The translations under genes and the position numbers were made by a program. From Candidatus Limnocylindria bacterium (GTDB lineage Bacteria; Chloroflexota; Limnocylindria; QHBO01): DNA of 64,000 bases. The notes beneath the pieces were generated by a model, which worked only from the letters and a program-made list of their open reading frames with translations, was not told the DNA's origin and searched no databases. The stretch covers positions 2,027-66,026 of the forward strand of contig DASTTX010000102.1 in the NCBI GenBank assembly GCA_035759945.1, read 5' to 3'. Positions 1 to 64,000 of the stretch are shown piece after piece; position 1 is the stretch's first letter, and each line of letters starts with the position of its first letter.

Positions 1-98
1 CGCTTCGAGGCAAGGCGGCGCATCAGGCTGAAGGCGTACAGCGCCAGGCCGCCGATGATCACGCCGTAGGCCGCGATGACGTAGCCCGCGTCGGTCAT
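1..98 (-). CDS. ccmD: Heme exporter protein CcmD, cut off by the window start
   Basis: Minus-strand ATG at 98 overlaps the ccmC stop (ATGA). It translates to MTDAGYVIAAYGVIIGGLALYAFSLMRRL..., a short hydrophobic peptide typical of CcmD sitting directly downstream of ccmC. Confidence 0.55.
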   Translation of the reverse strand, partial: MTDAGYVIAAYGVIIGGLALYAFSLMRRLASK

Positions 99-811
99 CG
101 GGCGACCTCCGCCGTCTCGTGCCGGCTCATGAGCCGCTCGACGCGTGCCGCCTCCTCGCGCTCGACCTCGAGGCGGGCGAGCTGATAACGACGGATCATC
201 AGGTAGACCCAGGCCAGCGTGAAGGCCGCCAGCATGCCGAGCAGGGTGCCGACGAAGACCATCGGCGCGGCAGGGTTCAGCACCCGATCCGGCGAGCCGA
301 TGGTCGCCGTCTGGTGCAGGCCACGCCACCACTCGACGCTGAAGTGGACGATCGGGATGTCGACGGCGGCCACGATGCCGACGATCGCGGCACGCGTCGC
401 GCGACGCTCGGGGTCATCGGTCAGGTGGCGCAGCAGCAGGTAGCCGACGTACAGCGCCAGCAGGAGCGCCGTCGTGGTGAGGCGCGGATCCTCCCACTGC
501 CACATGACGCCCCACACCGGGTCGCCCCACATCATGCCGCCCCAGATCGCAAAGGCCGTGAAGACCACGCCGATCTCGGCGGCCGACAGCGCAACCGCGT
601 CGAAGCGCATGTCCCGCTTCCAGAGCCAGCCGATGCCGGCCGCGGCGGTGACGCCGAACGACAGGTAGCCCAGCCACGCCGATGCGACGTGCGGGTACAT
701 GATTCGCTGGGCATCGCCCTGGTTGAGATCGGCCGGGACGACGAACAGCGCAACGAGGACCATGGCTGCCACGGCGATGAGCGCCACCGCGCCCAGGATG
801 CGGGTCTTCAT
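95..811 (-). CDS. ccmC: Heme exporter protein CcmC (cytochrome c-type biogenesis)
   Basis: 238 aa polytopic membrane protein with a tryptophan-rich WGxxMWGDPVWGVMWQWEDPRL (WWD) motif. It lies in a ccmA-B-C-D order with overlapping stop and start codons. Confidence 0.85.
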   Translation of the reverse strand: MKTRILGAVALIAVAAMVLVALFVVPADLNQGDAQRIMYPHVASAWLGYLSFGVTAAAGIGWLWKRDMRFDAVALSAAEIGVVFTAFAIWGGMMWGDPVWGVMWQWEDPRLTTTALLLALYVGYLLLRHLTDDPERRATRAAIVGIVAAVDIPIVHFSVEWWRGLHQTATIGSPDRVLNPAAPMVFVGTLLGMLAAFTLAWVYLMIRRYQLARLEVEREEAARVERLMSRHETAEVAR

Positions 812-1500
812 CAGTCCTCCAGCAGGTAGCCGTACGTGGCGGCACCGGCGACGAGCATGATCACGTCGTACGCGACCAGCAGCTGCAGCCAGGCGCCGAG
901 CTCACCGAACGGGTCGCCGGACAGCGCCGCGGCCGTGGCCTTGACGGCGCCGAGCAGGAGTGGCGCCAGGACCGGCAGCATGAGCAGCGGCAGCATCACC
1001 TCGCGCGCCCGCAGCCGCACGGTCACGCCGGCGTAGAAGGTGCCGACTGCCGCGATGCCGACCGCCCCGAGCACCACCGTGGCGACGAGCGGCAGCACCG
1101 CGCCCGCCACGTCCACCGCGAAGAGGATGCCGACCGCGCCGAGCACGATGAGGCCCAGGACCAGCATCACGACGAAGCCGCCGACGGCCTTGCCGGCGTA
1201 GATCGCGCGGCGCGTGATCGGGTAGAGGGCTAGCTGCTCGAGCGCGCCGTCGTCGGTCTCGAGCAGGTGGAGCCGATTGACTGCCAGCACACCGGCAAAG
1301 ACGAGCGCCAGCCACAGGAGGCCCGGTGCGGCGTCCGCCAGTCGCTGCGCGTCCGGCCCGAGGGCGAAGCCGAACAGCAGCAGGACCACGGCCGCGAAGA
1401 ACAGGGTGCTCACGGCGGCATGCCGTCCACGCAGCTCGGCCAGCGCATCCTTTCGCGCGATGGCGAGGGCCAGCGACGCTTCGTGCCGAAGCGCGCTCAT
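811..1500 (-). CDS. ccmB: Heme exporter permease CcmB
   Basis: 229 aa hydrophobic protein with 6 TM helices, between ccmA and ccmC. TGATG overlap with ccmC and ATGA overlap with ccmA. Confidence 0.8.
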   Translation of the reverse strand: MSALRHEASLALAIARKDALAELRGRHAAVSTLFFAAVVLLLFGFALGPDAQRLADAAPGLLWLALVFAGVLAVNRLHLLETDDGALEQLALYPITRRAIYAGKAVGGFVVMLVLGLIVLGAVGILFAVDVAGAVLPLVATVVLGAVGIAAVGTFYAGVTVRLRAREVMLPLLMLPVLAPLLLGAVKATAAALSGDPFGELGAWLQLLVAYDVIMLVAGAATYGYLLED

Positions 1501-2261
1501 CGGGCAACCACCGCGGGGCGCCGCGTCGCCGGCGGCGTCGGTGGCGTACTGCTGACTCCGTCACCGGAGACGTCGGCCACCAGGCCACGCTCCAGGACCA
1601 CGCGTCCATCCAGGAACGGCTCCAGGCGCTCGGTCGCGTGCGAGGCGATCAGCACCGTCACGCCCACATCCCTCCATGCGCCCAGCAGCGCCTCGATCAG
1701 TCCCATGCCGTCCTCGTCCAGTGCGGCGAGCGGCTCGTCCAGCAGGACGAGCGATGCGCTTCCGAGAAGGATGCGGCCCAGCGCCAGCCGCTTGCGCATG
1801 CCGGCCGAGAAGTCGCGCACGCGATCGGCCGACCGCTCCAGCAGGCCGACGTCCGACAGCGCCCGTTCGACGCGGGCATCGCGGTCTGGCGTGTCCAGCA
1901 GGGTGGCGGCGAAGGCGAGGTTCTCGCGCGCCGTGAGGTCGTCGTACAGGCCGGTGCCGTGCGAGAGGTACGCGACGCGCTCACGGACGCGGTCCGCGTC
2001 GCGGCCGAGGTCGATGCCGTCGACTGCCGCAGACCCATACGAGGCTCTGATGGCGGTGGCGAGGATGCGCATCAGGGTCGTCTTGCCGGCGCCATTCGGC
2101 CCGAGCAGCGCGATCGTCCGGCCGGCCGTCACCTGCAGCGATACGCCGGCGAGCGCGGGGCTGCCAGCGAAGAGGCGGGCGAGGTCGGTGGTGACCACCG
2201 CCGGAGGTCGGGTGTCGTGAGCCCCGAGGGAGCGGGGCGACACGTAGATGGTCTGCGGCAT
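1497..2261 (-). CDS. ccmA: Heme exporter ABC ATPase CcmA (the real start is probably the internal GTG near 2198)
   Basis: Walker A GPNGAGKTTLMR, an ABC signature-like SAGMRKRLAL, and Walker B LLLDEP. The CcmA N-terminus aligns with ...DLARLF, which suggests the GTG at 2198 is the true start. Confidence 0.8.
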   Translation of the reverse strand: MPQTIYVSPRSLGAHDTRPPAVVTTDLARLFAGSPALAGVSLQVTAGRTIALLGPNGAGKTTLMRILATAIRASYGSAAVDGIDLGRDADRVRERVAYLSHGTGLYDDLTARENLAFAATLLDTPDRDARVERALSDVGLLERSADRVRDFSAGMRKRLALGRILLGSASLVLLDEPLAALDEDGMGLIEALLGAWRDVGVTVLIASHATERLEPFLDGRVVLERGLVADVSGDGVSSTPPTPPATRRPAVVAR

Positions 2262-2406
2262 GCTCGACGCTGGGGCGAAGATGAGTGGGCCACAGCACTA
2301 TGCGGGCGGCATCGGAGGGCGTCAAATGAGGTGAAGGGTCGTAACCATGCTCGTATGAGGCGACGAAGACCCCGACTCTCGCATCCACAAAGGAGCCCTC
2401 GACCAC

Positions 2407-2859
2407 ATGCACCGATCCGCCGCGCTCATCGGAATCCTGGCTCTCGTGCTGGCCGCCTGTGCCTCGCCTGCGGCCGCGCCATCGGCGACCGAGCCGCCGA
2501 CGCCATCCGCGACCGAGGCCGCCACGCCGTCGGCCAGTCCCAGCGCCGAGGAGAGCGAGTCCGCCGAGCCGTCCGAGGAGGCGACCGCGGAGGAGGTCCG
2601 CGTCAGGCTCGAGTCGTCGAACTTCGACCCGTCCGAGCTGACCATCACCGCCGGCACGACGGTGCTCTTCCTCAATGCCGACAGCTACACGCACACCGTG
2701 ACCGAGGGAACCGGCGGGCAGGCGGTGGATGACCCGATCGTCGATCGCGAGATCGCCCAGAACCGCAGCGTACGCGTCACGTTCGACGAGCCGGGCACGT
2801 ACGACATCACCTGCAAGATCCATCCATCCATGCAGCTGACCGTCACGGTCGAAGGCTGA
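2407..2859 (+). CDS. Blue-copper (cupredoxin, plastocyanin/amicyanin-like) lipoprotein
   Basis: Lipobox LAAC signal, then a Pro/Thr/Ser-rich linker, then a C-terminal cupredoxin domain with type-1 Cu ligands H(TVTEG)...C-K-I-H-P-S-M. An AAAGGAG RBS precedes the start. Confidence 0.8.
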   Translation: MHRSAALIGILALVLAACASPAAAPSATEPPTPSATEAATPSASPSAEESESAEPSEEATAEEVRVRLESSNFDPSELTITAGTTVLFLNADSYTHTVTEGTGGQAVDDPIVDREIAQNRSVRVTFDEPGTYDITCKIHPSMQLTVTVEG

Positions 2860-2876
2860 ACACGAGGAGGCCGATA

Positions 2877-3263
2877 GTGCACCGATCCCGACCCCTGGCG
2901 ATCCTGGTCCTGGTACTGCTCCTGGCAGCGTGCAGCAACAACGCCGCGAGCTCGGCCCCGGCAGCCGATGGCGGCGGCGCGGCAACCGACGACGGCAGCA
3001 GCGGTGGCGGCGAGACCGTCTCGCTCGCCGGCTTCGCCTTCTCGCCGTCGGAGCTGACCATCCCGGCCGGCACGACCGTGACCTTCACCGATACGGCCAA
3101 CCACACCGTCACCGAGGGCACTGATGGCGAGGCGGTCGACGACCCGATCGTCGACGAGGACGGCGGCAGCGACATCGAGGTCACCTTCGACGAGCCGGGG
3201 ACCTACAACATCACCTGCAAGATCCACCCGGACATGAACATGACGATCACGGTGGAGGGCTGA
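2877..3263 (+). CDS. Blue-copper (cupredoxin) lipoprotein, paralog of the preceding gene
   Basis: Lipobox LAAC, a Gly/Asp-rich linker, and an equivalent Cu-ligand pattern (NHTVTEG...CKIHPDM) in a domain nearly identical to the upstream gene. GTG start with a GAGGAGG RBS. Confidence 0.75.
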   Translation: MHRSRPLAILVLVLLLAACSNNAASSAPAADGGGAATDDGSSGGGETVSLAGFAFSPSELTIPAGTTVTFTDTANHTVTEGTDGEAVDDPIVDEDGGSDIEVTFDEPGTYNITCKIHPDMNMTITVEG

Positions 3264-3322
3264 GCCCGCCCGCCGTGCTCGGTTGATCGGTTGCCGGAGG
3301 CGGTGCTAGGGTTCGCGTCCTG

Positions 3323-3700
3323 ATGGACGCCGGGCTCTCCCCCACCGCCTCCGGAGCGAATCGATCGCGCGCCGCCCGCCGCGAGGCCGCGCAGCGCTCG
3401 GAATGCGCGGCAACGGCCGCGCTGAACGTGCTCGGCCAGAAGTGGGTGATGCGCATCATCCGCGTCCTCGGTGACCGCACCCAGCGCTTCTGCGAGCTGC
3501 AGGACGCGCTCGGCGGGGCCAACTCGGCCACGCTGTCGCAGCGCCTGAAGATGCTCGAGGACGAGGGGCTCATCGAGCGTCGCGCCATCAGCGCGGTGCC
3601 GCCCTGGGTCGAGTACTCGCTGACGACCAAGGGCGCCGACCTGCGCGGCGCGATCGCCGGGATCGACCGCTGGGCGGATCGCTGGGCCTCCACGCAGTGA
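3323..3700 (+). CDS. HxlR-family transcriptional regulator
   Basis: Winged-helix HxlR pattern (LGQKWVMRIIRVLGD..RFCELQ...LSQRLKMLEDEGLIERR..VPPWVEYSLT). Confidence 0.8.
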   Translation: MDAGLSPTASGANRSRAARREAAQRSECAATAALNVLGQKWVMRIIRVLGDRTQRFCELQDALGGANSATLSQRLKMLEDEGLIERRAISAVPPWVEYSLTTKGADLRGAIAGIDRWADRWASTQ

Positions 3701-4185
3701 GCCACCCGATCGCCGAGGAGCGCCCGGTCGTGCACGGCGATGCGCTCAACGCGCTCCGTGCCGAGATCGCCGAGGAGCCCGATCCGTCCGCCGCGGCGCA
3801 GCGCGCGGTCGACATGCTCCACGACCGCTTCGGCCATTACGACTGGGTCGGCATCTACTGGGTCGACGGCTCGGACCTGGTGCTCGGGCCATGGGTCGGC
3901 CCGCAGGCAACCGAGCACACCCGCATCCCGATCGGGACCGGCGTGTGCGGCGCGGCCGCCGCCTCCGGGACGACCGAGATCGTGCCCGACGTCAACGCCG
4001 ACCCGCGCTATCTCGCCTGCTTCGCCAGCACCAGGAGCGAGATCGTGGTCCCGATCTTCGACGGCGGCGAGGTCATCGGCGAGATCGACATCGACGGCTC
4101 GGATCACGACGCCTTCGACGACATGGATGCCCGCTTCCTCGAAGAGGTCGCCGCCCTGGTCGCGCCGCTGCGACCGCGGTCGTAA
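3697..4185 (+). CDS. GAF-domain protein of the free methionine-(R)-sulfoxide reductase (fRMsr) family
   Basis: About 160 aa. Motifs YDWVGIYWV...LVLGPWVG...GTGVCG...YLACF..SEIVVPI...GEIDIDG match the fRMsr/GAF family. The start overlaps the HxlR stop. Confidence 0.65.
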   Translation: MSHPIAEERPVVHGDALNALRAEIAEEPDPSAAAQRAVDMLHDRFGHYDWVGIYWVDGSDLVLGPWVGPQATEHTRIPIGTGVCGAAAASGTTEIVPDVNADPRYLACFASTRSEIVVPIFDGGEVIGEIDIDGSDHDAFDDMDARFLEEVAALVAPLRPRS

Positions 4186-4209
4186 CCACGCACGTACCGC
4201 ATCGGTGAG

Positions 4210-4722
4210 ATGTCCACCGGTCCGGGTCCGTTCGAGAAGGTCTACGACGAGCACGTCGTCGGCATCTATCGGTTCATCTACGCGCGCGTCGGCAACCATC
4301 CTGATGCGGAGGACCTGACGGCGCAGGTGTTCGTGCGCGCCGTCGAGCAGCTCGACACGAGCCGCGAGCCCGGTCAGATCGCCGCGTGGCTGTACCGGGT
4401 CGCGCACAACGCGACCGCCGACTACTGGCGCGCGTTCTACCGGCTGCCGCTGGTCGGGACCGATCATGTGGCGCCCGGCTGGGAGCCGGCCGACGAGACC
4501 AGGCCGGCCGCCGATCCCGACGAGCGCAGCGCCGTGCGCGTGCAGGCACTGCTGCGGCGGCTGCCGGATCATTATCGGCGCGTGCTCGAGCTCCGCTTCC
4601 TGGAACGCCTGAGCGTCGCCGAGACCGCGACGGCCATGGGGATCAGCAACGGCAATGCCCGCGTGCTGCAGTACCGCGCGCTGCGGCGTGCGGCCCTTCT
4701 GGGAGAGGCGAGCGATGGCTGA
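4210..4722 (+). CDS. ECF-type RNA polymerase sigma-70 factor
   Basis: Region 2 (VVGIYRFIYARVGNHPDAEDLTAQVF) and a region 4 HTH (LSVAETATAMGISNGNARVLQYRALRR). 170 aa. Confidence 0.85.
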   Translation: MSTGPGPFEKVYDEHVVGIYRFIYARVGNHPDAEDLTAQVFVRAVEQLDTSREPGQIAAWLYRVAHNATADYWRAFYRLPLVGTDHVAPGWEPADETRPAADPDERSAVRVQALLRRLPDHYRRVLELRFLERLSVAETATAMGISNGNARVLQYRALRRAALLGEASDG

Positions 4723-5509
4723 CGACGAGCGACCCGCCGACGACGCGGCCGACCGCTTCGACACCTACCTCGAGGCGCTGCTCGGCGAGGGCCGTCCTTC
4801 GCCCGAGGCCGTGGGCGACCGCGACGAGGCCGAGATGGCACGCATGGCGGCCGAGCTCGCCGCCAGCGTTCGCGCGGCGACCACACCTGACCCGGCCTTC
4901 GTCGAGCAGCTGCGCCTTCGCATGCGCCAGGCCGACGCGGGCATCGCCTCCGTGCAGCGGCCGCCGCCGGTGCGCGAGCAGCCGCGTCCGGCCGGCTCGG
5001 GCCGCTGGCGCCTGTCGCGCCGCCAGGTGCTCCAGGCCGGGCTCGGGGCCGCGGCCGGCATGGCCGCCGGCGTCATCGGAGCGTCGCTGGGCAGCCGCAC
5101 GCCGCAGCGGCAGATCGGCGATGACGACCAGCTGGTGGCCGGTGACGGCTTCTGGACCGAGGTCGCCAGCGTTTCGGACGTGCCGCCCGGCAGCGCCGTC
5201 CGCTTCAGCACGGCGGCCTTCGATGGCTTCGTGGTCAACGACGCGGGCACCATTCGGGCGCTGTCATCGGTCTGCACCCACATGGGCTGCACGCTCCACT
5301 TCCGGCCCGACTGGACGGACTTCAGGTGCCCGTGCCACGGGGCCAGCTTCGACCTGGCCGGGCGCCTGGCCAACGGCCGCAGTGCGTGGAGGAAGGACGG
5401 AGCCTACCCCGGGGACGCGAAGGCCTACCCCATCGAGCTGCCGGACCTCGTTCGCCCGCGGGTCAAGGTCGAGGACGACGCCGTGTGGGTGTGGACCGCC
5501 CAGGCCTGA
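4715..5509 (+). CDS. Anti-sigma-factor-like membrane protein with a C-terminal Rieske [2Fe-2S] domain
   Basis: ATG at 4715 overlaps the sigma-factor stop (ATGGCTGA). The cytoplasmic N-terminus is anti-sigma-like and is followed by an RRQVLQAGLGAAAGMAAG Tat-like/TM segment. The C-terminus carries Rieske motifs CTHMGC...CPCHGA. Confidence 0.7.
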   Translation: MADDERPADDAADRFDTYLEALLGEGRPSPEAVGDRDEAEMARMAAELAASVRAATTPDPAFVEQLRLRMRQADAGIASVQRPPPVREQPRPAGSGRWRLSRRQVLQAGLGAAAGMAAGVIGASLGSRTPQRQIGDDDQLVAGDGFWTEVASVSDVPPGSAVRFSTAAFDGFVVNDAGTIRALSSVCTHMGCTLHFRPDWTDFRCPCHGASFDLAGRLANGRSAWRKDGAYPGDAKAYPIELPDLVRPRVKVEDDAVWVWTAQA

Positions 5510-5519
5510 CGCCGACGTC

Positions 5520-5741
5520 CTACAGGCGAATGACCTCGAACAGGTAGCCGATCAGGTAGGGCACGGCCACGATGACCAGGATCACCGCCAGGACGATCCC
5601 GGCGTAGATGAACAGGGTCAGGTCGGGTGGCTCGGCTCGCTCCGGCGGTGGCGTGAGGCGCCGTGCCAGGTGCGTCGGCCGCTGTGGGCGGCGATGCTCG
5701 TACTTGCGTTGCTCGCCGACCTCGGGCAGCTTCAGCCGCAC
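5520..5741 (-). CDS. Hypothetical small membrane protein (single C-terminal TM)
   Basis: 73 aa ORF with a hydrophobic C-terminus (LFIYAGIVLAVILVIVAVPYLIGYLF), lying between two real genes. I found no homology evidence. Confidence 0.25.
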   Translation of the reverse strand: MRLKLPEVGEQRKYEHRRPQRPTHLARRLTPPPERAEPPDLTLFIYAGIVLAVILVIVAVPYLIGYLFEVIRL

Positions 5742-5757
5742 CGGTCCGGGGCGTCGC

Positions 5758-8139
5758 TCATGCGTCGTGGCCGCGCTCCACGGAGTCGACCAGCTCGCGC
5801 AGGCGACGCAGGCGCTCCGGCCGATCGGCGACGTAGCGCTCGATGGCGGCGATCATGTGCTCCGGCCCGAGATGCGCTTCGTCCAGGACCTCGTCCACCG
5901 TCCCGCCGGTCCGCCAGCGGTCGTCCCAATCGGAGCTGAGCGAGTACTCCTCGGCGATCGGTCCATCCACCCAGTCGCGCATCAGCTTGAAGGCACGATT
6001 GGTGATCGCCATGCCGTCCCATCGGTCCGCGGGTGAGCAGATCTCGTCGCGATACGCGGCGTCCTGCATCCGGAACAGCTGCGGGCTGATAGCGGCCACG
6101 ATGCGGACGTTGAGGCCGCGCCGGTCGAGCTCCGGCAGGATCTTGACGAGGTTGGCGGTCGACATCGTGCCCTGCACGTACACGGTGCCGGCTGACGGCC
6201 GGTCTGGCAAAGGACGTCGTAGGACGTACGCGCCGCGCGCCGCGGCGAAATGCGAGTCCATCCCCAGCGCCGGGCGGTCGGGAATCTCGACCGCCGGCCG
6301 GGTGAGGTGCAGCGCGACGATCGGCACGTCGGTGGCCAGCGCCGCCGCAAGCAGCACGGGGACCTCGTTGTGCTCCCACGGGTGCAGGTCGATGACGTGG
6401 CCCTCCGGGAAGAGCTGGGTCACGCCGGTGGCGAAGATGCCGAAGTGGGTGCGCGAGTCCTCGGCCGTCTCCGGACCGGAGTGGCCGGCGACCCAGATGA
6501 CCTTGCCGACCTTGAGCTCGGTGTCCTGCGCCAGCTGGCTGAACAGGCGCATGGGTCCGTACTTGAGGTAGCTGAACGACCCGTACGTGGAGCACGCCGT
6601 CCAGAAGCCGTTGAATGCGTGGAACGGGTCGTCGGCCAGGTTGACGGTCGCAATGCCGACGCTCACGCCGGCATTGGTGAACTCGGTGATCTGCTGCGGC
6701 AGCAGCGCGCCCCGTGGGTTCGTGTCGCGGTTGTACCAGCCCCAGCCGGGCAGGTCCCCGAAGTCCTTGGCGAAGCCGGCGATGTTCGTCGACTCGGCCA
6801 GGTCGGCGGAGCAGGCGATGACCAGCGGACGGTCGTACTCGGCGCGCGCGGTGGCGTTGACCCAGGACCCCCACGTCGCCAGGGCGGCGCGGTTCGGCGC
6901 CTTCTCGCCGGGCTTCTTCCACATCGAGTCGGGGTACGCGGTCACGTCGGTGAAGCGCGGGTCGTCGAAGATCTCGGTGCCGCGTCCTCCCAGGTGGAAG
7001 CCCTCGACGCGCGTCGGCACGGACTCGCCCAGCTGCACCAGCCGGTCGCTGATGGCGTCGACGACCGCCGGGTTGGCGCGCAGCACCCCCATGGCGACCT
7101 CGAAGTTCGCGCGCGCCTGCGCCTGGAGCTCGTCGGGGTCGGCCGGCGGCGGCTGGTCGACGCCCACGTACTCGACGCCGTGGCGCGCCATGAACTGCCG
7201 GCGCACCGCCCAGAACGGCTCCGAGTTCATCGCGTGCGGCGAGCCGTGGCTGGCGTTGTCGTACTTGCCGTAGCCACGGCCCTTGCGCGTCTTGAACCAT
7301 GCCATCGACGGCACCCGCTCGGGGTTGTCGCCCCGGGCCGCCTCGAGGACCGCGCGAGTGACGGCGCCCCACTCCGAGCCGTCCTCGGTGCCGGTGATGC
7401 GCCAGCCATACGGCTCGAACCACTCGGCCGGGGTGCCGTGCACCACCTCGTGGATGGCTACGTCGTCGATGCCGTAGTCGTTCCAGTCGATCAGGAAGAC
7501 GAGATTCGACAGGCCCAGGCCCCAGGCCGTATTGCGTGTCTCGTGGCTGGCGCCCGGCGTCAGGCCGCCCTCGCCCTCGACGGCGAAGACCTTGACCTCC
7601 TCGGCGCCGGCCAGCTTGAGGGCCACCGCCTCACCTGCCGCGGGCGGCATGCCATGCCCGGACGGCCCGGTGTTGAACTTGAGGAAGAGGGTCTTGCCCT
7701 CCATCTCGGCGTGACCCGGCAGCCCGCCCCGACGACGCAACTTGAGGAGGTCCTCCCAGGTCAGTGCCCAGCGGCCGTCATCGGGGAAGGCGAAACGCGC
7801 GTCACCGTCACGCTCGGCACGGGCGCGCAGCGTCTCGTTGAGGACCGCCAACGTGGTGTACACGAGCGGCACGGTGTGCCCGGCCGACAGCACGAAGCGG
7901 TCGCCGAACGGCAGCCACGGCCGCCGGATGTCCCAGCGCATGGCGCCCGACAGCAGCAGCGACAGGAAGAGGTGGACCTTCGAGCGCGAGCCGCCCGGGT
8001 GCCCGGACTGCCGGTAGTTCAGGGTGAGGTCGATCGCCTCGTCGATGACGTCCTTGACGAGCTCCCAGTCGTCGAACGAGTCCGATGCCCGCGCGAAGAG
8101 CTCCTCGACGCCCTGGACCGAGGGGCGCGTGGCCGTCAT
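5758..8139 (-). CDS. Transketolase-family thiamine-diphosphate enzyme (long form, 794 aa)
   Basis: The provided ORF extends to 8583, but the likely start is the ATG at 8139, which overlaps the upstream aminotransferase stop (ATGA). The TPP-binding N-terminal domain carries SGHPGG and GEGGL motifs and is followed by pyrimidine-binding and C-terminal domains. Confidence 0.7.
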   Translation of the reverse strand: MTATRPSVQGVEELFARASDSFDDWELVKDVIDEAIDLTLNYRQSGHPGGSRSKVHLFLSLLLSGAMRWDIRRPWLPFGDRFVLSAGHTVPLVYTTLAVLNETLRARAERDGDARFAFPDDGRWALTWEDLLKLRRRGGLPGHAEMEGKTLFLKFNTGPSGHGMPPAAGEAVALKLAGAEEVKVFAVEGEGGLTPGASHETRNTAWGLGLSNLVFLIDWNDYGIDDVAIHEVVHGTPAEWFEPYGWRITGTEDGSEWGAVTRAVLEAARGDNPERVPSMAWFKTRKGRGYGKYDNASHGSPHAMNSEPFWAVRRQFMARHGVEYVGVDQPPPADPDELQAQARANFEVAMGVLRANPAVVDAISDRLVQLGESVPTRVEGFHLGGRGTEIFDDPRFTDVTAYPDSMWKKPGEKAPNRAALATWGSWVNATARAEYDRPLVIACSADLAESTNIAGFAKDFGDLPGWGWYNRDTNPRGALLPQQITEFTNAGVSVGIATVNLADDPFHAFNGFWTACSTYGSFSYLKYGPMRLFSQLAQDTELKVGKVIWVAGHSGPETAEDSRTHFGIFATGVTQLFPEGHVIDLHPWEHNEVPVLLAAALATDVPIVALHLTRPAVEIPDRPALGMDSHFAAARGAYVLRRPLPDRPSAGTVYVQGTMSTANLVKILPELDRRGLNVRIVAAISPQLFRMQDAAYRDEICSPADRWDGMAITNRAFKLMRDWVDGPIAEEYSLSSDWDDRWRTGGTVDEVLDEAHLGPEHMIAAIERYVADRPERLRRLRELVDSVERGHDA

Positions 8140-9338
8140 CGGCTGCCGGCGGTTGCGAGCTCGCCGGTGCGCTCGAGCTTGCCCAGCGACTCGCCGATGC
8201 GTTCGAGCGCCGTCATCAGGTTCTCGCGCGAGTTCGCGTAGCTGAAGCGCAGGTAGCCCTCGCCGTGCTTGCCGAAGGCAGTGCCGGCCAGCCCGCACAC
8301 GCCGGCGTCGTAGAGCAGATGGTCGGCGACCTCGGCACTCGAGCGGCCGAAGCTCGACACGTTGGGGAAGGTGTAGAACGCGCCGTGCGGCAGGACGCAC
8401 GTCACGCCGGGGATGGCGTTCAGCCCGTCGACCATGATCTGGCGGCGCGCGATGAACTCCTCGCGCATCTCGTTGGCCGCATCCTGCGGCCCGTTCAGCG
8501 CCTCGATCGCACCGGCCTGCGCGAACGCGTTCGTGCAGGACACGCTGTTGATGATCAGGCGGCTGAACGACGGCACCAGCCACTCCGGCAGGACGCCGTA
8601 GCCCAGGCGCCAGCCCGTCATCGCGAAGGTCTTGCTGAAGCCGTCGAGCGTGATCGTGCGATCCGCCATGCCCGGCAGCGTCGCGATCGACAGCAGCTCG
8701 CCCTCGTACTGGAGGCGGCCGTAGATCTCATCGGCCAGGACGACCAGGTCGTGCTCGATCGCAAGCTCCGCGAGACGCCGGATGTCGGCATCGGTCAGGA
8801 CCGATCCGGTCGGGTTGTGCGGCGTGTTGAAGACGAGCATCTTCGTGCGCGGCGTGATGAGGCTGGCGACCTCGTCCAGGTCGAGGCGGAAGTCGTTCTC
8901 CTCGCGCAGCGGAGCGGCGACGGCGGTGCCGCCGACATAGCGAGCCATCGACTCGTAGATCGGAAAGCCCGGATTGGGGTAGATGACCTCGTCGCCGTCG
9001 TCGATCAGCGCGAGCATGGCGTAGAACATGATGGGCTTGGCGCCCGGGGTGACCACGACCTGCTCGGGCGTGGTGGCGATCCCCTTCCAGCGCGCGACGT
9101 CGGCCACGATCGCCTCACGCAGCGGAAGGATGCCGGTCGCCGCGGTGTAGTGGGTCGCGCTCTCCTCGAGCAGCGCGTGCGACGCCGCCTCGGACACGTT
9201 GCGCGGGGTGTCGAAGTCCGGCTCACCGATCTCGAGATGGATGACGTCGCGGCCGGTTGCCTCGAGTGCGCGGGCGCGCGCTGCGGCCTCGAAGGCGGTC
9301 TCGGTGCCGATCCGCTCCATGCGGGTGGCCAGTTTCAC
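8136..9338 (-). CDS. Class I/II pyridoxal-phosphate aminotransferase (aspartate aminotransferase-like)
   Basis: Motifs IHLEIGEPDFDTP, NPGFPIY, NTPHNPTG and the Schiff-base region SFSKTFAMTGWRLGY. The start is either the GTG at about 9338 or the ATG at about 9320; the ORF track's upstream extension is unlikely to be real. Confidence 0.8.
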   Translation of the reverse strand: MKLATRMERIGTETAFEAAARARALEATGRDVIHLEIGEPDFDTPRNVSEAASHALLEESATHYTAATGILPLREAIVADVARWKGIATTPEQVVVTPGAKPIMFYAMLALIDDGDEVIYPNPGFPIYESMARYVGGTAVAAPLREENDFRLDLDEVASLITPRTKMLVFNTPHNPTGSVLTDADIRRLAELAIEHDLVVLADEIYGRLQYEGELLSIATLPGMADRTITLDGFSKTFAMTGWRLGYGVLPEWLVPSFSRLIINSVSCTNAFAQAGAIEALNGPQDAANEMREEFIARRQIMVDGLNAIPGVTCVLPHGAFYTFPNVSSFGRSSAEVADHLLYDAGVCGLAGTAFGKHGEGYLRFSYANSRENLMTALERIGESLGKLERTGELATAGSR

Positions 9339-9505
9339 AGTCAGGGTGCCTCGTGCGGATGGATCGCCACGCTCGGGGCTCCTAGTGTACCGATGCCGCC
9401 GCCAAACGTTCCCTTGCCGCATCGGACAGCGCGCTTGCTATACTTTCCAGAGCGAAACCCAGCACCCGATGCGCACGTGCGCCTCAATCAGGAGACCGAT
9501 ACGCA

Positions 9506-9931
9506 ATGACGATGTCCGAGACTCCTCGCGAGCCAATCTCGATGATCGGCGGTGCGCCGACTGGCGGGCTGCTCGTGTCGGTCACCGAAGCCGCCGCGAA
9601 GAAGGTGCTCGAGCTGCGATCCCGCGAGGGCAAGGCCGATGCGAACCTCCGCCTCTTCGTGAAGAGCGGCGGCTGCAGCGGCTTCAGCTATGGCCTCGCC
9701 TTCGACGACAAGATTAACGACGGCGACAAGCTCGAGGACCATGCCGGCGTGCCGGTCGTCATCGACCAGTTCAGCCAGCAGTACGTCGACGGGGCCGAGA
9801 TCGACTACGTCGACTCGCTCATGGGCTCCGGCTTCGCGATCAACAACCCGAACGCGGTCAGCAGCTGCGCCTGCGGCTCGTCGTTCAACACCGATGGCTC
9901 TCCGTCCAAGGCGGGCGGTTGCGCCCACTGA
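9506..9931 (+). CDS. Iron-sulfur cluster insertion protein (HesB/IscA/ErpA family)
   Basis: Conserved CSGFSY...SCACGSSF cysteine motifs. 141 aa. Confidence 0.85.
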   Translation: MTMSETPREPISMIGGAPTGGLLVSVTEAAAKKVLELRSREGKADANLRLFVKSGGCSGFSYGLAFDDKINDGDKLEDHAGVPVVIDQFSQQYVDGAEIDYVDSLMGSGFAINNPNAVSSCACGSSFNTDGSPSKAGGCAH

Positions 9932-9950
9932 CCTTCGCGCCTCCCCGATC

Positions 9951-9985
9951 GAAGCCCCGGCCACGCGCCGGGGCTTCTTCGTGTC
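9951..9985 (+). terminator. Rho-independent terminator-like hairpin after the IscA-family gene
   Basis: GAAGCCCCGG-ccacgcg-CCGGGGCTTC perfect 10-bp stem followed by TTCGTG. Confidence 0.5.
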
Positions 9986-10010
9986 CGCGCCGTGCGGGTA
10001 ACATGCTTCC

Positions 10011-10733
10011 GTGAGTAGCACGTTTCCGACGCCGGCGGCCAGCCCGGCCGAAGAGCTGCGTCGGTCGTTCGCGGTGGCCTGGGGTGCCATCGGCGCAGCC
10101 TGGGGCGTTGCCCCATCCACCGCCACGGTGCAGGGCTACCTGCTCGTGTCCGAGGGGCCGCTCACCGAGCCTGAGGTGCGCCGCGCACTCGGCATGAGTC
10201 ACCGCGCGGCGAGCATGGCGCTGGCGCAATGCGAGGAATGGGGCCTGATCGAGCGCGCCGAGGGTCCTCGCCGCTCCGGGCAGCGCGGCCCGGCGGCGGT
10301 CGCCTGGAGCGTGGTCGATGACCACTGGGAGTGGTTCCGCCGCGTCGCATCGGCGCGAAAAGAGCGTGAGACGGATCCGGTCCTTCCGGTGATCGCCGAG
10401 TGCGTGGACAAGGCGCGCGCGGTGAGCGGCGACGCCGACCTGGCACGCCTTGGCGACCGCTTCGAGGGATTGCTCGACTTCGTGCGGCGCTTCGACCGCG
10501 GCGTGGCGACCTTCGTGCGCGGCGACCCGCGCGCCATCGAGGGCGTCTTCGCCGCCCTGGATCGACTCGACCCCGAGACGGTGGACCGCCTGTGGGCGCT
10601 CGTCGGCGATCTCGGTCCGGACGACATGGTTCGCGCGCTCGAGTCGCTCGCGAAGCTGCCGCCTGCTGCGGCTCGACGGCTCATCGCGCTGGCCGATCAG
10701 CCGGTGCTTCAGCGGCTCATCGGCATCCGCTAG
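10011..10733 (+). CDS. GbsR/MarR-family winged-helix transcriptional regulator
   Basis: N-terminal pattern AWGAIGAAWGV..STATVQGYLLVSEGPLTEPEVRRALGMSHRAASMALAQCEEWGLIER is typical of GbsR-type MarR regulators. Confidence 0.6.
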   Translation: MSSTFPTPAASPAEELRRSFAVAWGAIGAAWGVAPSTATVQGYLLVSEGPLTEPEVRRALGMSHRAASMALAQCEEWGLIERAEGPRRSGQRGPAAVAWSVVDDHWEWFRRVASARKERETDPVLPVIAECVDKARAVSGDADLARLGDRFEGLLDFVRRFDRGVATFVRGDPRAIEGVFAALDRLDPETVDRLWALVGDLGPDDMVRALESLAKLPPAAARRLIALADQPVLQRLIGIR

Positions 10734-10755
10734 GGATTACAGCCAAGAGCCAGAC

Positions 10756-12204
10756 CTACTCGCCGGAGCCGTCGTCCTCGAAGACCGATGCCCCGGCGCG
10801 GACAGCCGCCGCCGACCGACCGCCAAGCGCCTCGGGCAGCGGCCTGGGAACCGGGACCGGGGCGACGTATCGCTCGACCAGCTCGCGGGTGCCAGCGATC
10901 CCGAGCTCGTCGAACAGCAGGTCGAACTTGGCGCGCAGGTTGGCCGCGATCTCCTCGGCCGCATCGGCCGGAAGCGTCCAAAGCTGCCGCTTGAAGGGGC
11001 CGAGTGCCTTCTTGCGCGTCTTGTACAGGAACTGTTCGTCGGTCTCGCCGTCCTTGCGCTCGTCAGCCAGGTTGGTTCGGCACCAGTCCATCATTTCTTG
11101 GCGCAAGTCATCGGGCAGGCCGCCGTCGTCGTACAGGATGTTCTGGAAGCCGGTCGCCAGGTGGATCTCGGCCGTGCCGTTGGTCGGGAAGTTGTCGAAG
11201 GCGTCGTCCGGGAGGGTGGATGCCCCGTGCTGCACGCAGCCGGCCATCCCGTACGACTCGCGCGCGACGGCCGACAGGCGGCGCAGCGTGTCGAAGTCGA
11301 TGTTCACCTCGGCCATCGACCCATCCGCCAGCGGCACGCCGCCGTGGCTCGTGCCGGTCTGGACGCTGACCTTGCTGATCGGCTCGGCCGTGCCGCACAG
11401 CACCAGGTAGGCGTCGAGGTACGCGCGCAGCTCCTCCTCAGTGGAGTTCTCCTTGCCAACCTCGCCGATCTCGCCGCCGACGCTGATCGTCACGCCGGCC
11501 GGCTGCAGCGAGCGGATCAGACGGGTGAGCTCCGCGGTGTTGTCGGCGTTCACCTGCTGCTGCTCGGCCACCGTCGGCAGGGAGAGGTCCACCAGCGTCG
11601 AGGAGTCGATGTCGATGTTCAGGAACCCGGCGGCGATCGCCTCACGCGTCAGGTCGCGCAGGCCCTCGAGCTCATCCTCGGGATTCGACGCCCACTTCGT
11701 GGCGTTGAACTGGAAGTGATCACCCTGCAGGAACACCGGCGTCCGCCACCCCTCGCGCAGCGCGGCGCCCAGGATGACCGCCGCGTACTCGGCCGGACGC
11801 TGGTCGGTGTAGGCCATCTCGCTCTTGGCGATCTCGAAGATGACCGTGCCCGCGTCGCGCGCCATGGCGGCCGCGAACGCCTGCCGCGCGGTGAGGTACG
11901 TCGACGCACGCACGTTGATGGCGGGGACGGTGAATTTCGTCACGTCGAACTCGCCGCGGCCCCGGGCGCGATACAGGTCGTGGATCGACGCGGAGGAGCA
12001 GCCGAGCGCCTGGGATGCGCTCCAGATCACCCAGCGAGCGGCGTCACGCGTTCCCGCATCGGCGTTGAAGACCGCCTCGAAGACGAGCTCGTCCATCAGC
12101 TCGCCGCGCAGCGCCACCTCGTCGTGAACGTCGAGGCCAGCGTCGGTGATGGTCGCGATGCCATCGAGACGGGCGCGCAGATCGGTCGAGGTGGCGATGC
12201 TCAT
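10756..12204 (-). CDS. Class II (metal-dependent) aldolase family protein, long form (fructose/ketose-bisphosphate aldolase-like)
   Basis: Likely start MSIATSTDL (ATG at about 12204). TIM-barrel class II aldolase-like motifs (FLQGDHF, VGGEIGEVG, QTGTSHGG, HGAST). At about 483 aa it is longer than canonical FbaA. Confidence 0.55.
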   Translation of the reverse strand: MSIATSTDLRARLDGIATITDAGLDVHDEVALRGELMDELVFEAVFNADAGTRDAARWVIWSASQALGCSSASIHDLYRARGRGEFDVTKFTVPAINVRASTYLTARQAFAAAMARDAGTVIFEIAKSEMAYTDQRPAEYAAVILGAALREGWRTPVFLQGDHFQFNATKWASNPEDELEGLRDLTREAIAAGFLNIDIDSSTLVDLSLPTVAEQQQVNADNTAELTRLIRSLQPAGVTISVGGEIGEVGKENSTEEELRAYLDAYLVLCGTAEPISKVSVQTGTSHGGVPLADGSMAEVNIDFDTLRRLSAVARESYGMAGCVQHGASTLPDDAFDNFPTNGTAEIHLATGFQNILYDDGGLPDDLRQEMMDWCRTNLADERKDGETDEQFLYKTRKKALGPFKRQLWTLPADAAEEIAANLRAKFDLLFDELGIAGTRELVERYVAPVPVPRPLPEALGGRSAAAVRAGASVFEDDGSGE

Positions 12205-12214
12205 GCGCTCAATG

Positions 12215-12430
12215 CTAGCGAAGGCCGGAGACGAGGGTGAATGCGAGGAGCGGAGCAATCAGCATGCCCAGGGCAGCGGCCAGCAGGTACCAGTCGCGCG
12301 CCGCGCGTTCGTCAGCCACGCCACGCTCGAACAGGCCAAGGGTCCACCAGCGCACGGCGGACAGCCCGATGACGTACAAGACCGCGGCAACCGCCACCAC
12401 GCCGATGACGAACGGCCGCACCGCCACGCA
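12215..12430 (-). CDS. Hypothetical small membrane protein, or the frameshifted C-terminal continuation of the upstream membrane protein gene
   Basis: The C-terminal ~70-110 aa of the 272 aa ORF is strongly hydrophobic (VIGVVAVAAVLYVIGLSAVRWW...LLAAALGMLIAPLLAFTLV), whereas its upstream part looks like GC-driven noise. The only start candidates are internal GTG codons. Confidence 0.25.
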   Translation of the reverse strand, partial: CVAVRPFVIGVVAVAAVLYVIGLSAVRWWTLGLFERGVADERAARDWYLLAAALGMLIAPLLAFTLVSGLR

Positions 12431-12549
12431 GTCGCCGAAGGCGAGCGGTCCGCCACCCGGGCACGAGGCCGCGAGCTCGAAGCCGATGACGGTGGCGGCG
12501 ACCGCGAGGACGAGGGCCGACCAGGCGACGTGCGCCAGGAGCGAGCGAG

Positions 12550-13137
12550 TCAGCGGGCGGCGAGCTCCGAGCTGCGCGCGGCGGCCTCGGCGGCCTCGCG
12601 CCGGGTGATGCGACGGAACTCGAAGTAGAGGTAGACGCAGGCCGCGGCGCCGATCCCTGCCGCAATCATGCCGAAGGCCACCGACGTGAGGGTGATGCGG
12701 AGCGGCCAGAAGGACCCGCCGGCGAGATTGAACGCCATGATCGGGATGATCAGGAGCACGGTGAGCAGGTAGTTGAGCATGACGAAGATGCGCACCGCCG
12801 CCCAGCCGAAGCCACGCCGGCCGCGGGCGGCCTGGACCACCAGCGCCAGCACGATGATGGCGGTGAAGGTCCCCATCCCCGCGCCGTTGGCGATGAGGAA
12901 GCCGACGTCCTCGCTGAAGCGCAGGAACGGCAGCTCCACCGTGACGAGGTAGTAGATGTAGTTCGACACGTAGAACAGCACGAAGTACATGAACAGGAAC
13001 AGCGGCACCGCCTTGAGCACCGCCACGAGCCACGTCTCGTGGCCGAACAGGAACCAGCTCATGAAGTCGTCCGACCAGCTGAGCAGGCGCGTGAACCCGC
13101 CGCGCCGCCGATAGACCGGATACGTCGTGGTGCTCAA
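12550..13137 (-). CDS. Polytopic membrane protein, the last gene of the bc-complex operon
   Basis: 195 aa with 4-5 predicted TM helices. Its TTG start overlaps the cytochrome c stop (TTGA). Function unknown. Confidence 0.45.
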   Translation of the reverse strand: MSTTTYPVYRRRGGFTRLLSWSDDFMSWFLFGHETWLVAVLKAVPLFLFMYFVLFYVSNYIYYLVTVELPFLRFSEDVGFLIANGAGMGTFTAIIVLALVVQAARGRRGFGWAAVRIFVMLNYLLTVLLIIPIMAFNLAGGSFWPLRITLTSVAFGMIAAGIGAAACVYLYFEFRRITRREAAEAAARSSELAAR

Positions 13138-13925
13138 TGGTCGCCCTCCAGCAGGAAGGTGATCAGGGCCTGGAGCGCCGACTCGCTCAGGCTGCTCTCG
13201 GGGTGGGCCGGCATGCCGGACGCGCCGTAGTTGCCGGCCGAGTCACGAATCCACTGCTCCAGGAAGGCGCGCGGATCGGCGTCGTAGTCGGTCTCCATCT
13301 GATCGGCGCCGGTCGGGGTGGCGAAGCCGCTGAGGTCGACCAGGCCCGAGCCGATGCCGGTGATGTTGGGTCCGGCCGTGGTTCCCGACAGGTCCTCGGC
13401 ATGGCAGGTGACGCATCCGGCGGACGCGAACACATCGGCACCTGCCTCAACCGTGTTCTCGACCTCCTCCACCGGCTGCTCGCCGGCCTCCGCAGCCCAG
13501 CTTTCGACCAGCGCCACGACCGCGTCGATCTGCTGCTCGTTGAGGGGCCCACCGACCTCCGAGCTCCAGGCCGGCATCGGCGAGTTGACGTTGCCGGACA
13601 CCACCACGCCGCCGTAGCTGACGGCCAGGTGCACGTAGTTCGGATTCACCTTGAGCTTGTCGAAGATGCTGCGGCTGTGGAGGTTCGGCCCGACCACCTG
13701 CGCCCCGGGCTCGCCACCGGTGCCATCGGCGCCGTGGCATCGCGCGCAGCCCACCGAAGCCGGCTCTGCAGGGTTGTCGGAGAAGATGACCTCGCCGAAC
13801 TCGAGCAGCTCGTCCTCCTGCGCGACGGCGACCGATTCACGACGGCTGTCATCGGTCACCCAGTAGAGCATGGTGAAGGCGGCGAGGGCCGTGATCAGCA
13901 CGACGCCGAGCGTCTTGAGTCGCAT
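13134..13925 (-). CDS. Diheme c-type cytochrome subunit of the bc complex
   Basis: N-terminal TM anchor and two CxxCH haem-binding motifs (CARCH and CVTCH). Confidence 0.85.
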   Translation of the reverse strand: MRLKTLGVVLITALAAFTMLYWVTDDSRRESVAVAQEDELLEFGEVIFSDNPAEPASVGCARCHGADGTGGEPGAQVVGPNLHSRSIFDKLKVNPNYVHLAVSYGGVVVSGNVNSPMPAWSSEVGGPLNEQQIDAVVALVESWAAEAGEQPVEEVENTVEAGADVFASAGCVTCHAEDLSGTTAGPNITGIGSGLVDLSGFATPTGADQMETDYDADPRAFLEQWIRDSAGNYGASGMPAHPESSLSESALQALITFLLEGDH

Positions 13926-13928
13926 CGC

Positions 13929-14609
13929 CTAGCCGACGCAGTGCTCGGTGATGTCGCTGGCGGTCCGCTTGTCGAATGTCACCACCGTCGGCGGCGGGCC
14001 GCTGATCACCTGGCGCGTGTCGATGATGTAGACGCCGTTCTCGACGAGCACCTCGAAGCGGTCCATGCCGCGCGGCGCCGGGCCATCCCGCTTCTCGCCG
14101 ATGACCGTGTACTTCGAGCCGTGGCACAGGCACTCGAACCACTCGCTCTTGTCGCACAGCTGCGGCACCTGGCAGCCCAGGTGCGGGCACTTGCGCCACA
14201 GCGCCATGACCGAGCGATCCTCGGGCGGGATGTCCGGGTCGACGTCGGCGCCCGGATCCGGCACCGGCAGGGTCACGTCCGACGTCACCTCGCCATTGGA
14301 GTTGCCGGCCACGCGCGCCTTGGCGGCAGGCACGTTGACGAAGAACAGGTTCGCCTGGTTGTAGACGAACGGCAGCCCGTTCTGCCAATCGGGCGCCAGG
14401 TTATTGATGTCGTCGGCGCTCCCCAGCGTGATCTGCGATCCGAGACCCTCGGTCAGGTTCGGCCACAGGAAGGCGAGTGTGCCGCCCAGGAACTCGAGCG
14501 AGAGGAGGCCGACGCCCACGCCCAGCACGCGGCGCATGAAGCTGCGTCGGGTGATCTCGCCGGTGGGCGGCCCGTGGACCGCACCGTAGGAAGCGTGCTG
14601 CTGTGTCAT
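13929..14609 (-). CDS. Rieske [2Fe-2S] iron-sulfur subunit of the cytochrome bc complex (QcrA/PetC-like)
   Basis: Start MTQQHA (ATG at 14609, ATGA overlap with subunit IV). Tat motif RRSFMRRVLGVGVG. Rieske boxes CPHLGC...CLCHGS. Confidence 0.85.
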   Translation of the reverse strand: MTQQHASYGAVHGPPTGEITRRSFMRRVLGVGVGLLSLEFLGGTLAFLWPNLTEGLGSQITLGSADDINNLAPDWQNGLPFVYNQANLFFVNVPAAKARVAGNSNGEVTSDVTLPVPDPGADVDPDIPPEDRSVMALWRKCPHLGCQVPQLCDKSEWFECLCHGSKYTVIGEKRDGPAPRGMDRFEVLVENGVYIIDTRQVISGPPPTVVTFDKRTASDITEHCVG

Positions 14610-15223
14610 AGGTTGAAGTACAGCCCATCCCACGGCCAGACCCAGTTCCAGCCCGGGCCGCGGAAGAAGGAGCCGATGAAGGTCACGATCAGGCCGCCGA
14701 CCATGATGCACAGGAAGAAGATCCAGATCATCTTCCGGTCACGCACGGCCTTGTAGGGCGTTCGGTCGACGTACGGGATGATGAGCAGGCCGCCGAGATA
14801 CACCGGGATGATCAGCACGCCGGCCACGGTCGGGTTGAAGTAGCTGAGCAGCTCCTGGAGGCCGAGGAAGTACCACGGCGCCTTCGCCACGTGCGGCGTG
14901 ACGGACGGGTTGGCCATCTCCTCCAGCGGCGCGGTGATGAAGACACTCGTCACCACCAGCAGCGCGGTGATGAGCATGGCCATCAGGAACTCGGCGCGCA
15001 GCAGGTGCGGCCAGGTCAGAACCGTCTCGTCGGGGCGCTTGTCGACACGGACCATCGACTCCTGCTTGACGTAGGCCAGGAGGCGGAAGCGCTCGGTTCC
15101 CGGCACGCCGGGCGGTCCGGGAAGCTTGGGTCCGACGCCGGGCGCAACGATCGGCGCGCGCTCGGGCGCCTGGGTCGGGACGTTCTTGTCGGCGGTGGCG
15201 TTCGGTCGCTTCTCGATCGTCAT
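14606..15223 (-). CDS. Cytochrome b6c complex subunit IV (C-terminal half of a split cytochrome b)
   Basis: PEWY-like APWYFLGLQELL motif and 3 TM helices. Lies immediately downstream of the b6-like gene. Confidence 0.8.
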   Translation of the reverse strand: MTIEKRPNATADKNVPTQAPERAPIVAPGVGPKLPGPPGVPGTERFRLLAYVKQESMVRVDKRPDETVLTWPHLLRAEFLMAMLITALLVVTSVFITAPLEEMANPSVTPHVAKAPWYFLGLQELLSYFNPTVAGVLIIPVYLGGLLIIPYVDRTPYKAVRDRKMIWIFFLCIMVGGLIVTFIGSFFRGPGWNWVWPWDGLYFNL

Positions 15224-15238
15224 CGGTCCAGCCTCACC

Positions 15239-15976
15239 TTACACCGGGCCACTGATGCCGCCGTCCTTCCGGATCCGCCAGAAGTGGACGATCATGAAGA
15301 TGGCGGCGATGAGCGGGAAGAAGATCACGTGCGCCACGTAGAAGCGCAGCAGCGTGCCCTGGCCGACCTGGATCCCGCCCAGCATGAAGAAGGCAGACTC
15401 GTTGCTGAGCAGCGGCGCGTAGGTGGCCATCTGGGTGCCGACGGTGATGGCCCAGAACGCGATCTGGTCCCACGGCAGCAGGTAGCCGGTGAAGCTCAGC
15501 GCCAGCGTGAAGAACAGCAGCAGCACGCCGATGACCCAGTTGAACTCCCGCGGCGGCTTGTACGCGCCGTGATAGAAGACGCGGATCATGTGCAGGAAGA
15601 CGGTGAGGACCATGAGGTGCGCGCCCCAGCGGTGCATGTTGCGCACCAGCGAGCCGAACGCGACCGATGCCTCGATGGCCTGGATGTCCTGGTAGGCACG
15701 GCTGATCGACGGCACGTAGAAGAACATCAGGTACAGGCCCGTCACGGTCAGCACCAGGAACAGGAAGAAACTGATCCCGCCCAGGCAGAACGTGTAGGTG
15801 TAGCGCACGGCGTGGCGCTTGACCCGCACCGGGTGCAGGTGCAGGAACACGTTGTTCATGACCGCCAGGGCGCGGGTGCGGCTGGTGGACGGGTACGGCT
15901 GGCGGAACAGGCTGCGCCACGCGGCCGACTCCTTCACCCAGCGCACGACCGGGTTGCCGCCGTTGCCGTTGCTCAT
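15239..15976 (-). CDS. Cytochrome b6 (N-terminal haem-binding half of a split cytochrome b)
   Basis: Four-TM b-type cytochrome N-domain with conserved haem-ligand His residues in helices B and D. The ATG overlaps the stop of the upstream oxidoreductase (ATGA). Confidence 0.85.
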
Positions 15977-17946
15977 CGGTCCACGACCGCGCCGGCCTGC
16001 TGGCCGACCTGTCCGAGCACGTTGTCCTTGTAGCTCTCCAACAGAACCTTCCCGTCAGGCGTGAACCGCTCGAGCTCGAGCCGGTCCATGGTGATGCAGT
16101 TGGTGGGGCAGCGCTCGACGCAGAGGTTGCAGCGGATGCAGCGCTCCTCGTCGATGATCATGGCGATCCCGCGCGGCCACGACTGGAAGAACTCCTGCTC
16201 CGGGTCGTCGCCGCCGACCTGCGCCTTGTCGATCATGTAGATCACGCCCTCGGGGCAGACGTCGGCGCAGAGTCCGCACAGGATACAGCGGGGGCCGTCG
16301 ATGTTGATGTTGTGGTTGCACTGGAGGCAGCGGCTGCCCTCGTCGATGGCGCTGCGCGTGTCGTAGCCGACCTCGACCAGGCTGGTGAAGTCACGCCGCA
16401 GCTCCGGCGGCGCCATCGGGATCTCCTGGCGGCGGGTGGCCTCGTAGAAGCGCGGCATGTCGTGATCGAGGCTCTGGGTGATGGTGGCGCGGTTGATGAC
16501 CGGCAGCTCCTCGAGCTCTTCGCCACGCAGCCCGGCGAGCCAGCGGTCGACGCTGCGCGCTGCCCGCCGCCCGAGGCCGGCGGCCTCGATGATCGTGGCG
16601 GGGCCCGTCACGAAGTCACCCACGGCGAAGATGCCGTCCTGGTTCGTGCCGAAGGTGTCGGCGTTGATGGCGACATTGCCGCGCTTGAACTCGAACTTCA
16701 GGTCGTTCAGCGAGTTGCCCTGCGCATCCTTCGGCGTCGTGCCGTTCAGCGGCTCGGTGCGCCAGGCGGACAGGGAGCCGCCCTCGACCACGGTCCGCGT
16801 ATCGGTCACGCCGACGTGCCGGTTGAGCTTGGCGCCGAACTCCCCGAGGACATTGTTGTCCGATGCCTGGCTGGTGCACGGGATGACCATGTCGCAGGGG
16901 ACGGTGAACTCGCTGCCCGGGATCGGCTCGGCGCTGCGACGGCCGGTCGCGTCCGGCGGCCCGAGGCGGGTGCGCACGAACTTCATGCCGCTGACGTGCC
17001 CGTTCTCGTCGGCGAGGACCTCGACCGGCGAGGCGAAGTACTCGAACTGGACGCCCTCGAAGCGCGTCTCGTGCTGCTCCTCCTCGTCGACCACCATCTC
17101 GTCCGGGCCGCGGCGGTAGAGGATCGTGCTCGTCTTGGCCCCCAGCCGAAGCGCGGTTCGCGAGGAGTCCATGGCGGTGTAGCCGCCGCCGATGACGACG
17201 ACGTGCTCGCCGACCCATTGCGACTGCCCGAGGTTGGCGCGCTTCAGGAAGTCGACGCCGTAGATGACGCCGTCGAGCTCCTCGCCGGGGACGTTCATGG
17301 CGACCGGGTACATGCATCCGGTGGCGACCACGACCGCGTCATGCTTCGCGCGCAGCTGCTCCAGGGTGATGTCGCGACCGATCTCGACGTTATAGTGGAA
17401 CTGCACGCCGTGCTTGGCGACCCAGTTCACGTCCAGCTCGATGACGTCGCGCGGGAGCCGGAAGGCCGGGACGCCGATGAGCGTCGTGCCGCCGCCCGAG
17501 GGCAGCGCCTCGTAGATGTGGACCTCATGGCCCCAGCTGCCGAGCTCCTTGGCGGCCGCCAGGCCGGCGGGGCCGGCACCGATGACGGCCACGCTCCGCC
17601 CGGTGGGCGCCTGCACCACCACGTTGTCGGGCATGTTGTTGCCGTAGTGCCAGTCGACGAGGAAACGCTTCATGGCGCGGATCGCCAGCGGCTTGTCGAT
17701 GTCGGCGCGGCGGCAGGCCTTTTCGCACGGCGCGCTGCACACGTAGCCGCAGATGGCGGCCACCGGGTTCGGGTCGCGGGCGAGGATGTAGCCCTCCTCG
17801 AAGCGCCCTTCGGCGGCCAGCATCAGGTAGCCCCGGCAATTGGTGTTGACCGGGCAGCCTTCCTGGCACTCGATGTTGCACTGAAGCCAGTCGACACCGA
17901 CCTCGGCCGTCTGGAACCTCAGGGGAATCGCGGTATCTGAGATCAC
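15973..17946 (-). CDS. Glutamate-synthase-beta (GltD)-like NAD(P)H:FAD oxidoreductase with N-terminal Fe-S motifs and a C-terminal 2x[4Fe-4S] ferredoxin domain
   Basis: 657 aa. N-terminal Cys clusters ([10 protein letters not shown] and [13 protein letters not shown]). Two Rossmann dinucleotide motifs ([14 protein letters not shown] and [12 protein letters not shown]). C-terminal [12 protein letters not shown] and [12 protein letters not shown]. Confidence 0.8.
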
Positions 17947-18058
17947 TGCGTCGTGGTCGCTCTCCGGGCGGCGTTAGACCATGGGGCAACTAAAGGAGCG
18001 GCGAGACCGATGCTACCCGTTCCGTCTCGCGCCGTGCAAGGCGCGCGTCGTTGGCCGG

Positions 18059-20074
18059 TCATTGGCTGAAGTGGGCGGCCATCACCTGGCGGACGAGCGG
18101 GGCCGCGTCCGTGCCGCCGGTGCCGAGCGCGATGTACGGCAAGATCGTCGCGACCGCGATCGTCGGATCGTCGGCAGGAGCGTAGGCCGGGAACCAGGCG
18201 TGCGGGTCCGGTGTGCCGGTCTCGGCCGTTCCGGACTTGCCGGCGACCGGGATCCCAAAGCCGGAGAAGGCGGCGGTGCCCGTGCCGTACGGCAGCGTCG
18301 TCACGGCCTGCAGCGTATCGGTCACGAATGCGAGGTCGGCCGGATCGACCGGGATCTGGTGGGCGACGGTCGGCTCGACGCCGGCAACGAGCGTTCCATC
18401 CGGCAGCGTGGCGCTCGTCACGATCCGTGCCTGCCACAGCGTCCCGCCGTTGCCGATGGCGGCATAGGCGTTCGCCAGCTGGAGCGGCGTGAGGAGCAGC
18501 GCGCCCTGGCCGATTGCCAGCTGCACCTGCTCGAAGCCGGAGTACCCACCGCGACCGTTGGCCGCGAGCCACGCATCATCCGGCACGATGCCGATTTCCT
18601 CCACGAGGTACCCGATGCCGGTCGCCGCGCCGAAGCCGAAGTCCTTGAGCAGGTCGGTCAGGGCCGTCTCATCGGTCTGATAGACCTCGAGCGCGAGCGG
18701 CATGTAGGTGGTGTTGCAGCTGAATGCCATGGATTCGGCCAGGCCCACCTGCCCGGGCAGCGAGTGGTCCATGTAGTTGTGGAAGGTGAAGTCGCCGTAC
18801 TGCCACGTCGGCGGGCATGGTCGCGTGCTGGCCGGGCTGACCACGCCCCTCTGGAGGGCGGCGACAAGCGTGAACGGCTTGAACGACGAGCCCGCCGGAT
18901 AGGCGCCGAGCACCGCCTTGTTGAAGATCTGGCCCGTGCCCGCCGGGGTAAGCGGGTCGCCGGCCAGGGTCGTGCCGATGGTCAGGGAGTTCGGATTGAA
19001 CGCCGGCTGGCTGGCGAGCGCCCAGACGTCCCCGGAACGCGGGTCGACCACCGCCGTGGCGCCCTCCGCGTGCGTGGCGAGGGCCTGCTGTGCCGCCAGC
19101 TGAATGTTCGGGCGGATCGTGATCGCCACGTCCGCCCCGGGGACCATCTCGTTCTGGTACAGGACCGATTCGGTACCGTCTCCGCCGACCGCGACCAGGC
19201 TCCAGCCGGGCGTCCCGCGAAGCAGCGCTTCGGCACCGGACTCCAGTCCCGAGCGCCCGACCACGTCGCCGGCTCGGTACCCATCGGCGGCGAGCGTCTC
19301 CAGGTCGTCGGCGGTGACCTCGCTGACGTAGCCGATGACCTGGCCCGCCAGGGCCTCCTGCGGATACACGCGCGCGCCGTCGTCGCGCGTCTCCGCCCAC
19401 ACCACGCCGCCGGCGCCGATGATCCGGCCGCGCGTCCCCAGCTCTCGGTCGAGCCGTAGCGTCCCGGCCGGCCCGAGCTCGGGGAAGAGCACCTCGGGAC
19501 TCCAGCGCAGAAGCCAGCCGTCGGCACCCTGGACGTAGGTCAGCTCGCGCTCGAGCGAAAGGTCGCCGAAGCGCTCGGAGGCGACGTCGACCGACACCGG
19601 GATCGCCATCCCGGGAACGGGGCCCTGGAGCGGGGCGGCGGGGTCGATGGACGGCGCGGTGGTGGCCGTCGGTTCGGGCCCGGCGCTCGCGGACGGGTCG
19701 GGCGTGGGCACCGGCGTGGCGGTCGGTGCGGGGAACTGGCTCGAGCGCGGCTCCGGCGCAAGAGCCACGAGGGTGGGTGCGCCGGCGGTCGCCGCCAGGC
19801 CAGTGACTTGCGCCAGCTCCGCGAAGGCGGCGTGCAGCTCAGCGAACTGGTCGGCCGAGTAGTCATCGCGGATCGCGGGGTCGAGCTCGGCGTACATGGC
19901 GGCGTAGTCGCCAGCGGCCCACGCGTCCAGGTAGCGCGAGGCCAGCTCGACGGCGGCGGTCGGCGCCGCCAGCGGGAAGGTCGTCGGGAGCGGGGTCGGA
20001 TCCGGAGCCGAATCAGCGCTGCAGGCGGCGAGGACGAGGAGCGGAAGGGCCAGCAGCAGTGAGCGCCCGCTCAT
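18059..20074 (-). CDS. Penicillin-binding protein (class B transpeptidase) lipoprotein
   Basis: Start MSGRSLLLALPLLVLAACS (lipobox). An NTF2-like N-domain is followed by a transpeptidase domain with SSFKP, SCN and KSGT motifs. ATGA overlap with the upstream PIG-L gene. Confidence 0.8.
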   Translation of the reverse strand: MSGRSLLLALPLLVLAACSADSAPDPTPLPTTFPLAAPTAAVELASRYLDAWAAGDYAAMYAELDPAIRDDYSADQFAELHAAFAELAQVTGLAATAGAPTLVALAPEPRSSQFPAPTATPVPTPDPSASAGPEPTATTAPSIDPAAPLQGPVPGMAIPVSVDVASERFGDLSLERELTYVQGADGWLLRWSPEVLFPELGPAGTLRLDRELGTRGRIIGAGGVVWAETRDDGARVYPQEALAGQVIGYVSEVTADDLETLAADGYRAGDVVGRSGLESGAEALLRGTPGWSLVAVGGDGTESVLYQNEMVPGADVAITIRPNIQLAAQQALATHAEGATAVVDPRSGDVWALASQPAFNPNSLTIGTTLAGDPLTPAGTGQIFNKAVLGAYPAGSSFKPFTLVAALQRGVVSPASTRPCPPTWQYGDFTFHNYMDHSLPGQVGLAESMAFSCNTTYMPLALEVYQTDETALTDLLKDFGFGAATGIGYLVEEIGIVPDDAWLAANGRGGYSGFEQVQLAIGQGALLLTPLQLANAYAAIGNGGTLWQARIVTSATLPDGTLVAGVEPTVAHQIPVDPADLAFVTDTLQAVTTLPYGTGTAAFSGFGIPVAGKSGTAETGTPDPHAWFPAYAPADDPTIAVATILPYIALGTGGTDAAPLVRQVMAAHFSQ

Positions 20075-20790
20075 CGCGCCAGCGTCACCCGGCGAAAGCC
20101 CTCGGCGGCCCGGTATCCGGTGCGATCGCCGAGCTCCTCGCTGCGGCGCCGAACCCATCGCGCGATGTCGTCGAAGGCGCGGAACTGGCTGGCGTGATGC
20201 CCGAGCGCCGCCACCTTGCGCTCGAGCGTCTCACCGATATCGACGATCTGGTTCGCCTCGTTCGTGCTCCACAGGTAGAGCTCCGCCACCTTCCACGCCT
20301 CGAGGCCGGCGGCCAGGTGCTCGGGAAAGTTGAGCGGGTCGCGAGCCGTCGGAAAGACGGCATCGACCGTCGACTGTCCGACGGCGCGGTGGTCGGGATG
20401 GTTGACCCACTCGTTGTTGACGAAGAGGACGGTCGGGTCGTGGGTCATGACGACTTCGGGTTGCCACGCGCGCACCGCCCGCGTGATGCGCTCGCGCAGC
20501 TCGAGCGATGCCTGCACCTGTCCGTCCGGCTCGTCCAGGAAGTCGACGCCATCGACGCCGATCTCCGCGGCAGCCGCCCGCTGCTCACGCTCGCGCAGCT
20601 CGACGAGCGCGGCGACGTCCGCGCGGGGATCGTCGCTTCCCTTGTCGCCGCGCGTCGCCACCAGGTACCGAACGCTGGCTCCCTCGCCCACCCAGCGAGC
20701 GATCGTGCCGGCTGCCCCAAACTCGATGTCGTCGGGATGGGCCGCCGCGACGAGCACGCGTCGTGGGGTGGGCAGCTTGTCGTCAGGCAT
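20071..20790 (-). CDS. PIG-L/LmbE-family N-acetylglucosaminyl deacetylase
   Basis: Start MPDDKLP (ATG at 20790). AHPDDIEFG and HPDH zinc-binding motifs typical of LmbE-like deacetylases. Confidence 0.75.
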   Translation of the reverse strand: MPDDKLPTPRRVLVAAAHPDDIEFGAAGTIARWVGEGASVRYLVATRGDKGSDDPRADVAALVELREREQRAAAAEIGVDGVDFLDEPDGQVQASLELRERITRAVRAWQPEVVMTHDPTVLFVNNEWVNHPDHRAVGQSTVDAVFPTARDPLNFPEHLAAGLEAWKVAELYLWSTNEANQIVDIGETLERKVAALGHHASQFRAFDDIARWVRRRSEELGDRTGYRAAEGFRRVTLAR

Positions 20791-23700
20791 GAACCGGCTC
20801 GATGCTAGCAGTCGCATCGAGCGAGACGGTGCTGGCACCGGTGGGGTCGAGCAGCTCCGCCGTGCGCGGATGGCAGGTGAAGAAGAGCACCTGGTGGCGT
20901 TCGGCCAGGGCGTGGAGCGCATCGGCCGCGCGATCGGCCCGATCGGGATCGAAGTTGACCAGGATGTCGTCCATGACCACGGGGAGCGGCTCGGCGTGCC
21001 GGGCGAATTCCTCGATCAGGCCGAAGCGCAGGGCGAGGTACAGCTGCTCGGCGGTCCCGCGGGAGAGCTCCTCGGTGGCCTTCGCGCCGCCGCCGTCGCT
21101 CTCGATCCGGACCGTCGCTTCGCCCGGCGCGGTGATGATGCGGCTGTAGCGCCCGCCGGTGATGCGCTCGAAGTGCGATTCGGCGGCGCGCACGACGTCC
21201 GGCTGGCGCTCTCGCTCGTAGCGAGCGCGGGTCTCCTCCAACAGCCGCAGGGTCAGCGCCTTCACCGCCCATTCGCGGGCCATGGCCGATGCGCGTCCCT
21301 CGAGCACCGCGAGCTCCTGGCGCTTCATGCCGATCTCCTCGGCGGCCTCGAGCTGCCTGATGCGATCCTCGAGGGCGCCGATGCGCGTCAGGGTCCCGCG
21401 CTCCTCTGCCTCCACCCTGCTCAGCTCATCGGCCGCTTCGGCGCGCGCCGCCTCCAGCGCAGCAGGGTCCGCGCCGGCACTCTCCTCGAGGAGTGCCGGG
21501 ATCGCGTCCAGGCTGCCGGCGATGCCGGCGAGCCGCTCTCGAACCTCGCGGGCGCGACCGTGCAGCTCGGCTCGGGCGGTCGCTTCCGTCGCACGGCGGC
21601 GCAGCGCATCCGCGTCCGTGCAGCCGAGCCCATCGAGGTGCGCCGACACCGCCGCCTCGCGCTCCGCGACCTCCGTCGCCAGCGGTCCGCGCCGAGTCGT
21701 CAGCTGCGCGATGGTGGCGTCGAGCTCCGCGGCTCGTCTCTGCGCGGCTCGCGCCTCGTCCAGGCCCGCTCCGACGCCGGCGAGCAGCGCGTGGCGGCGC
21801 GGACCATCGGCACTGGGCTCCATGCCCAGCTCGCTCAGCAGCCGGTCCGCGCGCTGGGCGAACGCGGCGTCCGCCGCGTCGAGCCGGGCGAGCTCCGCGG
21901 CAAGCCGGTCGCGGTCCGCTGCGGCGCGGCGCGCGATGCCCGCAGCCGCCATGACCTGTCGCGCCGCGTCGGGCGACGTGCCGGCGACGAGGCCGTGCGA
22001 CACCAGCCATGCGTCCCAGTCCGACTGGGCGGCGTCTGCGGCGTCGGCAGCGGCAGCCGCCTCGATCGAGCGCTGGTCGACCTCCGCGCGACGGGCCGCC
22101 AGCGTCGCTCGCCACTCGTCCGCCATCGAACGGCGCGCGCGCTCGGTGGCCGCCGTATCGGCGACGCGGCGGACATCGTCATCGGTCGCATCCGGAGCCA
22201 GGCTCAACGAGGCAAGCAGCCGCCGGCGTTCGGCGTCAAGCTGCTCGAGGTCGGCGCCCTCGCCGACCGCGGGCCCGCCGCGACCGGTCGTCGCCAGCAC
22301 CGCCACGGCGATCGCGGCGAGGAGGATGCCGGCGAGCAGGCCCATCAGCGTCGCGCCGGCGAAGGTCCCGATCAGCGCGCCGCCGGCGACGACGAGAAGC
22401 GCGAGAGCGGTCAACCCGGCGGGGCCCAACCGGAGACCGGCACGGTCGCCGCGCTGTGCAAGCGCCTCGGCAGTCGCCCGCTGAATGCGAAGCGCCTCGA
22501 GAGACCGGAGGGCGCCGGCGCGGGCCTCGATCGCCGCGTCATCGAGCGTCTCATCGGCTCCACCCTCGCGCTCGCGTCGCTCGAGCTCATCGGCCGCAGC
22601 CCGATGCCTGGCCTCGGCCTCGCGCGCCAGCTTGCCGGCAATGTCGAGCGCGCGCTCATGCGAACGTGTCGCCTCGACGGCCGGGATCGAGTCGTCGATC
22701 GCCACGAGGCGCGCCTCGTCCCACCCGCCGACACGGCTCAGCTGCTCGGCGACGGTCGCCGCGCTCCGGGAACGTGCGGCTTCGAGATCTCCGCGCCGGC
22801 CCTCCGCCGCGGCACGGGCGGTTCGCTCCTCGAGGACGGCCGTCACCTCGTCAGCCCAGCCGAGCACCCGGTCGTCCGGCTGCGTGTGCGCGCGCTCGGA
22901 TCGCGCTTCGGCCAGCTGCTCGTCGATGCTGGCCAATCTCGCGCGGGCCGCCTCGAGCTCGCCGAGCAGCCGGTCGAGGATGGCCACAGCATCGGTCGGC
23001 AGGTCGTCGAGCGTTGCGTCACCAGCCGCGAGGTCGGTCTCGAGCAGCATCAGCTCGGCGGCAATCGGCCCCGCTTCCTCGATGCGGCCGAGCCGTAGGA
23101 CCCGCTCTCGAAGGACCCGAATCCGGCCGCGCAGCTCCTCGCTTCGCGCCATGAGCTCGTTGCGCTCTCGGTGGGCAGCGGCGTGCTCGGCGGGCTGGTG
23201 CGCGAGATCGGCGATCTCGGCGCGCACTTGCTCGATCCGCGCCAGCAGCTCATTCAGCGGCGGCTTGCTGCCGGACGGGACGAACGACTCGCGCAGCTGG
23301 GCGCGCAGCTCCTGCTCGAGGTCGACCGCGCTCGACCCGCCGAGCCCGGCGCTGGCGCCATAGATCCGACCGCGCACGCCCTCGGTGGAGAGGCTGTGGA
23401 AGTTCTGCAGCTCGCCAAGCCCGAAGGCGAAGATGTTGTTGAACAGGTCCTTGTCCGCTCCGCGGAGCAGGCGGTCGAGCGTCTCCTGGCCGCCCTGGCT
23501 GCCGTTCGGGGCGCGGACCACCAGCGTCCCACCTCCGCCACGCTCGCCGTGACGCTCGACGACCCAGCGCTCCCTTGCCGCCGTGCGCAGCACGAGCCGC
23601 CCGCCGCGGCGGCCGCCGGCGAAGGCCGGATACCAGGTTCGCCCATCGCGCGTCGCCTCGAAGCCGAACAGCAGGGCGCGAACCGCGTTGAGGAACGTCG

Positions 23701-23809
23701 TCTTGCCGGCCTCGTTGTCGCCGCGAATGACGGTCAGGCCCTCGCTGAAGGCCCAGGCGGCTTGATGGAAGCGGCCGAACCCGTCGAGCTCGACGCGCTC
23801 GAACCGCAT
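20783..23809 (-). CDS. SbcC/YhaN-like AAA ATPase (DNA repair exonuclease ATPase subunit-like) with a central TM hairpin
   Basis: Real start MRFERVELDGFGRF (ATG at 23809, ATGA overlap with the SbcD-like gene); the ORF track's 1343 aa upstream extension is noise. Walker A GDNEAGKTTFLNAV, a long coiled-coil, a central hydrophobic segment, and a C-terminal ABC signature/Walker B region (LSRGTAEQLYLALR...VVMDDILVNFD). Confidence 0.75.
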   Translation of the reverse strand: MRFERVELDGFGRFHQAAWAFSEGLTVIRGDNEAGKTTFLNAVRALLFGFEATRDGRTWYPAFAGGRRGGRLVLRTAARERWVVERHGERGGGGTLVVRAPNGSQGGQETLDRLLRGADKDLFNNIFAFGLGELQNFHSLSTEGVRGRIYGASAGLGGSSAVDLEQELRAQLRESFVPSGSKPPLNELLARIEQVRAEIADLAHQPAEHAAAHRERNELMARSEELRGRIRVLRERVLRLGRIEEAGPIAAELMLLETDLAAGDATLDDLPTDAVAILDRLLGELEAARARLASIDEQLAEARSERAHTQPDDRVLGWADEVTAVLEERTARAAAEGRRGDLEAARSRSAATVAEQLSRVGGWDEARLVAIDDSIPAVEATRSHERALDIAGKLAREAEARHRAAADELERREREGGADETLDDAAIEARAGALRSLEALRIQRATAEALAQRGDRAGLRLGPAGLTALALLVVAGGALIGTFAGATLMGLLAGILLAAIAVAVLATTGRGGPAVGEGADLEQLDAERRRLLASLSLAPDATDDDVRRVADTAATERARRSMADEWRATLAARRAEVDQRSIEAAAAADAADAAQSDWDAWLVSHGLVAGTSPDAARQVMAAAGIARRAAADRDRLAAELARLDAADAAFAQRADRLLSELGMEPSADGPRRHALLAGVGAGLDEARAAQRRAAELDATIAQLTTRRGPLATEVAEREAAVSAHLDGLGCTDADALRRRATEATARAELHGRAREVRERLAGIAGSLDAIPALLEESAGADPAALEAARAEAADELSRVEAEERGTLTRIGALEDRIRQLEAAEEIGMKRQELAVLEGRASAMAREWAVKALTLRLLEETRARYERERQPDVVRAAESHFERITGGRYSRIITAPGEATVRIESDGGGAKATEELSRGTAEQLYLALRFGLIEEFARHAEPLPVVMDDILVNFDPDRADRAADALHALAERHQVLFFTCHPRTAELLDPTGASTVSLDATASIEPVHA

Positions 23810-25134
23810 CAGCGATCCTCCTCGGCGGCGAGCAGCAGGTCGAGGCCCAGCGCTTCCGCGTCGTCGAGCAGGTCGCCGGACAGTGCATCGTCCGTCGGTC
23901 GCGACGCGGCGAGGAACTTCCGCCCGCGCTGCGACTCCTCGAACAGCGGCGCGATCGCCCCGCGCAGCGCCGCGTCCCAGCGCTCGTGCTCCTCGGGGTC
24001 CGTCGTCCGCCCGCTGCGCCGCGCGGCCGCGACGGTCCGCAGAAAGTCCCCGACGAAGTCGGGAGCGTCGCGCCGGACCTCGATGTCGATCTCCGAGCGC
24101 GTGGCGTCGCGAACCGACTCCACCCAGCCGAAGGGCCGCATCCCGGCCGTCTCCTCGTTGAGCAGCTCCCGAAGGTCGCCCAGGTAGCCATGGCGCGCCA
24201 GGTGCGCGTGCAGCGGCCCGCGCCCGCTCAGTCGGAGTCGGATGACCAGCGACCGCCCATCGGCTCCATCGAGCGCCAAGCCCACCGCCTCCCGGCACGT
24301 TCGGGCGAGTGCCTCGTCGTCGGGAAGGCCAGCGATCGAGACCTCGACCGGCTGCCAGCGGACGACGTCGGTGGCGACGAAGCGTGGAGTGACCCGGCCC
24401 GCCGCGTCGACATCGACCACGTAGCAGCCATGCGCCCCGAGCTCTCCGGGATCGCGGCCCTGCGGAATGCCGCAGTACCAGGCCGGCGGATCGGTGAGCA
24501 CCTGCCCGGGCTGGTGGATATGGCCGAGCGCCCAGTAGTCCATGCCCGACGCACGCAGGTCGGCCGCCGAGCATGGCGCGTAGTTGTGATGGCCGGGCTG
24601 ATCGCCGACGTTCGTGTGCAGCAGGCCGACCGAGAACGGTGCGTCCGGCTCCGCCCGAAATGCGGCGGCGTAGTTCTCCGTGACGGCCGAGCGTGGATAG
24701 GATCGCCCGTGGATGCGCGCGATCTCGTGCCCGTCGCGCACGACTGGCGCCGACTCGCCGGGGCCCGTCCCGAAGCGGTGCACCGCGGCAGGAAACTCCA
24801 GCGAGGGTGCCCATGCCCGACCGTCGAGCGGGTCGTGGTTGCCGTGAACGACGAAGCTCGCGATGCCAGCCGAGGCGAGCTCGGCGAGGCCGTCGCGGAA
24901 GCGAGTCTGGCCCAGCAGGGTGGGGCTCTCGACCTCGAACACGTCGCCGGCGACGACGACGAAGTCGACCCGTTCGTCGAGCGCGGTGCGGACGACGTTG
25001 CGCCAGGCGTCGATGGTGGCGCTGCGCAGGACGGCCAGGACGTCGGGCGGCGCCTGCGCGCTCAGCCCCTCCAGCGGGCTGTCGAGGTGAAGGTCACCAG
25101 TGTGGAGGAAGCGAAAGGGCTCGAGAGACGACAC
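23809..25134 (-). CDS. SbcD/YhaO-like calcineurin-type metallophosphoesterase (DNA repair exonuclease)
   Basis: Mre11-type motifs FLHTGDLHLD, VVVAGDVF and GNHD. Confidence 0.75.
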   Translation of the reverse strand: MSSLEPFRFLHTGDLHLDSPLEGLSAQAPPDVLAVLRSATIDAWRNVVRTALDERVDFVVVAGDVFEVESPTLLGQTRFRDGLAELASAGIASFVVHGNHDPLDGRAWAPSLEFPAAVHRFGTGPGESAPVVRDGHEIARIHGRSYPRSAVTENYAAAFRAEPDAPFSVGLLHTNVGDQPGHHNYAPCSAADLRASGMDYWALGHIHQPGQVLTDPPAWYCGIPQGRDPGELGAHGCYVVDVDAAGRVTPRFVATDVVRWQPVEVSIAGLPDDEALARTCREAVGLALDGADGRSLVIRLRLSGRGPLHAHLARHGYLGDLRELLNEETAGMRPFGWVESVRDATRSEIDIEVRRDAPDFVGDFLRTVAAARRSGRTTDPEEHERWDAALRGAIAPLFEESQRGRKFLAASRPTDDALSGDLLDDAEALGLDLLLAAEEDR

Positions 25135-25279
25135 GGCCCGCCAAGCGTAGCCGATGGCCGTGACAGCTCACCGGTCGCGAGGCGGGCCGCATCCGGTCCG
25201 TCTCAGGCACGGCGCCGACCGCTTCCCCCCCATGACGACCACGGGGATCGCTGCGGCCGGCGTCAGCAGGCCTGCTTAC

Positions 25280-25426
25280 CTAGACGGTGCGTCGTCCGCT
25301 GAGCAGCTGGAAGACGAGCACGATGGCCGCGATCACCAGCAGCAGCCAGATAAGGCCGCCGCCGATGTTGCCGATCAGGCCGAGAAGCCAGAGGACCAGC
25401 AGGATGACGATGATCGTCCAGAGCAT
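25280..25426 (-). CDS. lmo0937-family small membrane protein (48 aa)
   Basis: Manual translation gives MLWTIIVILLVLWLLGLIGNIGGGLIWLLLVIAAIVLVFQLLSGRRTV. Too small to appear in the ORF track. Confidence 0.6.
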   Translation of the reverse strand: MLWTIIVILLVLWLLGLIGNIGGGLIWLLLVIAAIVLVFQLLSGRRTV

Positions 25427-25504
25427 CGGGTTCTCCTCAATCGATTCGTTCCCCTCCGTTCTCGCAGGTATGGCAGATTGCGTGCCAGCCGAGCGAGCGA
25501 CCGA

Positions 25505-25654
25505 TCAGTCGCCCTGTGGACGACGCTGCTCGATGACCTGGTATACGAGGAGAACGGCGGCGGCGAGCAGGAAGAGGTTGACCCACTGCCCCAGGCGAAG
25601 AAGCACGCCCGCCAGCCACAGGACGAGCGTCGCGGCGGTCAGAAGCCAGATCAT
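25505..25654 (-). CDS. lmo0937-family small membrane protein paralog (49 aa)
   Basis: Manual translation gives MIWLLTAATLVLWLAGVLLRLGQWVNLFLLAAAVLLVYQVIEQRRPQGD. Its start overlaps the stop of the preceding micro-ORF. Confidence 0.55.
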   Translation of the reverse strand: MIWLLTAATLVLWLAGVLLRLGQWVNLFLLAAAVLLVYQVIEQRRPQGD

Positions 25655-25761
25655 CGGATCGGGTGCAGCAGTGCGGCCATGGCCATCACCCCGAGGACGA
25701 CCAGCAGCATCACCGCGAACACGATGATGCTGCCCGCGATGACGACGCCCCGGTCGCTCAT
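25651..25761 (-). CDS. Hypothetical 36 aa single-TM micro-protein
   Basis: MSDRGVVIAGSIIVFAVMLLVVLGVMAMAALLHPIR. ATGA overlap with the bcp stop on one side and with the lmo0937-like start on the other. Confidence 0.4.
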   Translation of the reverse strand: MSDRGVVIAGSIIVFAVMLLVVLGVMAMAALLHPIR

Positions 25762-26222
25762 GCGGCCAGGACGCCCATCAGCTGGTCGACGTGCTCGGCG
25801 GGCTTCACCTGCGGCAGCACGTGCTCGATCGTGCCGTCAGGGCCGATGATGAACGTCGTCCGTTCGTTGCCGAAGTACGTGCGCCCCGCAAACTTTTTCT
25901 CGATCCACACACCGAACGCCTCCGCCACGCGATGGCCCTCATCGGCCAGCAGCGGATACGGCAGGGCGTACTTGGCGCGGAACTTCGCGTGGCTCTTCAC
26001 GCTGTCGGGTGAGACGCCGAACAGGTCGATCCCGGTGCCGGTCACCCGGCTCCAGCTGTCTCGGATGCCACATGCCTGCGCCGTGCAGCCGGGCGTATCG
26101 TCCTTGGGATAGAAATACAGGATGTAGCGGCGTCCGGAGAGGGACGCGCTCGAGACGACAGTGCCGTCGTCGGTGCTCATCTCCCAGTCCGGCGCGCGGT
26201 CGCCTTCGGTGAGTCGCGTCAT
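25758..26222 (-). CDS. bcp: Thiol peroxidase / peroxiredoxin Bcp (thioredoxin-dependent)
   Basis: PKDDTPGCTAQAC peroxidatic Cys motif. 154 aa. Confidence 0.85.
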   Translation of the reverse strand: MTRLTEGDRAPDWEMSTDDGTVVSSASLSGRRYILYFYPKDDTPGCTAQACGIRDSWSRVTGTGIDLFGVSPDSVKSHAKFRAKYALPYPLLADEGHRVAEAFGVWIEKKFAGRTYFGNERTTFIIGPDGTIEHVLPQVKPAEHVDQLMGVLAA

Positions 26223-26231
26223 GCGTCGAGT

Positions 26232-27272
26232 CTAGCCGTCCGCGCCCATCTGCTCGATCGCGACCAGGACCGGCGGAAGCTCGCGACTCTCGATGCGTTC
26301 GGCGAGCGCGGCGGCGAAGGCATCGACGGCGGCGTCATCGGCTTCGGCGAGGTCGTGCCCAGCGCCGTCGAGCGCCTGCAACAACGGCTGGTTGCCGCCG
26401 TCGCGAAGGACCTGGCCAAGGAGCTGCGACTCCTCGGGATCCGCCCAGGCGTCCTCGCTGCCATGGGCGATCGCGACGTTGCGGTGAAGCATGGTGGCGA
26501 GGGCCAGCACCGGCGTGTGGAACGCCTGCTCCCAGGCCGCGAGGTTGAGCTCGACCGTGTCGTCGCCGACGTGAACCGCCATCGATGGCTCGCGTCGCTC
26601 GGCGCGCTCAATGAGCTCCTCGGAGGACCGATCCAGTGCGTCCACAATCGGATGATGGCGGTCGGCGCCGGTCCGCGCGCGCTCGGCGACTCCGCGGCGC
26701 AGGACGTCGCGCAACGATCTCGCAGATGGACCGATCAGCCCGACCGCGCCGATGGCCGGGTCGCCGATGGCGGCGCTGATGGCAATGGCTGCGCCCTCGC
26801 CATGGCCAACGATGGCGCAGCGCCGCAGGTCGAGCTCACGGCGTGAACGCATGGCGCCAATGCCGTCGCGCGCGTCGTCGATGCGAGTGAAGAGATCCGT
26901 CCGCGCCCACTCGCCGTCCGAGTCGCCGCAGCCGCGCGGGTCGTAGCGCAGGCTGGCCACGCCGTGGTGGACAAGGGCGCTGGCAAGGCGCGCGAAGATG
27001 CCGTCGGCCGCGTCGCTCGGGCGTGCGAACCAGCCCGGGTGGCCGGTGCGGTCCCAACCCCCGTCTCTGTCGCGCGGCAGCCAGGAGGGAACGAACAGTG
27101 CCCACGGCACGCGGCCCTCGGCGTCCGGAAGCGTCAACGTCGCCGACAGCGTCACGTCGCCGGCGCGAAAGCGGAGATCCTCGGAGCCGGTCACACAGGC
27201 GATGGTACGCGCGGCGTTCTCGTCGGTCGTCTCCGATCGCTCGGCGGGCAGCCTCGTCCGCACAGTGTTCAA
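26232..27272 (-). CDS. Alpha/beta-hydrolase fold protein
   Basis: Nucleophile-elbow-like GHGEG motif and overall alpha/beta-hydrolase organisation. Substrate unknown. Confidence 0.5.
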   Translation of the reverse strand: MNTVRTRLPAERSETTDENAARTIACVTGSEDLRFRAGDVTLSATLTLPDAEGRVPWALFVPSWLPRDRDGGWDRTGHPGWFARPSDAADGIFARLASALVHHGVASLRYDPRGCGDSDGEWARTDLFTRIDDARDGIGAMRSRRELDLRRCAIVGHGEGAAIAISAAIGDPAIGAVGLIGPSARSLRDVLRRGVAERARTGADRHHPIVDALDRSSEELIERAERREPSMAVHVGDDTVELNLAAWEQAFHTPVLALATMLHRNVAIAHGSEDAWADPEESQLLGQVLRDGGNQPLLQALDGAGHDLAEADDAAVDAFAAALAERIESRELPPVLVAIEQMGADG

Positions 27273-27343
27273 GAGTCTTGAACACTGCCGACGATAGCCC
27301 CGGCGCCGTACCAGCGAATTACTGCGCGCTTACCGCCAGCCCG

Positions 27344-28147
27344 TCAGGAGAGCAGCGGCCGCCACGTGCCGAGCGCCAAGCTGACGCCGATCGCGACGAC
27401 GGCGAGGCAGATGGCCGCCGCGATCCAGGCCAGGTCGCGCAGCGTCACCCGCTCGAGGCGTGCCGCCGTCCGGCATTCGGAAGCGCCGAAGCCGCGGGCC
27501 TCCATTGCCAGCGCCATGCGGCTGCCGCGCCGGACGGCGCCGACGAGCAGCGCCATGAGCTGACCGGCGAAGAGTCGAACGACCGCCACGGGCGACCGGC
27601 CGGCATCGACGCCCCGCGCCCGCCGCGCCATGCCGATGGTCTGCCACTCCTCCGCCAGCAGCGGCACGAGCCGCAGGGCGGCGAGCGCGCCGATCGCGAA
27701 GCGCGGCGAGGCATGCAGCTGCTGGACGAGCGAGTCGGCGATCTCGGTGGGCTGGCTCGTCGCCGTGGCGAGGATCCCGGTAGCGGCGATGGCCACCAGC
27801 CGCGCGGCCAGCCCGAGGCCGTCCACCAGCGTCTCGGCGCCGATCCGGACCGGTCCCAACGAGACGACGATCGGACCAGCCTGCTCGGGCGCGAACAGGA
27901 CGTTCGCGACGCCGATCGAGACCGCCGCCAGGCCGACCAGCCACGCGCGCCCGATCAGGCCGGCAGGCGACAGTCCGGAGAAGGGCAAAGCGCACGCCAG
28001 CCCCGCGAGCACGACGAGCGCCGTGACGCCATCCAGCGAGGCGAACAGCACGACCAGCAGCGCGAGCGCGGCCACCAGCTTGGCAACCGGGTTGGCGCGC
28101 GCGAGGGGAGCGCCCGGGTCCGGAACGAGCGGCGTGAGCAGCTGCAT
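27344..28147 (-). CDS. ecfT: ECF transporter transmembrane component EcfT (CbiQ family)
   Basis: 267 aa polytopic membrane protein immediately downstream of the duplicated ECF ATPase. ATGA overlap. Confidence 0.75.
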   Translation of the reverse strand: MQLLTPLVPDPGAPLARANPVAKLVAALALLVVLFASLDGVTALVVLAGLACALPFSGLSPAGLIGRAWLVGLAAVSIGVANVLFAPEQAGPIVVSLGPVRIGAETLVDGLGLAARLVAIAATGILATATSQPTEIADSLVQQLHASPRFAIGALAALRLVPLLAEEWQTIGMARRARGVDAGRSPVAVVRLFAGQLMALLVGAVRRGSRMALAMEARGFGASECRTAARLERVTLRDLAWIAAAICLAVVAIGVSLALGTWRPLLS

Positions 28148-29613
28148 CAGCGCGCGGCCTCGAGCCGCAGCGTCCGGTCGGCGAGGGCATTCACGAAGGC
28201 GCGGTCATGCGTCACGAAGCCGATGCCTCGACCGTCGTCGCGCAGCGCGGCCAGCAGATGCAGCAGCTCACCCCATGTGCGGCGATCCTGGCCAAAGGTC
28301 GGCTCGTCGAGGATGAGGAGCGAGGGCGCCGCGGCGAGTGCCGTTGCCACCGACAACCGGCGCTTCTCGCCACCCGACAGGGTGAAGGGATTCGCCCGCG
28401 CCAGGTGCGTCAGGCGCAGGCGCTCCATCAGCTCGTCGGCGCGGTGCGCGGCTGCATCGGCCCCGATGCCGGCGCGGCGCGGACCGAGCGTGAGCTCGTC
28501 GCGCACCGTGCGCGCCAGGAACTGGTGCTCGGGATCCTGGAACACGGTGCCGACATGGCGAACCAGCTCGGACGCGCGCCAATCGGCGATCGCCTCATGG
28601 CCGTGCCCGGCGGCGAGCGCCTCCGTCGCGAGCACATGCCCGATGCGGGGCCGCAGCAGGCCAGCCAGCATCAGCGCCAGCGTCGACTTGCCGCTCCCGT
28701 TGGGCCCGACGATGGCCAGTGCCTCGCTCGAGCGCAGCTGGAGGTCCGTCGGCGCCACGGCATCGGCGTCCGTACCCGGATAGCGGTAGGTCGCGTGCTC
28801 GGCGATGACCAGTGCCGAGGGGCGGGAGGTGGTGCGACGGGGTGGCGCGGGCGGTGGCTGATCGGGCACCCAGACGCCCGCGTCGGCCAGCTGCGCGCCA
28901 CGCGCCCGGAACACCTCGCCCGGCCGCCCATCGGCGAGCACGCCACCGCCTGCCTCGAGCACCACGACACGGTCCACCAGCGCGACCGATTCGTCGACGC
29001 GGTGCTCGACGAGCAGCATCGTCGCGCCGATGCGCTCGAGGACGCGGGCCAGCACCTCGCGGATCTCGGCCGCGCCCTCGGGGTCGAGGTTCGCGGTCGG
29101 CTCGTCGAGCATGAGCAGGCCGGGCTGCAGTGCGAGCGTCCCGGCCAGCGCGAGCCGTTGCTGCTCGCCACCGGAGAGGGCGTGGGTCGGACGGTCGCGT
29201 CCGTACGGGAAGTCGACCGCGGCCAGCGCCGCGTCGACCCGCGGCCAGATCGCATCGGTCGGGACGCATCGGTTCTCGAGCCCGAAGGCGACGTCGTCAC
29301 CGGCGCGACCCATCACGATCTGCGACTCGGGATCCTGGAAGAGAAGGCCGGTACGGTCTCGCGCCTGCCGGGGCTCGTGACCGTCGACCAGCAACGACCC
29401 CTCGGTCTCTGTCCCGCCACCAGGGTCGATCAGCCCGGCCAGCGCGGTCAGCAGTGTCGACTTGCCGGCTCCCGACGCGCCCAGCAGCAGCACTCGCTCG
29501 CCCGGCTCCACGACCAGGTCGACGCCCCGCAATGCCCACTCTCGGCGGCCGGGGTGCCGCAGGCCCCAGCCGCGTGCCTCGATTCGCGCGGGTGGCGCCG
29601 CCGGGCTTCGCAT
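28147..29613 (-). CDS. ECF transporter ATPase, a tandem EcfA-EcfA' fusion with two ABC domains
   Basis: Two Walker A motifs (GASGAGKSTLL and GPNGSGKSTLAL) and two ABC signature/Walker B sets (LSGGEQQR...LMLDEP and LSGGEKRR...LILDEP). Confidence 0.85.
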   Translation of the reverse strand: MRSPAAPPARIEARGWGLRHPGRREWALRGVDLVVEPGERVLLLGASGAGKSTLLTALAGLIDPGGGTETEGSLLVDGHEPRQARDRTGLLFQDPESQIVMGRAGDDVAFGLENRCVPTDAIWPRVDAALAAVDFPYGRDRPTHALSGGEQQRLALAGTLALQPGLLMLDEPTANLDPEGAAEIREVLARVLERIGATMLLVEHRVDESVALVDRVVVLEAGGGVLADGRPGEVFRARGAQLADAGVWVPDQPPPAPPRRTTSRPSALVIAEHATYRYPGTDADAVAPTDLQLRSSEALAIVGPNGSGKSTLALMLAGLLRPRIGHVLATEALAAGHGHEAIADWRASELVRHVGTVFQDPEHQFLARTVRDELTLGPRRAGIGADAAAHRADELMERLRLTHLARANPFTLSGGEKRRLSVATALAAAPSLLILDEPTFGQDRRTWGELLHLLAALRDDGRGIGFVTHDRAFVNALADRTLRLEAAR

Positions 29614-29638
29614 ACCGGCATTGTGGGTGGTCGCCGGC

Positions 29639-30226
29639 TCAGACCTCGGCCTGATCCCGCCCCGCCGCGAACTCGTGCAGGACGCCGGTCGCCACCAGCG
29701 CGCGGAGCAGCAGCCAGGCGCCGATCCCGGCGATGAGCGCCCCGCTGACCGATGTCGCGCCCGCGTACACCAGCTGCGCGTTCAGGCCGAAATCGGGGTA
29801 GTACACGACGATGTCATGGATGGCGGCGGCCAGTCCGGACAGCACGCCGGCCAGGATCGCGAACGTCAATCCCCATGACCGATACAGGCCGATGGCGAAC
29901 GCGACCTCCGCGCCGGCGCCCTGGATTGCCCCGGAGATGAGCGCGTCGATGCCGTATGGCGACCCGAGCAGCACCGACACGGCGGCCGACACGAAGCCGC
30001 CGAACAGCGCCGCGCCGGGACGTCGGACGATGAGGCCGACAAGCACGGCGGGCAGCAGCCATACGCCGTACATGATCGCCTGTGATGGGGGCAGCGCCAG
30101 GAACAGCGGTTCCGTCGCGGCGTAGATCGCGTTCCACGCCAGGAACACCACGCCGAAGGCGACGGCAATGACGGCCGCCACCACGATGTCGACGACGCGC
30201 CACTCGTTTCGAGGGCTGGTGGTCAT
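29639..30226 (-). CDS. ECF transporter substrate-specific S component (thiamine-precursor/HMP type, YkoE-like)
   Basis: 195 aa with 5-6 TM helices. Lies between a thiamine pyrophosphokinase gene and the EcfAA'T genes, under a TPP riboswitch. Confidence 0.6.
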   Translation of the reverse strand: MTTSPRNEWRVVDIVVAAVIAVAFGVVFLAWNAIYAATEPLFLALPPSQAIMYGVWLLPAVLVGLIVRRPGAALFGGFVSAAVSVLLGSPYGIDALISGAIQGAGAEVAFAIGLYRSWGLTFAILAGVLSGLAAAIHDIVVYYPDFGLNAQLVYAGATSVSGALIAGIGAWLLLRALVATGVLHEFAAGRDQAEV

Positions 30227-30879
30227 GTGCTCACTCCTTCTTCGCGCGTCCGCTCGGCAACCAGCAGGAGTCCCGACTCCAGCCGTACCGATGCGGGCGC
30301 CGCCACGATCTCGTTGCTCAACCCGCGAGAGCGCCCCATGTGGAGCGTCGCCGCATCGAGCGGCCAGCGAAGGCCGGCGGTGGTCACGCCGATGGCCTCG
30401 CCACCGATCGGCAGCAGGGTCACCAGATCGCCGATGCGTCCGTCCAGCGCAAGCGGCTGGTCCGGATGAACGATGCGGACCGTATTTCCGGCGTGCACGA
30501 CGCGCACGTGCCGCCCGCGAAGGGCGGGATCGGCAAGCAGCAGCAGGTTGGCCAGCTCGTGATCCAGCCTGTCGCCGCCGATTGCACCGAGCAGCACCGT
30601 CTCGTCGGCACCCAGCTGCATCGCAGCCAGGAGGGCGAGCTCGGTGTCCGACGCCTCCTTGTCGGCCGGATGCTGCTCGACCTTCACGCCGGCCTCGATC
30701 AGCCGCTCGACGAGGGACGGATCGGTCGAGTCCAGGTCGCCGATGAGCAGGTCGGGCTGCCGGCCGAGCCGCTCGAGCGACGCGGCGCCGCCGTCGGCCG
30801 CGATGACCCGCTCGGCGCCGTCAAGCCAGGCCGCGTCCGCCGGGTCGAGGTCGCCGGACGCGACCACCGCCACCCTCAT
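30223..30879 (-). CDS. thiN: Thiamine pyrophosphokinase (ThiN/TPK)
   Basis: Start MRVAVVASGD (ATG at 30879, preceded by a GGAGGA RBS). Motifs GDLDS and GGDRLDH match TPK. Confidence 0.75.
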   Translation of the reverse strand: MRVAVVASGDLDPADAAWLDGAERVIAADGGAASLERLGRQPDLLIGDLDSTDPSLVERLIEAGVKVEQHPADKEASDTELALLAAMQLGADETVLLGAIGGDRLDHELANLLLLADPALRGRHVRVVHAGNTVRIVHPDQPLALDGRIGDLVTLLPIGGEAIGVTTAGLRWPLDAATLHMGRSRGLSNEIVAAPASVRLESGLLLVAERTREEGVST

Positions 30880-30959
30880 CGGTCCTCCATTCGTGCCGGA
30901 GACAACGAACGGCACGCCGTTCCTCTTCTCCGTTGATCGAGGGGCGCGCCGTGGCAGCA

Positions 30960-31060
30960 GCTGTTTCGACTTCCTTCGCCGGCATGACCCGGATCAGGTT
31001 CGAGGGTCTGCGAATGCATCGGCATCCGCACTCTCAGCGCTGGTCGCGCTCCCCTGTCGC
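30960..31060 (-). ncRNA. TPP (THI-box) riboswitch
   Basis: Minus-strand RNA reads GGGGAGCGCGACCAGCGCUGAGAGUGCGGAUGCCGAUGCAUUCGCAGACCCUCGAACCUGAUCCGGGUCAUGCCGGCGAAGGAAG. It contains the conserved CUGAGA and ACCUGAUCYGGRUMAUGCCRGCGNAGGRA THI-box elements, about 90 nt upstream of the TPK start. Confidence 0.85.
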
Positions 31061-31106
31061 TTGGTGGGTTGTGCGTCCAGCCTAGCACCCACCCTAGAAT
31101 CGGTCG

Positions 31107-31577
31107 ATGCACCCAAACGTCGCCCGTGTGACCGACGCTGCCCGCGCCGCGGGCGTCGACATCAGCGTCGAGCGCTTCCCGGAGGGCACGCGCACGGCCG
31201 CGGATGCCGCCCGCGCGGTCGGCTGCGAGGTCGGTCAGATCGTCAAATCGCTCGTCTTCATGGCGGATGCGCGCCCCGTCGTCGCGCTCGTCTCCGGCGC
31301 CAATCGCGTCCACCTCGGCAGGTTGGCCACAGCCGTCGGGGCAACGGAGGCACGGCGCGCCGACGGGGACGAGGCACGCGCGGCGACCGGCTTCGCCATC
31401 GGCGGCGTGCCGCCGTTCGGCCATGCCAGCCACGTCGCCGTCGTCATCGACCGCGACCTGCTCGCCTTCGACCGGGTATGGGCGGCCGCCGGCCTCCCGG
31501 ACGCGGTCTTCGCCATCTCCCCGGATGAGCTCCTGCAGGCGAGTGGCGGCACGGTCGCCGACGTCAAGGAAGCCTGA
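31107..31577 (+). CDS. YbaK/ProX-family aminoacyl-tRNA editing (deacylase) domain protein
   Basis: About 156 aa with a YbaK/EbsC-like pattern (GQIVKSLVF...GGVPPFGH). Divergent from the riboswitch operon. Confidence 0.65.
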   Translation: MHPNVARVTDAARAAGVDISVERFPEGTRTAADAARAVGCEVGQIVKSLVFMADARPVVALVSGANRVHLGRLATAVGATEARRADGDEARAATGFAIGGVPPFGHASHVAVVIDRDLLAFDRVWAAAGLPDAVFAISPDELLQASGGTVADVKEA

Positions 31578-31587
31578 CCCCGAACCG

Positions 31588-32331
31588 ATGCCCCCGTCGA
31601 CCCTGTTCGCGCTGCTCGTGGTGGCCGGTATCGGCGTCGCTGCGATCTCGTTGCTCGTGCTGCGCCGCACCGAAGCCCAACCCGGCCGCGCGCGCCGCCT
31701 TGCCGGACCGCCCGAATTCAAGGTTGGGCACCTGGTGGACGGCGAGCTGCCGGATCGAGCGGTGCGCGTCGCTGGGCGCATCCGCTGCCGCGACCCGCTC
31801 GAAATGGGCGATGGCGAGCGCCTGGTCGCCTTCCACCGCGATGTCGAGGTGCACGCCGGCGGGCGCTGGCGGAGCATCGAGCGGCTGCGCGAGACTCGCT
31901 CGTTCGACCTGTGGGACCACGACGGATCCATCGCGCTCGACCCGGCCCGCGCCGAGGAGCCGCTCATCGTCATCCCGAGCGTGTGGCGCGGCCGGATCGA
32001 CGAGCTCGAGGAGGCGCACGCCGCCGCCGCCGCTCGCGTCGGCGAGCGCTACGGGCCGCCGGACGCGGCGCGGGCGATCACCCGCACCATCAACGTCACC
32101 GATCGCCTGCTCGTCCTCGCGCGGCCGGAGCGCGACGGCAGCGGCCGGACGCGGCTCGAGCCTCCCGCGGGCGGCTACCTCATATCGGCCCTCGAGCTCG
32201 ACGATGCCATGCGCCTGCTCGGCGGGCGCAATCGGCGCGCCACGGCCGGCGCCGTCGTGGGCCTGGCGGTGGCGATCGCGCTGGTGGCCATCGGCGGCAT
32301 CGGTGCGCTGATGAGCGCGCTGCTGGGCTGA
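31588..32331 (+). CDS. Hypothetical membrane-anchored protein (N- and C-terminal TM helices)
   Basis: 247 aa. ATG at 31588; the longer ORF-track version lies in the frame overlapping ybaK. Hydrophobic termini and a soluble central domain. No family recognised. Confidence 0.45.
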   Translation: MPPSTLFALLVVAGIGVAAISLLVLRRTEAQPGRARRLAGPPEFKVGHLVDGELPDRAVRVAGRIRCRDPLEMGDGERLVAFHRDVEVHAGGRWRSIERLRETRSFDLWDHDGSIALDPARAEEPLIVIPSVWRGRIDELEEAHAAAAARVGERYGPPDAARAITRTINVTDRLLVLARPERDGSGRTRLEPPAGGYLISALELDDAMRLLGGRNRRATAGAVVGLAVAIALVAIGGIGALMSALLG

Positions 32332-32495
32332 GCCCCGGTCCGAGCGCCAGTCCCGGAGCGGCAGCGGTACGGGGCGGACCGGTACGAACGACCGATCGCG
32401 CCCGCGACCTGCCGTTTCTAGCATCCGGTGCACGGTTCCTCACAGAAGCTCCATTCGGACCAGGGCCTCTGCCGGACCCGCACAAGGGAGTCTCG

Positions 32496-35400
32496 ATGGC
32501 CCGAGCCGAGGCCGATGACGCGCTTCTCAGCGTGGCGCAGGCAGCCACCCTCCTTGGTGTGCATCCGAACACGATTCGCGCCTGGACCGACGGCGGCCGC
32601 CTGACGGCGTACCGCATCAACGCGCGGGGCGACCGACGGTTCCGCCGCGACGACGTCGCCCGGCTGCTGGTCGAGGACCGAGCGAGCGCCGATGCTCCGC
32701 CGTCGACGGGATCGGGCTCCACGGGGCGCGACGGCGAGCTGGCCATCTTCGCGCGCATCGCCGCCGGGCTGGCAGCATCTCCGACCAGCGCCGGAGTCGC
32801 CCGGACCGTGGTCGAGGCGCTGCGCACCGAGATCGCCGTCGAACGGGTCGCCGTCTACGTGAGCGATGGGGAGCGCCTCGAGCTGGAGGCACACGCCGGC
32901 TTCGATGAGCCGCCACCCGCCACGCGCGAACCGATCGTCGGTGCCCGCGCGCCCGAGGGCGCTGACGTGGCGCTCAGCCTCAGCACGCGCCGCGGGAACG
33001 CCGGCCTGCTCGTGATCGACGGCGCGGCGGCGAACTCCTTCACGCCGCCCTTTCTCCGCTCGCTGCTCGCGATCGTCGCCACCACGATCGCCAGCACGCG
33101 CCTGCTCGGCCGGGCGCGCCGAGAGCTTCAGCGTGCCCGTGCCCTGCGCTCGGTCACCAAGGAGCTGACCGGCACGCTCGACCTGAACGCCGTCCTCGGC
33201 GAGGTGGTCGACCTGACGCGATCCCTGTTCGAGGCCGACAAGGCCGGCCTGTGGCTGGTGAGCGAGGGCGACTTTCCGTTCAGCGTCGCGGCGCAGCACG
33301 AGCTCAGCGAGGACTTCCTGGCGCACGTCGCCGCGCTGCGCGGCAACGAGGACTCCATCGGCCTGCGCGCGCTTAGGGAGCGGCGGCCGCATTGGATGCG
33401 CAATGCCGATGTCGACCAGGGCATCGGCATGCTTCGTGAGACGTACGCCGCCGAGGGCATCCGAACCGTGTGCCTGGTCCCGCTCGTCGGTGGCAGCGAG
33501 CGACTTGGCCTGCTCGGCCTGTACCACCGGCGCGATCGAACCTGGCCGGCGGAGGAGGTGGCCCTGGCACAGGCATTCGCCGATCAGGCGGCGGTCGCCA
33601 TCCAGAACGCCCGCCTCTACCGCTCGGTGGCGGCGCAGGCGGCCCGCATGAAGTCCATTCAGGATCTCTCCGCACGGCTCAACCGCCTGACGGACGTCCG
33701 CGCCATCGCCGAGGCGATCGTTGCCGAGGCGCGCCCGCTGGCCGAGTACCACGACATCCGGGTCTACCAGGTCGATGCCGAGCGGGGAATGTGCGAGCCG
33801 ATCGCGTTCACGCGCGAGATGCTGGCCGACGACGCCGTCAACCCGGAGGACCTGCTGCGCGTGGCGGTCGGCGAGGGGTTCACCGGCTGGGTCGCGCAGC
33901 ATGGCGAGCCGCTGCTGATCAACGACGCGCTCGACGACGAACGCGGGCAGACGATCGCCGGCACCGATGACGTCCCCGAGTCGATGCTCGTGGTGCCGAT
34001 GCTCTACGAGGGCAGGGTCCTCGGAGTCATCGTCCTCAGCCAGCTGGGGTACAACCGCTTCACCAACGACGACCTCCAGACGATGAGCATCTTCGCCGGC
34101 TACGCGGCGCAGGCCATCGCGAACGCCACGACCTACGAGCGGCTGGTGGCGCAGTCGTCCGAGCTCGCTCGCCGTGCCGACTCCCAGCGACGGCTGCTCG
34201 ACATCAACGAGCGGCTGCTCTCGACGCTCGACGAGGCAGGCGTGCTCGAAACGATCGCCGACGGCCTGCGCGACGTCGTCTCCTACGACAACCTGTCGAT
34301 CTATCGCGTCGACCACAACCTGCGCGTCATGCAGCCCGTCCTGACGCGCGAGCGCCACGCCGACGAGGTCAGCCGCTACATCATCCCCTTCGGCCGCGGC
34401 CTCATGGGCTGGGCGGTCGAGCACTCGCAGCCGATCCTGGCCAACGACGCGCTCGGCGACCCCCGAGCCCTCCAGATCCCCGGCACCCCGGAGGATCCAG
34501 AGGCGGTCGTGGTGGTTCCGCTCGTCGCCGATGGCGAGGTGCTCGGCGCCCTGAACGTCTCCCGGGTCGGCGGCCCCGAGGTGTACTTCAGCGACAGCGA
34601 CTTCGAGCTCGTGCAGCTCTTCGCGGCCCAGGCCTCCATCGCCCTGCGCAACGCCGCTGCCCACCATGCGATCAGTCAGCAGGCCCAGACCGATGCGCTG
34701 ACCGGGCTCGGCAACCACGGCGCGTTCCAGCGCGACCTCGGCACGTTCGTCGAGCGCGCCGCGTCGGCATCACGACCAGCGGACCGCCGCCTGGCGGTGC
34801 TGATGATGGACCTCGACCGCTTCAAGGCCTACAACGATCGCCACGGCCATCCCGCCGGCGACGCCCTGCTGCACCGGGCGGCGACCGCCATCTACGGTGC
34901 GGCGCGCAGCGACGACCGCGTGTATCGCTACGGCGGCGACGAGCTGGCCCTCATCCTTCCGGGCGCCACCGCGGCCGAGGCGGCCCGCGTCGGACAGCGC
35001 GTTCGACGCGCCGTCGGACGGCTGACTGTCGGCGACGCCACGCCGGTGACGATCACCGTCGGCGTGGCCGGCATGCCCGGTGACGCCGACGACCGAGCCG
35101 GACTGATCGCCGCGGCCGACACGGCCCTCTACTACGGCAAGCGCGCCGGCGAGGACCGGGTGGTGCGCGCCGATCAGCTGACGGCCGACGTCGGCGACCT
35201 GCGTGGCACCCTGGAGGAGCTCGCGTCGGCCGCACTGCGCGAGTCGGACGACGAGCACGCGGTTGAGCATCTCGTCGAGCGGGCGACGCTGCTCACCGCC
35301 CCGCACCACGAGGAGCAGGCGTCGTTGCGCGACGCGCTGCTCACCATCGCCCGCTCGCTGGACGCCGGCGTCGGTGGGCGCGGCCACGCGGACCGGGTGG

Positions 35401-35852
35401 GACGCCTTGCGGCGACCGTGGCCGAAACGCTCGCCCTGCCGGACGACGAGCGGCGCTGCGTCGAGCTCGCCGCCCGGCTCCATGCGCTCGACGAACCGGG
35501 CGTCGCCGAGCTGGCGCCGGTACCGTCGCTGCGCGAGGTGTCTGCGCTCATCACCGACTATCGTCGGATGGTGGCCGACGGCCAGCGGCGCGGGCGCCGC
35601 GCGGCCCGGGCGCGTGGGCCGGTCGGCGCGCACATCGTCGCCGCGGCGAATGCCTATGACGAGCTGACGTCAGGCGTGCGCCAGCCACGCATCGGGCGCG
35701 CCGATGCGCTCGCTCGACTGGCCCGCGACCCTGCCACCTACCGCACCGACGTGCTGGCTGCCCTGGCCGAGGCGGTCGAACAGCGCGCGGATCCCGGTCG
35801 CCGGCGGCGAGCCGATGATGCACGCGACACGGAGGCTCGCGGCGCGGCCTGA
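32496..35852 (+). CDS. Multidomain c-di-GMP signalling protein: N-terminal MerR/excisionase-type HTH, four GAF domains, a GGDEF domain (RYGGDEL) and a C-terminal HD-type domain
   Basis: Start MARAEADDALLSVAQAATLLGVHPNTIRAW (ATG at 32496; the upstream ORF extension is spurious). Four repeated GAF-like blocks. The GGDEF region has an RxxD I-site (RSDDRVYRYGGDEL). The C-terminal region has HD-like residues (HHEEQ...GHADRVG). Confidence 0.7.
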   Translation: MARAEADDALLSVAQAATLLGVHPNTIRAWTDGGRLTAYRINARGDRRFRRDDVARLLVEDRASADAPPSTGSGSTGRDGELAIFARIAAGLAASPTSAGVARTVVEALRTEIAVERVAVYVSDGERLELEAHAGFDEPPPATREPIVGARAPEGADVALSLSTRRGNAGLLVIDGAAANSFTPPFLRSLLAIVATTIASTRLLGRARRELQRARALRSVTKELTGTLDLNAVLGEVVDLTRSLFEADKAGLWLVSEGDFPFSVAAQHELSEDFLAHVAALRGNEDSIGLRALRERRPHWMRNADVDQGIGMLRETYAAEGIRTVCLVPLVGGSERLGLLGLYHRRDRTWPAEEVALAQAFADQAAVAIQNARLYRSVAAQAARMKSIQDLSARLNRLTDVRAIAEAIVAEARPLAEYHDIRVYQVDAERGMCEPIAFTREMLADDAVNPEDLLRVAVGEGFTGWVAQHGEPLLINDALDDERGQTIAGTDDVPESMLVVPMLYEGRVLGVIVLSQLGYNRFTNDDLQTMSIFAGYAAQAIANATTYERLVAQSSELARRADSQRRLLDINERLLSTLDEAGVLETIADGLRDVVSYDNLSIYRVDHNLRVMQPVLTRERHADEVSRYIIPFGRGLMGWAVEHSQPILANDALGDPRALQIPGTPEDPEAVVVVPLVADGEVLGALNVSRVGGPEVYFSDSDFELVQLFAAQASIALRNAAAHHAISQQAQTDALTGLGNHGAFQRDLGTFVERAASASRPADRRLAVLMMDLDRFKAYNDRHGHPAGDALLHRAATAIYGAARSDDRVYRYGGDELALILPGATAAEAARVGQRVRRAVGRLTVGDATPVTITVGVAGMPGDADDRAGLIAAADTALYYGKRAGEDRVVRADQLTADVGDLRGTLEELASAALRESDDEHAVEHLVERATLLTAPHHEEQASLRDALLTIARSLDAGVGGRGHADRVGRLAATVAETLALPDDERRCVELAARLHALDEPGVAELAPVPSLREVSALITDYRRMVADGQRRGRRAARARGPVGAHIVAAANAYDELTSGVRQPRIGRADALARLARDPATYRTDVLAALAEAVEQRADPGRRRRADDARDTEARGAA

Positions 35853-35870
35853 GGTAACATCGGCGCGCCG

Positions 35871-36605
35871 ATGATGACCCGCCGCCTCGCCTCGCTGCGC
35901 CCGATCCGGGTCGCGAGCCTGGCTCTGGCGGCCTCGATGGCGCTCGCCGCCTGCTCCTCCGACAGCCCTCCGGCGACGCCCTCGCCGATTCCGTCGGGGT
36001 CGCCCACTGGGCCTTCCCTCACGCCGGCGCCGACACCGACGCCGACCCCCACACCGGCTCCGACGCCGCGCTTCACCAACGAGCCCGACGAGGAGCTCGC
36101 CGCGCTCATCCCGACCTCGGCCGCCGGCGCGACGGTCGTCGTCGCACCGTTCGACGAGTTCGCGCTGACCCCCGGCGACGTGGCAACGGCGTACGGCGAG
36201 CTGGGCAACCGGTTCGCATCGCTGGTCCTGGCGTACGTCGGCCAGCCGCGCACCAGCCTGTATGCCATGCGCGTCGACGGCGACCCGGTAGCGACCGACG
36301 ACCTCGAGCCCTACCTCGCCACCGCCGGACGCTACGTCGGCATCGCCGGGCTGGATCCCGATCCATGGGAGAAGGCTGAAGCCGGCGGCCACGCCGTCTG
36401 GGTCCGCCCCGAGGACAACGCGACGGCCCTCGGCACGATGATCTACACCTGGTCCAGCGGCGAGTTCGTGTTCCTGCTGATCGGCGTCGACGACACGGTC
36501 AACCGCGCCATCATCGAGCAGCTGCCCGGTGAGCCGGCGCCATCGGCCAGGCCGTCGGCCTCGGAATCGGCGAGCGCCGAGCCGACCGAATCGCCGGGAG
36601 GCTGA
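35871..36605 (+). CDS. Hypothetical lipoprotein with a Pro/Thr-rich linker
   Basis: Lipobox LAACSS, a (PT)n low-complexity linker, then a globular domain of unknown function. Confidence 0.5.
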   Translation: MMTRRLASLRPIRVASLALAASMALAACSSDSPPATPSPIPSGSPTGPSLTPAPTPTPTPTPAPTPRFTNEPDEELAALIPTSAAGATVVVAPFDEFALTPGDVATAYGELGNRFASLVLAYVGQPRTSLYAMRVDGDPVATDDLEPYLATAGRYVGIAGLDPDPWEKAEAGGHAVWVRPEDNATALGTMIYTWSSGEFVFLLIGVDDTVNRAIIEQLPGEPAPSARPSASESASAEPTESPGG

Positions 36606-36641
36606 CCTGCGGGCACGGAACCGGCTGTAGGCTGACGCACG

Positions 36642-37718
36642 ATGTTCAAGACCATCGCCTACGGCATCTCGGTCATCGGGACCGTCGCGACGCTCACCCT
36701 GCGACTCCTGGGTGCCGACGAGACGCTCACCTTCGGCATCAGCGCGCTGACCATCCTCGGGCTGGCGTACGTGCTCGGGCACGCGACCGAGCAGCTCGGC
36801 CTGGCGGCGGGGCCGCGTATCGGCGGCATCATGAACGCCACCGTCGGCAACATCGGCGAGGTGATCATCGCCGCGTTCCTGATCCTCGACAACAAGATCG
36901 AGATCGTCCACGCATCGATCACCGGATCGATCGTCGGCAACCTGCTGCTCGTGCTGGGGGCGTCGCTGCTCGTCGGTGGCCTGAAGAACGGCGTCCAGGA
37001 GTACGACGCCCAGACGACGGGCATGAACGCCACCTCGCTCATCCTGGCGACCATCGGGCTCATCGTGCCGGCCACCTTCGCCTTCCTCATCGGCGGCGGA
37101 GAGGGCACCGGGCCGGGCGACCCCCAGTTCTTCCGGATCGAGGCGCTCACGGTCGGCGTCGCGATCCTGCTGCTCGTCACCTACGGGGCGCAGATCTGGT
37201 TCTTCCTCACCTCGCCTGAGTCCCCGACCACGGCCCACGCGCCGGAGGAGGTCCCGGAGTGGGGCTGGCGGCGCGCGTTGGTGATCCTGCTCGCATCGGC
37301 CGCAGCGCTGACCTTCGCGTCCGAGGTGCTGGTGCACACCCTGGAGCCGGCGGTGGCATCGCTCGGGATCAGCGAGTTCTTCATCGGCATCATCCTCATC
37401 CCACTCATCGGCAACCTTGCCGAGCACGTCGTCGGCGTGACGCTGGCCTACAAGAACAAGATGGACTTCAGCCTGATCACCTCCATCGGCTCCGCGACGC
37501 AGATCGCCCTCTTCGCCGTGCCGGTGCTCGTCTTCTTCGGGCTCCTGGTCGGGCATCCCGTGACGCTCGTGTTCACGCCGCTCGAGGTGGTGGCCGTCGC
37601 CGTGGGCGTGATCATCGCCAGCTTCATCGCGCTCGACGGAAAGTCGAACTGGGTGGAAGGGCTGCAGCTCGTCAGCGTCTACGCGATCCTCGCCATCGCG
37701 TTCTTCTTCCTCACCTAG
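36642..37718 (+). CDS. Ca2+/H+ antiporter (CaCA family, ChaA/YfkE-like)
   Basis: 358 aa with about 11 TM helices and two alpha-repeat signatures (GNIGEVIIAAF and GNLAEHVVGV). Confidence 0.8.
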   Translation: MFKTIAYGISVIGTVATLTLRLLGADETLTFGISALTILGLAYVLGHATEQLGLAAGPRIGGIMNATVGNIGEVIIAAFLILDNKIEIVHASITGSIVGNLLLVLGASLLVGGLKNGVQEYDAQTTGMNATSLILATIGLIVPATFAFLIGGGEGTGPGDPQFFRIEALTVGVAILLLVTYGAQIWFFLTSPESPTTAHAPEEVPEWGWRRALVILLASAAALTFASEVLVHTLEPAVASLGISEFFIGIILIPLIGNLAEHVVGVTLAYKNKMDFSLITSIGSATQIALFAVPVLVFFGLLVGHPVTLVFTPLEVVAVAVGVIIASFIALDGKSNWVEGLQLVSVYAILAIAFFFLT

Positions 37719-37723
37719 GGCGC

Positions 37724-38779
37724 GTGTCTATCATCGGCGCCGTGGTCGAAGACGAGCGGGACGAGTGGACCGGCTGGGATGGCGGTGGCGACGATCGAGT
37801 CGGTCGCAAGCGCGATCGCCTGGCGCGCCTGCTGAACGTCGCGTCGATCCTGTACTCCAAGGGGAGCGGTGAGTCCGGCGTTCCGGTGGCGGAGATCGCG
37901 CGCCTGACCGGGATGACGACGCGGACGGTGTACCGCGACATCAACGCCCTGGACGAGGAGCTGGGCGTCCCCGTCTTCCAGGCCGGCCGCGGCCGATACG
38001 GCATCGACCGCAAGTTCTTCCTGCCCCCGCTGCGCCTCTCCGTCCCCGAGGCGATCGTGCTCTTCCTCGCCTCGCGTCTCATCGCGCGCTGGTCGGACCA
38101 GTACGACGCGGCCGTCGTCAGCGCGTTCACCAAACTGGCCGATGCGGTCCCCCAGCCGATCGCGCGGCACGTGGCGGCGACCATGCTCGCCATCGGCGAG
38201 CACGATCCGAACGAGCCGTTCAGCCGCTCCTTCTCCGCCGTCGCACGTGGCTGGGCGGAGGGCCGAGTGGTCGAGATCGACTATGAACCCGGGAGCGCGC
38301 CGCGCAAGACGGCACGGGTGCAGCCGTACTTCCTCGAGCCGGACGCGGCGCTGCGAAGCGTCTACCTCATCGGCTTCGACGAGGCGGCCAAGGCGATGCG
38401 CACCTACAAAGTGGAGCGCATCCGGACGGCGACCCTGACCCAGGACCGATACGAGATCCCCGACGACTTCGATCCCGACGCCTGGCTCGCGAACTCGTGG
38501 GGCATCTGGTCGTCCGACGGCACGCCGACGGTCCGGATCCGGCTCCGCTTCGACGCGTCGGTGGCCCATCGCGTGCGCGAGGCGGTCTGGCATCGGTCCC
38601 AGGAGCTGAACGAGCTGCCTGGCGGCGGCGTCGAGCTGTCGGTGACGGTCGCCGGCATCGTCGAGATCCAGCCGTGGATCCTGTCATGGGGTGGAGCGGT
38701 CGAGGTCCTCGAGCCGACCGAGCTGCGCGAAGCGGTGGCGGCCGCGGTGCGCACCGCCGCGGCCCGCTATGGCGACTGA
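37724..38779 (+). CDS. WYL-domain transcriptional regulator (HTH-WYL-WCX architecture)
   Basis: GTG start at about 37724. N-terminal HTH (RLARLLNVASILYS...VAEIARLTGMTTRTVYRDINAL), a central WYL region and a C-terminal extension. Confidence 0.65.
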   Translation: MSIIGAVVEDERDEWTGWDGGGDDRVGRKRDRLARLLNVASILYSKGSGESGVPVAEIARLTGMTTRTVYRDINALDEELGVPVFQAGRGRYGIDRKFFLPPLRLSVPEAIVLFLASRLIARWSDQYDAAVVSAFTKLADAVPQPIARHVAATMLAIGEHDPNEPFSRSFSAVARGWAEGRVVEIDYEPGSAPRKTARVQPYFLEPDAALRSVYLIGFDEAAKAMRTYKVERIRTATLTQDRYEIPDDFDPDAWLANSWGIWSSDGTPTVRIRLRFDASVAHRVREAVWHRSQELNELPGGGVELSVTVAGIVEIQPWILSWGGAVEVLEPTELREAVAAAVRTAAARYGD

Positions 38780-39407
38780 GATTGAGGCCAAGTTCCTCGC
38801 ACACGGACCCGAGCCCCTCGCCCAGCTCGCGGCTGCCGACCGCCTGGGTCGTGCGGCACTGGGCCCCGCTCAGTCCTTCGACGAGGTGGACCGCTACCTC
38901 GATACCGATGACGGCCGCCTGGCGGCGGCCGGCTGGGCATGCCGCCTCCGCGAGCGCGCCGGATCGACGCGGGTCTCGCTCAAGGGCCCACCTGATGCGC
39001 AGGGCGCCGCGTGGTTGCACCATCGTCCCGAGATCGAGGCGCCCGCGACCGACTCGATCGATCCAAGCGGCTGGCCGCCGAGCGAGGCGCGCGAGGTGGC
39101 CGAGCAGCTGAGCGCCGGCCGCCCGCTCGACGAGCGCTTCCGGCTCGTTCAGCGCCGGACCGAGAGGCGCGTCGAGCTCGAGGGTGCGCCGATCGGGACG
39201 CTGACCCTGGACGAGGTTTCCGTGCGGCACGGCGATTGGAACGCCGGGACGCTGTTCGTGGTCGAGCTCGAGCTGGCGACCCCCAGCGACTCGTCGTCAC
39301 TCGAGTCGCTGGGCGAGCTGGCCGAAGCGCTTGCCCGGCGTCCCGGGCTCGAGCCCGACGGGCGAACGAAGCTGGAGCACGCCCTCGCCATGATCGGGTC
39401 GACATGA
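38769..39407 (+). CDS. CYTH-domain protein (triphosphate tunnel metalloenzyme / class IV adenylate cyclase-like)
   Basis: Starts MATEIEAKFL, the characteristic EIExK start of CYTH. The start overlaps the WYL gene stop. Confidence 0.6.
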   Translation: MATEIEAKFLAHGPEPLAQLAAADRLGRAALGPAQSFDEVDRYLDTDDGRLAAAGWACRLRERAGSTRVSLKGPPDAQGAAWLHHRPEIEAPATDSIDPSGWPPSEAREVAEQLSAGRPLDERFRLVQRRTERRVELEGAPIGTLTLDEVSVRHGDWNAGTLFVVELELATPSDSSSLESLGELAEALARRPGLEPDGRTKLEHALAMIGST

Positions 39408-41626
39408 CCGTGGATCGCGTCATCGCCTGGGCGCGAGCCCGGACGCTCCCCGAATGGCTCGCCCTCGGCGCGGCGCTCGCCGTCTTCGGGTACGTCGGCT
39501 GGGACGGTGCGCTGTGGGACGCTCGCTATCAGCTGCTCCTGCACCTCATCGGCGCGGGGGCCATCGGGGCCGCCGTCGTGCTCGCCATTCGCGGCCTCCC
39601 CGTGCCGGTGACGCGCGTCGACGTGCCGCTCCTCGCGCTGCTTGGCGCGTTCGCCGTGGCAACCGCCTCGGCCATGAACCACGGCATGAGCCTGCGGGCG
39701 TACGCGGCGATCGCGGCGACCGCACTGATGCTGCCCGTGGCGCTCATCGCCATTCGGCATCGGCGCAGCTGGGTCGGCTTCGTCGTCGCCGCCCCGGTGC
39801 TCGTCATCTCGGTTCCGACACTCATCGCGCTGCTCGCGCGACGGATCGAGTGGGTCGCAGCGGGTGCCCCCGGCCTTCCGCCGCTGCGCCTCGCGTCCGA
39901 GGGCACGCCGTTCGGCTCCGTCGCGGTGCCGCCCTTCGTGATCTGGCCGGCGTTCGTCGCCGCCGGCCTGATCGAGCCGGCGCCGCTGCGACGGGCCATC
40001 CGCATCGGCCTGATCGCCGTGGGGATCCCGCTGACGATCCTGTCGGGCTCCCGATCGGCGTGGCTGGCGATCGGCGCCACCGCGGTCGTGGCGTTCGTGC
40101 CCTGGGCGTGGCGGCGGCGAGGCGCGCTGCGCGCATTGCGGCGACCGGGACCCAGGACGCTCGTCGTCGGTGCCGTCGGCGTCGTCGTCCTCGGCGGGCT
40201 GGCCGCCCTGGTCATCCCACGGGCGCTGTCGGTCACATCCCTCGTCTACCGTGCCAGCCTGTGGCGAGACACCCTGAACGCGTGGCGCACCGATCCGATC
40301 CTGGGCATCGGGCCGGGATTCATGCCCTATGCGCGCCAGGCGGCGGCGCCGGACTTCACGTTCCCGGTGCACCAGCCGCATTCACACAACCTGCCGCTCG
40401 GCGTCCTGGGCGATGCGGGCATCGTGGGGCTGCTCGCCGCGATCGCCCTGGTGATGACGCTGGCGTGGGTGGCGGGGCCGTGGCGCACGCGGACGCCGAC
40501 CGGCCGGGAGGCCGGGCTCGTCCTGATCGGGCTGGGCGTTGGCGGCCTCTTCGAGGATCTGACCTTCCTGCCCGACTTCAACCTGATCGCGATCGTCGTG
40601 GCGGCCATCGCGCTGACCGATGCCGGCGCCGTGAGATGGGCAACGCTGCCGCGAGACGGCCGCTCGATGGCTCTGGGCATCGGGGGCTTGTCGATCGCGC
40701 TCACCATCGGCACGGCAATGGTGGTGGCCGATGCCGGAGGCATCGCCTATCGAATGGGCGTCGATGCCGCGGCATCCGAGGACTGGAGCGCGGCGACGAG
40801 CCGACTCGAGCGCTCGGTGGCCATCGACCAATGGCAGCCCTCCGGCTTCAAGGCGCTCGCCGTGGCCGCCGATCGCGCCGGCCAGACCGAGCTGGCGCGC
40901 GCCGCCGCGGAACGGGCCACCGCGCTCAACCCGGGCGACTCCGCGTCGTGGATCAACCTGGCGCTGCTGTGCCAGGCGCTCGGCGACCGTGACTGCCAGT
41001 ACCACGCGACCCAGCGCGCCGTCGCGACCGCGGAGTTCTACGAAGCGGAGCTCCTCAACGCCGCGTTCAGCTACGAGGCCATGGGACGCCAGACGGAGGC
41101 CGATGACGCCTACCGTCGCTCGCTCCTCAGCCAGCGCCTCACCGCGTTCTCCGCCGACTGGCCGAGGAAGGTCCCCATCGGCGACGCCACCCTGGACGAC
41201 GACTTCGGCGCGCTGTTGGAGTTCAACCGGCTGCTGGCCTGGTGGGACATGGGCGAGCCGATCGATCCCGACGCGATCTCCGATCCAGCGACTCGAGCGC
41301 TCGCCTACGCGATGATCGGCGATCGTGCGAATGCGGAGCGCTGGCTGGAGACGGCGCTCGACGCCGGCCGCGCCGAGATCGTGCCGTGGGACCTGGCCGT
41401 CGTGCTGCGGCATCACTGGAACGAGAACGTCGACCGCGAGCTGGCGATCGCGGGTGCCGTCCGCGGCCGGGACTTCCCCGCCCCGGACGCCGAGCAGCGC
41501 GAGCCGCGGCTGACCTTTGACATCGGCGCCTTCCGCGCCTTCCCCGGCGACGGCCTCGTCGGCGAAGCGCGCCGCCTGCGAACCGATCCCACCTATCCGT
41601 GGGCGCTCGAGACGACGCTCCCCTGA
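39404..41626 (+). CDS. O-antigen ligase/polymerase (Wzy_C)-family membrane protein with a C-terminal TPR-repeat domain
   Basis: ATG at 39404 overlaps the CYTH stop. About 12 TM helices with an SGSRSAWLAIGA Wzy_C-like loop, then a ~280 aa TPR-like soluble domain. Confidence 0.6.
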   Translation: MTVDRVIAWARARTLPEWLALGAALAVFGYVGWDGALWDARYQLLLHLIGAGAIGAAVVLAIRGLPVPVTRVDVPLLALLGAFAVATASAMNHGMSLRAYAAIAATALMLPVALIAIRHRRSWVGFVVAAPVLVISVPTLIALLARRIEWVAAGAPGLPPLRLASEGTPFGSVAVPPFVIWPAFVAAGLIEPAPLRRAIRIGLIAVGIPLTILSGSRSAWLAIGATAVVAFVPWAWRRRGALRALRRPGPRTLVVGAVGVVVLGGLAALVIPRALSVTSLVYRASLWRDTLNAWRTDPILGIGPGFMPYARQAAAPDFTFPVHQPHSHNLPLGVLGDAGIVGLLAAIALVMTLAWVAGPWRTRTPTGREAGLVLIGLGVGGLFEDLTFLPDFNLIAIVVAAIALTDAGAVRWATLPRDGRSMALGIGGLSIALTIGTAMVVADAGGIAYRMGVDAAASEDWSAATSRLERSVAIDQWQPSGFKALAVAADRAGQTELARAAAERATALNPGDSASWINLALLCQALGDRDCQYHATQRAVATAEFYEAELLNAAFSYEAMGRQTEADDAYRRSLLSQRLTAFSADWPRKVPIGDATLDDDFGALLEFNRLLAWWDMGEPIDPDAISDPATRALAYAMIGDRANAERWLETALDAGRAEIVPWDLAVVLRHHWNENVDRELAIAGAVRGRDFPAPDAEQREPRLTFDIGAFRAFPGDGLVGEARRLRTDPTYPWALETTLP

Positions 41627-41627
41627 C

Positions 41628-42323
41628 TCAGGCGTGCTCGTCGAACGGGAGGCGCTGGATGAGGGCCAGGCGCGGGCGCTCGGTCGTCATCACCGGCGCC
41701 ACGGGCACCCGCAGCCACGCCGGGCTGACGGCGCCGAAGCGGTAGCGGGCGTCGAGCCGGCGCGCGGAGATCGCCTCCAGCCCGAATCGGGCGAGCGCCT
41801 CGGCCATGAGGGTCCCCTCCCCGCGCAGCGCGTGGGAGACGACGCAGCGGTCGCCGTCGAGAAGCACCGCCTCAAGGCGCTCGCGCCGCGCGGCGAAGCC
41901 CCGCGCGTGCCACGGCTCGCCGCCGGTCCACAGCAGGTCGCTCGCGACGAAGGCGGGCCGGCCGGCACGTGCGTCGCCAGCCAGCCGCCGGCGCAGCAGG
42001 TCGAGATCCAGCCAGCCGCCGTCGTCGAGCGCGAGCAGCCAGCCGTCCAGCACGACGCCGTCCTCCATGAGGCGCTCTGGCAGCTCCTCGCTCAGCTCCG
42101 AGAAGGTGGTCAGCGCGTCGGCCATGCCGGCGGCCCGGAGTCGGATGAGCCGCCCGCCCTCGACCCAGGCCAGGGCGCGGATGCCCGGCCACCACGGCTC
42201 GAACAGCCAGGCGCGGTCGTCGAACGGCGCGACGCCGTCGGCCGGCTGCATGGGCGACAGTCGCGGCGGCAGCCGGGAGCCCGGCTCGCTAGGGATGGAG
42301 AGGTCGAGCTGCTCGCCGGGCAC
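41628..42323 (-). CDS. LigD-ligase-domain-like protein with the catalytic motifs substituted (putative catalytically inactive pseudo-ligase)
   Basis: 231 aa. Aligns with the adenylation domain of ATP-dependent ligases, but motif I KxDGxR reads WWPGIR, motif IV reads EGTLMAE, motif V reads WLRVP, and there is no OB domain. Lies 11 nt downstream of ku. Confidence 0.55.
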   Translation of the reverse strand: MPGEQLDLSIPSEPGSRLPPRLSPMQPADGVAPFDDRAWLFEPWWPGIRALAWVEGGRLIRLRAAGMADALTTFSELSEELPERLMEDGVVLDGWLLALDDGGWLDLDLLRRRLAGDARAGRPAFVASDLLWTGGEPWHARGFAARRERLEAVLLDGDRCVVSHALRGEGTLMAEALARFGLEAISARRLDARYRFGAVSPAWLRVPVAPVMTTERPRLALIQRLPFDEHA

Positions 42324-42334
42324 GGCCGGCCCGG

Positions 42335-43237
42335 TCAGGCCGTCTTGCGCCGGCGCTGGCGCGGGGCCTTGGCCTCCGCCTCGTCCTCGGCATCGGCGCC
42401 GGCCGCGACCTTCGCCTTCGCCCGTGACTTCGGCGCATCGGCCTTGGCTGCCTTCCGCTCGCTGCGCGCCGCCGCGACCGAGGCCTCGAGGGCGGCCATC
42501 AGATCGGTGATGTTCGTCGGCTCGGTGCGCGCGGCCGGCTCCGGCTTCTCGCCGGCCACCTTGCGCTCGATGACAGCCATCAGTGCCTGGCGGTAGTCGT
42601 CCTGGTAGTCATCGGCGCTGAAGTCGCCGGTCATGCTGGCCACCAGCTGCTCGGCCATCTTCTTCTCCGAGGCCTTGATCTCGATCTCGTCCTCGGGAAG
42701 GTTGAGCTCGTCCATGGCCCGCACCTCGTCCGGCCAGTGCAGCGTGGTGAGCAGCATGGTCTTGCTGAACGGGTTGAGCGCCGCGAGCTGCTCGCGATCC
42801 TTGAGCACGATCTTGCAGATGGCGCTCTTGTTCTGCTCGGCCAGCACGGACTTCAGCAGGTAGAAGGCCTTCGCGCCGATCTGCTCAGGCTCCAGGTAGT
42901 ACGCCTGCTTCACGAACTGGGTGCCCGCCGAGTCGCGCGAGGCGGCGATGAACATCTCGATCTCGATGGCGCGCATCGTCTTCAGCGGCACGGAGTCGAT
43001 GTCCTCCTCCGTGACGACGACGTACTTGCCCTTGCTCCACTCGTAGCCGCGGACCGTCTCCGAGCGCGGGATGATCTCGTCGTGGTAGGGGCAGTACACC
43101 TTCATCTGGATCCGGTTCAGGCAGCTGGCATGGAGCAGGTTGAAGCCGATGCCTCCCTGCTCGGTCGCCAGGTACAGCTTGACCGGGATGGTCACCAGGC
43201 CGAACTGGATGGCCCCCCGCCACATGGATCGCGCCAT
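42335..43237 (-). CDS. ku: Ku protein (bacterial NHEJ DNA-end-binding protein)
   Basis: Start MARSMWRGAIQFGLVTIPVKLY (ATG at 43237), the canonical Ku beta-barrel start, with a C-terminal Lys/Ala-rich tail. Confidence 0.85.
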   Translation of the reverse strand: MARSMWRGAIQFGLVTIPVKLYLATEQGGIGFNLLHASCLNRIQMKVYCPYHDEIIPRSETVRGYEWSKGKYVVVTEEDIDSVPLKTMRAIEIEMFIAASRDSAGTQFVKQAYYLEPEQIGAKAFYLLKSVLAEQNKSAICKIVLKDREQLAALNPFSKTMLLTTLHWPDEVRAMDELNLPEDEIEIKASEKKMAEQLVASMTGDFSADDYQDDYRQALMAVIERKVAGEKPEPAARTEPTNITDLMAALEASVAAARSERKAAKADAPKSRAKAKVAAGADAEDEAEAKAPRQRRRKTA

Positions 43238-43403
43238 AGGACGTCTCGTGCTCCTGTTCACCCGCGCGCGAATCGCCGTGCCCTGCGACCCATCGAAGGC
43301 GGGCGGTGATGGTACAACGCTGGCGCAAATCCACCGGTACCCCATGGGTACCATGCGGATGGGCCATAGACCGATGCGGTCGCGCTGGGCAACACTCAGC
43401 CCG

Positions 43404-43796
43404 ATGACTGACGCCACCGCTGCCGCACGCGCCTACGTCCTCGAGGACGACCCCGATATCGCCGCCCTCGAAGCCGATCTCCTGCGCGAGATGGGCTTCA
43501 GCGTGGTGACCTGCACCCGGATCGTCGAGCTGGGGGACCTCATGGACCTCGCCCTGCCCCACCTCCTGGTGGTCGACGTGATGCTTCCCGACGGTGACGG
43601 CGGCGACATCACCGAGCTGCTGCGCACCGCGTGGCCGGGGATCCCGGCCGTCTTCGTGTCGGCCGCGAACCGCGAGCGCCTCGCGGCACTCGAGCCGGTC
43701 GGACCCGTGGTTGCCAAGCCGTTCGATCTGGACGCGTTCAGGGAGGCCGTGATCCTGGCGCTCGACGGCGCCCGGGAGCTGCGCACCGCCTCGTGA
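43404..43796 (+). CDS. Single-domain response regulator (CheY-like receiver)
   Basis: YVLEDDPD...LLVVDVMLPDGDG...AKPF receiver motifs. No output domain. Confidence 0.7.
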   Translation: MTDATAAARAYVLEDDPDIAALEADLLREMGFSVVTCTRIVELGDLMDLALPHLLVVDVMLPDGDGGDITELLRTAWPGIPAVFVSAANRERLAALEPVGPVVAKPFDLDAFREAVILALDGARELRTAS

Positions 43797-43810
43797 CCGC
43801 GGCGCCGCGC

Positions 43811-44293
43811 CTAGCCGACGAGCACGGCTCGATTCGGGCCGACGACGGCGACGCGCGCCTCGTGCACCGCCCCATCCGCATCGGTCAGGTGGTACCGATG
43901 CTCGATCCGCGCGACGGCCGACATCATGGCGTTGACCGGGCAGTACTGCGTCGCCGACAGCTCGATGGACCGCCGCAACGGCTCGGGCGCCACGTTCCCG
44001 GCCACCCGGTGCAGCACCACAATGTCGGTGTAGACCTTCGGATGCTCGTCGGCCGAGTCGGCCGTCACGTCGACCTCGTAGCTCGTCGCCGACTGGCGCT
44101 TCTTGCGCAGGATGCTGGCGACGTCCATCGCGGTGCAGCCGGCCAGCGCAGCCAGCATCGTCTCCTTCGGCCCTGCCGCGGTGTCGCCGCCGTGCGGCGG
44201 GTCGGCGTCCATCACCACGGCGTGTCCCTCCGCAGTGCGGGCGTCGGTTCGGCTCCGCTCGGGATCGACGACGGCGTGGATGCGAGTCGGCAT
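43811..44293 (-). CDS. OsmC/Ohr-family peroxiredoxin-like protein
   Basis: 160 aa with the OsmC pattern (LAALAGCTAMDVASIL...ATQYCPV). Confidence 0.75.
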   Translation of the reverse strand: MPTRIHAVVDPERSRTDARTAEGHAVVMDADPPHGGDTAAGPKETMLAALAGCTAMDVASILRKKRQSATSYEVDVTADSADEHPKVYTDIVVLHRVAGNVAPEPLRRSIELSATQYCPVNAMMSAVARIEHRYHLTDADGAVHEARVAVVGPNRAVLVG

Positions 44294-44325
44294 GCTGCCA
44301 GCCTAGCCCAGGGAGGCACTCCCCG

Positions 44326-45081
44326 ATGCGCGTGATCAGGCCACAGTCGCTGGTTCCGGGCGCTCGTCGCCGGTCGATCCTGCTTGCCGCGTCGATGCTC
44401 GCCGTCGGGCTGCTGGCCATCGAGCTGGCCGCCCTTGGCGTGAGCTCGACGGCCGCTGCCGCGCTGATGGGCGCCACCGCCGCGCTCGGCCTCGGCGTCG
44501 GGTCGGCGTGGCTCATGCGGGCGGTGCGTCCGGATCGGTCACGAGCGATGGCCGAGGCTCTGACCTCGCTCCTGACCAACGTGTTCGACGACACCTACAC
44601 GCTGATCGTGACCCCGCTGCTGCCGGTGCGCGACCAGGCGCGGCTCGACGGCATCCTGGTCGGCCCCGGCGGAATCCGGGTCCTCACCGCGCGGGACTGG
44701 GAGGGCCGCTATCGGCTCCGCGGACGGACCTGGGAATTTGACGCGCGCGGACGGCGCGGCTGGATCCGATGCCGCACCAATCCGACCTTCGACGCCATCG
44801 CCCTGTGCGACGCGGTCGTGCGCTGGGCAAAGGAGGCCGGCCTTCCGGACGTCGCGATCCAACCGGCCGTCGCGTTTCCACGGTCGCACTCCCGGATCGT
44901 CCTGGAGGAGCCCGATGGCGAGGTGATCACGACCGAGAACGCGCCGTGGTGGGCCAACACGATCGGGCGCGTCCGGCGCGTGGACCCCGCCACCTCGGCG
45001 CGCGTGCTGGAGGCGGTGCTCGACGCCGCCGAGCGCGCCACCCACATGCGGCCCGCGGTCGTCTCCGGCCAGCCCCGCTAG
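44326..45081 (+). CDS. NERD (nuclease-related domain) protein with an N-terminal membrane anchor
   Basis: N-terminal TM helices, then a NERD-like block TLIVTPLLPV...DGILVGPGGIRVLTARDWEGRY. Confidence 0.5.
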   Translation: MRVIRPQSLVPGARRRSILLAASMLAVGLLAIELAALGVSSTAAAALMGATAALGLGVGSAWLMRAVRPDRSRAMAEALTSLLTNVFDDTYTLIVTPLLPVRDQARLDGILVGPGGIRVLTARDWEGRYRLRGRTWEFDARGRRGWIRCRTNPTFDAIALCDAVVRWAKEAGLPDVAIQPAVAFPRSHSRIVLEEPDGEVITTENAPWWANTIGRVRRVDPATSARVLEAVLDAAERATHMRPAVVSGQPR

Positions 45082-45683
45082 GCGCCGGGCTCCGCGTCGC
45101 CGCGCAACCACGCCGCGGCGGTCGTCTCGTCAAGCACATCGGCCAGCAGCTCGTCCGGATGCTCGTCGTCCGCGACGAGCAGGACGTGGGCACGGTCGCG
45201 GCGCAGCGCCAGGGCGGCGACGCTGCGCTCGAGCTCCGGATAGGCGCCCGAGACCAGGGTTGCGTCGGTCATGGGCATGAAGCGGTCCGGGACGTTGAGC
45301 AGGCCGTCCACCGGCCGGCTGCCGGCCGGAACGTGGATCGATCCCGTCAGTCGCAGTGGCGGAATCGAGAGCTGTGCACGCACGGCGCGCTTCGGGATGC
45401 GCATGTCGCCGCCCGACGCACCGCCGAGATCCGGGGCGATCATCACCAGGATCTCGTCGACGGCCACCAGCGCCGACGGGGCGCCGATGGTCGACATGGC
45501 ATCCGCATACTCGCTCACCGTCGCGTGATCAACCGTCAGGTGCGAGCCGCTCTGCTGGTTCAGGATCTCGGCAACCCGCGTGAAGCGCGTCCGCACGGTG
45601 CCCGAGATTCGGTACGCCGCCGTGTAGACGTCGACCTTGACCTCCGCCAGGTTGCTGAAGCTGTCCATGCCGAACGGGTTCAT
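45078..45683 (-). CDS. Hypothetical protein (201 aa), downstream of the ATP-dependent DNA ligase
   Basis: Intact ORF on the same strand as the ligase, 55 nt downstream of it. No family recognised. Confidence 0.4.
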   Translation of the reverse strand: MNPFGMDSFSNLAEVKVDVYTAAYRISGTVRTRFTRVAEILNQQSGSHLTVDHATVSEYADAMSTIGAPSALVAVDEILVMIAPDLGGASGGDMRIPKRAVRAQLSIPPLRLTGSIHVPAGSRPVDGLLNVPDRFMPMTDATLVSGAYPELERSVAALALRRDRAHVLLVADDEHPDELLADVLDETTAAAWLRGDAEPGA

Positions 45684-45738
45684 CGTCTGCGCATGCTACC
45701 CGCGAGCGCCGCATGATCGCTGCGCGTGTTCGCGTCGC

Positions 45739-47466
45739 CTACGCCTCGGCCTCACCGGTGGCGGCGATCCGCTCCGTCTCGCCCCGGGCGCCGGTGGCGA
45801 GGAGGATGCGCCCGGTGGCCTGCTCGCCGAACAGCGCCTCCACGGTGTCGAGGGTGTCGATCTCGGCGGGGGTCTTGTCGTCGCGGATCCGCACGATCCG
45901 CGGGAAGCGCATCGCGAAGCCCGATCTGTGCCGGGACGAGCGCATGATCCGATCGAAGGCGATCTCGACGACGACCTCCGGGACGACCGTCCGATAGCGT
46001 CCGAAGTCCTGAAGCGTGATGCCCTTGAAGCGCTCGGTCATCTCCGCGATCTCGGCATCGGTCAGCCCGGTGTAGGCCTTGCCGATGGTGAGCAGGCGCG
46101 CGTCGGGCGCATCGGTCTCGCGCACCGCGAACGTGTAGTCCGACAGCACGCCACGGCGCTTGCCGTGGCCCCATTCGACACCGACAACCACGCAGTCAAG
46201 CGTCGCGAGCGCCTTCTTGAGCTTCAGCCACCCCAGGCCGCGCCGGCCGGGCTGATAGGTCGAGCGGGGGTCCTTGACCATCAGGCCCTCGTTCCGGCGC
46301 TCGCGCGCGTCGTCGAAGTGCCGGTCGACCTCCTGCGCCGACCGCGCCGTGTCGAGGTGCGACAGCAGCATCCGCTCCGCCGTTCGCTCCGGCAGGCCGA
46401 GTGCCTCGAGCGCGGCGCGGCGCTCGCGCAGCGGAACCTCGAGCAGGTCGACGCCGCGATGGTGCAGCAGATCGAAGGCGACCAGCACGACCGGCACCTC
46501 CGCCAGCAGCGCCTTCGACGGCCGCACCCGGCCGAGCCGCGTCTGCAGCGACGCGAAGTCGAGGACCGATCCCTCCCGCCACGGCACGAGCTCACCGTCG
46601 ATCACCAGCGGCGCCTCGTCGCGCAGCGTGCCGACCGCCTCGGCGATCTCCGGGAAGGAGCGGGTGACGTCGTTCAGGTCGCGGCTGAACAGCTGCGCGC
46701 TTCCCTTGGCACCGACGTGCAGCTGCGCCCGGATGCCGTCGTACTTGTCCTCGATCCACGCCTCGTGGCCGACCCGCTTCATGACCTCGGCCGCGTCCGC
46801 CACGGGCGATGCGAGCATGAAGCGGATCGGTCGCCCGACGTGAAGCCGGGCGTCCGCCAGGCTGCCGGAGCGTGCGAGCCGTGCGGTCTCGCCGATCTCG
46901 CCGGTCAGCATGTGCGCGCGCCGCACGTCGTCCAGCGGCGCGTCGAAGGCCGCCGCGACCGCCTCCTCGAGCAATCCCTCGCGCAGCCCGATGCGCGTCT
47001 CGCGCGAGGCGACGCGTCCGATGAAGCGCGCCTCCTCCGCATCGGCACGGCGGAACAGGTCGGTCATGCGCGCCACTCGGTCGTCGGCCGATGAGGCCGA
47101 TGCGATCGCGGCGAAGGCGTCCGCCACGTCGCCCACCCTGAGCCCGTCCGGCGAGCGCGCCGTCAACAGCTCGGCGGCCGCGTCGCCGAAGTCCGAATGG
47201 CGCAGGTAGGCAGCCCGGATGGCGTCGGCGTCGGCACCGCTTGCGGCCGCCAGCGCGGCGCCCTGCTGGACCCAACCGATGCCGAGCTTGGCCGTCGGAT
47301 CGATCAGCGGCCGGCCGGCGAAGAAGACCGTCGCCGCGGCCAGGTCAGTCTCCGGCAGGTCGCGAAGGTATGCCGCGAGCAGGTCGCGCTTCGCGTTCTT
47401 GCTGCGCGTGGCGCCGACCGCCGCGGCCGTGCGGGCGAGGTCGGCGAACGGGCTGGAGGCGGCCAT
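45739..47466 (-). CDS. ATP-dependent DNA ligase (LigB/LigC-type, with an N-terminal DNA-binding domain)
   Basis: Motif I EDKYDGIRAQLHV with the catalytic Lys. 575 aa with DBD, adenylation and OB domains. Confidence 0.85.
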   Translation of the reverse strand: MAASSPFADLARTAAAVGATRSKNAKRDLLAAYLRDLPETDLAAATVFFAGRPLIDPTAKLGIGWVQQGAALAAASGADADAIRAAYLRHSDFGDAAAELLTARSPDGLRVGDVADAFAAIASASSADDRVARMTDLFRRADAEEARFIGRVASRETRIGLREGLLEEAVAAAFDAPLDDVRRAHMLTGEIGETARLARSGSLADARLHVGRPIRFMLASPVADAAEVMKRVGHEAWIEDKYDGIRAQLHVGAKGSAQLFSRDLNDVTRSFPEIAEAVGTLRDEAPLVIDGELVPWREGSVLDFASLQTRLGRVRPSKALLAEVPVVLVAFDLLHHRGVDLLEVPLRERRAALEALGLPERTAERMLLSHLDTARSAQEVDRHFDDARERRNEGLMVKDPRSTYQPGRRGLGWLKLKKALATLDCVVVGVEWGHGKRRGVLSDYTFAVRETDAPDARLLTIGKAYTGLTDAEIAEMTERFKGITLQDFGRYRTVVPEVVVEIAFDRIMRSSRHRSGFAMRFPRIVRIRDDKTPAEIDTLDTVEALFGEQATGRILLATGARGETERIAATGEAEA

Positions 47467-47513
47467 TGGACCTGCGAGTCTAGGCGTGCACGGCGACCCT
47501 CGGTAGGATCCGG

Positions 47514-47882
47514 GTGATGCGCTCGCTGCTTGCCCGGCTCGACCGCCTGAGCTGGATCGTCATCGGCGCCGGCCTGGTCGTCGGCATGCTCTGGGTCCTG
47601 GTGCTGCCGCTCGGCATCGCGTTGAGCGGCATCGCCGGGCTGTTCAGCCTCATCGTGCTCGGATTCAGAGGGCGGTGGCTCGAGATCGGCCTGCTGCTGG
47701 TGGCCATCGGCCTCGTGCCCCTCCTCGCCTATCGCTGGTTCGGCGCGCCTCTCGTGGATGGCTTGGGCCCGGACGAGCTGTCGATGGAGCTGATGGCGCC
47801 GGGCGCGGCGTATGTCTTCTTCGTCATCGGCCTCGCCATCACGCTCGCCGCCGGCCTGCTGCTCCGCCGGCGTTCCTCTTGA
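47514..47882 (+). CDS. Hypothetical membrane protein (4 TM)
   Basis: 122 aa hydrophobic ORF. Confidence 0.4.
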   Translation: MMRSLLARLDRLSWIVIGAGLVVGMLWVLVLPLGIALSGIAGLFSLIVLGFRGRWLEIGLLLVAIGLVPLLAYRWFGAPLVDGLGPDELSMELMAPGAAYVFFVIGLAITLAAGLLLRRRSS

Positions 47883-47913
47883 CCGCGGCCGCCTTCGCGC
47901 CGATGCTGCCGGC

Positions 47914-48519
47914 ATGGTCTTCCCCTGGCAGAAGCGCAACGTTCCACCCGAGCTGGCCGATCGGGTGCCGCCCGGCCAGGTCCTGACGGACAAGTTCCCG
48001 GTCCTCCACTTCGGCCGCGTGCCGTCCTACGGCGACCTGTCGGGCTGGGACTTCCGGGTCTGGGGTGAGGTCGAGGAGCCCTTCAGCTTGCGCTGGGCGG
48101 AGTTCCGCAGCCTGCCGGTCGCCGAGCTCACGACCGACATCCATTGCGTCACGCGCTGGTCGAAGCTCGACACCCGCTGGGAGGGCGTCGCGTTCTCCCA
48201 CATCGCCGAGGTGGCGCGGCCGAAGCCGTCGGCCCGGTTCGTGATCTTCCACGCCGAGGGCGGCTTCACCTCGAACGTGCCGCTCGCGACCGCCATGCGG
48301 CCGGAGTGCATCCTGGCCTGGTCGTACGACGGCGAACCACTGACCGCCGAGCATGGTTATCCGCTCCGCGCGATCGTGCCCGGCACTTACTTCTGGAAGA
48401 GCGCCAAGTGGCTCCGCGGCGTCGAATTCACCGCCGCGGACCAGCCGGGCTTCTGGGAGCGCAACGGCTACAACAACGACGCCGATCCGTGGAAGGAGGA
48501 GCGCTACTCGCGCTCCTGA
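47914..48519 (+). CDS. Sulfite-oxidase-like molybdopterin oxidoreductase domain protein (small bacterial form)
   Basis: Start MVFPWQKR (ATG at 47914). HCVTRWSKLDTRWEGVAF and GYPLRAIVPG motifs of the Oxidored_molyb fold. Confidence 0.6.
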   Translation: MVFPWQKRNVPPELADRVPPGQVLTDKFPVLHFGRVPSYGDLSGWDFRVWGEVEEPFSLRWAEFRSLPVAELTTDIHCVTRWSKLDTRWEGVAFSHIAEVARPKPSARFVIFHAEGGFTSNVPLATAMRPECILAWSYDGEPLTAEHGYPLRAIVPGTYFWKSAKWLRGVEFTAADQPGFWERNGYNNDADPWKEERYSRS

Positions 48520-48785
48520 TCGGCGCCGCTGGCGCGCTCGTCCATGCCCTTGGCGCGCGCGATCAGCTCCGCGACGCGCCGTCCGCCCTTGCGGCCGATC
48601 TCCCGGAAATGCTCGTTCGAGTACCGCTCGCTGACGGCCTTGCCCCCTTTGGCGCCGATCTCCTGGAAAAACTCGGCACCGTATCGGGCGCGCGTGGTCT
48701 TGCCACCCTTGCGACCGGCCTCGCGCACGCTCATGTTGCCTTCGTCGGTGGAGCCGGTCTGGTCGGCGCTCCGGCGCTCCGCCAT
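48504..48785 (-). CDS. KGG-repeat general stress protein
   Basis: Start MAERRSADQ (ATG at 48785). Three KGG repeats (GRKGGKT, GAKGGKA, GRKGGRR) as in Con-10/YciG stress proteins. Confidence 0.7.
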   Translation of the reverse strand: MAERRSADQTGSTDEGNMSVREAGRKGGKTTRARYGAEFFQEIGAKGGKAVSERYSNEHFREIGRKGGRRVAELIARAKGMDERASGADQERE

Positions 48786-48869
48786 GAGGCGCCTCCTCTG
48801 CTTCGTTCGAATGCTTCTGGGCCAAGCAAGCGAAAGCAAGTTACGTACCGCGGCTAGAATGGCCGGCCG

Positions 48870-49181
48870 ATGCATCCGCTCCTGCGCAACGTCGTGATCG
48901 GGATCGTGGGCCTGATCATTGCCGGCGCCCTCACCGCACTCGCCCTCCTCGGCAGTGACTCCGACCTGTCGGTCCTGGCGCTGCTCGCGGCCGGCGTCCT
49001 CGGCACGCTCGTCGGCCTGTTTCTGTACTCGCAGGGCTGGGTCTGGGGCAGCCGCGCCGCTCAACGGCGCGAGACGGGCCAGTCGGTGCTGATCGCCGTC
49101 GGCGGCGGCGTGATGGTGGTGATCGCTGCGGTCGCGCTGGCCGGGCTGCTCGTGCTGATCCTGCTCTTCTATCTCGGCTGA
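48870..49181 (+). CDS. Hypothetical small membrane protein (103 aa, 3 TM)
   Basis: Hydrophobic ORF upstream of tRNA-Glu. Confidence 0.4.
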   Translation: MHPLLRNVVIGIVGLIIAGALTALALLGSDSDLSVLALLAAGVLGTLVGLFLYSQGWVWGSRAAQRRETGQSVLIAVGGGVMVVIAAVALAGLLVLILLFYLG

Positions 49182-49228
49182 TCTCTGCGGGCGCGCTTCG
49201 CTGGTACGATCTCGATTCGTCGCGCGTC

Positions 49229-49305
49229 GCCCCCATCGTCTAGAGGCCTAGGACGCCACCCTTTCAAGGTGGAGATCACCGGTTCGAATCCGGTTGGGGG
49301 CACCA
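49229..49305 (+). tRNA. tRNA-Glu (anticodon UUC), CCA encoded
   Basis: Cloverleaf GCCCCCA / TCGTCTAGAGGCCTAGGACG / CCACC-CTTTCAA-GGTGG / T-arm CCGGTTCGAATCCGG / TGGGGGC-A-CCA. Anticodon loop CUUUCAA. Confidence 0.85.
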
Positions 49306-49346
49306 CGCTCTACCATTGCGCCACGACGCCGTCGAGGGAGCTTCCC

Positions 49347-49661
49347 ATGGCTTGGATCGTCCTCGTCCTTTCCGGCGTGCTCGAGGCCGTGTGGGCAGCC
49401 GCGCTCGACGAGAGCCATGGCTTCAGCCGCCTCGCGCCGACCGCTGTCTTTCTCGCGGCACTCGCGCTGAGCATGGCAGGGCTCGCCTTCGCCATGCGAA
49501 CGATCCCCCTGGGGACCGCCTACGCTGTGTGGGTCGGCATCGGCGCCGTGCTGACGGCCGTCTACGCCATGACCACCGGCCATGAGGTGGCGTCGCTCGC
49601 CAAGGTGGTGCTCCTCGGCGGGATCGTCGTGTGCGTCATCGGCCTGAAGCTAGTGGAATAG
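49347..49661 (+). CDS. sugE: SMR-family small multidrug efflux protein (SugE/EmrE-like)
   Basis: Start MAWIVLVLSGVLEAVWAAAL. 104 aa with 4 TM helices and the conserved membrane-embedded Glu (LEAVWA). Confidence 0.8.
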   Translation: MAWIVLVLSGVLEAVWAAALDESHGFSRLAPTAVFLAALALSMAGLAFAMRTIPLGTAYAVWVGIGAVLTAVYAMTTGHEVASLAKVVLLGGIVVCVIGLKLVE

Positions 49662-49707
49662 CGTCCGCTGGGCGTTCCGCACATGAGCCGATGTGCACGC
49701 GACGGCC

Positions 49708-49887
49708 TCAGATGTGGTTGATCTCGACCCGATCCCCGCAGTTGGGGCACCACAGCAGGAGCAGCTTCGGATCCTCGGGCATCGGCCGCCACGAGTAGAC
49801 GTCGGCCTCGGTGATCTGCTCGCCACAGCGCGGGCACTCGTAGCCGAGCTCGAGCCACTGATCGCGTGGGACGTTCTGGCGGCCCAT
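49708..49887 (-). CDS. Hypothetical zinc-ribbon micro-protein (59 aa, two CxxC pairs)
   Basis: Manual translation gives MGRQNVPRDQWLELGYECPRCGEQITEADVYSWRPMPEDPKLLLLWCPNCGDRVEINHI. Not in the ORF track because it is under 60 aa. Confidence 0.45.
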   Translation of the reverse strand: MGRQNVPRDQWLELGYECPRCGEQITEADVYSWRPMPEDPKLLLLWCPNCGDRVEINHI

Positions 49888-49890
49888 GGA

Positions 49891-50334
49891 CTAGCGGCGC
49901 CGATCCGGCGGCGGCGGTGGCGCCCAGCCCGGCTTCGGACCCGCTGGCGCATCTCCGGCCCCGTCGGCGGCGGCGATGGCCGCGCGCGTCTCGTCGGCCT
50001 TGGCCGATGGACGAATCAGCGGATACGACATGGCCGCGTAGCCCGGCCAGAAGCCGACATCGCCGTCGCGGATCATGACCTGGGTCCTGCTGAAGGCCCC
50101 GGTGACGTCGCGGACGGATCGGTCCATCACCTGGAGGTCGCGACCGGTGACCTGCTTCAGCGCCGGCGGAAGGGTCTCGACCAGGTACGCCGGGTTGGGG
50201 TCGGTCGCGAACGCCAGCTCCAGCGCCTCGACGACCTGCTCATCGGGCAGATCACGAGGGAGCGGACGGCTGATGTAGGCCATGCGCGGATCGCGGCTTG
50301 GCCCGCGGAAGGTGCGGACGAGCGACTTCAGCAT
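49891..50334 (-). CDS. Hypothetical protein (about 148 aa), divergent from galU
   Basis: Only the C-terminal part of the 455 aa ORF is plausible, with a start at ATG 50334 or 50283; the upstream part is antisense to galU. Confidence 0.35.
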   Translation of the reverse strand: MLKSLVRTFRGPSRDPRMAYISRPLPRDLPDEQVVEALELAFATDPNPAYLVETLPPALKQVTGRDLQVMDRSVRDVTGAFSRTQVMIRDGDVGFWPGYAAMSYPLIRPSAKADETRAAIAAADGAGDAPAGPKPGWAPPPPPDRRR

Positions 50335-50496
50335 CGGAATCGCGATTGTACCCGGCCGACCCGGCGTGGGTGGCTGTGACGGGTTTGGGTATACTTGCGT
50401 CCCCTGTGAGGAACCCAATCGCGGCTTCGCTGCGCTCCGCATGAGCAGCCCCATCGCCGCGCGTTCGACCACGCAACAAGGAGCCCTCTGATCACC

Positions 50497-51369
50497 GTGC
50501 GCGTCCGAAAGGCCGTCCTGCCCGCCGCGGGGTTCGGCACCCGATTCCTCCCCGCGACCAAGGCAATCCCCAAGGAGATGATGCCGCTCGTCGATCGGCC
50601 GATCATCCAGTACGCGGTCGAGGAAGCGGCAGCATCCGGGATCGAGCAGATCATCATCGTCATCGCCACCGGGCGCAGCGCCATCGAGGACCACTTCGAC
50701 TCGAACGCCAGCCTGGAGCGGTGGCTGGAGGACCGCGGCGACATCGACATGCTGCGCACGATCCGCCGCATCAGCGAGTTCGGGACCGTCGCCTTCGTCC
50801 ACCAGCGCGAGCAGCTCGGCCTCGGCCACGCCGTGCTGATGGCCAAGGACCTCGTGGGCGATGAGCCCTTCGCGGTAATCCTGTCCGACGACGTGATGCT
50901 CAACCCCTCCGGCGAGCCGGTGACCCGGCAGCTGATCGACGCGCACGTCACCCACCGCGGCTCGGTCATCGCCGTCCAGCGCGTCGACCGCCAGGACGTG
51001 ACGCGCTACGGGATCATCGATCCGCTGCACGAGGAAGGGCGCCTCGTCGAGATTCGCAACCTGGTCGAGAAGCCGTCGGTCGAGGACGCGCCGTCCGACC
51101 TCGCCGTGCTCGGACGCTACGTCCTGACGCCGAAGATCTTCGACGTCCTGGAGCAGACCAGCCGTGGCGCCGGAGGCGAGATCCAGTTGACCGATGCGAT
51201 CCGCACCCTCATCGGCGAGCAGCCCGTCTTCGGCTACCAGTTCGAGGGCACGCGCCACGATGCGGGGACCCGTCTCGGCTGGTTGAAGGCGAACGTCGCG
51301 GTGGCGCTCGAGTCGGAGGACGCCGACGAGTTCCGGGCCTACATCCGCGGACTCGACCTGCGAGACTGA
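50497..51369 (+). CDS. galU: UTP--glucose-1-phosphate uridylyltransferase
   Basis: KAVLPAAGFGTRFLPATKAIPKEMMP nucleotidyltransferase motif. AAGGAG RBS before a GTG start. Confidence 0.9.
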   Translation: MRVRKAVLPAAGFGTRFLPATKAIPKEMMPLVDRPIIQYAVEEAAASGIEQIIIVIATGRSAIEDHFDSNASLERWLEDRGDIDMLRTIRRISEFGTVAFVHQREQLGLGHAVLMAKDLVGDEPFAVILSDDVMLNPSGEPVTRQLIDAHVTHRGSVIAVQRVDRQDVTRYGIIDPLHEEGRLVEIRNLVEKPSVEDAPSDLAVLGRYVLTPKIFDVLEQTSRGAGGEIQLTDAIRTLIGEQPVFGYQFEGTRHDAGTRLGWLKANVAVALESEDADEFRAYIRGLDLRD

Positions 51370-51374
51370 CGCGC

Positions 51375-53021
51375 GTGGAGATGATGGGGAGGCTGATCAG
51401 CGGCCGCTACCGACTGATCGCACCGCTCGGTGAGGGCGGCATGGCCACCATCTGGCGGGCCGTCGACGAGCAGCTCGATCGCGAGGTCGCGGTCAAGATC
51501 CTGCGCCCGCAGTTCAGCGCCGACGCCGGCTTCGCCGCCCGCTTCAAGCAGGAGGCACGGTCCGCCGGCGGCCTGAGCCACCCCAACATCGTCAGCGTCT
51601 ACGACTACGGCACCGACGGCGCCGATGGCGAGCAGTACATCGTCATGGAGCTCGTCGAGGGGCGGGACCTGTCGACGATCCTCCACGAGCGCGGCGCGCT
51701 CTCGACCGACGACGCGGTGCGGGTCGCCATCGGCGTGGCGAGTGCGCTGGAGGTGGCGCACCGCAAGGGCATCGTCCACCGCGACGTGAAGCCGGGCAAC
51801 ATCCTCATCACCGATGCGGGCGACGTGAAGGTCACCGATTTCGGGATCGCTCGCGCGGTGAGCGAGGCGTCGATGACGGTCACCGGCACCACGCTGGGAT
51901 CGGTCCATTACTTCAGTCCTGAACAGGCGCGCGGCGACGAGGTCACCGGCGCGTCCGACGTGTATGGCCTCGGCATCGTGCTGTACGAGATGCTCACCGG
52001 CCGCCGCCCGTTCGAGGCGGAGTCCGCCGCCGCGGTCGCGCTCAAGCGGCTGAGCGAGGATGCGCCGCGGCCGAGCGCGATCGGGTACGCCCTGCCGCCC
52101 GGCCTGGAGTCGATCCTGATGCGCGCCCTGGCGCGCGACCCCGCCGAACGCTTCCCCGATGCCGGCGCGTTCGCCGAGGCGCTGCGCGTCTGGCGCCGGA
52201 ATCCCGACGCGGCAGCTCCGTTGGCCGCCGGCGCCGCCACCGCGGCCACGGTCGCCGGCACGCCACCCGCCGGCGAGCCCACGGTCTACGTCCCGCCGCG
52301 CGTTACGCGACCCGCCGATCGCGTGCCGGTCGCGCCCGCCCAGCGCCGCGTCGATGTCTACGAGCGCGACCGTGACGGGGGTCAGCCGTGGTGGATGTGG
52401 CTGTTGGCCGTCCTCGGCGTGTTCCTACTCGGCGCCATCGGCTTCCTGGCGGTGCAGCTGTTCAGCGACGGCACGCCATCGGCGAGCCCGACTCCCAGCG
52501 CCGCGCTCGTCACCGTCCCGAACTGCGGGGACCGGCCGCTCACCGCCGTGCGCAGCGAGCTCATCGACCTTGGCTTCGAGCCTGACGAGGAACGCGAGAA
52601 CTCCGACGAGGTCGACGAGGGGAACGTCATCCGCTGCGAGCCCGCCACCGGCGACTCGATCGCCGAGGGCTCGACCGTCACCGTCTTCGTCTCGAGCGGC
52701 GAAGAGCAGGTGGCAGTCCCGCCGCTGCGGGGCCAGACGCTGGATCAGGCCGAGCGGACGCTCCAGCGCGAGCAGCTCGCGCTCGGCACCGTCACCCGGG
52801 AGCCCGATGCCTCCGTCCCGGAGGGCTCGGTCATCCGCAGCGACCCGCCCGAGGGGAACGACGTCGCAGTCGGCAGCCACGTCAACCTGGTGATCAGCAC
52901 CGGACCGACGCCGTCGCCCACACCATCGCCGACGCCCGTTCCGACGCCGACTCCCGTTCCCACGCTGCCGCCCACGCCAACTCCGATACCGGTGCCAACT
53001 GACACACCCCCGCCACCGTGA
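51375..53021 (+). CDS. Ser/Thr protein kinase with a C-terminal TM segment and extracellular PASTA domains (PknB-like)
   Basis: Kinase subdomains (GEGGMATIW, VAVKIL, HRDVKPGNILI, DFGIAR), then a TM segment, two PASTA-like repeats and a Pro/Thr-rich tail. Confidence 0.85.
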   Translation: MEMMGRLISGRYRLIAPLGEGGMATIWRAVDEQLDREVAVKILRPQFSADAGFAARFKQEARSAGGLSHPNIVSVYDYGTDGADGEQYIVMELVEGRDLSTILHERGALSTDDAVRVAIGVASALEVAHRKGIVHRDVKPGNILITDAGDVKVTDFGIARAVSEASMTVTGTTLGSVHYFSPEQARGDEVTGASDVYGLGIVLYEMLTGRRPFEAESAAAVALKRLSEDAPRPSAIGYALPPGLESILMRALARDPAERFPDAGAFAEALRVWRRNPDAAAPLAAGAATAATVAGTPPAGEPTVYVPPRVTRPADRVPVAPAQRRVDVYERDRDGGQPWWMWLLAVLGVFLLGAIGFLAVQLFSDGTPSASPTPSAALVTVPNCGDRPLTAVRSELIDLGFEPDEERENSDEVDEGNVIRCEPATGDSIAEGSTVTVFVSSGEEQVAVPPLRGQTLDQAERTLQREQLALGTVTREPDASVPEGSVIRSDPPEGNDVAVGSHVNLVISTGPTPSPTPSPTPVPTPTPVPTLPPTPTPIPVPTDTPPPP

Positions 53022-53097
53022 ACCGGCGCCTCGTCCAGGGGCCGGTGCTAGCATGAACGTGAGCTCGTAATCCAACCTTTGGAGGGACGTTTCCCGC

Positions 53098-53430
53098 ATG
53101 GCCACCATCGCACCGATCACGGTCGATGAAGGGAGCTTCGAAACCGAAGTACTGAACGCCGAGAAGCCCGTGCTCGTCGACTTCTGGGCACCGTGGTGCG
53201 GCCCCTGCCGCCTCGTATCGCCCGTCGTCGAGAGCCTCGGTGAGAAGCACGGCGACAAGATCGCGGTCGCCAAGGTCAACACCGATGAGAACCAGCAGCT
53301 GGCGATGCGCTACAGCATCTTCAGCATCCCGACGCTGATCGTGTTCCAGAACGGCCGTGAGGCCGCCCGGCTCGTCGGCTACATGCCCGAGCAGGTGATG
53401 GAGGAACGGCTTCGGCCCTTCCTGGCCTGA
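53098..53430 (+). CDS. trxA: Thioredoxin
   Basis: WCGPC active site. 110 aa. Confidence 0.9.
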   Translation: MATIAPITVDEGSFETEVLNAEKPVLVDFWAPWCGPCRLVSPVVESLGEKHGDKIAVAKVNTDENQQLAMRYSIFSIPTLIVFQNGREAARLVGYMPEQVMEERLRPFLA

Positions 53431-53776
53431 CGGCCGCCGCTGACGTCCCTCTGCCGATTCAGCCACCCACCCATCCGGCGGGCGAACCGCTGCCATGGCC
53501 CCAGTGCATCGGCGCCATTCCACATGACGTTCACGCCGCGTGGTGCTGCGCCAGTCCATTTGGGCTCCCGCCGCACGAGAGACGCGCCGGCGGGCGCCTC
53601 AAGCGCACGGGCCGCCAATCAACTGGCGCAGCGCCACGCGGCGGGAGGCTCGTGCGGATTGGCACCAATAGAGTGGCGCCGGCTCAGGGCGAGACCGGGC
53701 TGCGACCGACGCTCCCCGCCGACGGGTGCGAGATCACCCGCTACACTCCCCCGCGAGGAGGGCTGCCCGAGCACCG

Positions 53777-54334
53777 ATGATCATCAAGACCGAACGCCGC
53801 GCCGGTGGCGAGCGACGCCAGGCCGAGGATCCATTCGCACCGGACCGCCGCGGCGGCGATCGGCGCACGATGTGCTGGGAGGTCGAGAACTGCGACCTCA
53901 CGATCCGATATCGGTGTCCCGCCTTCATTCTGCGCCGCCCGTGCTGGGAGCTGTGGGCGGTGGAGGGCATCGGCCCAGCGCGGGCGTGCTGCTACAACGA
54001 CAAGGAGTGCGAGCCGGGCCGATGCATCATCGCCGAGAAGCGCTTCGCCGGCACCCCCGAGCCGCTGACCGTCCATGTCGGCCGTCGTGGCGTGCCGCTC
54101 GGCTACACCAAGCCGCGGCGCCACCACTGCCCGCACTTCTATCTGACCCACGGTGCCAAGGGCCGCATCCCGATCCAGGCGCCACAGCTCATGCGCACCC
54201 TGATGAAGCAGGAGGGCACGGTCGCACGATGCGAGCTGCGCGGCGGAGTGCATCTCGATTCAGGCTACGTCAACGACCTGTGCCTGACCGGCCAGTTCAA
54301 TGACTGCGTCTTCTACGAGGACGCCGCGGACTGA
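53777..54334 (+). CDS. Hypothetical cysteine-rich protein (about 14 Cys in 185 aa)
   Basis: Probable start MIIKTERRAGGERRQ (ATG at 53777). Many CxxC/CC spacings. No family recognised. Precedes folC. Confidence 0.4.
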   Translation: MIIKTERRAGGERRQAEDPFAPDRRGGDRRTMCWEVENCDLTIRYRCPAFILRRPCWELWAVEGIGPARACCYNDKECEPGRCIIAEKRFAGTPEPLTVHVGRRGVPLGYTKPRRHHCPHFYLTHGAKGRIPIQAPQLMRTLMKQEGTVARCELRGGVHLDSGYVNDLCLTGQFNDCVFYEDAAD

Positions 54335-55643
54335 GCGCTTGACGCTCTCCTACGCCGACGCGGTCCGCGAGCTCACCGAGCGCGGACGCTTCGGGATCAG
54401 CATGGGCCTCGAGCGCGTCGAGCGACTCATGGCGGAGGTCGGCCATCCCGAGCGAAGACTCCGCGGGGCGCTGATCGGCGGAACCAACGGCAAGGGCTCC
54501 GTGGTGGCCATGACCCGATCGGTCCTGAACGCGGCCGGCTTCCGCGTCGGCAGCATGCCGAAGCCGCACCTGGTCAGCTATCGCGAGCGCGTGGCCATCG
54601 ACGGTGAGCCGATCGACGCCGATGCCTTCGCGGCCATGGTCGAGCGCGTGCTCCCCGCGATCGACCGCGTGACGAAGGCGGTAGGCCCGCCGACCGAGTT
54701 CGAGGCGCTCACCGCGGCCGCGATCAGCGAGCTCGCCCGCCGCGAGGTCGACCTGGCCATCGTGGAAGTTGGGATGGGCGGCCGGCTCGACGCCACGAAC
54801 GTGCTCGACCTGGGCGTGGCGGTCATCACCAACGTCCAGCGCGACCACGAGGCATACCTGGGCAACACCTTGACGAAGATCGGCGGTGAGAAGGCGCCGA
54901 TCATCAAGTCCGGCGACCTCGCCGTCACCGGCGCATCGGGCCGCGGACTGCGGCCGATCCTCGATCGCTGCGCCGCGCTCGACGTGCCGCTGCGACGGGC
55001 CGGTCGCCGGCAGGCCTACCGCGCGCGCGTCGTCGCCAGCGGCTGGCAGGGCATCACGGTCGACGTCAGCACGCCGACGCGGCATCTGGCGGATCTCAGG
55101 ATCGGGCTGCTCGGCGCACACCAGGCCGATAACGCCGCCGTCGCGCTGGGTGTGCTCGAGGCGCTGTCCGAGCGCTGGAACATCACCATTGGTGACGACG
55201 CAATCCGCGCCGGCATGGCCGCGGCCCGCTGGCCGGGCCGGCTGGAGCTGCTCGACGGTGGTCCGCACGGCCGCGTCCTGCTGGACGGCGCGCACAACCC
55301 CGCCGGTGCCGCGGCACTCGCGACGGCGCTCGCCGACCTGGGCGTCCAGCGCCCGATCGTCGTGTTCGGTGCCATGCGGGGCAAGAAGGTGCGCGCCGTC
55401 CTGCGTGCGCTCGAACCCCTCGACCCACGATTCATCTTCACCCGCGTCAGCGACCCCAAGGCAATGAAGCCCGATGCGTTGGCCGCCGCGTGGCGCGCCG
55501 TGTCGGGGCAGCCGTCGCTGACGGCACCAACCGCGCGCGATGCCCTGACCATGGCCTACGCCGATCCGGTCGTGGTGGCCGGCTCCCTCTACCTGGTGGG
55601 CGAGGTGCGCGGCATCCTGACCGGCACGAGGGAGGACGCCTGA
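54300..55643 (+). CDS. folC: Bifunctional folylpolyglutamate synthase / dihydrofolate synthase
   Basis: GGTNGKGS P-loop and Mur-ligase-family organisation. The true start may be the TTG at 54339 rather than the ATG at 54300, which overlaps the upstream ORF. Confidence 0.85.
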   Translation: MTASSTRTPRTERLTLSYADAVRELTERGRFGISMGLERVERLMAEVGHPERRLRGALIGGTNGKGSVVAMTRSVLNAAGFRVGSMPKPHLVSYRERVAIDGEPIDADAFAAMVERVLPAIDRVTKAVGPPTEFEALTAAAISELARREVDLAIVEVGMGGRLDATNVLDLGVAVITNVQRDHEAYLGNTLTKIGGEKAPIIKSGDLAVTGASGRGLRPILDRCAALDVPLRRAGRRQAYRARVVASGWQGITVDVSTPTRHLADLRIGLLGAHQADNAAVALGVLEALSERWNITIGDDAIRAGMAAARWPGRLELLDGGPHGRVLLDGAHNPAGAAALATALADLGVQRPIVVFGAMRGKKVRAVLRALEPLDPRFIFTRVSDPKAMKPDALAAAWRAVSGQPSLTAPTARDALTMAYADPVVVAGSLYLVGEVRGILTGTREDA

Positions 55644-56492
55644 GTGGCTCCGCCGCTGGCCTGGGGGTCGAGGACGTACCTCATGGGCATCGTCAACGTC
55701 ACGCCCGACTCGTTCTCCGGCGATGGCCTGGCCGACGGCCGTCCGATCGACGAGGTCGTGACGGCGGCGCTGGCACAGGCTCGCGCATTCGTTGACGCGG
55801 GTGCCGAGATCATCGACGTCGGTGCAGAGTCCACCCGACCGCGCAGCGCGTATGGCGACCATCCCGAGATCGACGCCGAGGTCGAAGCCGCCCTCGCGGT
55901 CCCGGTAGTTCGGGCCATCGTGGAGGATTTGGGGCCGCGCGCCGTGGTCAGCATCGACACCAGCAAGGGCAACGTCGCCGCGGCGGCACTCGAGGCCGGC
56001 GCGACGATCGTCAACGACGTGTGGGCCGCGCGTCGAGACCCGGGCACCGCCAATGCGGCAGCCCACCACGGCGCGCACCTCGTCCTGATGCACAACCAGG
56101 AGGGCGCCGACTACGCCGACGGGGTCTTCCACACGGTCGTGCGAGAGCTGGGCGAAGCGGTCGGGCACGCCATCGGCCGAGGCGTGCCGCGTGAACGGTT
56201 GATCGTCGACCCGGGCATCGGCTTCGGGAAGGGCACCGACCAGAACCTCGAGCTCCTCCATCGGCTGGGCGAGCTGAAGACCGCGCTGGGTGGGCTGCCG
56301 CTGCTGATCGGGACGAGCCGCAAGCGGTTCATCGGTGCCTTGCTCGATGGCGCGGCGCCGGACGACCGCGTCGAGGGCACGGCGGCGACCGTGGCGCTGG
56401 CTATCGCGGCCGGCGCGGACATCGTCCGCGTGCATGACGTCGCCCACCTCGCTCGCACGCGACGCGTGGCTGACGCCATCATTCGCCGATGA
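55644..56492 (+). CDS. folP: Dihydropteroate synthase
   Basis: MGIVNVTPDSFSGDG pterin-binding motif. Confidence 0.9.
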   Translation: MAPPLAWGSRTYLMGIVNVTPDSFSGDGLADGRPIDEVVTAALAQARAFVDAGAEIIDVGAESTRPRSAYGDHPEIDAEVEAALAVPVVRAIVEDLGPRAVVSIDTSKGNVAAAALEAGATIVNDVWAARRDPGTANAAAHHGAHLVLMHNQEGADYADGVFHTVVRELGEAVGHAIGRGVPRERLIVDPGIGFGKGTDQNLELLHRLGELKTALGGLPLLIGTSRKRFIGALLDGAAPDDRVEGTAATVALAIAAGADIVRVHDVAHLARTRRVADAIIRR

Positions 56493-56887
56493 ACGACGAC
56501 TTCCCGGATCGGCTCAGCCTGCTCGGCATGCGCTTCGAGGCGCTGCACGGCGTGCTCGCCAGCGAGAAGGTCGACCCGCAGCCGTTCGAGGTCGACCTGG
56601 TCCTGCACGTCGATCTCGACGACGTGGCGCGAACGGATGCGCTTGAGGACACCGTCGACTACCGCGGGATGCACGAGCTGGTCGACTCGATCGTGATGGG
56701 GCCGAGCTTCAACCTGATCGAGGGGCTGGCCGGTGCGATCGCGCGCGCCGTGCTGGCGGGCACCGATCCGAGGTTGGTGGGTGCGGTCGAGGTTCGCGTC
56801 CGCAAGCCCGAGGCGCCGCTGCCCGGTGAGCTGGACACGGTCGAGGCGGCGCTTCTTCGGCGCCGCCCCGATGTCGCTGGCGAGTGA
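56489..56887 (+). CDS. folB: Dihydroneopterin aldolase
   Basis: 132 aa with a FolB pattern (GMRFEALHGVLASEK..QPFEVDL). Overlaps the folP stop. Confidence 0.75.
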   Translation: MNDDFPDRLSLLGMRFEALHGVLASEKVDPQPFEVDLVLHVDLDDVARTDALEDTVDYRGMHELVDSIVMGPSFNLIEGLAGAIARAVLAGTDPRLVGAVEVRVRKPEAPLPGELDTVEAALLRRRPDVAGE

Positions 56888-56893
56888 ATCGGA

Positions 56894-58183
56894 CTAGAGG
56901 TCGGAGGGCAGCTCGCCCAGCGTGACCTCGATCTCCTGCGCGGAGTTGCCGCGCAGCACGCGCAGCGTGACGGTGTCACCCGGATCGTGGCCGACGATCA
57001 GCATCGACAGGTCCGTATCCACGCTGATCTGCTCGCCGTCGACCGCCACGATCACGTCGCCGGCCTGCACACCAGCCGCTTCCGCGGGGCTGCCGGGGAT
57101 GACGGCGGGCTGATCGCTGCCGCTGGAGACGAGCGCCCCGTAGTCGACCGGCAGGTCCTGATCCTCGGCGATGGCCGGGGTCACCGGCATGTAGCGCACG
57201 CCGATGTACGGACGCACCAGCTCCTCGCCCTTGATCGCCTGCTCCATGATCGGCTTGGCGACGTCGATCGGGATGGCGAAGCCGAGGCCCTGCGCGCTGG
57301 TGCTGACGGCGGTGTTGACGCCGATGACCTGGCCGGCGCTGTTGATGAGCGGTCCGCCCGAGTTGCCGGGGTTGATGGCCGCATCGGTCTGGATGAGGTT
57401 GTTGAGCTGTTCGGCGCTCGTCTGGCTGGCATCCGATGCGGTGATCTGCCGCCCGAGCCCGGACACCACGCCGGTGGTGACGGTGTTCTCGTAGCCGAGC
57501 GGGTTGCCGATGGCGATGGCCAGCTGACCCGGCTCGAGGCCGGATGATGTGCCGACCGGCGCCTCCGGAAGATCATCGGCGTCGATGGTGACGATGGCCA
57601 GGTCGGTCAGCGTGTCGATGCCGTAGACCGTGCCCGGGAAGCGGCGCCCGTCGTTGAGGATGACGGTGAGCTCGGTGGCGTCCTGTACCACGTGACGGTT
57701 GGTCAGGATGAAGCCGCGCGAGTCGAAGATGAAGCCGGATCCGGTGCCGGCGGTGGCTCCCAGGAAGCCGCCACCTCGCGTCTGGATGGTCACGACGGCG
57801 GGAGTGATCTTGTCGACGGCGGTGATGACGGCGCTCGACTCGTCGATGCGGACGTCGCTGACGGGGTTGGCGTTCGGGCTGCCGGTCGCGCTGGCAGGCG
57901 CGTCGGCGACCGGGGCCGGCATCAGGTTGGTGACAGCGACCGCGGAGAAGGCGCCCGCGACGATCCCGGCCACGACGGCGATCGCAATGATCGGCAGCGC
58001 GCCGAGCCCTGAGCGGACGCGCGCCGGCTGGGGTGGAGCGGGCGGACGGCTCGACCAGGCGGGGGCGGCCTGCCACGAGCCGTGGCTGGTGTCGCGCGGC
58101 GGAGGACCGTAATGCTGCACCTCGACCGGCTGGGTCGGGTCGTTCGGACGCGAACGGGGTGGTTGGTTGGGGTCGAATGTCAT
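56894..58183 (-). CDS. htrA: HtrA/DegP-family trypsin-like serine protease with a PDZ domain
   Basis: Catalytic GNSGGPL motif, N-terminal membrane anchor, C-terminal PDZ. Confidence 0.85.
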   Translation of the reverse strand: MTFDPNQPPRSRPNDPTQPVEVQHYGPPPRDTSHGSWQAAPAWSSRPPAPPQPARVRSGLGALPIIAIAVVAGIVAGAFSAVAVTNLMPAPVADAPASATGSPNANPVSDVRIDESSAVITAVDKITPAVVTIQTRGGGFLGATAGTGSGFIFDSRGFILTNRHVVQDATELTVILNDGRRFPGTVYGIDTLTDLAIVTIDADDLPEAPVGTSSGLEPGQLAIAIGNPLGYENTVTTGVVSGLGRQITASDASQTSAEQLNNLIQTDAAINPGNSGGPLINSAGQVIGVNTAVSTSAQGLGFAIPIDVAKPIMEQAIKGEELVRPYIGVRYMPVTPAIAEDQDLPVDYGALVSSGSDQPAVIPGSPAEAAGVQAGDVIVAVDGEQISVDTDLSMLIVGHDPGDTVTLRVLRGNSAQEIEVTLGELPSDL

Positions 58184-58229
58184 CGCTGTCTGCCTGTGCT
58201 TTCTGCTTGCCTCGCCGGGCGGGCAAGAC

Positions 58230-59804
58230 TCAGGCTACGGTTCCCGGATTGCGCGCAGGATGCGTCGCGCGTGAAGTTTCGTTGACCTTGTCCTCGAGCG
58301 CATCCGTGCGTCGCTCGAGGCGTCGTGGCAGCGTGATCGTGAACTCCGTGCCGCGGCCGACCTCGCTGGCGAGGTCGATCTCGCCCTCGTGCATGTCCAC
58401 GATCGAGCGCACGATGGCCAGCCCCAGCCCGCTTCCCGACGCTCGAGCGTCTCCGGTGTTCGTGCCGCGGTAGAAGCGTTCGAAGATGCGCGGCAGCTCG
58501 TCCGCCGGGATGCCCGGACCGGTGTCGCGCACGGTGATGGTCGCGTTGTCGGCGTCCGACTGCAGCCGGACCGATGCGCTCCCGCCGCGCGGCGTGAACT
58601 TCAGTGCGTTCCCGACGAGGTTCGTCATGAGCTGCACGATGCGCTCACGGTCGAAGCGCATCTCGACCGGTTCCGCCGGCACGACCGAGTCGAGCGCCAC
58701 CCCGCGCTGGACGGCAGACTCGCTGAAGGCCTGCACCACGGCCTGGATCGGATCGCGAATGTCGCCCTCGCGGATGTCGAGCGGGAAGATGCCCGCATCG
58801 ATGCGCGACAGGTCGAGCAGGTTCGTGCTCAACCATTCGAGCCGGCTGATCTGGGCCATCGAGCTCTCGAGGAACTCCTTGCGCGTGGCTTCGTCGACTT
58901 CGCCCTCGTGCTGAAGCTCGGTGTACAGGCGGAGCGCCGCGATCGGCGTGCGGAGCTCGTGGCTGACGTCGGCGACGAACTCGCGCAGCCGGTCTCGATC
59001 GGCCTCGAGCATGCGCAGGGTGCCGGCAAGGCGGTCGGCCATGATGTTGAACTGCTGGCCGAGCTCGTCGATCTCGAGCACCCCGGACGGGTCGGCGCGC
59101 TCGTCGAGCTGACCCTGTGCCACCTTTCCGGCCACGCGCCGCAGACGGCCGATGGGGACCGTGAGGCTGCGCGCGGCGATGACGCCGGTGATCACCGACG
59201 CCACCAGCGCGAGCAGGCCGGCTCCGATGATGGCGCCCGTGATCTGGGCCAGGGTCTCCTGGCGGCTGGTGTACGGGTCGCTGAACACGATCTGGTAGGA
59301 GATCACCTCGCCGCTGGGCAACGTGATCGGAATCTCCACGCCGACCGTCCCGACGTTGCTGTCGCGCCGGAGCCCCTGCTCCTCCAGGAGCGCGACGTTG
59401 GAGGGACTCTCGGTCGCGATGGCCCCGCCGCCGGCGGTCTGGATGGTCACGGTCGCCGCGAAGATGCCGGCGGCGCGCGCCGCAACCGGGCGGACGATCT
59501 CGACGTTGCGGATCTCCTCCACGCTGGCCCAGTTGATCGGCGCCTCGTTGATCTCCTGCTCGAGCAGGAGGCCGGTGCCGCGTACCGACGCCTCCATGCG
59601 ACCGATCGTCTGCTCGCGGAAGTAGCCGGGGAGGATCTGGCTGATGGCAATGCCGGAAACGATGAGACCGACCAGCGCGACGATCGCGAGGGCGAGGACG
59701 AGCCGAACGTTGAGCCGCTTGACGATCGCTCCCGGGCCGCGCGGATCGAAGCGCGCCCAGCGGCCGGCGATCGAGCGGTCCGGCTCAGTCCTCGGCGAAG
59801 GCAT
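58230..59804 (-). CDS. Sensor histidine kinase (TM-HAMP-HisKA-HATPase)
   Basis: H-box VSHELRTPIAAL. N, G1 and G2 boxes (NLVGNALKFT, DTGPGIP, GSGLGLAIV). Confidence 0.85.
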   Translation of the reverse strand: MPSPRTEPDRSIAGRWARFDPRGPGAIVKRLNVRLVLALAIVALVGLIVSGIAISQILPGYFREQTIGRMEASVRGTGLLLEQEINEAPINWASVEEIRNVEIVRPVAARAAGIFAATVTIQTAGGGAIATESPSNVALLEEQGLRRDSNVGTVGVEIPITLPSGEVISYQIVFSDPYTSRQETLAQITGAIIGAGLLALVASVITGVIAARSLTVPIGRLRRVAGKVAQGQLDERADPSGVLEIDELGQQFNIMADRLAGTLRMLEADRDRLREFVADVSHELRTPIAALRLYTELQHEGEVDEATRKEFLESSMAQISRLEWLSTNLLDLSRIDAGIFPLDIREGDIRDPIQAVVQAFSESAVQRGVALDSVVPAEPVEMRFDRERIVQLMTNLVGNALKFTPRGGSASVRLQSDADNATITVRDTGPGIPADELPRIFERFYRGTNTGDARASGSGLGLAIVRSIVDMHEGEIDLASEVGRGTEFTITLPRRLERRTDALEDKVNETSRATHPARNPGTVA

Positions 59805-60483
59805 ACCCGACGCCCCTCACCGTCCGGATATAGCGCGGCTGTGACGGATCGGGCTCGACCTTGTCCCGGATATGGCTGATGTGGACGTTGATGGTCCGTT
59901 CGTCCTGCTCGAGGGCGTCGTCGTAGTCCCGAACCAGCTCCAACAGCTGGCTGCGCGTGTACACCCGACCCGGCTTCGAGGCCAGGTGGCGGAGCAGGTC
60001 GAACTCGGTCGTGGTCAGGCCGATGCGCTCGCCGTCGCGCGTCACCCGCCGCCGCTCGAGATCGATGACCAGGTCCTTGCGCCGCAGGGTGCGGCCGGTC
60101 TGCGTATCGGCGAGCTCGCCGTAGGCACGCCGCAGCAGCGCCTTGATGCGGCTGACGAGCTCGCGATGGCTGAAGGGCTTGACGATGTAGTCATCGGCGC
60201 CCATCTCCAGCCCGACGACCTTGTCCACCTCATCGGCCCGGGCGGTGAGGAAGAGGACCGGCGCGCGCGTCTCGCGGCGCAGCTGACGCAGCACCTCGAA
60301 GCCGTCGATGCCCGGGAGGCGCACGTCGAGCACCACCAGGTCCGGGACGGCATCGGCGAAGTTGGCCAGCGCATCCTCGCCAGTGGGCTGGACGCTGACC
60401 TCGTAGCCCTCGCGCTCGAGGGCGACCTGGACACCGCGCGCCACGGCGGGCTCGTCCTCGACGATCATGATCGTGCCGGCCAT
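59785..60483 (-). CDS. OmpR-family response regulator
   Basis: Receiver domain (IMIVEDEP...LVVLDVRLPGIDG) plus a winged-helix trans_reg_C domain. Overlaps the kinase start. Confidence 0.85.
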   Translation of the reverse strand: MAGTIMIVEDEPAVARGVQVALEREGYEVSVQPTGEDALANFADAVPDLVVLDVRLPGIDGFEVLRQLRRETRAPVLFLTARADEVDKVVGLEMGADDYIVKPFSHRELVSRIKALLRRAYGELADTQTGRTLRRKDLVIDLERRRVTRDGERIGLTTTEFDLLRHLASKPGRVYTRSQLLELVRDYDDALEQDERTINVHISHIRDKVEPDPSQPRYIRTVRGVGYAFAED

Positions 60484-60555
60484 CGGTCGCAGTATAGGAA
60501 CGAATTCGCCTTTGGCCGGTTAGCGTGCCTTGAAGAAGCGTTAACCCAGCCGTTG

Positions 60556-60683
60556 CTCGATCTATCGAGCCGATCGCGCCGCATGGGTTGGGCAGGCGCG
60601 CTTTCCGCGATCTATCGAGGCCTGGTGAGCGTGAGGAGCGCGCCCGTGCGCCCCTCGTGTGTATCCGCTCTCGATGGATCGAG
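60556..60683. promoter_or_regulatory. Three copies of a 14-bp palindrome CTCGAT-NN-ATCGAG in the intergenic region between the two-component operon and rplY/ctc
   Basis: Perfect copies at 60556-60569 (CTCGATCTATCGAG) and 60670-60683 (CTCGATGGATCGAG). One-mismatch copy at 60606-60619 (CGCGATCTATCGAG). A half-site copy near 60721. Confidence 0.5.
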
Positions 60684-60881
60684 TGAATGCGGCGCGGGAG
60701 GCGCCTCCGGTAAGCCGGCCTCGACTGATCGAGCCAGATGGATTGGGCGCGCTTGCCGGGGGGAGCCCCTCGCGGTACCATGCCGCCTCGCACCCGGATT
60801 GCACATTCGATGAGTTCGGCGCTGCCCGCCGCTCGGAAGAGCGTCCGAGGCGCCCGACGACCAGAGAGGATCACCCGACCG

Positions 60882-61589
60882 ATGGACCTGGAGCTCACCC
60901 TCGACGCGCGCGAGGCGCAGGGCAAGGCGAACAAGCGGCTCCGCCGCGAGGGCCTGGTGCCCGGCGTCGTGTATGGCAAGGGCGAGGACTCGACCAACGT
61001 CCAGGTCGACGCCAAGACCTTCGAGACGCTGTACCGAACGGCGGGCCGCACGTCGGTCGTGAAATTCCGCATCCCGGGCCACAACCGCGCCTCGAGCGGG
61101 TTCATCAAGAGCGTTCAGCGCCATCCGCTGACCGGGCGGGCGCTGCACGTCGACTACCTCCTCGTCAACCTGAAGGTCGAGATGGAGGTCGATATCCCGC
61201 TCGTCTTCGTCGGTGAGCCGCCGGCGGTCGAGGAGACCGGCGGCACGCTGCTCCACAACCTCTCGAGCATCCGGGTCAAGGCGCTGCCGGGCGATATCCC
61301 GCACGAGATCGAGGTCAACGTCTCGGTCCTCACCAGCCTCGACGTCGCGATTCACGTCCGTGACCTCAACCTCAACCGCGAGCTGGTCCAGGTCCTGACC
61401 GACGGCGACACGCTCGTCTCGACCGTGGTTCCGCCGCGCATCGAGGAGGAGCCGGAGACGGTCGTCGGCGAGGGCGAGCTCGAAGGCGAGGAGGGCACCG
61501 AAGGCGTCGCCGAGGGCGAGCCGACCGAGGGCGGCGAAGGCGCCGAGCCCGCCGAGGGCGAGCGCGCAGAGGGCGAATCCGAGTCCTGA
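60882..61589 (+). CDS. rplY: 50S ribosomal protein L25 / general stress protein Ctc (long form with an acidic tail)
   Basis: Start MDLELTLDAREAQGKANKRLRREGLVPGVVYG (ATG at 60882, AGAGAGGA RBS). Confidence 0.85.
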   Translation: MDLELTLDAREAQGKANKRLRREGLVPGVVYGKGEDSTNVQVDAKTFETLYRTAGRTSVVKFRIPGHNRASSGFIKSVQRHPLTGRALHVDYLLVNLKVEMEVDIPLVFVGEPPAVEETGGTLLHNLSSIRVKALPGDIPHEIEVNVSVLTSLDVAIHVRDLNLNRELVQVLTDGDTLVSTVVPPRIEEEPETVVGEGELEGEEGTEGVAEGEPTEGGEGAEPAEGERAEGESES

Positions 61590-61645
61590 CCGACCGGCCC
61601 CTGCTTGCGGGCAACATACGCCTGACGTACGGCGTCTCCGCGCCC

Positions 61646-62455
61646 ATGAAGATCGTCGGACCGATGCTCGTCGGGCTGCTCGCAGGCGCATGCGGCAGCC
61701 CCGCATCGACCGTCGAGCCGTCGACGGTGGTGGCAGCCACGGCGACCCCGACCGCGTCGGCAACCGCGGGTGGCGAGCCCGTCACCGCGATCAAGCTGCT
61801 CGAATGCGACGGCGCACCGTCCGAGGTTGGCGGCTCCGGGGAGATTCTCGCCTTCGACGGCGGCGGCGGTACACCCGACGAGGCGCTTGAGGCCTTCCTG
61901 GCCCATACCGTTTTCGTCATCCCGCGCACCGGCTACGAGCGGATCGCCCAGTCGGGCGAGCGCCACGCCTACGCCTACCGCGCCGGCGGCGAGGTGAAGG
62001 TGGTCGTCGTCATCTCGCCTCGCTTCGGAGAGCTCGCCGACGTCGCCTTCACGGCGGACGAGCTGCGCATGTGCCCGGAGGCCGAGTTCGGCTCGGAGGC
62101 CGAATTCGCCGATGAGCGGCGCGTCTGGACGCACACCGAGAGCGGCGCCATCCTCACCGACATCGCCGGGCCGGGGCACTGCGGCTGGCAGAGTGCCCGG
62201 ATCATGCACGTCGAGGAGGACGGCGTCCTGGCCAAGCAGTACCTCCGCGATCCGGAGGGCGTCTTCGACCAGGTGCCGCTGCGCCAAAGCTATGCCGAGG
62301 ACGTCGATCTGCCCGACGATGCGACCGACAGCGGCTACCGCAGCCCCGAGGGCTACGAGCTGTGGTTCACCCACAGCGACACCGCCGCCTACGTCGTGAC
62401 GCCCGAGGGCGTCGAGCGATGGCCGCGCCCCGTCGAGATCATCGGCTGCACCTGA
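61646..62455 (+). CDS. Hypothetical lipoprotein
   Basis: Lipobox LLAGACGS. 269 aa. No family recognised. Confidence 0.45.
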   Translation: MKIVGPMLVGLLAGACGSPASTVEPSTVVAATATPTASATAGGEPVTAIKLLECDGAPSEVGGSGEILAFDGGGGTPDEALEAFLAHTVFVIPRTGYERIAQSGERHAYAYRAGGEVKVVVVISPRFGELADVAFTADELRMCPEAEFGSEAEFADERRVWTHTESGAILTDIAGPGHCGWQSARIMHVEEDGVLAKQYLRDPEGVFDQVPLRQSYAEDVDLPDDATDSGYRSPEGYELWFTHSDTAAYVVTPEGVERWPRPVEIIGCT

Positions 62456-62457
62456 TT

Positions 62458-63378
62458 CTATTCGCCTATGGCCGCCTGCACGGCATTGCGGATCGCCTCC
62501 ACATTGGCCTCGAGCACGTAACCGCGGCCGTCACCCCGATCGCCCTCGAAGGTGATCAGCGGCGGCTGGATGACGATCTCGTTCACGTCGGCGTCGGTCG
62601 CGCGCCGGGCAAGCTCGACGAGCGTCGGCAGGTCGTCCAGCGGCAGATCGGTGTCGAGTGAGTCCAGCCCGTCGAGCAGGCGACGCAGGTCGACGTCGGC
62701 ATCCGGATCCACCAGTCGCGCGACGAGCGCCGTGAGCACCTCCTGCTGGCGGGCCATGCGCCCGTAGTCCTCGTCGACCCGGGTCCGCACGTAGCCCAGC
62801 GCGGTCGACGCATCGAGCGTCTGCGGCCCCGCCTCCAGGTCGAGATCGACGATGGGATCGGCGATCGGCTCCGACGGCGACACGCCGACACCGCCGGCGG
62901 CCTCGACGAGCGCCGCGACGTCGTCCATGTCGAGCACCACGTGCGCATCGATCTCGACGCCGTAGAGGGCCTCCATGGCGCCCACCAGTGCGTCGATGCC
63001 CTGCTCGGCGTAGAGGGCGTTGATCTTGTGCTCGTACGTTCCACCATCGGCCAGTGGCAGGTCGACCGTGTCACGCGGCAGGGACACCAGGGTCAGCTGT
63101 GACCGGTCCGGCGACAGGCTGACGAGCATCAGCGCGTCGGTGTTCGGCGCCTGCCCGTCGGCCTCCCGCTCCTCGTTCAGATCGGTCCCGACATACAGGA
63201 CGGTCCATCGCTTCTCCACCAATGTCGCATCGACAGATGCCGACGGCTCCGCCGTCGTCGACGCCTGCGCCGGGCCGCCACCCGGCACTGCGGCGGGAGG
63301 GCTGAGGAGGAGGAAGCCGATGACGGCGGCGGCAACGAGAACGGCGATGCCGATGATGACTGCGGGGGTGCGTTGCAT
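62458..63378 (-). CDS. LytR-CpsA-Psr (LCP) family protein
   Basis: N-terminal TM, then an LCP core (VLYVGTDLN...DALMLVSLSPD...LVSLPRDT). The start is ATG 63378 or TTG 63408. Confidence 0.8.
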   Translation of the reverse strand: MQRTPAVIIGIAVLVAAAVIGFLLLSPPAAVPGGGPAQASTTAEPSASVDATLVEKRWTVLYVGTDLNEEREADGQAPNTDALMLVSLSPDRSQLTLVSLPRDTVDLPLADGGTYEHKINALYAEQGIDALVGAMEALYGVEIDAHVVLDMDDVAALVEAAGGVGVSPSEPIADPIVDLDLEAGPQTLDASTALGYVRTRVDEDYGRMARQQEVLTALVARLVDPDADVDLRRLLDGLDSLDTDLPLDDLPTLVELARRATDADVNEIVIQPPLITFEGDRGDGRGYVLEANVEAIRNAVQAAIGE

Positions 63379-63397
63379 CACGTCATTATCGGGACGA

Positions 63398-64000
63398 TGA
63401 GCGACCAAGCCCGGCCCCTGACCGTCGCCGAGTACGAGCCGCTGGCGCGAGCGCGCGTCGAGCCGGGCGCATGGGACTACCAGGCCGGCGGAGCTGGCGA
63501 CGAGCTAAGCCTCGCGGACAACGTCGCCGCCTGGAACCGGATCAAGCTGCGGCCGCGGGTGCTCGTCGATGTCTCGTCACGCGACCTGCGCACGTCGGCC
63601 TTCGGCGTCGCGCTCGACCATCCCGTCATCGTGGCGCCAACGGCGGCCCACCAGCTGTCGCACGCCGATGCGGAGCGGGGCTCGGCCCGGGGCGCGGCCG
63701 CGGCCGACGCGCTGTTCACGCTGTCGACCATCTCATCGGTGCCGATGGAGGAGGTCGCTGCAGCCGCTCCGGGAGGGCCGCGCTGGTTTCAGCTGTACGC
63801 ACCGATCGACCGGGGTGCCTGCCGGGCGCTCATCGATCGGGCTGTTGAGGCCGGGTATGGAGCTCTGGCGGTGACCGTGGACCTGCCGCTGCCCGGCAAC
63901 CGCGAACGCGACGTGCGCAATGCGTTCGAGCTGGACCTCGGGGTCCACCTCCCTGCGGACCAGGCCGTCGATCCGGACACCGGCATCGTGGTGCTGCCGA
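63398..64000 (+). CDS. FMN-dependent alpha-hydroxy-acid dehydrogenase (L-lactate dehydrogenase/glycolate oxidase family), 5' part only; continues beyond the window
   Basis: Translation MSDQARPLTVAEYEPLARARVEPGAWDYQAGGAGDELSLADNVAAWNRIKLRPRVL... matches the N-terminus of the FMN_dh family. Not in the ORF track because it runs off the window end. Confidence 0.55.

Follow-up and report, generated by a model that had tools for sequence, protein, structure and literature searches.

ECF sigma factors paired with anti-sigma factors are a major route by which bacteria signal across the membrane, and for most of these pairs the signal is, to our knowledge, not known. Class I anti-sigma domains (ASDI, including ZAS) have four helices and can be recognised with profiles such as zf-HC2 and RskA, ZAS members also having the motif HxxxCxxC. 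The class III domain comprises three helices on flexible linkers, with helix 3 clamped between sigma regions 2 and 4, helices 1 and 2 resting on region 4, and a BldN-type sigma factor as partner. This class is of the RsbN type, as seen in complex with BldN (PDB 6DXO). RsbN of S. venezuelae has three helices, crosses the membrane near residue 118, and continues into an outside domain; it lacks similarity to any anti-sigma factor, and is reported to be confined to Streptomyces (PMC6101532). The anti-sigma factors RsmA (Streptomyces SigM) and RshA (M. tuberculosis SigH) have activities linked to a [2Fe-2S] cluster (PMC3427169).

Limnocylindria are an abundant, uncultured lineage of soil and freshwater. 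In a 64-kb window (the whole stretch of DNA analysed) from a Candidatus Limnocylindria bacterium (Chloroflexota), we consider it about 65% probable that the ECF sigma factor encoded at 4210-4722 has a cognate membrane anti-sigma factor, of a previously undescribed type, in the product of the gene at 4715-5509. The product of the second gene, referred to here as the Rieske protein, is probably an undescribed sensor that restrains the sigma factor and is linked to nearby copper-protein genes. As in the class I anti-sigma factors RseA, RsiW, ChrR, and RslA, its gene lies directly downstream of an ECF sigma gene and is coupled to it, with an N-terminal, cytoplasmic part as the candidate for binding the sigma factor, and a C-terminal domain as the candidate for taking the signal. 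There is also a resemblance to RsbN–BldN, with a sigma factor that is nearest to BldN among solved structures, and a single-pass partner with a cytoplasmic part of ~90 residues, three predicted helices, the last of which is long, and an N-terminus resembling no other anti-sigma factor in sequence. The membrane segment lies near residue 105 rather than 118, and an outside domain follows in both. Unlike RsbN–BldN, however, the outside domain is a predicted Tat-exported Rieske Fe-S domain, the host belongs to the Chloroflexota, and the partner genes overlap. Control of a sigma factor through an iron-sulfur cluster has a precedent in RsmA and RshA. Their clusters are Cys-ligated, cytoplasmic, and located in the sigma-binding or kinase-like module itself, whereas the His2Cys2 Rieske centre here occupies a separate domain that is predicted to be exported and extracytoplasmic.

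No relevant paper linking Rieske domains to anti-sigma or ECF factors, and none describing such a fusion, emerged from a literature search, in keeping with the original prediction, in which the fusion is not known to have been characterised, and Rieske is absent from the main text of the 2021 ECF classification paper.

The sigma factor and its overlapping partner gene

ECF (group 4) sigma-70 factors possess regions 2 and 4 only, are ~170–200 aa in length, and score above the family cut-off. The upstream gene encodes such a protein, with matches above cut-off to Sigma70_r2 (PF04542, E=1.3e-12, 47.8 bits) and Sigma70_r4_2 (PF08281, E=1.9e-11, 43.8 bits), no match to region 3, and a TIGR02937 score of 68.8 bits against a cut-off of 42.9. 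Its closest solved relative is BldN (PDB 6dxo_A, E=2.2e-21), and its best NCBIfam match is the BldN equivalog TIGR02952 (107.9 bits against a cut-off of 206.45); it is related to BldN, yet is no member of this equivalog.

The original prediction that the sigma stop and the downstream start overlap is borne out, with an overlap of 8 nt (ATGGCTGA; Table 1). As 73 of 88 related loci preserve this overlap, it is not due to chance; distant lineages have overlaps of 4, 10, 11, or 14 nt. The pair is present in ~80 Limnocylindria species, with the sigma gene immediately upstream and on the same strand in all of their loci that include that flank. The pair also recurs in eight more divergent lineages (L085/86, L087, L088-90, L092, L093, L094, L095, and L096), where the Rieske proteins are ~31–35% identical to that of the window over the aligned region, and where the other neighbours differ. 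The sigma orthologues upstream of these distant homologues are 40–47% identical and have a distinctive linker in common, compared with 30% identity for an unrelated ECF sigma factor in L088. The single exception to the pairing has transposase remnants at the expected position of the sigma gene.

Near the sigma gene, the Rieske-protein gene is the only conserved candidate for an anti-sigma gene. These observations support an obligate partnership of the Rieske protein with the sigma factor, with translational coupling of the two. A cognate pair is operationally defined by adjacency and co-transcription of the two genes, by conservation of the pairing across lineages, and by physical binding of the proteins; adjacency, coupling, and conservation are seen here, marking the genes as a candidate cognate pair. 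Mirror-tree analysis was not specific for the sigma factor and the N-terminus, with partial correlations of 0.34 between the sigma factor and the N-terminus, 0.55 between the sigma factor and the Rieske domain, and 0.44 between the sigma factor and the neighbouring GAF protein. By APC-corrected mutual information, residues 1–140 hold 42 of the top 50 inter-protein pairs, compared with 53% of the variable columns, however many of these pairs sit in gap-rich tails, and the enrichment is therefore not relied on.

Table 1. Positions of the features discussed, numbered along the 64-kb window.
Feature	Position	Strand	Basis or remark
ccmABC-like genes	95-2261	minus	
Motif copy 1, GTAAC-N6-CGTA (GTAACCATGCTCGTA)	2341..2355	+	52 nt upstream of cupredoxin-1 start codon
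Cupredoxin 1, lipoprotein-type blue copper protein; candidate regulon member	2407..2859	+	Pfam Cupredoxin_1 E=2.2e-10, Copper-bind E=1.3e-8
Cupredoxin 2, paralogue with lipobox LAAC	2877..3263	+	Pfam Cupredoxin_1 E=1.5e-8
HxlR-family winged-helix regulator	3323..3700	+	Pfam HxlR E=2.6e-24
Single-GAF protein, fRMsr (free methionine-(R)-sulfoxide reductase) homologue	3697..4185	+	Pfam GAF E=1.4e-17
Motif copy 2 (GTAACCACGCACGTA)	4182..4196	+	28 nt upstream of sigma ATG
ECF (group 4) sigma factor, 170 aa	4210..4722	+	Pfam and TIGR02937 above cut-off
Overlap of sigma stop and Rieske-protein gene start, 8 nt	4715..4722	+	Translational coupling; start ATG 4715, stop TGA 4720-4722
Rieske-protein ORF, 264 aa	4715-5509	+	
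Residues 1-85, acidic three-helix cytoplasmic domain; candidate sigma-binding (anti-sigma) domain	4715..4969	+	AlphaFold2
Residues 100-125, twin-arginine motif (LSRRQVL) and Ala/Gly-rich hydrophobic segment	5012..5089	+	Predicted uncleaved Tat signal-anchor, N-terminus inside
Residues 146-264, predicted extracytoplasmic Rieske [2Fe-2S] domain	5150..5506	+	PF00355
73-aa ORF with C-terminal hydrophobic segment, convergent with Rieske gene	5520..5741	minus	No Pfam match
Cytochrome bc operon	13134-15976	minus	7.6 kb downstream of Rieske-protein gene
Canonical bc-complex Rieske gene	13929-14711	minus	Within bc operon

The predicted membrane anchor and the Rieske domain

Tat signals and signal-anchors have a motif resembling S/T-R-R-x-F-L-K, a stretch of moderate hydrophobicity after it, and a profile score above cut-off. 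The Tat-like transmembrane segment claimed for the Rieske protein is suggested by the motif LSRRQVLQAG, the S-R-R of which is invariant in 43 diverse homologues, and by the sole hydrophobic peak of the protein at residues 105–127, preceded by positive charges, with profile scores that fall below cut-off (RWRLSRRQVLQAGLGAAAG against Pfam TAT_signal, PF10518, 17.7 bits against 22.7; TIGR01409, 14.0 bits against 16.7). The domain that follows is, as predicted, a complete Rieske domain, with a match to PF00355 (E=1e-13, 51.4 bits against a cut-off of 20.3, residues 147–222) and both the C-x-H and C-x-x-H boxes, CTHMGC (C187, H189, C192) and CPCHG (C205, C207, H208). Residues C187, H189, C205, and H208 are the cluster ligands, and C192 and C207 the bc-type disulfide cysteines, with all six conserved in the 43 diverse homologues and the ligands present in all lineages. 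The best PDB match of the domain is 8hn2_A (E=1.6e-11), and it is modelled with a pLDDT above 90. In its predicted topology the protein matches single-pass anti-sigma factors, as an acidic, helical part in the cytoplasm leads through the twin-arginine anchor to a domain outside the cytoplasm.

The Rieske fold, CxHxGC...CxCH boxes, disulfide cysteines, and twin-arginine signal-anchor are shared with PetC/QcrA and with small soluble Rieske proteins. Cyanobacteria have several PetC isoforms, and the protein could likewise be an alternative PetC/QcrA isoform that swaps into the bc complex, with the sigma factor merely timing its production. The best family matches are indeed b6f/bc1 Rieske subunits, and the protein is publicly annotated as one. 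We nonetheless regard an isoform as highly improbable. Scores against the subunit-specific NCBIfam models are far below cut-off (NF010001, 41 against 154 bits; TIGR01416, 41 against 97; NF045928, 40 against 250; NF050121, 25 against 275), and cytochrome b is adjacent to the sigma-linked Rieske gene in none of ~90 loci, such that neither the equivalog score nor the linkage to cytochrome b by which bc1/b6f Rieske subunits (PetC/QcrA) are recognised was found. The bc operon, predicted to lie ~8 kb away and found at a distance of 7.6 kb (Table 1), has its own canonical Rieske gene, and the sigma-linked protein is therefore not taken to be the subunit of this complex. The operon-encoded protein has a short N-terminal tail (~20 residues) and a GPAP loop; the sigma-linked protein is 32% identical to it over 44 residues, and differs from PetC/QcrA in its additional cytoplasmic domain of ~100 residues and in an insertion that replaces the GPAP loop. 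The current annotation names, ‘cytochrome b6-f iron-sulfur subunit’ or ‘nitrite reductase/ring-hydroxylating ferredoxin subunit’, would mislead metabolic reconstructions of Limnocylindria.

The acidic N-terminal domain

The N-terminal domain of the Rieske protein has a net charge of -8 and a pI of 4.3, with helices predicted by AlphaFold2 at residues 6–23, 36–54, and 60–81 (mean pLDDT 76). The motifs RFDxYLxAL, RPSP, DEAEMA, and PDPxFVxxLRxRM are conserved, and as the domain is conserved as strongly as the Rieske fold, it is not a mere spacer. Amongst 1.84 billion representative proteins scanned, the domain returned only 36 matches, with every full-length one tested fused to a Rieske domain.

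The original prediction described this region as anti-sigma-like, a term that corresponds to no observed similarity. Residues 1–100 match no family in Pfam, NCBIfam, or the PDB, and a Pfam scan of 19 diverse N-termini returned no anti-sigma family. Searching the PDB with a profile of these N-termini gave chance matches only (TetR C-domains and designed coiled coils, E>0.6), with no sequence similarity to RsbN, and Foldseek found no fold match (E>2). In these searches the domain thus resembled no anti-sigma domain of class I, II, or III, either in sequence or in fold. Unlike class I domains, both ZAS and non-ZAS, it has no HxxxCxxC or other Cys/His motif, no match to zf-HC2, RskA, or another anti-sigma Pfam family, and three predicted helices rather than four, with no fold match; its conserved ‘P-x-P-x-F-V-x-x-L’ helix may resemble the final helix present in many domains of class I. 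Of the class III features, three predicted helices and a BldN-like partner sigma factor are seen, without sequence similarity to the RsbN chain. Context and architecture suggest an anti-sigma role for the domain, and, if this is correct, a sigma-binding module that current profiles miss would be added to those described.

The absence of a match to any anti-sigma family also fits a reading in which the Rieske protein is produced under the control of the sigma factor rather than regulating it, namely as a Tat-exported, membrane-anchored electron carrier that is merely co-transcribed, such as a redox partner of the cupredoxins, with an N-terminal domain that docks a chaperone for cluster insertion or Tat proofreading, or a cytoplasmic partner. 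The complete, high-potential bc-type Rieske domain with its disulfide cysteines suits such a carrier, and the matches include arsenite-oxidase Rieske subunits, the NCBIfam name of which describes electron donation to cupredoxins of the azurin type. We consider this unlikely, however, as an acidic helical domain of ~85 aa ahead of the Tat motif is not known in Rieske electron carriers, overlap of stop and start codons is a hallmark of sigma/anti-sigma pairs, and the sigma factor has no other conserved regulator.

Copper-protein genes and a shared upstream motif

The distribution of the copper-protein genes bears on the same question. Cupredoxins (2407–3263) and ccm genes were correctly predicted as neighbours, with cupredoxin 1 carrying the lipobox LAAC and a copper site of the form His...C-x2-H-x2-M. 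Cupredoxin homologues also adjoin the sigma–Rieske pair in the unrelated contexts of L088 and L091, and three different arrangements place cupredoxin genes near the pair, as would befit an electron carrier and its redox partner. No cupredoxin gene lies near the pair in L085, L087, L093, and L096, however, such that the invariant partner of the Rieske protein is the sigma factor and not a cupredoxin.

A link between the sigma factor and respiratory or metal genes, as originally suggested, gains support from the motif GTAAC-N6/7-CGTA, which is common to the upstream regions of the sigma gene and the cupredoxin operon. The window contains two exact matches, compared with 0.07 expected (Table 1), and the TAA within the second doubles as the GAF stop codon. 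Wherever a locus extends far enough upstream, the motif precedes the sigma gene, as it does in the distant lineages L085, L087, L088, and L092-L096. In 43 distinct Limnocylindria loci it also precedes the cupredoxin operon, and it precedes cupredoxin genes in L091 and a lipoprotein gene in L085. The two halves correspond to the -35 and -10 elements of BldN-type sigma factors, with a spacer ~10 bp too short; the 5' half (CGTAAC) is the -35 element of BldN (PMC2375139), and the spacer is N6/7 here compared with N16 for BldN. As this spacing misfits a canonical ECF promoter, the regulon assignment is provisional.

The same misfit with a canonical -35/-10 pair points to the possible involvement of a further component that binds DNA. 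Sigma factors with partners of the FecR type also require these for activity, and the Rieske protein could be a positive or bifunctional regulator, either a FecR-like pro-sigma factor or tether, or a ToxR-like protein that binds GTAAC-N6/7-CGTA through its N-terminus. Such a role is in line with the automatic JGI annotation of an N-terminal fragment (P0161) as ‘FerR/FecR’, and with the Rieske protein being the only protein besides the sigma factor common to all motif-carrying loci. It appears quite improbable, given that the 19 N-terminal sequences contain no helix-turn-helix or FecR match in Pfam, and that the acidic pI of the domain is unfavourable for DNA binding.

If the Rieske protein is instead the anti-sigma factor of the pair, the 264-aa protein would take up its [2Fe-2S] cluster in the cytoplasm, and the folded Rieske domain would be exported by Tat, with the twin-arginine hydrophobic segment remaining in the membrane as an uncleaved anchor, like that of bc1/b6f Rieske subunits. 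The acidic three-helix domain would stay in the cytoplasm and sequester the sigma factor, region 4 of which is basic, with the overlapping stop and start codons allowing both proteins to be made in fixed proportion. A changed state of the exposed cluster, for which a change in oxidation state, or damage or loss through oxidants, copper, or iron shortage are candidates, would inactivate or destabilise the anti-sigma factor and release the sigma factor. The latter would then act on the operon that encodes it, and on the genes for the lipoprotein cupredoxins, which carry the same element. The physiological theme is likely to be extracytoplasmic electron transfer, or metal or oxidative state, as suggested by the blue copper carriers and by the methionine-sulfoxide reductase and HxlR genes of the cluster. 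That the cluster senses redox state, iron, copper, or oxidants is something we purely infer, and the full proposal, in which the exported Rieske centre serves as an extracytoplasmic redox or metal sensor and the released sigma factor controls blue-copper carriers through the compact GTAAC-N6/7-CGTA element, is a doubtful one.

Were the Rieske protein such a sensor, it would be the first case of which we are aware of a Tat-exported Fe-S domain as the outside sensor of a transmembrane regulator, and the link to cupredoxins suggests a switch for copper-based electron carriers. The halves of the element resemble ECF -35 and -10 boxes brought one helical turn too near each other, which under the full proposal would mean non-canonical promoter recognition or an additional DNA-binding step. 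The chemistry of a Rieske [2Fe-2S] cluster is well understood and its redox and spectroscopic states are measurable, so that UV-vis, EPR, and potentiometry would give direct tests of the proposed input.

Amongst the remaining genes of the cluster, the GAF protein matches methionine-R-sulfoxide reductase (PDB 3mmh_A, E=1.1e-28), as well as YebR and YKL069W, and its start is overlapped by the stop of the HxlR gene, which is kept in the Limnocylindria cluster and absent from distant loci. The 73-aa ORF lies outside the core sigma–Rieske pair, being kept in Limnocylindria, L094, and L095, and absent from L085, L087, L088, L093, and L096.

Two other readings of the upstream regions were rejected. 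A canonical promoter with CGTAAC as the -35 element and a -10 element at N16 finds no conserved element at N14-18, and in Limnocylindria would place the implied transcription start inside the sigma coding sequence, where there is no alternative start codon. Additionally, ‘GCGTCAAAT’ and ‘CTATGCGG’ upstream of cupredoxin 1 are not parts of the motif, but belong to TTGACG-N17-CATAGT on the minus strand, which has the sequence expected of a housekeeping-type promoter for the divergent ccmA-like gene.

The overlapping gene pair and its product

The window has a G+C content of 70.6% and is most closely related to metagenome-assembled genomes of Candidatus Limnocylindria, phylum Chloroflexota. The original prediction read an ECF sigma gene here, overlapped by an ORF encoding a Tat-like membrane segment and a C-terminal Rieske domain. 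That reading is borne out by Sigma70 and PF00355 matches and by the overlap itself, read directly in the string ATGGCTGA, where the sigma TGA stop (4720–4722) falls within the first 8 nt of the next ORF; the sole correction is that this ORF starts at ATG 4715 and not at 4716.

The 264-aa product begins with an acidic region (residues 1–85, net charge -8, pI 4.3), in which AlphaFold2 predicts three helices (6–23, 36–54, and 60–81; mean pLDDT 76 with a diverse alignment). Residues 98–125, reading W-R-L-S-R-R-Q-V-L and then an Ala/Gly-rich stretch, form the sole hydrophobic segment, and residues 146–264 form a Rieske [2Fe-2S] domain (PF00355, E=1e-13; model pLDDT >90) with ligands C187, H189, C205, and H208, and an extra cysteine pair, C192 and C207, equivalent to the stabilising disulfide of bc-type Rieske proteins. 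Both the ligands and the twin-arginine motif are conserved.

Public annotation describes the sigma-linked proteins as respiratory or dioxygenase subunits. A role for the window protein as the bc-complex subunit was rejected, as the window's canonical bc operon encodes its own Rieske protein, every subunit-specific NCBIfam model gives the sigma-linked protein a score far under its cut-off, and that protein has an insertion in place of the GPAP loop. In the bc-operon protein a short N-tail precedes the RR motif, the boxes read CPHLGC...CLCHGS, and the GPAP loop is present; its identity to the sigma-linked protein is only 32% over 44 residues. The split cytochrome b operon is preceded by a 657-aa Fer4 and pyridine-nucleotide-disulfide oxidoreductase protein.

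Coordinates of features in the window and, where an L number is given, in homologous loci fetched for comparison
Feature	Position	Strand	Remarks
ECF sigma factor	4210–4722		170 aa; Sigma70_r2 and Sigma70_r4_2 matches; TIGR02937 above cut-off
Rieske-protein ORF	4715–5509		264 aa; three parts
Motif before sigma	4182–4196		
Motif before cupredoxin-1	2341–2355		
GAF protein	3697–4185		
TTGACG-N17-CATAGT	2297–2325	minus	
73-aa ORF	5520–5741	minus	
Split cytochrome b operon with preceding gene	13134–17946	minus	
Cytochrome b (PetB-like)	15239–15976	minus	bc operon
Cytochrome b C-terminal/PetD-like protein	14606–15223	minus	bc operon
Canonical Rieske	13929–14711	minus	bc operon
c-type cytochrome	13134–13925	minus	bc operon
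L085 motifs	5341; 5354	minus; plus	
L091 transposase remnants	1000–1830		
L091 motifs	1555; 3536		3536 before cupredoxin
L091 cupredoxin	3558–4091		
L093 motif	4257		
L093 rpoN	5927–7381	minus	
L094 motif	4326		
L095 motif	4413		
L096 motif	4286		

Conservation of the sigma-Rieske pairing

A relative of the Rieske protein is encoded in 110 species (one genome scanned per species). Across 80 fetched loci, nearly all labelled Limnocylindria or Chloroflexota, every locus with sufficient flanking sequence has a sigma gene directly upstream in the same orientation, and the 8-nt overlap is present in 73 of 88 loci. Within Limnocylindria this says little alone, because the entire neighbourhood is syntenic, running from the cupredoxin(s) through HxlR, GAF, sigma, and Rieske genes to a small convergent ORF and a transketolase-like gene. 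Whether the pairing exceeds chance is, at the level of gene order, decided by the distant relatives, whose Rieske homologues share only about 31–35% identity with the window protein over the aligned region. Neighbours are wholly different in L085/L086, L087, L088–L090, L092, L093, and L096, and partly different in L094 and L095, and all eight lineages encode an orthologous ECF sigma factor (40–47% identical) directly upstream, with junctions ranging from a 4–14 nt overlap to a 31–76 nt gap. Judged by these comparisons, the sigma factor is the one invariant partner of the family, which appears confined to Chloroflexota.

Only L091 departs from this arrangement; it has DDE-transposase remnants at the expected sigma position, and retains a motif copy as well as a downstream motif-preceded cupredoxin gene; it looks like a disrupted sigma-Rieske system. 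Seven further loci (L012, L017, L037, L043, L057, L071, and L074) are labelled Binatia, Steroidobacteraceae, Dormiibacterota or Angelobacter, yet carry the Limnocylindria-type cluster with 64–81% protein identity and identical synteny, and probably reflect mis-binning of Limnocylindria contigs and not horizontal transfer. Apparent frameshifts or extended ORFs in the sigma or Rieske genes of three long-read MAG contigs (L033, L079, and L081), and a 426-aa "fusion" representative protein (P0141) that is out of frame over long stretches, are likely assembly errors and not natural sigma-anti-sigma fusions.

The N-terminal domain and the candidate anti-sigma function

The N-terminal domain is roughly as conserved as the Rieske fold, with the motifs RF(D/E)xY(L/V)xAL, RP(S)P, DEAEMA, and PDPxF(V/I)xxLRxR(M/L). 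Residues 1–125, run as a full HMMER scan against 1.84 billion representative proteins, gave only 36 matches, with the twin-arginine anchor and Rieske domain in every full-length distant match tested, and a further search started from a distant member returned 109 proteins, mostly of 250–316 aa and all annotated as Rieske only, from sources including Ktedonobacterales, Chloroflexota, and Limnocylindria. The domain matched no Pfam or NCBIfam family, anti-sigma families included, and no PDB entry with a profile of 19 diverse sequences, nor did its model match any structure in Foldseek. An anti-sigma function is still compatible with this absence of any detectable kinship to known anti-sigma domains, because RsbN, which is the anti-sigma factor of BldN, was also unlike anything known before its structure was determined (PMC6101532). 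Among sigma factors of known structure, BldN is nearest to the window sigma factor (6dxo_A, E=2.2e-21), and the anatomy predicted for the Rieske protein matches that of RsbN, which consists of three helices, a membrane segment around residue 118, and an outside domain (PMC6101532). No sequence similarity between RsbN and the N-terminal domain was found, and membership of the class III anti-sigmas is not established.

Anti-sigmas dependent on Fe-S clusters are known in RsmA and RshA (PMC3427169), but those clusters are cytoplasmic and Cys-ligated, whereas the Rieske domain is predicted to be exported, and no description of a Rieske or any exported Fe-S domain as an anti-sigma sensor was found in the literature searched. 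We therefore class the pair as a probable ECF sigma/single-pass anti-sigma system, new in its sensor domain and in an unrecognised candidate sigma-binding domain, and put the chance that the Rieske protein is the cognate anti-sigma, or at least a sigma-regulating partner, at roughly two in three.

Rieske proteins receive their cofactor in the cytoplasm and pass through Tat in folded form, keeping the anchor uncleaved, and ECF anti-sigmas sequester sigma through an N-terminal cytoplasmic domain, with the outside domain mediating the response. The holo-Rieske domain may keep the anti-sigma competent, with an altered redox state or integrity of the cluster releasing sigma, which would raise expression of its own operon and the cupredoxins. 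Candidate triggers would include oxidants, copper, iron limitation, and the redox poise of the cupredoxin pool, with any particular signal far less probable than the partnership itself.

A shared upstream motif and the neighbouring genes

Wherever sufficient upstream sequence is available, sigma is preceded by GTAAC-N6-CGTA (Limnocylindria and L094–L096), TGTAAC-N7-CGTA (L085, L087, L088, and L093), or the close variant TGTAAC-N7-GGTAT (L092). The 64-kb window holds exactly two occurrences, compared with 0.07 expected from shuffles, and the cupredoxin copy recurs in 43 distinct Limnocylindria loci, with information only in the two half-sites whilst spacer and flanks vary freely. L085 has a second copy, itself on the opposite strand, that faces a Lipoprotein_15 gene, and L091 has one ahead of a cupredoxin gene. 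The 5' half is identical to the -35 element of the BldN (CGTAAC-N16-CGTTGA; PMC2375139), ShbA, and SigD promoters (CGTAAC-N16-CGATGA and GTAAC-N17-18-CGAT; PMC12019637), and the 3' half resembles the -10 (CGT) box of ECF promoters. The simplest reading is that the motif would be the target of sigma itself, in which case sigma would control its own expression and the cupredoxins would belong to its regulon.

Of the secondary findings, the motif's geometry is the most surprising, as it fits no canonical sigma-70-family promoter. The two halves lie 6–7 bp apart compared with 16–17 in canonical ECF promoters, a spacer about 10 bp shorter, and in Limnocylindria the sigma start codon falls only 9–13 nt past CGTA, with Shine-Dalgarno-like bases between, so GTAAC cannot be the -35 element for the sigma transcript. 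Aligned upstream regions held no conserved element at N14–18 of the motif, and a canonical -35/-10 promoter was rejected on these grounds; either GTAAC or CGTA may be the -10 element, or another factor may bind. The geometry bears a superficial resemblance to that of -24/-12 promoters, and in one distant lineage (L093) an rpoN (sigma-54) gene is convergent to the Rieske gene, but the motif lacks the essential GG and GC dinucleotides, so this is probably a coincidence.

Both window cupredoxins carry the lipobox LAAC of lipoproteins and an amicyanin-like C-x2-H-x2-M copper site, and homologues flank the pair in L088 and L091. The gene next upstream of sigma encodes a GAF protein homologous to free methionine-(R)-sulfoxide reductase (3mmh_A, E=1.1e-28); it accompanies the pair in Limnocylindria and in L094/L095, preceded by a regulator gene of the HxlR family in the former (including the window) and MarR in the latter. 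This neighbourhood suggests electron transfer outside the cytoplasm, metal state or oxidative stress as a theme, with the cupredoxin, GAF, and HxlR association confined to the Limnocylindria-type cluster.

TTGACG-N17-CATAGT, plus-strand reading 'GCGTCAAAT ... CTATGCGG', lies about 35 nt upstream of a divergent ccmA-like ABC ATPase gene (start 2261), is kept across Limnocylindria, and is probably the housekeeping promoter of a ccmABC-like operon, back-to-back with the cupredoxin motif. The Rieske gene is separated from the gene for a 941-aa transketolase-like protein by a conserved ORF of 73 aa, which has a hydrophobic helix at its C-terminus and matches no family; a 69-aa ORF corresponds to it in L094 and L095.

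Follow-up and report, generated by a model that had tools for sequence, protein, structure and literature searches.

An Fe-S flavoprotein gene heads the Rieske/cytochrome b6 operon of Limnocylindria and is translationally coupled to cytochrome b6

In a soil Chloroflexota bacterium of the class Limnocylindria, a Rieske/cytochrome b6 operon opens with a gene whose product joins an NfnB/GltD-type FAD/NAD(P)H module to a 2×[4Fe-4S] ferredoxin domain. The gene is promoter-proximal and translationally coupled to cytochrome b6. Among the related loci compared, the pairing is standard across the class, and pairings of this kind have already been noted in anammox bacteria and by comparative genomics. 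Most likely the flavoprotein serves the complex as a cytoplasmic subunit, and it would be wired to the low-potential hemes.

The stretch of DNA analysed (64,000 nucleotides, hereafter the window) shares 94.2% nucleotide identity with a Candidatus Limnocylindria MAG across 16 kb; it belongs to Chloroflexota and was wrongly assigned to a high-GC, Gram-positive-type genome in the original prediction. The minus-strand order predicted there was recovered as six co-oriented ORFs with exactly the limits given: flavoprotein, cytochrome b6, subunit IV, Tat-Rieske protein, diheme cytochrome c and a 195-aa membrane protein. Their GC3 values (0.87–0.98) follow the pattern of genuine genes in a 70% GC genome. 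A seventh, 112-aa membrane ORF lacks a canonical start codon, and a CTG overlaps the upstream stop (CTGA); this junction is found in six of nine relatives, and the product is 46–100% identical in clade-A relatives. A class-II aldolase-like gene follows, and the tight array thus extends beyond position 12550.

Features of the Rieske/cytochrome b6 gene array and its upstream region
Feature	Position	Strand	Evidence
Promoter-like element TTGCAC-18 nt-TAGCAT	18010..18039	-	Alignment of upstream regions
SD-like GGAGAG, 5′ of flavoprotein gene	17965..17960	-	Sequence
Fe-S flavoprotein, 657 aa, GTG start	15973..17946	-	Pfam, NCBIfam, PDB sequence matches, AF2, Foldseek
Cytochrome b6-type four-helix cytochrome b, 245 aa, ATG start	15239..15976	-	Cytochrome_B, aligned His/Cys
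Subunit IV, 205 aa	14606..15223	-	Cytochrom_B_C; Qo motif APWY
Tat-exported Rieske [2Fe-2S] protein, 226 aa (from the ATG overlapping the subunit IV stop)	13929..14609	-	Tat motif, Rieske boxes, PDB matches
Membrane-anchored diheme cytochrome c, 263 aa	13134..13925	-	CARCH + CVTCH
Membrane protein, 195 aa, TTG start, ~5 TM	12550..13137	-	ORF + TM prediction
Membrane ORF, 112 aa, 3 TM	12215..12553	-	GC3 profile, TM segments, conservation

Every junction had been described as an ATGA or TTGA overlap, yet only three of the five overlap. ATGA joins the flavoprotein gene to that of cytochrome b, whose ATG lies on the flavoprotein stop, and subunit IV to the Rieske gene, while TTGA joins the cytochrome c gene to that of the 195-aa protein. 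Cytochrome b and subunit IV are separated by a 15-nt gap with a Shine-Dalgarno-like GGTGAGG, the Rieske and cytochrome c genes by 3 nt. Eight 4-nt overlaps occur among approximately 44 same-strand junctions of the window, four in this array (one of them where the small seventh ORF joins) and four elsewhere; since they are so common here, an overlap alone is weak evidence. The start/stop overlap between flavoprotein and cytochrome b is kept in both Limnocylindria clades (L001, L003, L005). Aligning the upstream regions revealed a conserved promoter-like element, a putative promoter, before the flavoprotein gene, where most clade-A relatives carry TTGACA at –35 and an invariant TAGCATCG. A generic promoter scan of the window did not flag the element at 18010..18039.

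The predicted architecture of the 657-aa protein, with N-terminal cysteines, two Rossmann folds and a C-terminal 2×[4Fe-4S] domain, was borne out. Residues 21–103 match Fer4_20 (Pfam) and carry NfnB/GltD-type cluster ligands; Pyr_redox_2/Pyr_redox matches cover the FAD and NAD(P)H Rossmann folds (GAGPAG at 123, GGGYTA at 253), and two 4Fe-4S motifs lie at residues 547–622. The second Rossmann strand is followed by an invariant YRR motif, which suggests NADPH as the cofactor. Sequence matches in the PDB comprise NfnA/NfnABC/StnC, NfnB, GltD and FwdF, whereas none of the NCBIfam equivalog models reaches its cut-off. An AF2 model (pLDDT 81, pTM 0.83, with a low-confidence insert at residues 369–415) matched 9bov_A, 8oh5_C, 9n5u_A, 5jca_L, 4ylf_B and 6s6s_E in Foldseek, the first three over ~670 aligned columns. 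A search for TM segments and a signal peptide found neither. The protein shares the FAD/NAD(P)H module fold, cofactor motifs and two [4Fe-4S] sites with NfnB and GltD (TM 0.77–0.79), and in Bfu-type NfnABC/StnABC the ferredoxin domain after the NfnB-like part matches as well. Unlike in these systems, no NfnA, GltB or formate-dehydrogenase-like partner is present, and the RCLxC ligand motif, N-terminal in GltD, is located at residues 539–543 (RCLQC). Glutamate synthase had been raised as an alternative gene context; no large subunit of it is encoded near the flavoprotein gene.

The split b6/subunit IV pair and the diheme cytochrome c (two CxxCH motifs) were present as predicted. Cytochrome b6 matches Cytochrome_B with E = 5e-45; its H115, H129, H216 and H231 align to the b6 heme ligands His86/100/187/202, Cys64 in FCLGG aligns to the heme ci cysteine (b6 Cys35), and an N-terminal motif reads WRSLFR...FLHLHP...RHA. 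Subunit IV has a proline-rich N-terminal extension of roughly 70 residues. The best PDB matches of the Rieske protein are 9rk3 and 9rk4; judging by annotation style in a PDB table that gives no organism, these are presumably the pair of Rieske proteins from Kuenenia described in PMC12954380. The Rieske protein of the operon carries the Tat motif TRRSFMRR and the boxes CPHLGC and CLCHGS(KY), that is, the S-Y ‘high-potential’ signature under the rule given in PMC4122944. The cytochrome b/subunit IV pair belongs to the APWY clade defined by Kao and Hunte 2014 (PMC4122944), also known as cytochrome b subfamily G (Dibrova et al. 2013, 2017). No motif specific to flavoprotein-linked complexes was found in cytochrome b or subunit IV. 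The 195-aa membrane protein has no family match in the Pfam/NCBIfam profile search, and its homologues come from Limnocylindria relatives only.

Conservation of gene order carries most of the argument for a functional link. Among 39 Limnocylindria-type loci with upstream DNA, the flavoprotein gene lies directly upstream of cytochrome b in 37, of which 35 are full and 2 truncated; flavoprotein identities range from 52% to 99%. The adjacency spans two clades with flavoproteins ~52% identical to each other; in clade B, a cytochrome c-cupredoxin fusion replaces the diheme c. Pairing in other gene orders was observed in Scalindua, Brocadia and two further metagenome lineages (L089 and L090), and at least four flavoprotein clades are independently paired with Rieske/cytochrome b genes. 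At 23 Acidimicrobiia loci only a ~137-aa ferredoxin, homologous to the C-terminal domain of the flavoprotein (residues ~510–623), is encoded directly upstream of cytochrome b, and this suggests that it is the ferredoxin domain that docks. Outside the class, the closest paralogue is P0123; it is sister to the Limnocylindria flavoprotein (98% NJ bootstrap) and has no cytochrome b gene adjoining, and other family members adjoin unrelated partners; the module is thus promiscuous. The functional module suggested by the original prediction holds because the adjacency is conserved, and not by virtue of tight coupling, overlaps being common here.

To call the arrangement unusual was an overstatement: it is the rule in the class, and Dibrova et al. 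2017 (PMC5600118) had remarked that NAD(P)-binding, cysteine-rich oxidoreductases accompany the short cytochromes b of subfamily G ‘in many other cases’. Dibrova et al. 2013 is likewise credited with the co-occurrence of subfamily G and an NAD(P)-binding Fe-S oxidoreductase. Our complex shares with this clade the APWY Qo motif, a short cytochrome b plus subunit IV, CxGG, the reported oxidoreductases, and a patchy distribution that includes Chloroflexi, Planctomycetes and deep-branching Actinobacteria. The accessible text of this literature neither mentions Limnocylindria nor describes the ferredoxin-only form of Acidimicrobiia. The statement in the original prediction that flavoprotein-linked complexes have been discussed mainly for anammox planctomycetes agrees with the literature found (PMC12954380).

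We compared the operon with an anammox set consisting of Kuenenia Kuste4569-4574 and Kustd1480-1485 and Scalindua/Brocadia homologues (L002, L008, L054, L059). Both groups have a split b6-type cytochrome b with the CxGG heme ci and HxHP N-terminal motifs, a subunit IV with KAPWYFLGLQE, serine at the Rieske signature position, and a ~570–660-aa flavoprotein of the same domain order (36–40% identity over full length), for which 9bov/9bp5 and FwdF 5t5i are the best structural templates in either group. In anammox bacteria, however, the flavoprotein gene follows cytochrome b, and hexa-/octaheme cytochromes and an HAO-like protein occur instead of the diheme c or cytochrome c-cupredoxin fusion of the aerobic Limnocylindria. 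Nor are the flavoproteins sister clades: an exclusive clade has 0% bootstrap, the Limnocylindria sister being the unlinked paralogue. Anammox cytochromes b are 54–57% identical to those of Limnocylindria, with Acidimicrobiia or Ktedonobacteria closer (60–68%).

The operon partly resembles the Geobacter ext system (Cbc6, ExtO/ExtP/ExtQ). Cytochrome b scores 297.6 against the NCBIfam ExtP equivalog cut-off of 290, and subunit IV matches ExtQ, but the rhodanese, porin, selenoprotein and multiheme Ext proteins are absent here and the ext cluster has no flavoprotein (PMC5877670); the ExtP label would be a mis-annotation in this case.

It seems quite probable that the ferredoxin domain docks on cytochrome b6/subunit IV and links NAD(P)(H) to hemes bH/ci. 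Docking would take place on the cytoplasmic (N) face, and about four Fe-S clusters and FAD would provide the electrical connection. Motifs of cytochrome b and subunit IV common to Limnocylindria and Scalindua argue for such an association, including the HxHP histidines, an extra heme ligand in the AF3 model for Kuenenia. Counted against it are the promiscuity of the module, with P0123 not beside cytochrome b, the lack of cytochrome b or subunit IV motifs peculiar to flavoprotein-linked complexes, and the fact that physical binding is deduced from gene order only. A soluble NAD(P)H:ferredoxin-type oxidoreductase, merely co-transcribed and not a subunit, would fit the missing membrane anchor, the tight gene packing (four of the window's eight overlaps outside the array, which runs into the aldolase-like gene) and the paralogues found alone or with other partners. 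We nevertheless consider it improbable, given that adjacency and overlap persist across ~50% flavoprotein divergence, and given the independent pairings, the ferredoxin-only version at the same position in Acidimicrobiia and the reported co-migration of the Kuenenia subunits (PMC12954380, citing de Almeida 2016; PMC5600118).

As to direction, we lean towards net NAD(P)H input into the complex, tentatively held as the best explanation, over quinol-driven NAD(P)+ reduction. In this aerobic lineage, electrons from NAD(P)H would pass through FAD, Fe-S and bH/ci and reduce menaquinone at the Qi site; normal quinol oxidation at Qo would follow, with transfer via Rieske and diheme c to a cupredoxin or oxidase. 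The complex would thus have a built-in, non-pumping and probably reversible entry port for NAD(P)H (probably NADPH) into complex III. Transfer from NAD(P)H (~–320 mV) to menaquinone (~–74 mV) is downhill and does not need gating, GltD and DPD modules are NAD(P)H-oxidising input modules, and retention of the heme ci cysteine may be counted on the same side. By our own estimate, bulk quinol-to-NAD(P)+ flux with complex I recycling would amount to ~14 charges per 2 e–, more than the free energy released by NADH oxidation with O2 can cover at normal proton-motive force. On the other hand, the S-Y Rieske and presumed menaquinone fit the argument of Hauser et al. for the opposite direction, and it would be unusual if a heterotroph drained NADPH specifically into respiration.

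That opposite direction, an anammox-style bifurcation making NAD(P)H from quinol without proton-motive force, strikes us as somewhat less likely. At Qo one electron would enter the high-potential chain of Rieske, diheme c and oxidase, the other passing through very low-potential b hemes, Fe-S and FAD to NAD(P)+. Nfn enzymes physiologically produce NADPH, the anabolic cofactor suggested here by YRR, and with a +300 mV acceptor we estimate the reaction to be borderline feasible. Bifurcation is favoured for the homologous Kuenenia complexes, with measured Rieske potentials of +303 and +335 mV (PMC12954380), and the S-Y signature, the 9rk3/9rk4 matches and the replaced Qo glutamate, likewise seen in anammox, are in line with it. 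But S-Y and APWY are clade-wide, occurring also in Ktedonobacteria and Dehalococcoidia complexes that have neither flavoprotein nor ferredoxin, and so did not arise as adaptations to NAD(P)+ reduction. If the Qi site works, bH/ci electrons would favour menaquinone by ~250 mV and the NAD(P)H-to-Q short-circuit would have to be gated; experimental precedent is lacking, and why an aerobic heterotroph should need the process is hardly obvious. Reverse operation, with an electron from cytochrome c or cupredoxin via Rieske and an NAD(P)H electron via the b hemes jointly reducing menaquinone at Qo, is very improbable indeed: Kao and Hunte, drawing on the p-cresol cluster of Geobacter metallireducens, call APWY typical of reverse-working complexes (PMC4122944), an idea built on a single gene cluster without biochemistry, whereas the diheme c or cytochrome c-cupredoxin partners and aerobic lifestyle indicate forward flow, and no high-potential donor enzyme is encoded near the operon.

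Chloroplast and cyanobacterial b6f likewise combines a b6-type cytochrome and N-side heme ci with an associated NADP-linked flavoprotein (cited in PMC5600118). Its Qo motif is PEWY, though, and its bound FNR has an unrelated fold, no Fe-S wire and no place in the pet operon. If NAD(P)H input is true, the Limnocylindria complex would resemble both the feeding of heme ci by FNR/ferredoxin in chloroplast b6f and a dehydrogenase anchored by a diheme cytochrome b.

The minus-strand bc-complex array comprises six co-oriented open reading frames between 17946 and 12550, with GC3 values of 0.87-0.98 in a sequence of 70% GC; the codon-position GC pattern of all six is that of real genes. ORF analysis, Pfam and NCBIfam agree with the original prediction on the gene order and domains: a GltD-like flavoprotein is followed by cytochrome b6, subunit IV, a Tat-Rieske protein, a diheme cytochrome c and a membrane protein. 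Read directly, the flavoprotein sequence shows two Rossmann motifs (GAGPAG and GGGYTA) and a total of 22 cysteines. Homologues of the last protein were found within the class only, and it matched no family in Pfam or NCBIfam.

Overlapping start and stop codons had been claimed for every junction. Overlaps of 4 nt do occur at three of them, namely flavoprotein/cytochrome b (ATGA), subunit IV/Rieske and cytochrome c/membrane protein, but cytochrome b and subunit IV are separated by 15 nt and Rieske and cytochrome c by 3 nt. Such overlaps are found at 8 of the approximately 44 same-strand junctions of the window, and half of these eight lie outside the array. Since they are this frequent, we reject the overlaps as evidence of coupling; taken alone, they carry little of the weight that had been placed on them.

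Features of the array and of the rest of the window
Feature	Position	Strand	Length	Content and evidence
Flavoprotein	17946-15973	-	657 aa	Fer4_20 (residues 21-103), Pyr_redox_2/Pyr_redox, two 4Fe-4S motifs (residues 547-622); Pfam, NCBIfam
Flavoprotein insert	16842-16702	-	~45 residues	Residues 369-415
RCLxC motif	16332-16318	-		Flavoprotein residues 539-543
Cytochrome b6	15976-15239	-	245 aa	Cytochrome_B match, E = 5e-45
Subunit IV	15223-14606	-	205 aa	Cytochrom_B_C match
Rieske protein	14609-13929	-	226 aa	Counted from ATG overlapping subunit IV stop; family search
Diheme cytochrome c	13925-13134	-	263 aa	Two cytochrome c domains; motifs CARCH and CVTCH
Hydrophobic membrane protein	13137-12550	-	195 aa
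Small ORF	12553-12215	-	112 aa	Three TM segments, coding-type GC3, conserved in relatives
Promoter-like element	18039-18010	-		TTGCAC-N18-TAGCAT, 5' of flavoprotein gene
ccmC, ccmB, ccmA	95-2261	-		Cytochrome c maturation
Cupredoxin	2407-2859	+		Plastocyanin/azurin type
Second Rieske-domain protein	4655-5509	+	284 aa	Follows a GAF protein
CbiQ-type component	27344-28147
ABC ATPase	28147-29613
TPP riboswitch	30954-31065	-		Rfam RF00059, 63 bits
Ku protein	42335-43417	-
ATP-dependent DNA ligase	45739-47466	-
tRNA	49229-49302

The array runs past 12550 into a 112-aa ORF in another frame, with a class-II aldolase-like gene 10 nt further on. Near the start of the small ORF there is neither an ATG nor a GTG or TTG; what the window and six of nine relatives have there is a CTG that shares bases with the preceding TGA stop (CTGA). 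This arrangement suggests, at the sequence level, a non-canonical CTG start or termination-reinitiation. At the other end of the array, a generic consensus scan returned no promoter, and all its terminator-like matches fell inside coding sequence; the promoter-like element of the table appeared only on aligning relatives. Window-type genomes (clade A) share it approximately 65-90 nt upstream of the flavoprotein start as TTGACA or TTGCAC, 18 nt and TAGCAT. Its -10 region TAGCATCG is nearly invariant, and the -35 hexamer is TTGACA in most clade-A relatives.

Flavoprotein homologues with 83-92% identity come from soil metagenomes, and the names given are those of Candidatus Limnocylindria or Chloroflexota MAGs. 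One genome locus, L010 (DASVDT010000117.1, Candidatus Limnocylindria bacterium SMAG_U2040), matches the window at 94.2% nucleotide identity over 16 kb and at 92-100% in all nine proteins compared. The genome had been described as Gram-positive-type, a label that is wrong given these relatives. A few related loci sit in MAG records named Steroidobacteraceae, Bifidobacterium or Hyphomicrobiales: L015 is Limnocylindria-like (88-90% identity), L067 and L069 are Acidimicrobiia-like, and L070 resembles a group labelled Dehalococcoidia/Anaerolineaceae. These are likely binning or labelling errors.

To survey the linkage of flavoprotein and cytochrome b, one genome per GTDB species was scanned with a cytochrome b alignment (Limnocylindria, a Dormibacteraeota-labelled MAG and Scalindua), which gave at least 599 matching stretches. 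The best 80 of these were sorted as loci by tblastn with the window proteins and by inspection of ORFs upstream of cytochrome b. Among these 80, a full-length flavoprotein gene lies directly upstream of cytochrome b in 35 Limnocylindria-type loci (cytochrome b at least 69% identical to that of the window); in two more it is cut by a contig end, and one lacks upstream DNA. A ~137-aa 2x[4Fe-4S] ferredoxin alone is found in 23 loci of Acidimicrobiia and Ilumatobacter, and the order Rieske-cytochrome b-flavoprotein in two (Scalindua and Brocadia sapporoensis). Both proteins are missing from the remaining 17, which include Ktedonobacteria (Dictyobacter alpinus among them), Dehalococcoidia, a Terriglobia MAG and a Nitrospinaceae MAG.

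Hence, within the best 80 of at least 599 stretches, the flavoprotein gene stands beside cytochrome b in 37 of the 39 Limnocylindria-type loci with upstream DNA, the only exceptions being L037 and L045. L037 is a second, flavoprotein-free cytochrome b copy in MAG MFD09730.bin.2.23, which also holds L046. In three loci (L019, L046 and L048) the flavoprotein gene is split across frames, indicating assembly errors or pseudogenes. The clade-A order is PBP, flavoprotein, cytochrome b, subunit IV, Rieske, diheme cytochrome c, the 195-aa protein, the 112-aa protein and aldolase. In clade B (Limnocylindrales and the Dormibacteraeota-labelled MAG), a 611-aa flavoprotein is followed by cytochrome b, subunit IV, Rieske, a cytochrome c-cupredoxin fusion and a Kelch protein. 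Flavoproteins of the two clades are only ~52% identical, and the 4-nt overlap with cytochrome b is kept in both.

Lookup of more distant flavoprotein family members added two loci from metagenome lineages. One has the order NrfD, two multiheme cytochromes c, flavoprotein, cytochrome b, subunit IV-like protein and Rieske (L089), the other Rieske, cytochrome b, subunit IV-like protein, multiheme cytochrome c and flavoprotein (L090). Unlinked flavoprotein paralogues are present at L004, L006 and L007, the last adjoining a xanthine-dehydrogenase-like enzyme. The association with the bc operon put forward originally could have failed had related operons lacked the gene and had it lain with glutamate synthase instead; related bc operons do carry it, and it is not beside gltB.

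The best PDB sequence matches of the flavoprotein are NfnA/NfnABC (9n5u, 9bov), StnC (8oh5), NfnB (4ylf, 5jca) and GltD; for its C-terminal domain, the best match is FwdF. An AF2 model (pLDDT 81, pTM 0.83) aligns over ~670 columns with 9bov_A, 8oh5_C and 9n5u_A and reaches TM 0.79 against NfnB (5jca_L, 4ylf_B) and 0.77 against GltD. The insert is disordered in the model, with very low confidence, and appears to be clade-A-specific, since the protein has 657 aa in clade A and 611 aa in clade B. The proposed kinship with GltD and NfnB holds for the fold, but in HMM searches the GltD, NfnB and AegA-type NCBIfam models all score below their cut-offs. As an identification, GltD was rejected (TIGR01317, 203 against a cut-off of 448; TIGR01318, 250 against 483), and gltB was not found among the annotated neighbours. 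NfnB agrees in fold, but a gene for an NfnA-like protein (FNR-like [2Fe-2S] flavoprotein) is absent from the cluster and the window protein ends in an additional ferredoxin domain.

In GltD and NfnB, an RCLxC motif opens the Fer4_20 domain. In the family studied here this motif is missing from the N-terminus and instead lies, invariant, immediately ahead of the ferredoxin domain, as if the cluster ligands had been permuted. The second Rossmann strand is followed by an invariant YRR, which points to NADPH as the likely nucleotide under a rule that derives from glutathione-reductase-type folds. The protein likely holds four Fe-S clusters in total. The same number was placed in the Kuenenia flavoproteins Kuste4570 and Kustd1483 from templates 9bp5 and 5t5i by Hauser et al. 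(PMC12954380).

The cytochrome b is of the four-helix type and has two bis-His heme sites with the b6 spacing of 14 and 15 residues. H115/H129 and H216/H231 fall on His86/100/187/202 of b6, and this exact alignment with chloroplast b6 extends to Cys64 in FCLGG, the counterpart of b6 Cys35 in the motif CxGG for covalent heme ci/cn. Subunit IV is a separate gene with APWY in place of PEWY (KAPWYFLGLQE), as in every retrieved locus where this gene was recovered. The Rieske protein has the boxes CPHLGC and CLCHGSKY and the Tat motif TRRSFMRR, and the next gene encodes two CxxCH. Judged by its Qo motif, the cytochrome b/subunit IV pair is assigned to the APWY clade (subfamily G) that Kao and Hunte defined. 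Its members include delta-Proteobacteria, Chloroflexi, Nitrospirales, Planctomycetes, deep-branching Actinobacteria, Symbiobacterium and Thermaerobacter, and as of that study not one had been characterised (PMC4122944). The cytochrome b also scores 297.6 bits on the ExtP equivalog NF040969 (cut-off 290), a model from the selenite/tellurite reduction operon and the only Ext model whose cut-off is passed. This identity was rejected: the Geobacter ext cluster contains no flavoprotein (PMC5877670), and the other genes of its operon extHIJKLMNOPQS, including those for rhodanese, porin and multiheme cytochromes, are missing from the window array.

Cytochrome b of the window is 54-57% identical to that of Scalindua, and the two share WRSxFR...FLHLHP...RHA...YT[FW]C[LM]GG; the subunits IV share RYRxLAYVK...TWP[HY]L...KAPWYFLGLQE. 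The HLHP histidines H46 and H48 are kept in Scalindua, and HxHP is present throughout the APWY clade, flavoprotein-free complexes included. In Kuenenia, an N-terminal cytochrome b histidine was proposed as ligand of an additional inter-dimer heme b; by offset (204 minus a 14-residue insert), it would correspond to H46 here, in this clade-wide motif. A search of cytochrome b and subunit IV for a signature of flavoprotein- or ferredoxin-linked complexes yielded none that was specific: HxHP, RYRxLAxVK and the S-Y signature of the Rieske protein either run through the whole clade or occur in unlinked complexes too. His55 (in RHA) occurs in all linked complexes but L053 and L088, which have Ser, and varies in several unlinked ones; L045, L061 and L085 break the rule. 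The best PDB matches of the Rieske protein are 9rk3 and 9rk4 (E = 8e-11 and 3.5e-10; next best 1e-7). From the 'Similar to...' wording of their annotation and from a recent paper (PMC12954380), we take these to be the two Kuenenia Rieske proteins.

The anammox complex likewise has its flavoprotein gene inside the Rieske/cytochrome b cluster. The window flavoprotein is 36-40% identical over its full length to the Scalindua/Brocadia proteins and shares the structural templates used for the Kuenenia proteins (PMC12954380); by these measures it has the architecture of Kuste4570/Kustd1483. The electron-transfer partners differ from the anammox type, being a diheme cytochrome c in the window and a cytochrome c-cupredoxin fusion in clade B. 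In a flavoprotein tree (neighbour joining only, 300 bootstraps), the Limnocylindria proteins form a clade (100%) with an unlinked paralogue, P0123, as sister (98%), and the anammox proteins group apart from them (100%). A single origin is not supported by the bootstrap, an exclusive clade of Limnocylindria and anammox flavoproteins being recovered in none of the 300 replicates (0%). In cytochrome b, the Limnocylindria stand closer to Ktedonobacteria, Dehalococcoidia and Acidimicrobiia (60-68%) than to anammox bacteria. Together, the separate clades and these identities indicate that the flavoprotein either joined APWY-type complexes more than once or was lost repeatedly.

APWY-type bc operons of Acidimicrobiia and Ilumatobacter begin with the ~137-aa ferredoxin, directly upstream of cytochrome b, and the flavin module is missing (L047, L049-L051, L053, L055, L062, L064, L066, L067, L069, L071, L073, L074, L076-L079, L082-L084, L086 and L088). 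This ferredoxin is homologous to flavoprotein residues ~510-623 (31-36% identity) and has the same long insert between its two cluster motifs; RCLxC is missing. Because the ferredoxin-only form matches the flavoprotein C-terminus, the ferredoxin domain may be the part that contacts the membrane subunits.

We consider it probable that the flavoprotein is associated with the bc complex. It would be a cytoplasmic subunit, as it has neither a signal peptide nor a TM segment, unlike the exported Rieske protein and cytochrome c. Through its Fe-S chain, FAD/NAD(P)(H) would be linked to the N-side hemes. That the flavoprotein acts without physical association with the complex is improbable given the conserved neighbourhood. 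No Rosetta-stone fusion with cytochrome b was found among longer representatives of the family. The N-terminal extensions of the latter are response-regulator, DHODH, POR-gamma, rubredoxin-like, 2Fe-2S and second-flavoprotein domains.

As to the direction of electron flow, we tentatively prefer entry of electrons from NAD(P)H on the N side, because their transfer to menaquinone is downhill and needs no gating if the Qi/heme ci site works. By our own charge count, a bulk flux from quinol to NAD(P)+ with NADH recycled via complex I would demand more free energy than NADH to O2 supplies at normal proton-motive force. Quinol bifurcation to NAD(P)+, as proposed for anammox bacteria, is compatible with the S-Y Rieske signature of the window, but this signature and APWY are also present in flavoprotein-free complexes, and we regard that direction as rather unlikely. 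Operation of the complex in reverse seems very improbable. A broader reading of bifurcation, marginally more doubtful than bifurcation itself, would make the complex of Limnocylindria, an abundant aerobic lineage of soil and freshwater, a quinol-bifurcating NAD(P)+ reductase that forms NAD(P)H from menaquinol, pulled by an oxygen-linked cytochrome c or cupredoxin as acceptor. If this were true, APWY complexes in general would share a plug-in Fe-S port on the cytoplasmic side, as ferredoxin only in Acidimicrobiia and as ferredoxin plus flavoprotein in Limnocylindria and anammox bacteria, and quinone-based bifurcation to low-potential acceptors would be a widespread respiratory mode, not an anammox peculiarity.

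The kind of complex is already known, since Dibrova et al. reported flavoprotein-bearing complexes, highly expressed in Kuenenia (PMC5600118). Three points appear to be undescribed in the literature searched: that the arrangement is the rule in Limnocylindria, that it is combined there with simple aerobic-type acceptors, and that a ferredoxin-only version exists in Acidimicrobiia. In the papers found on Limnocylindria, neither the bc complex nor any of these points is discussed. So far, the function of flavoprotein-bearing Rieske/cytochrome b complexes has been debated nearly always on the example of anammox bacteria, slow-growing anaerobes. In a very abundant aerobic class of Chloroflexota, a complex of this kind now proves to be the standard complex-III operon. 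Its partners there are simple (diheme cytochrome c or cytochrome c-cupredoxin fusion), so that an explanation peculiar to anammox, nitrite reduction by multiheme proteins, falls away. With their ferredoxin-only version, Acidimicrobiia, including cultured Ilumatobacter, offer simpler and possibly more tractable systems for a possible electron exchange between complex III and NAD(P)(H) or ferredoxin on the cytoplasmic side. Automatic annotation is likely to call these proteins 'glutamate synthase small subunit' and 'ExtP', in both cases wrongly.

Several other features of the window are listed in the table. Cytochrome c maturation genes lie near one end, followed by a cupredoxin that, by analogy with the cupredoxin fused to cytochrome c in the clade-B operon, is a candidate electron acceptor. 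A second Rieske-domain protein is preceded by a GAF protein. A TPP riboswitch stands 5' of a minus-strand block in which, further downstream, an ABC ATPase and a CbiQ-type component suggest an ECF-type thiamine-related transporter. The window also contains a tRNA, and the genes for Ku and an ATP-dependent DNA ligase, ~2.3 kb apart, would make up a non-homologous end-joining pair.
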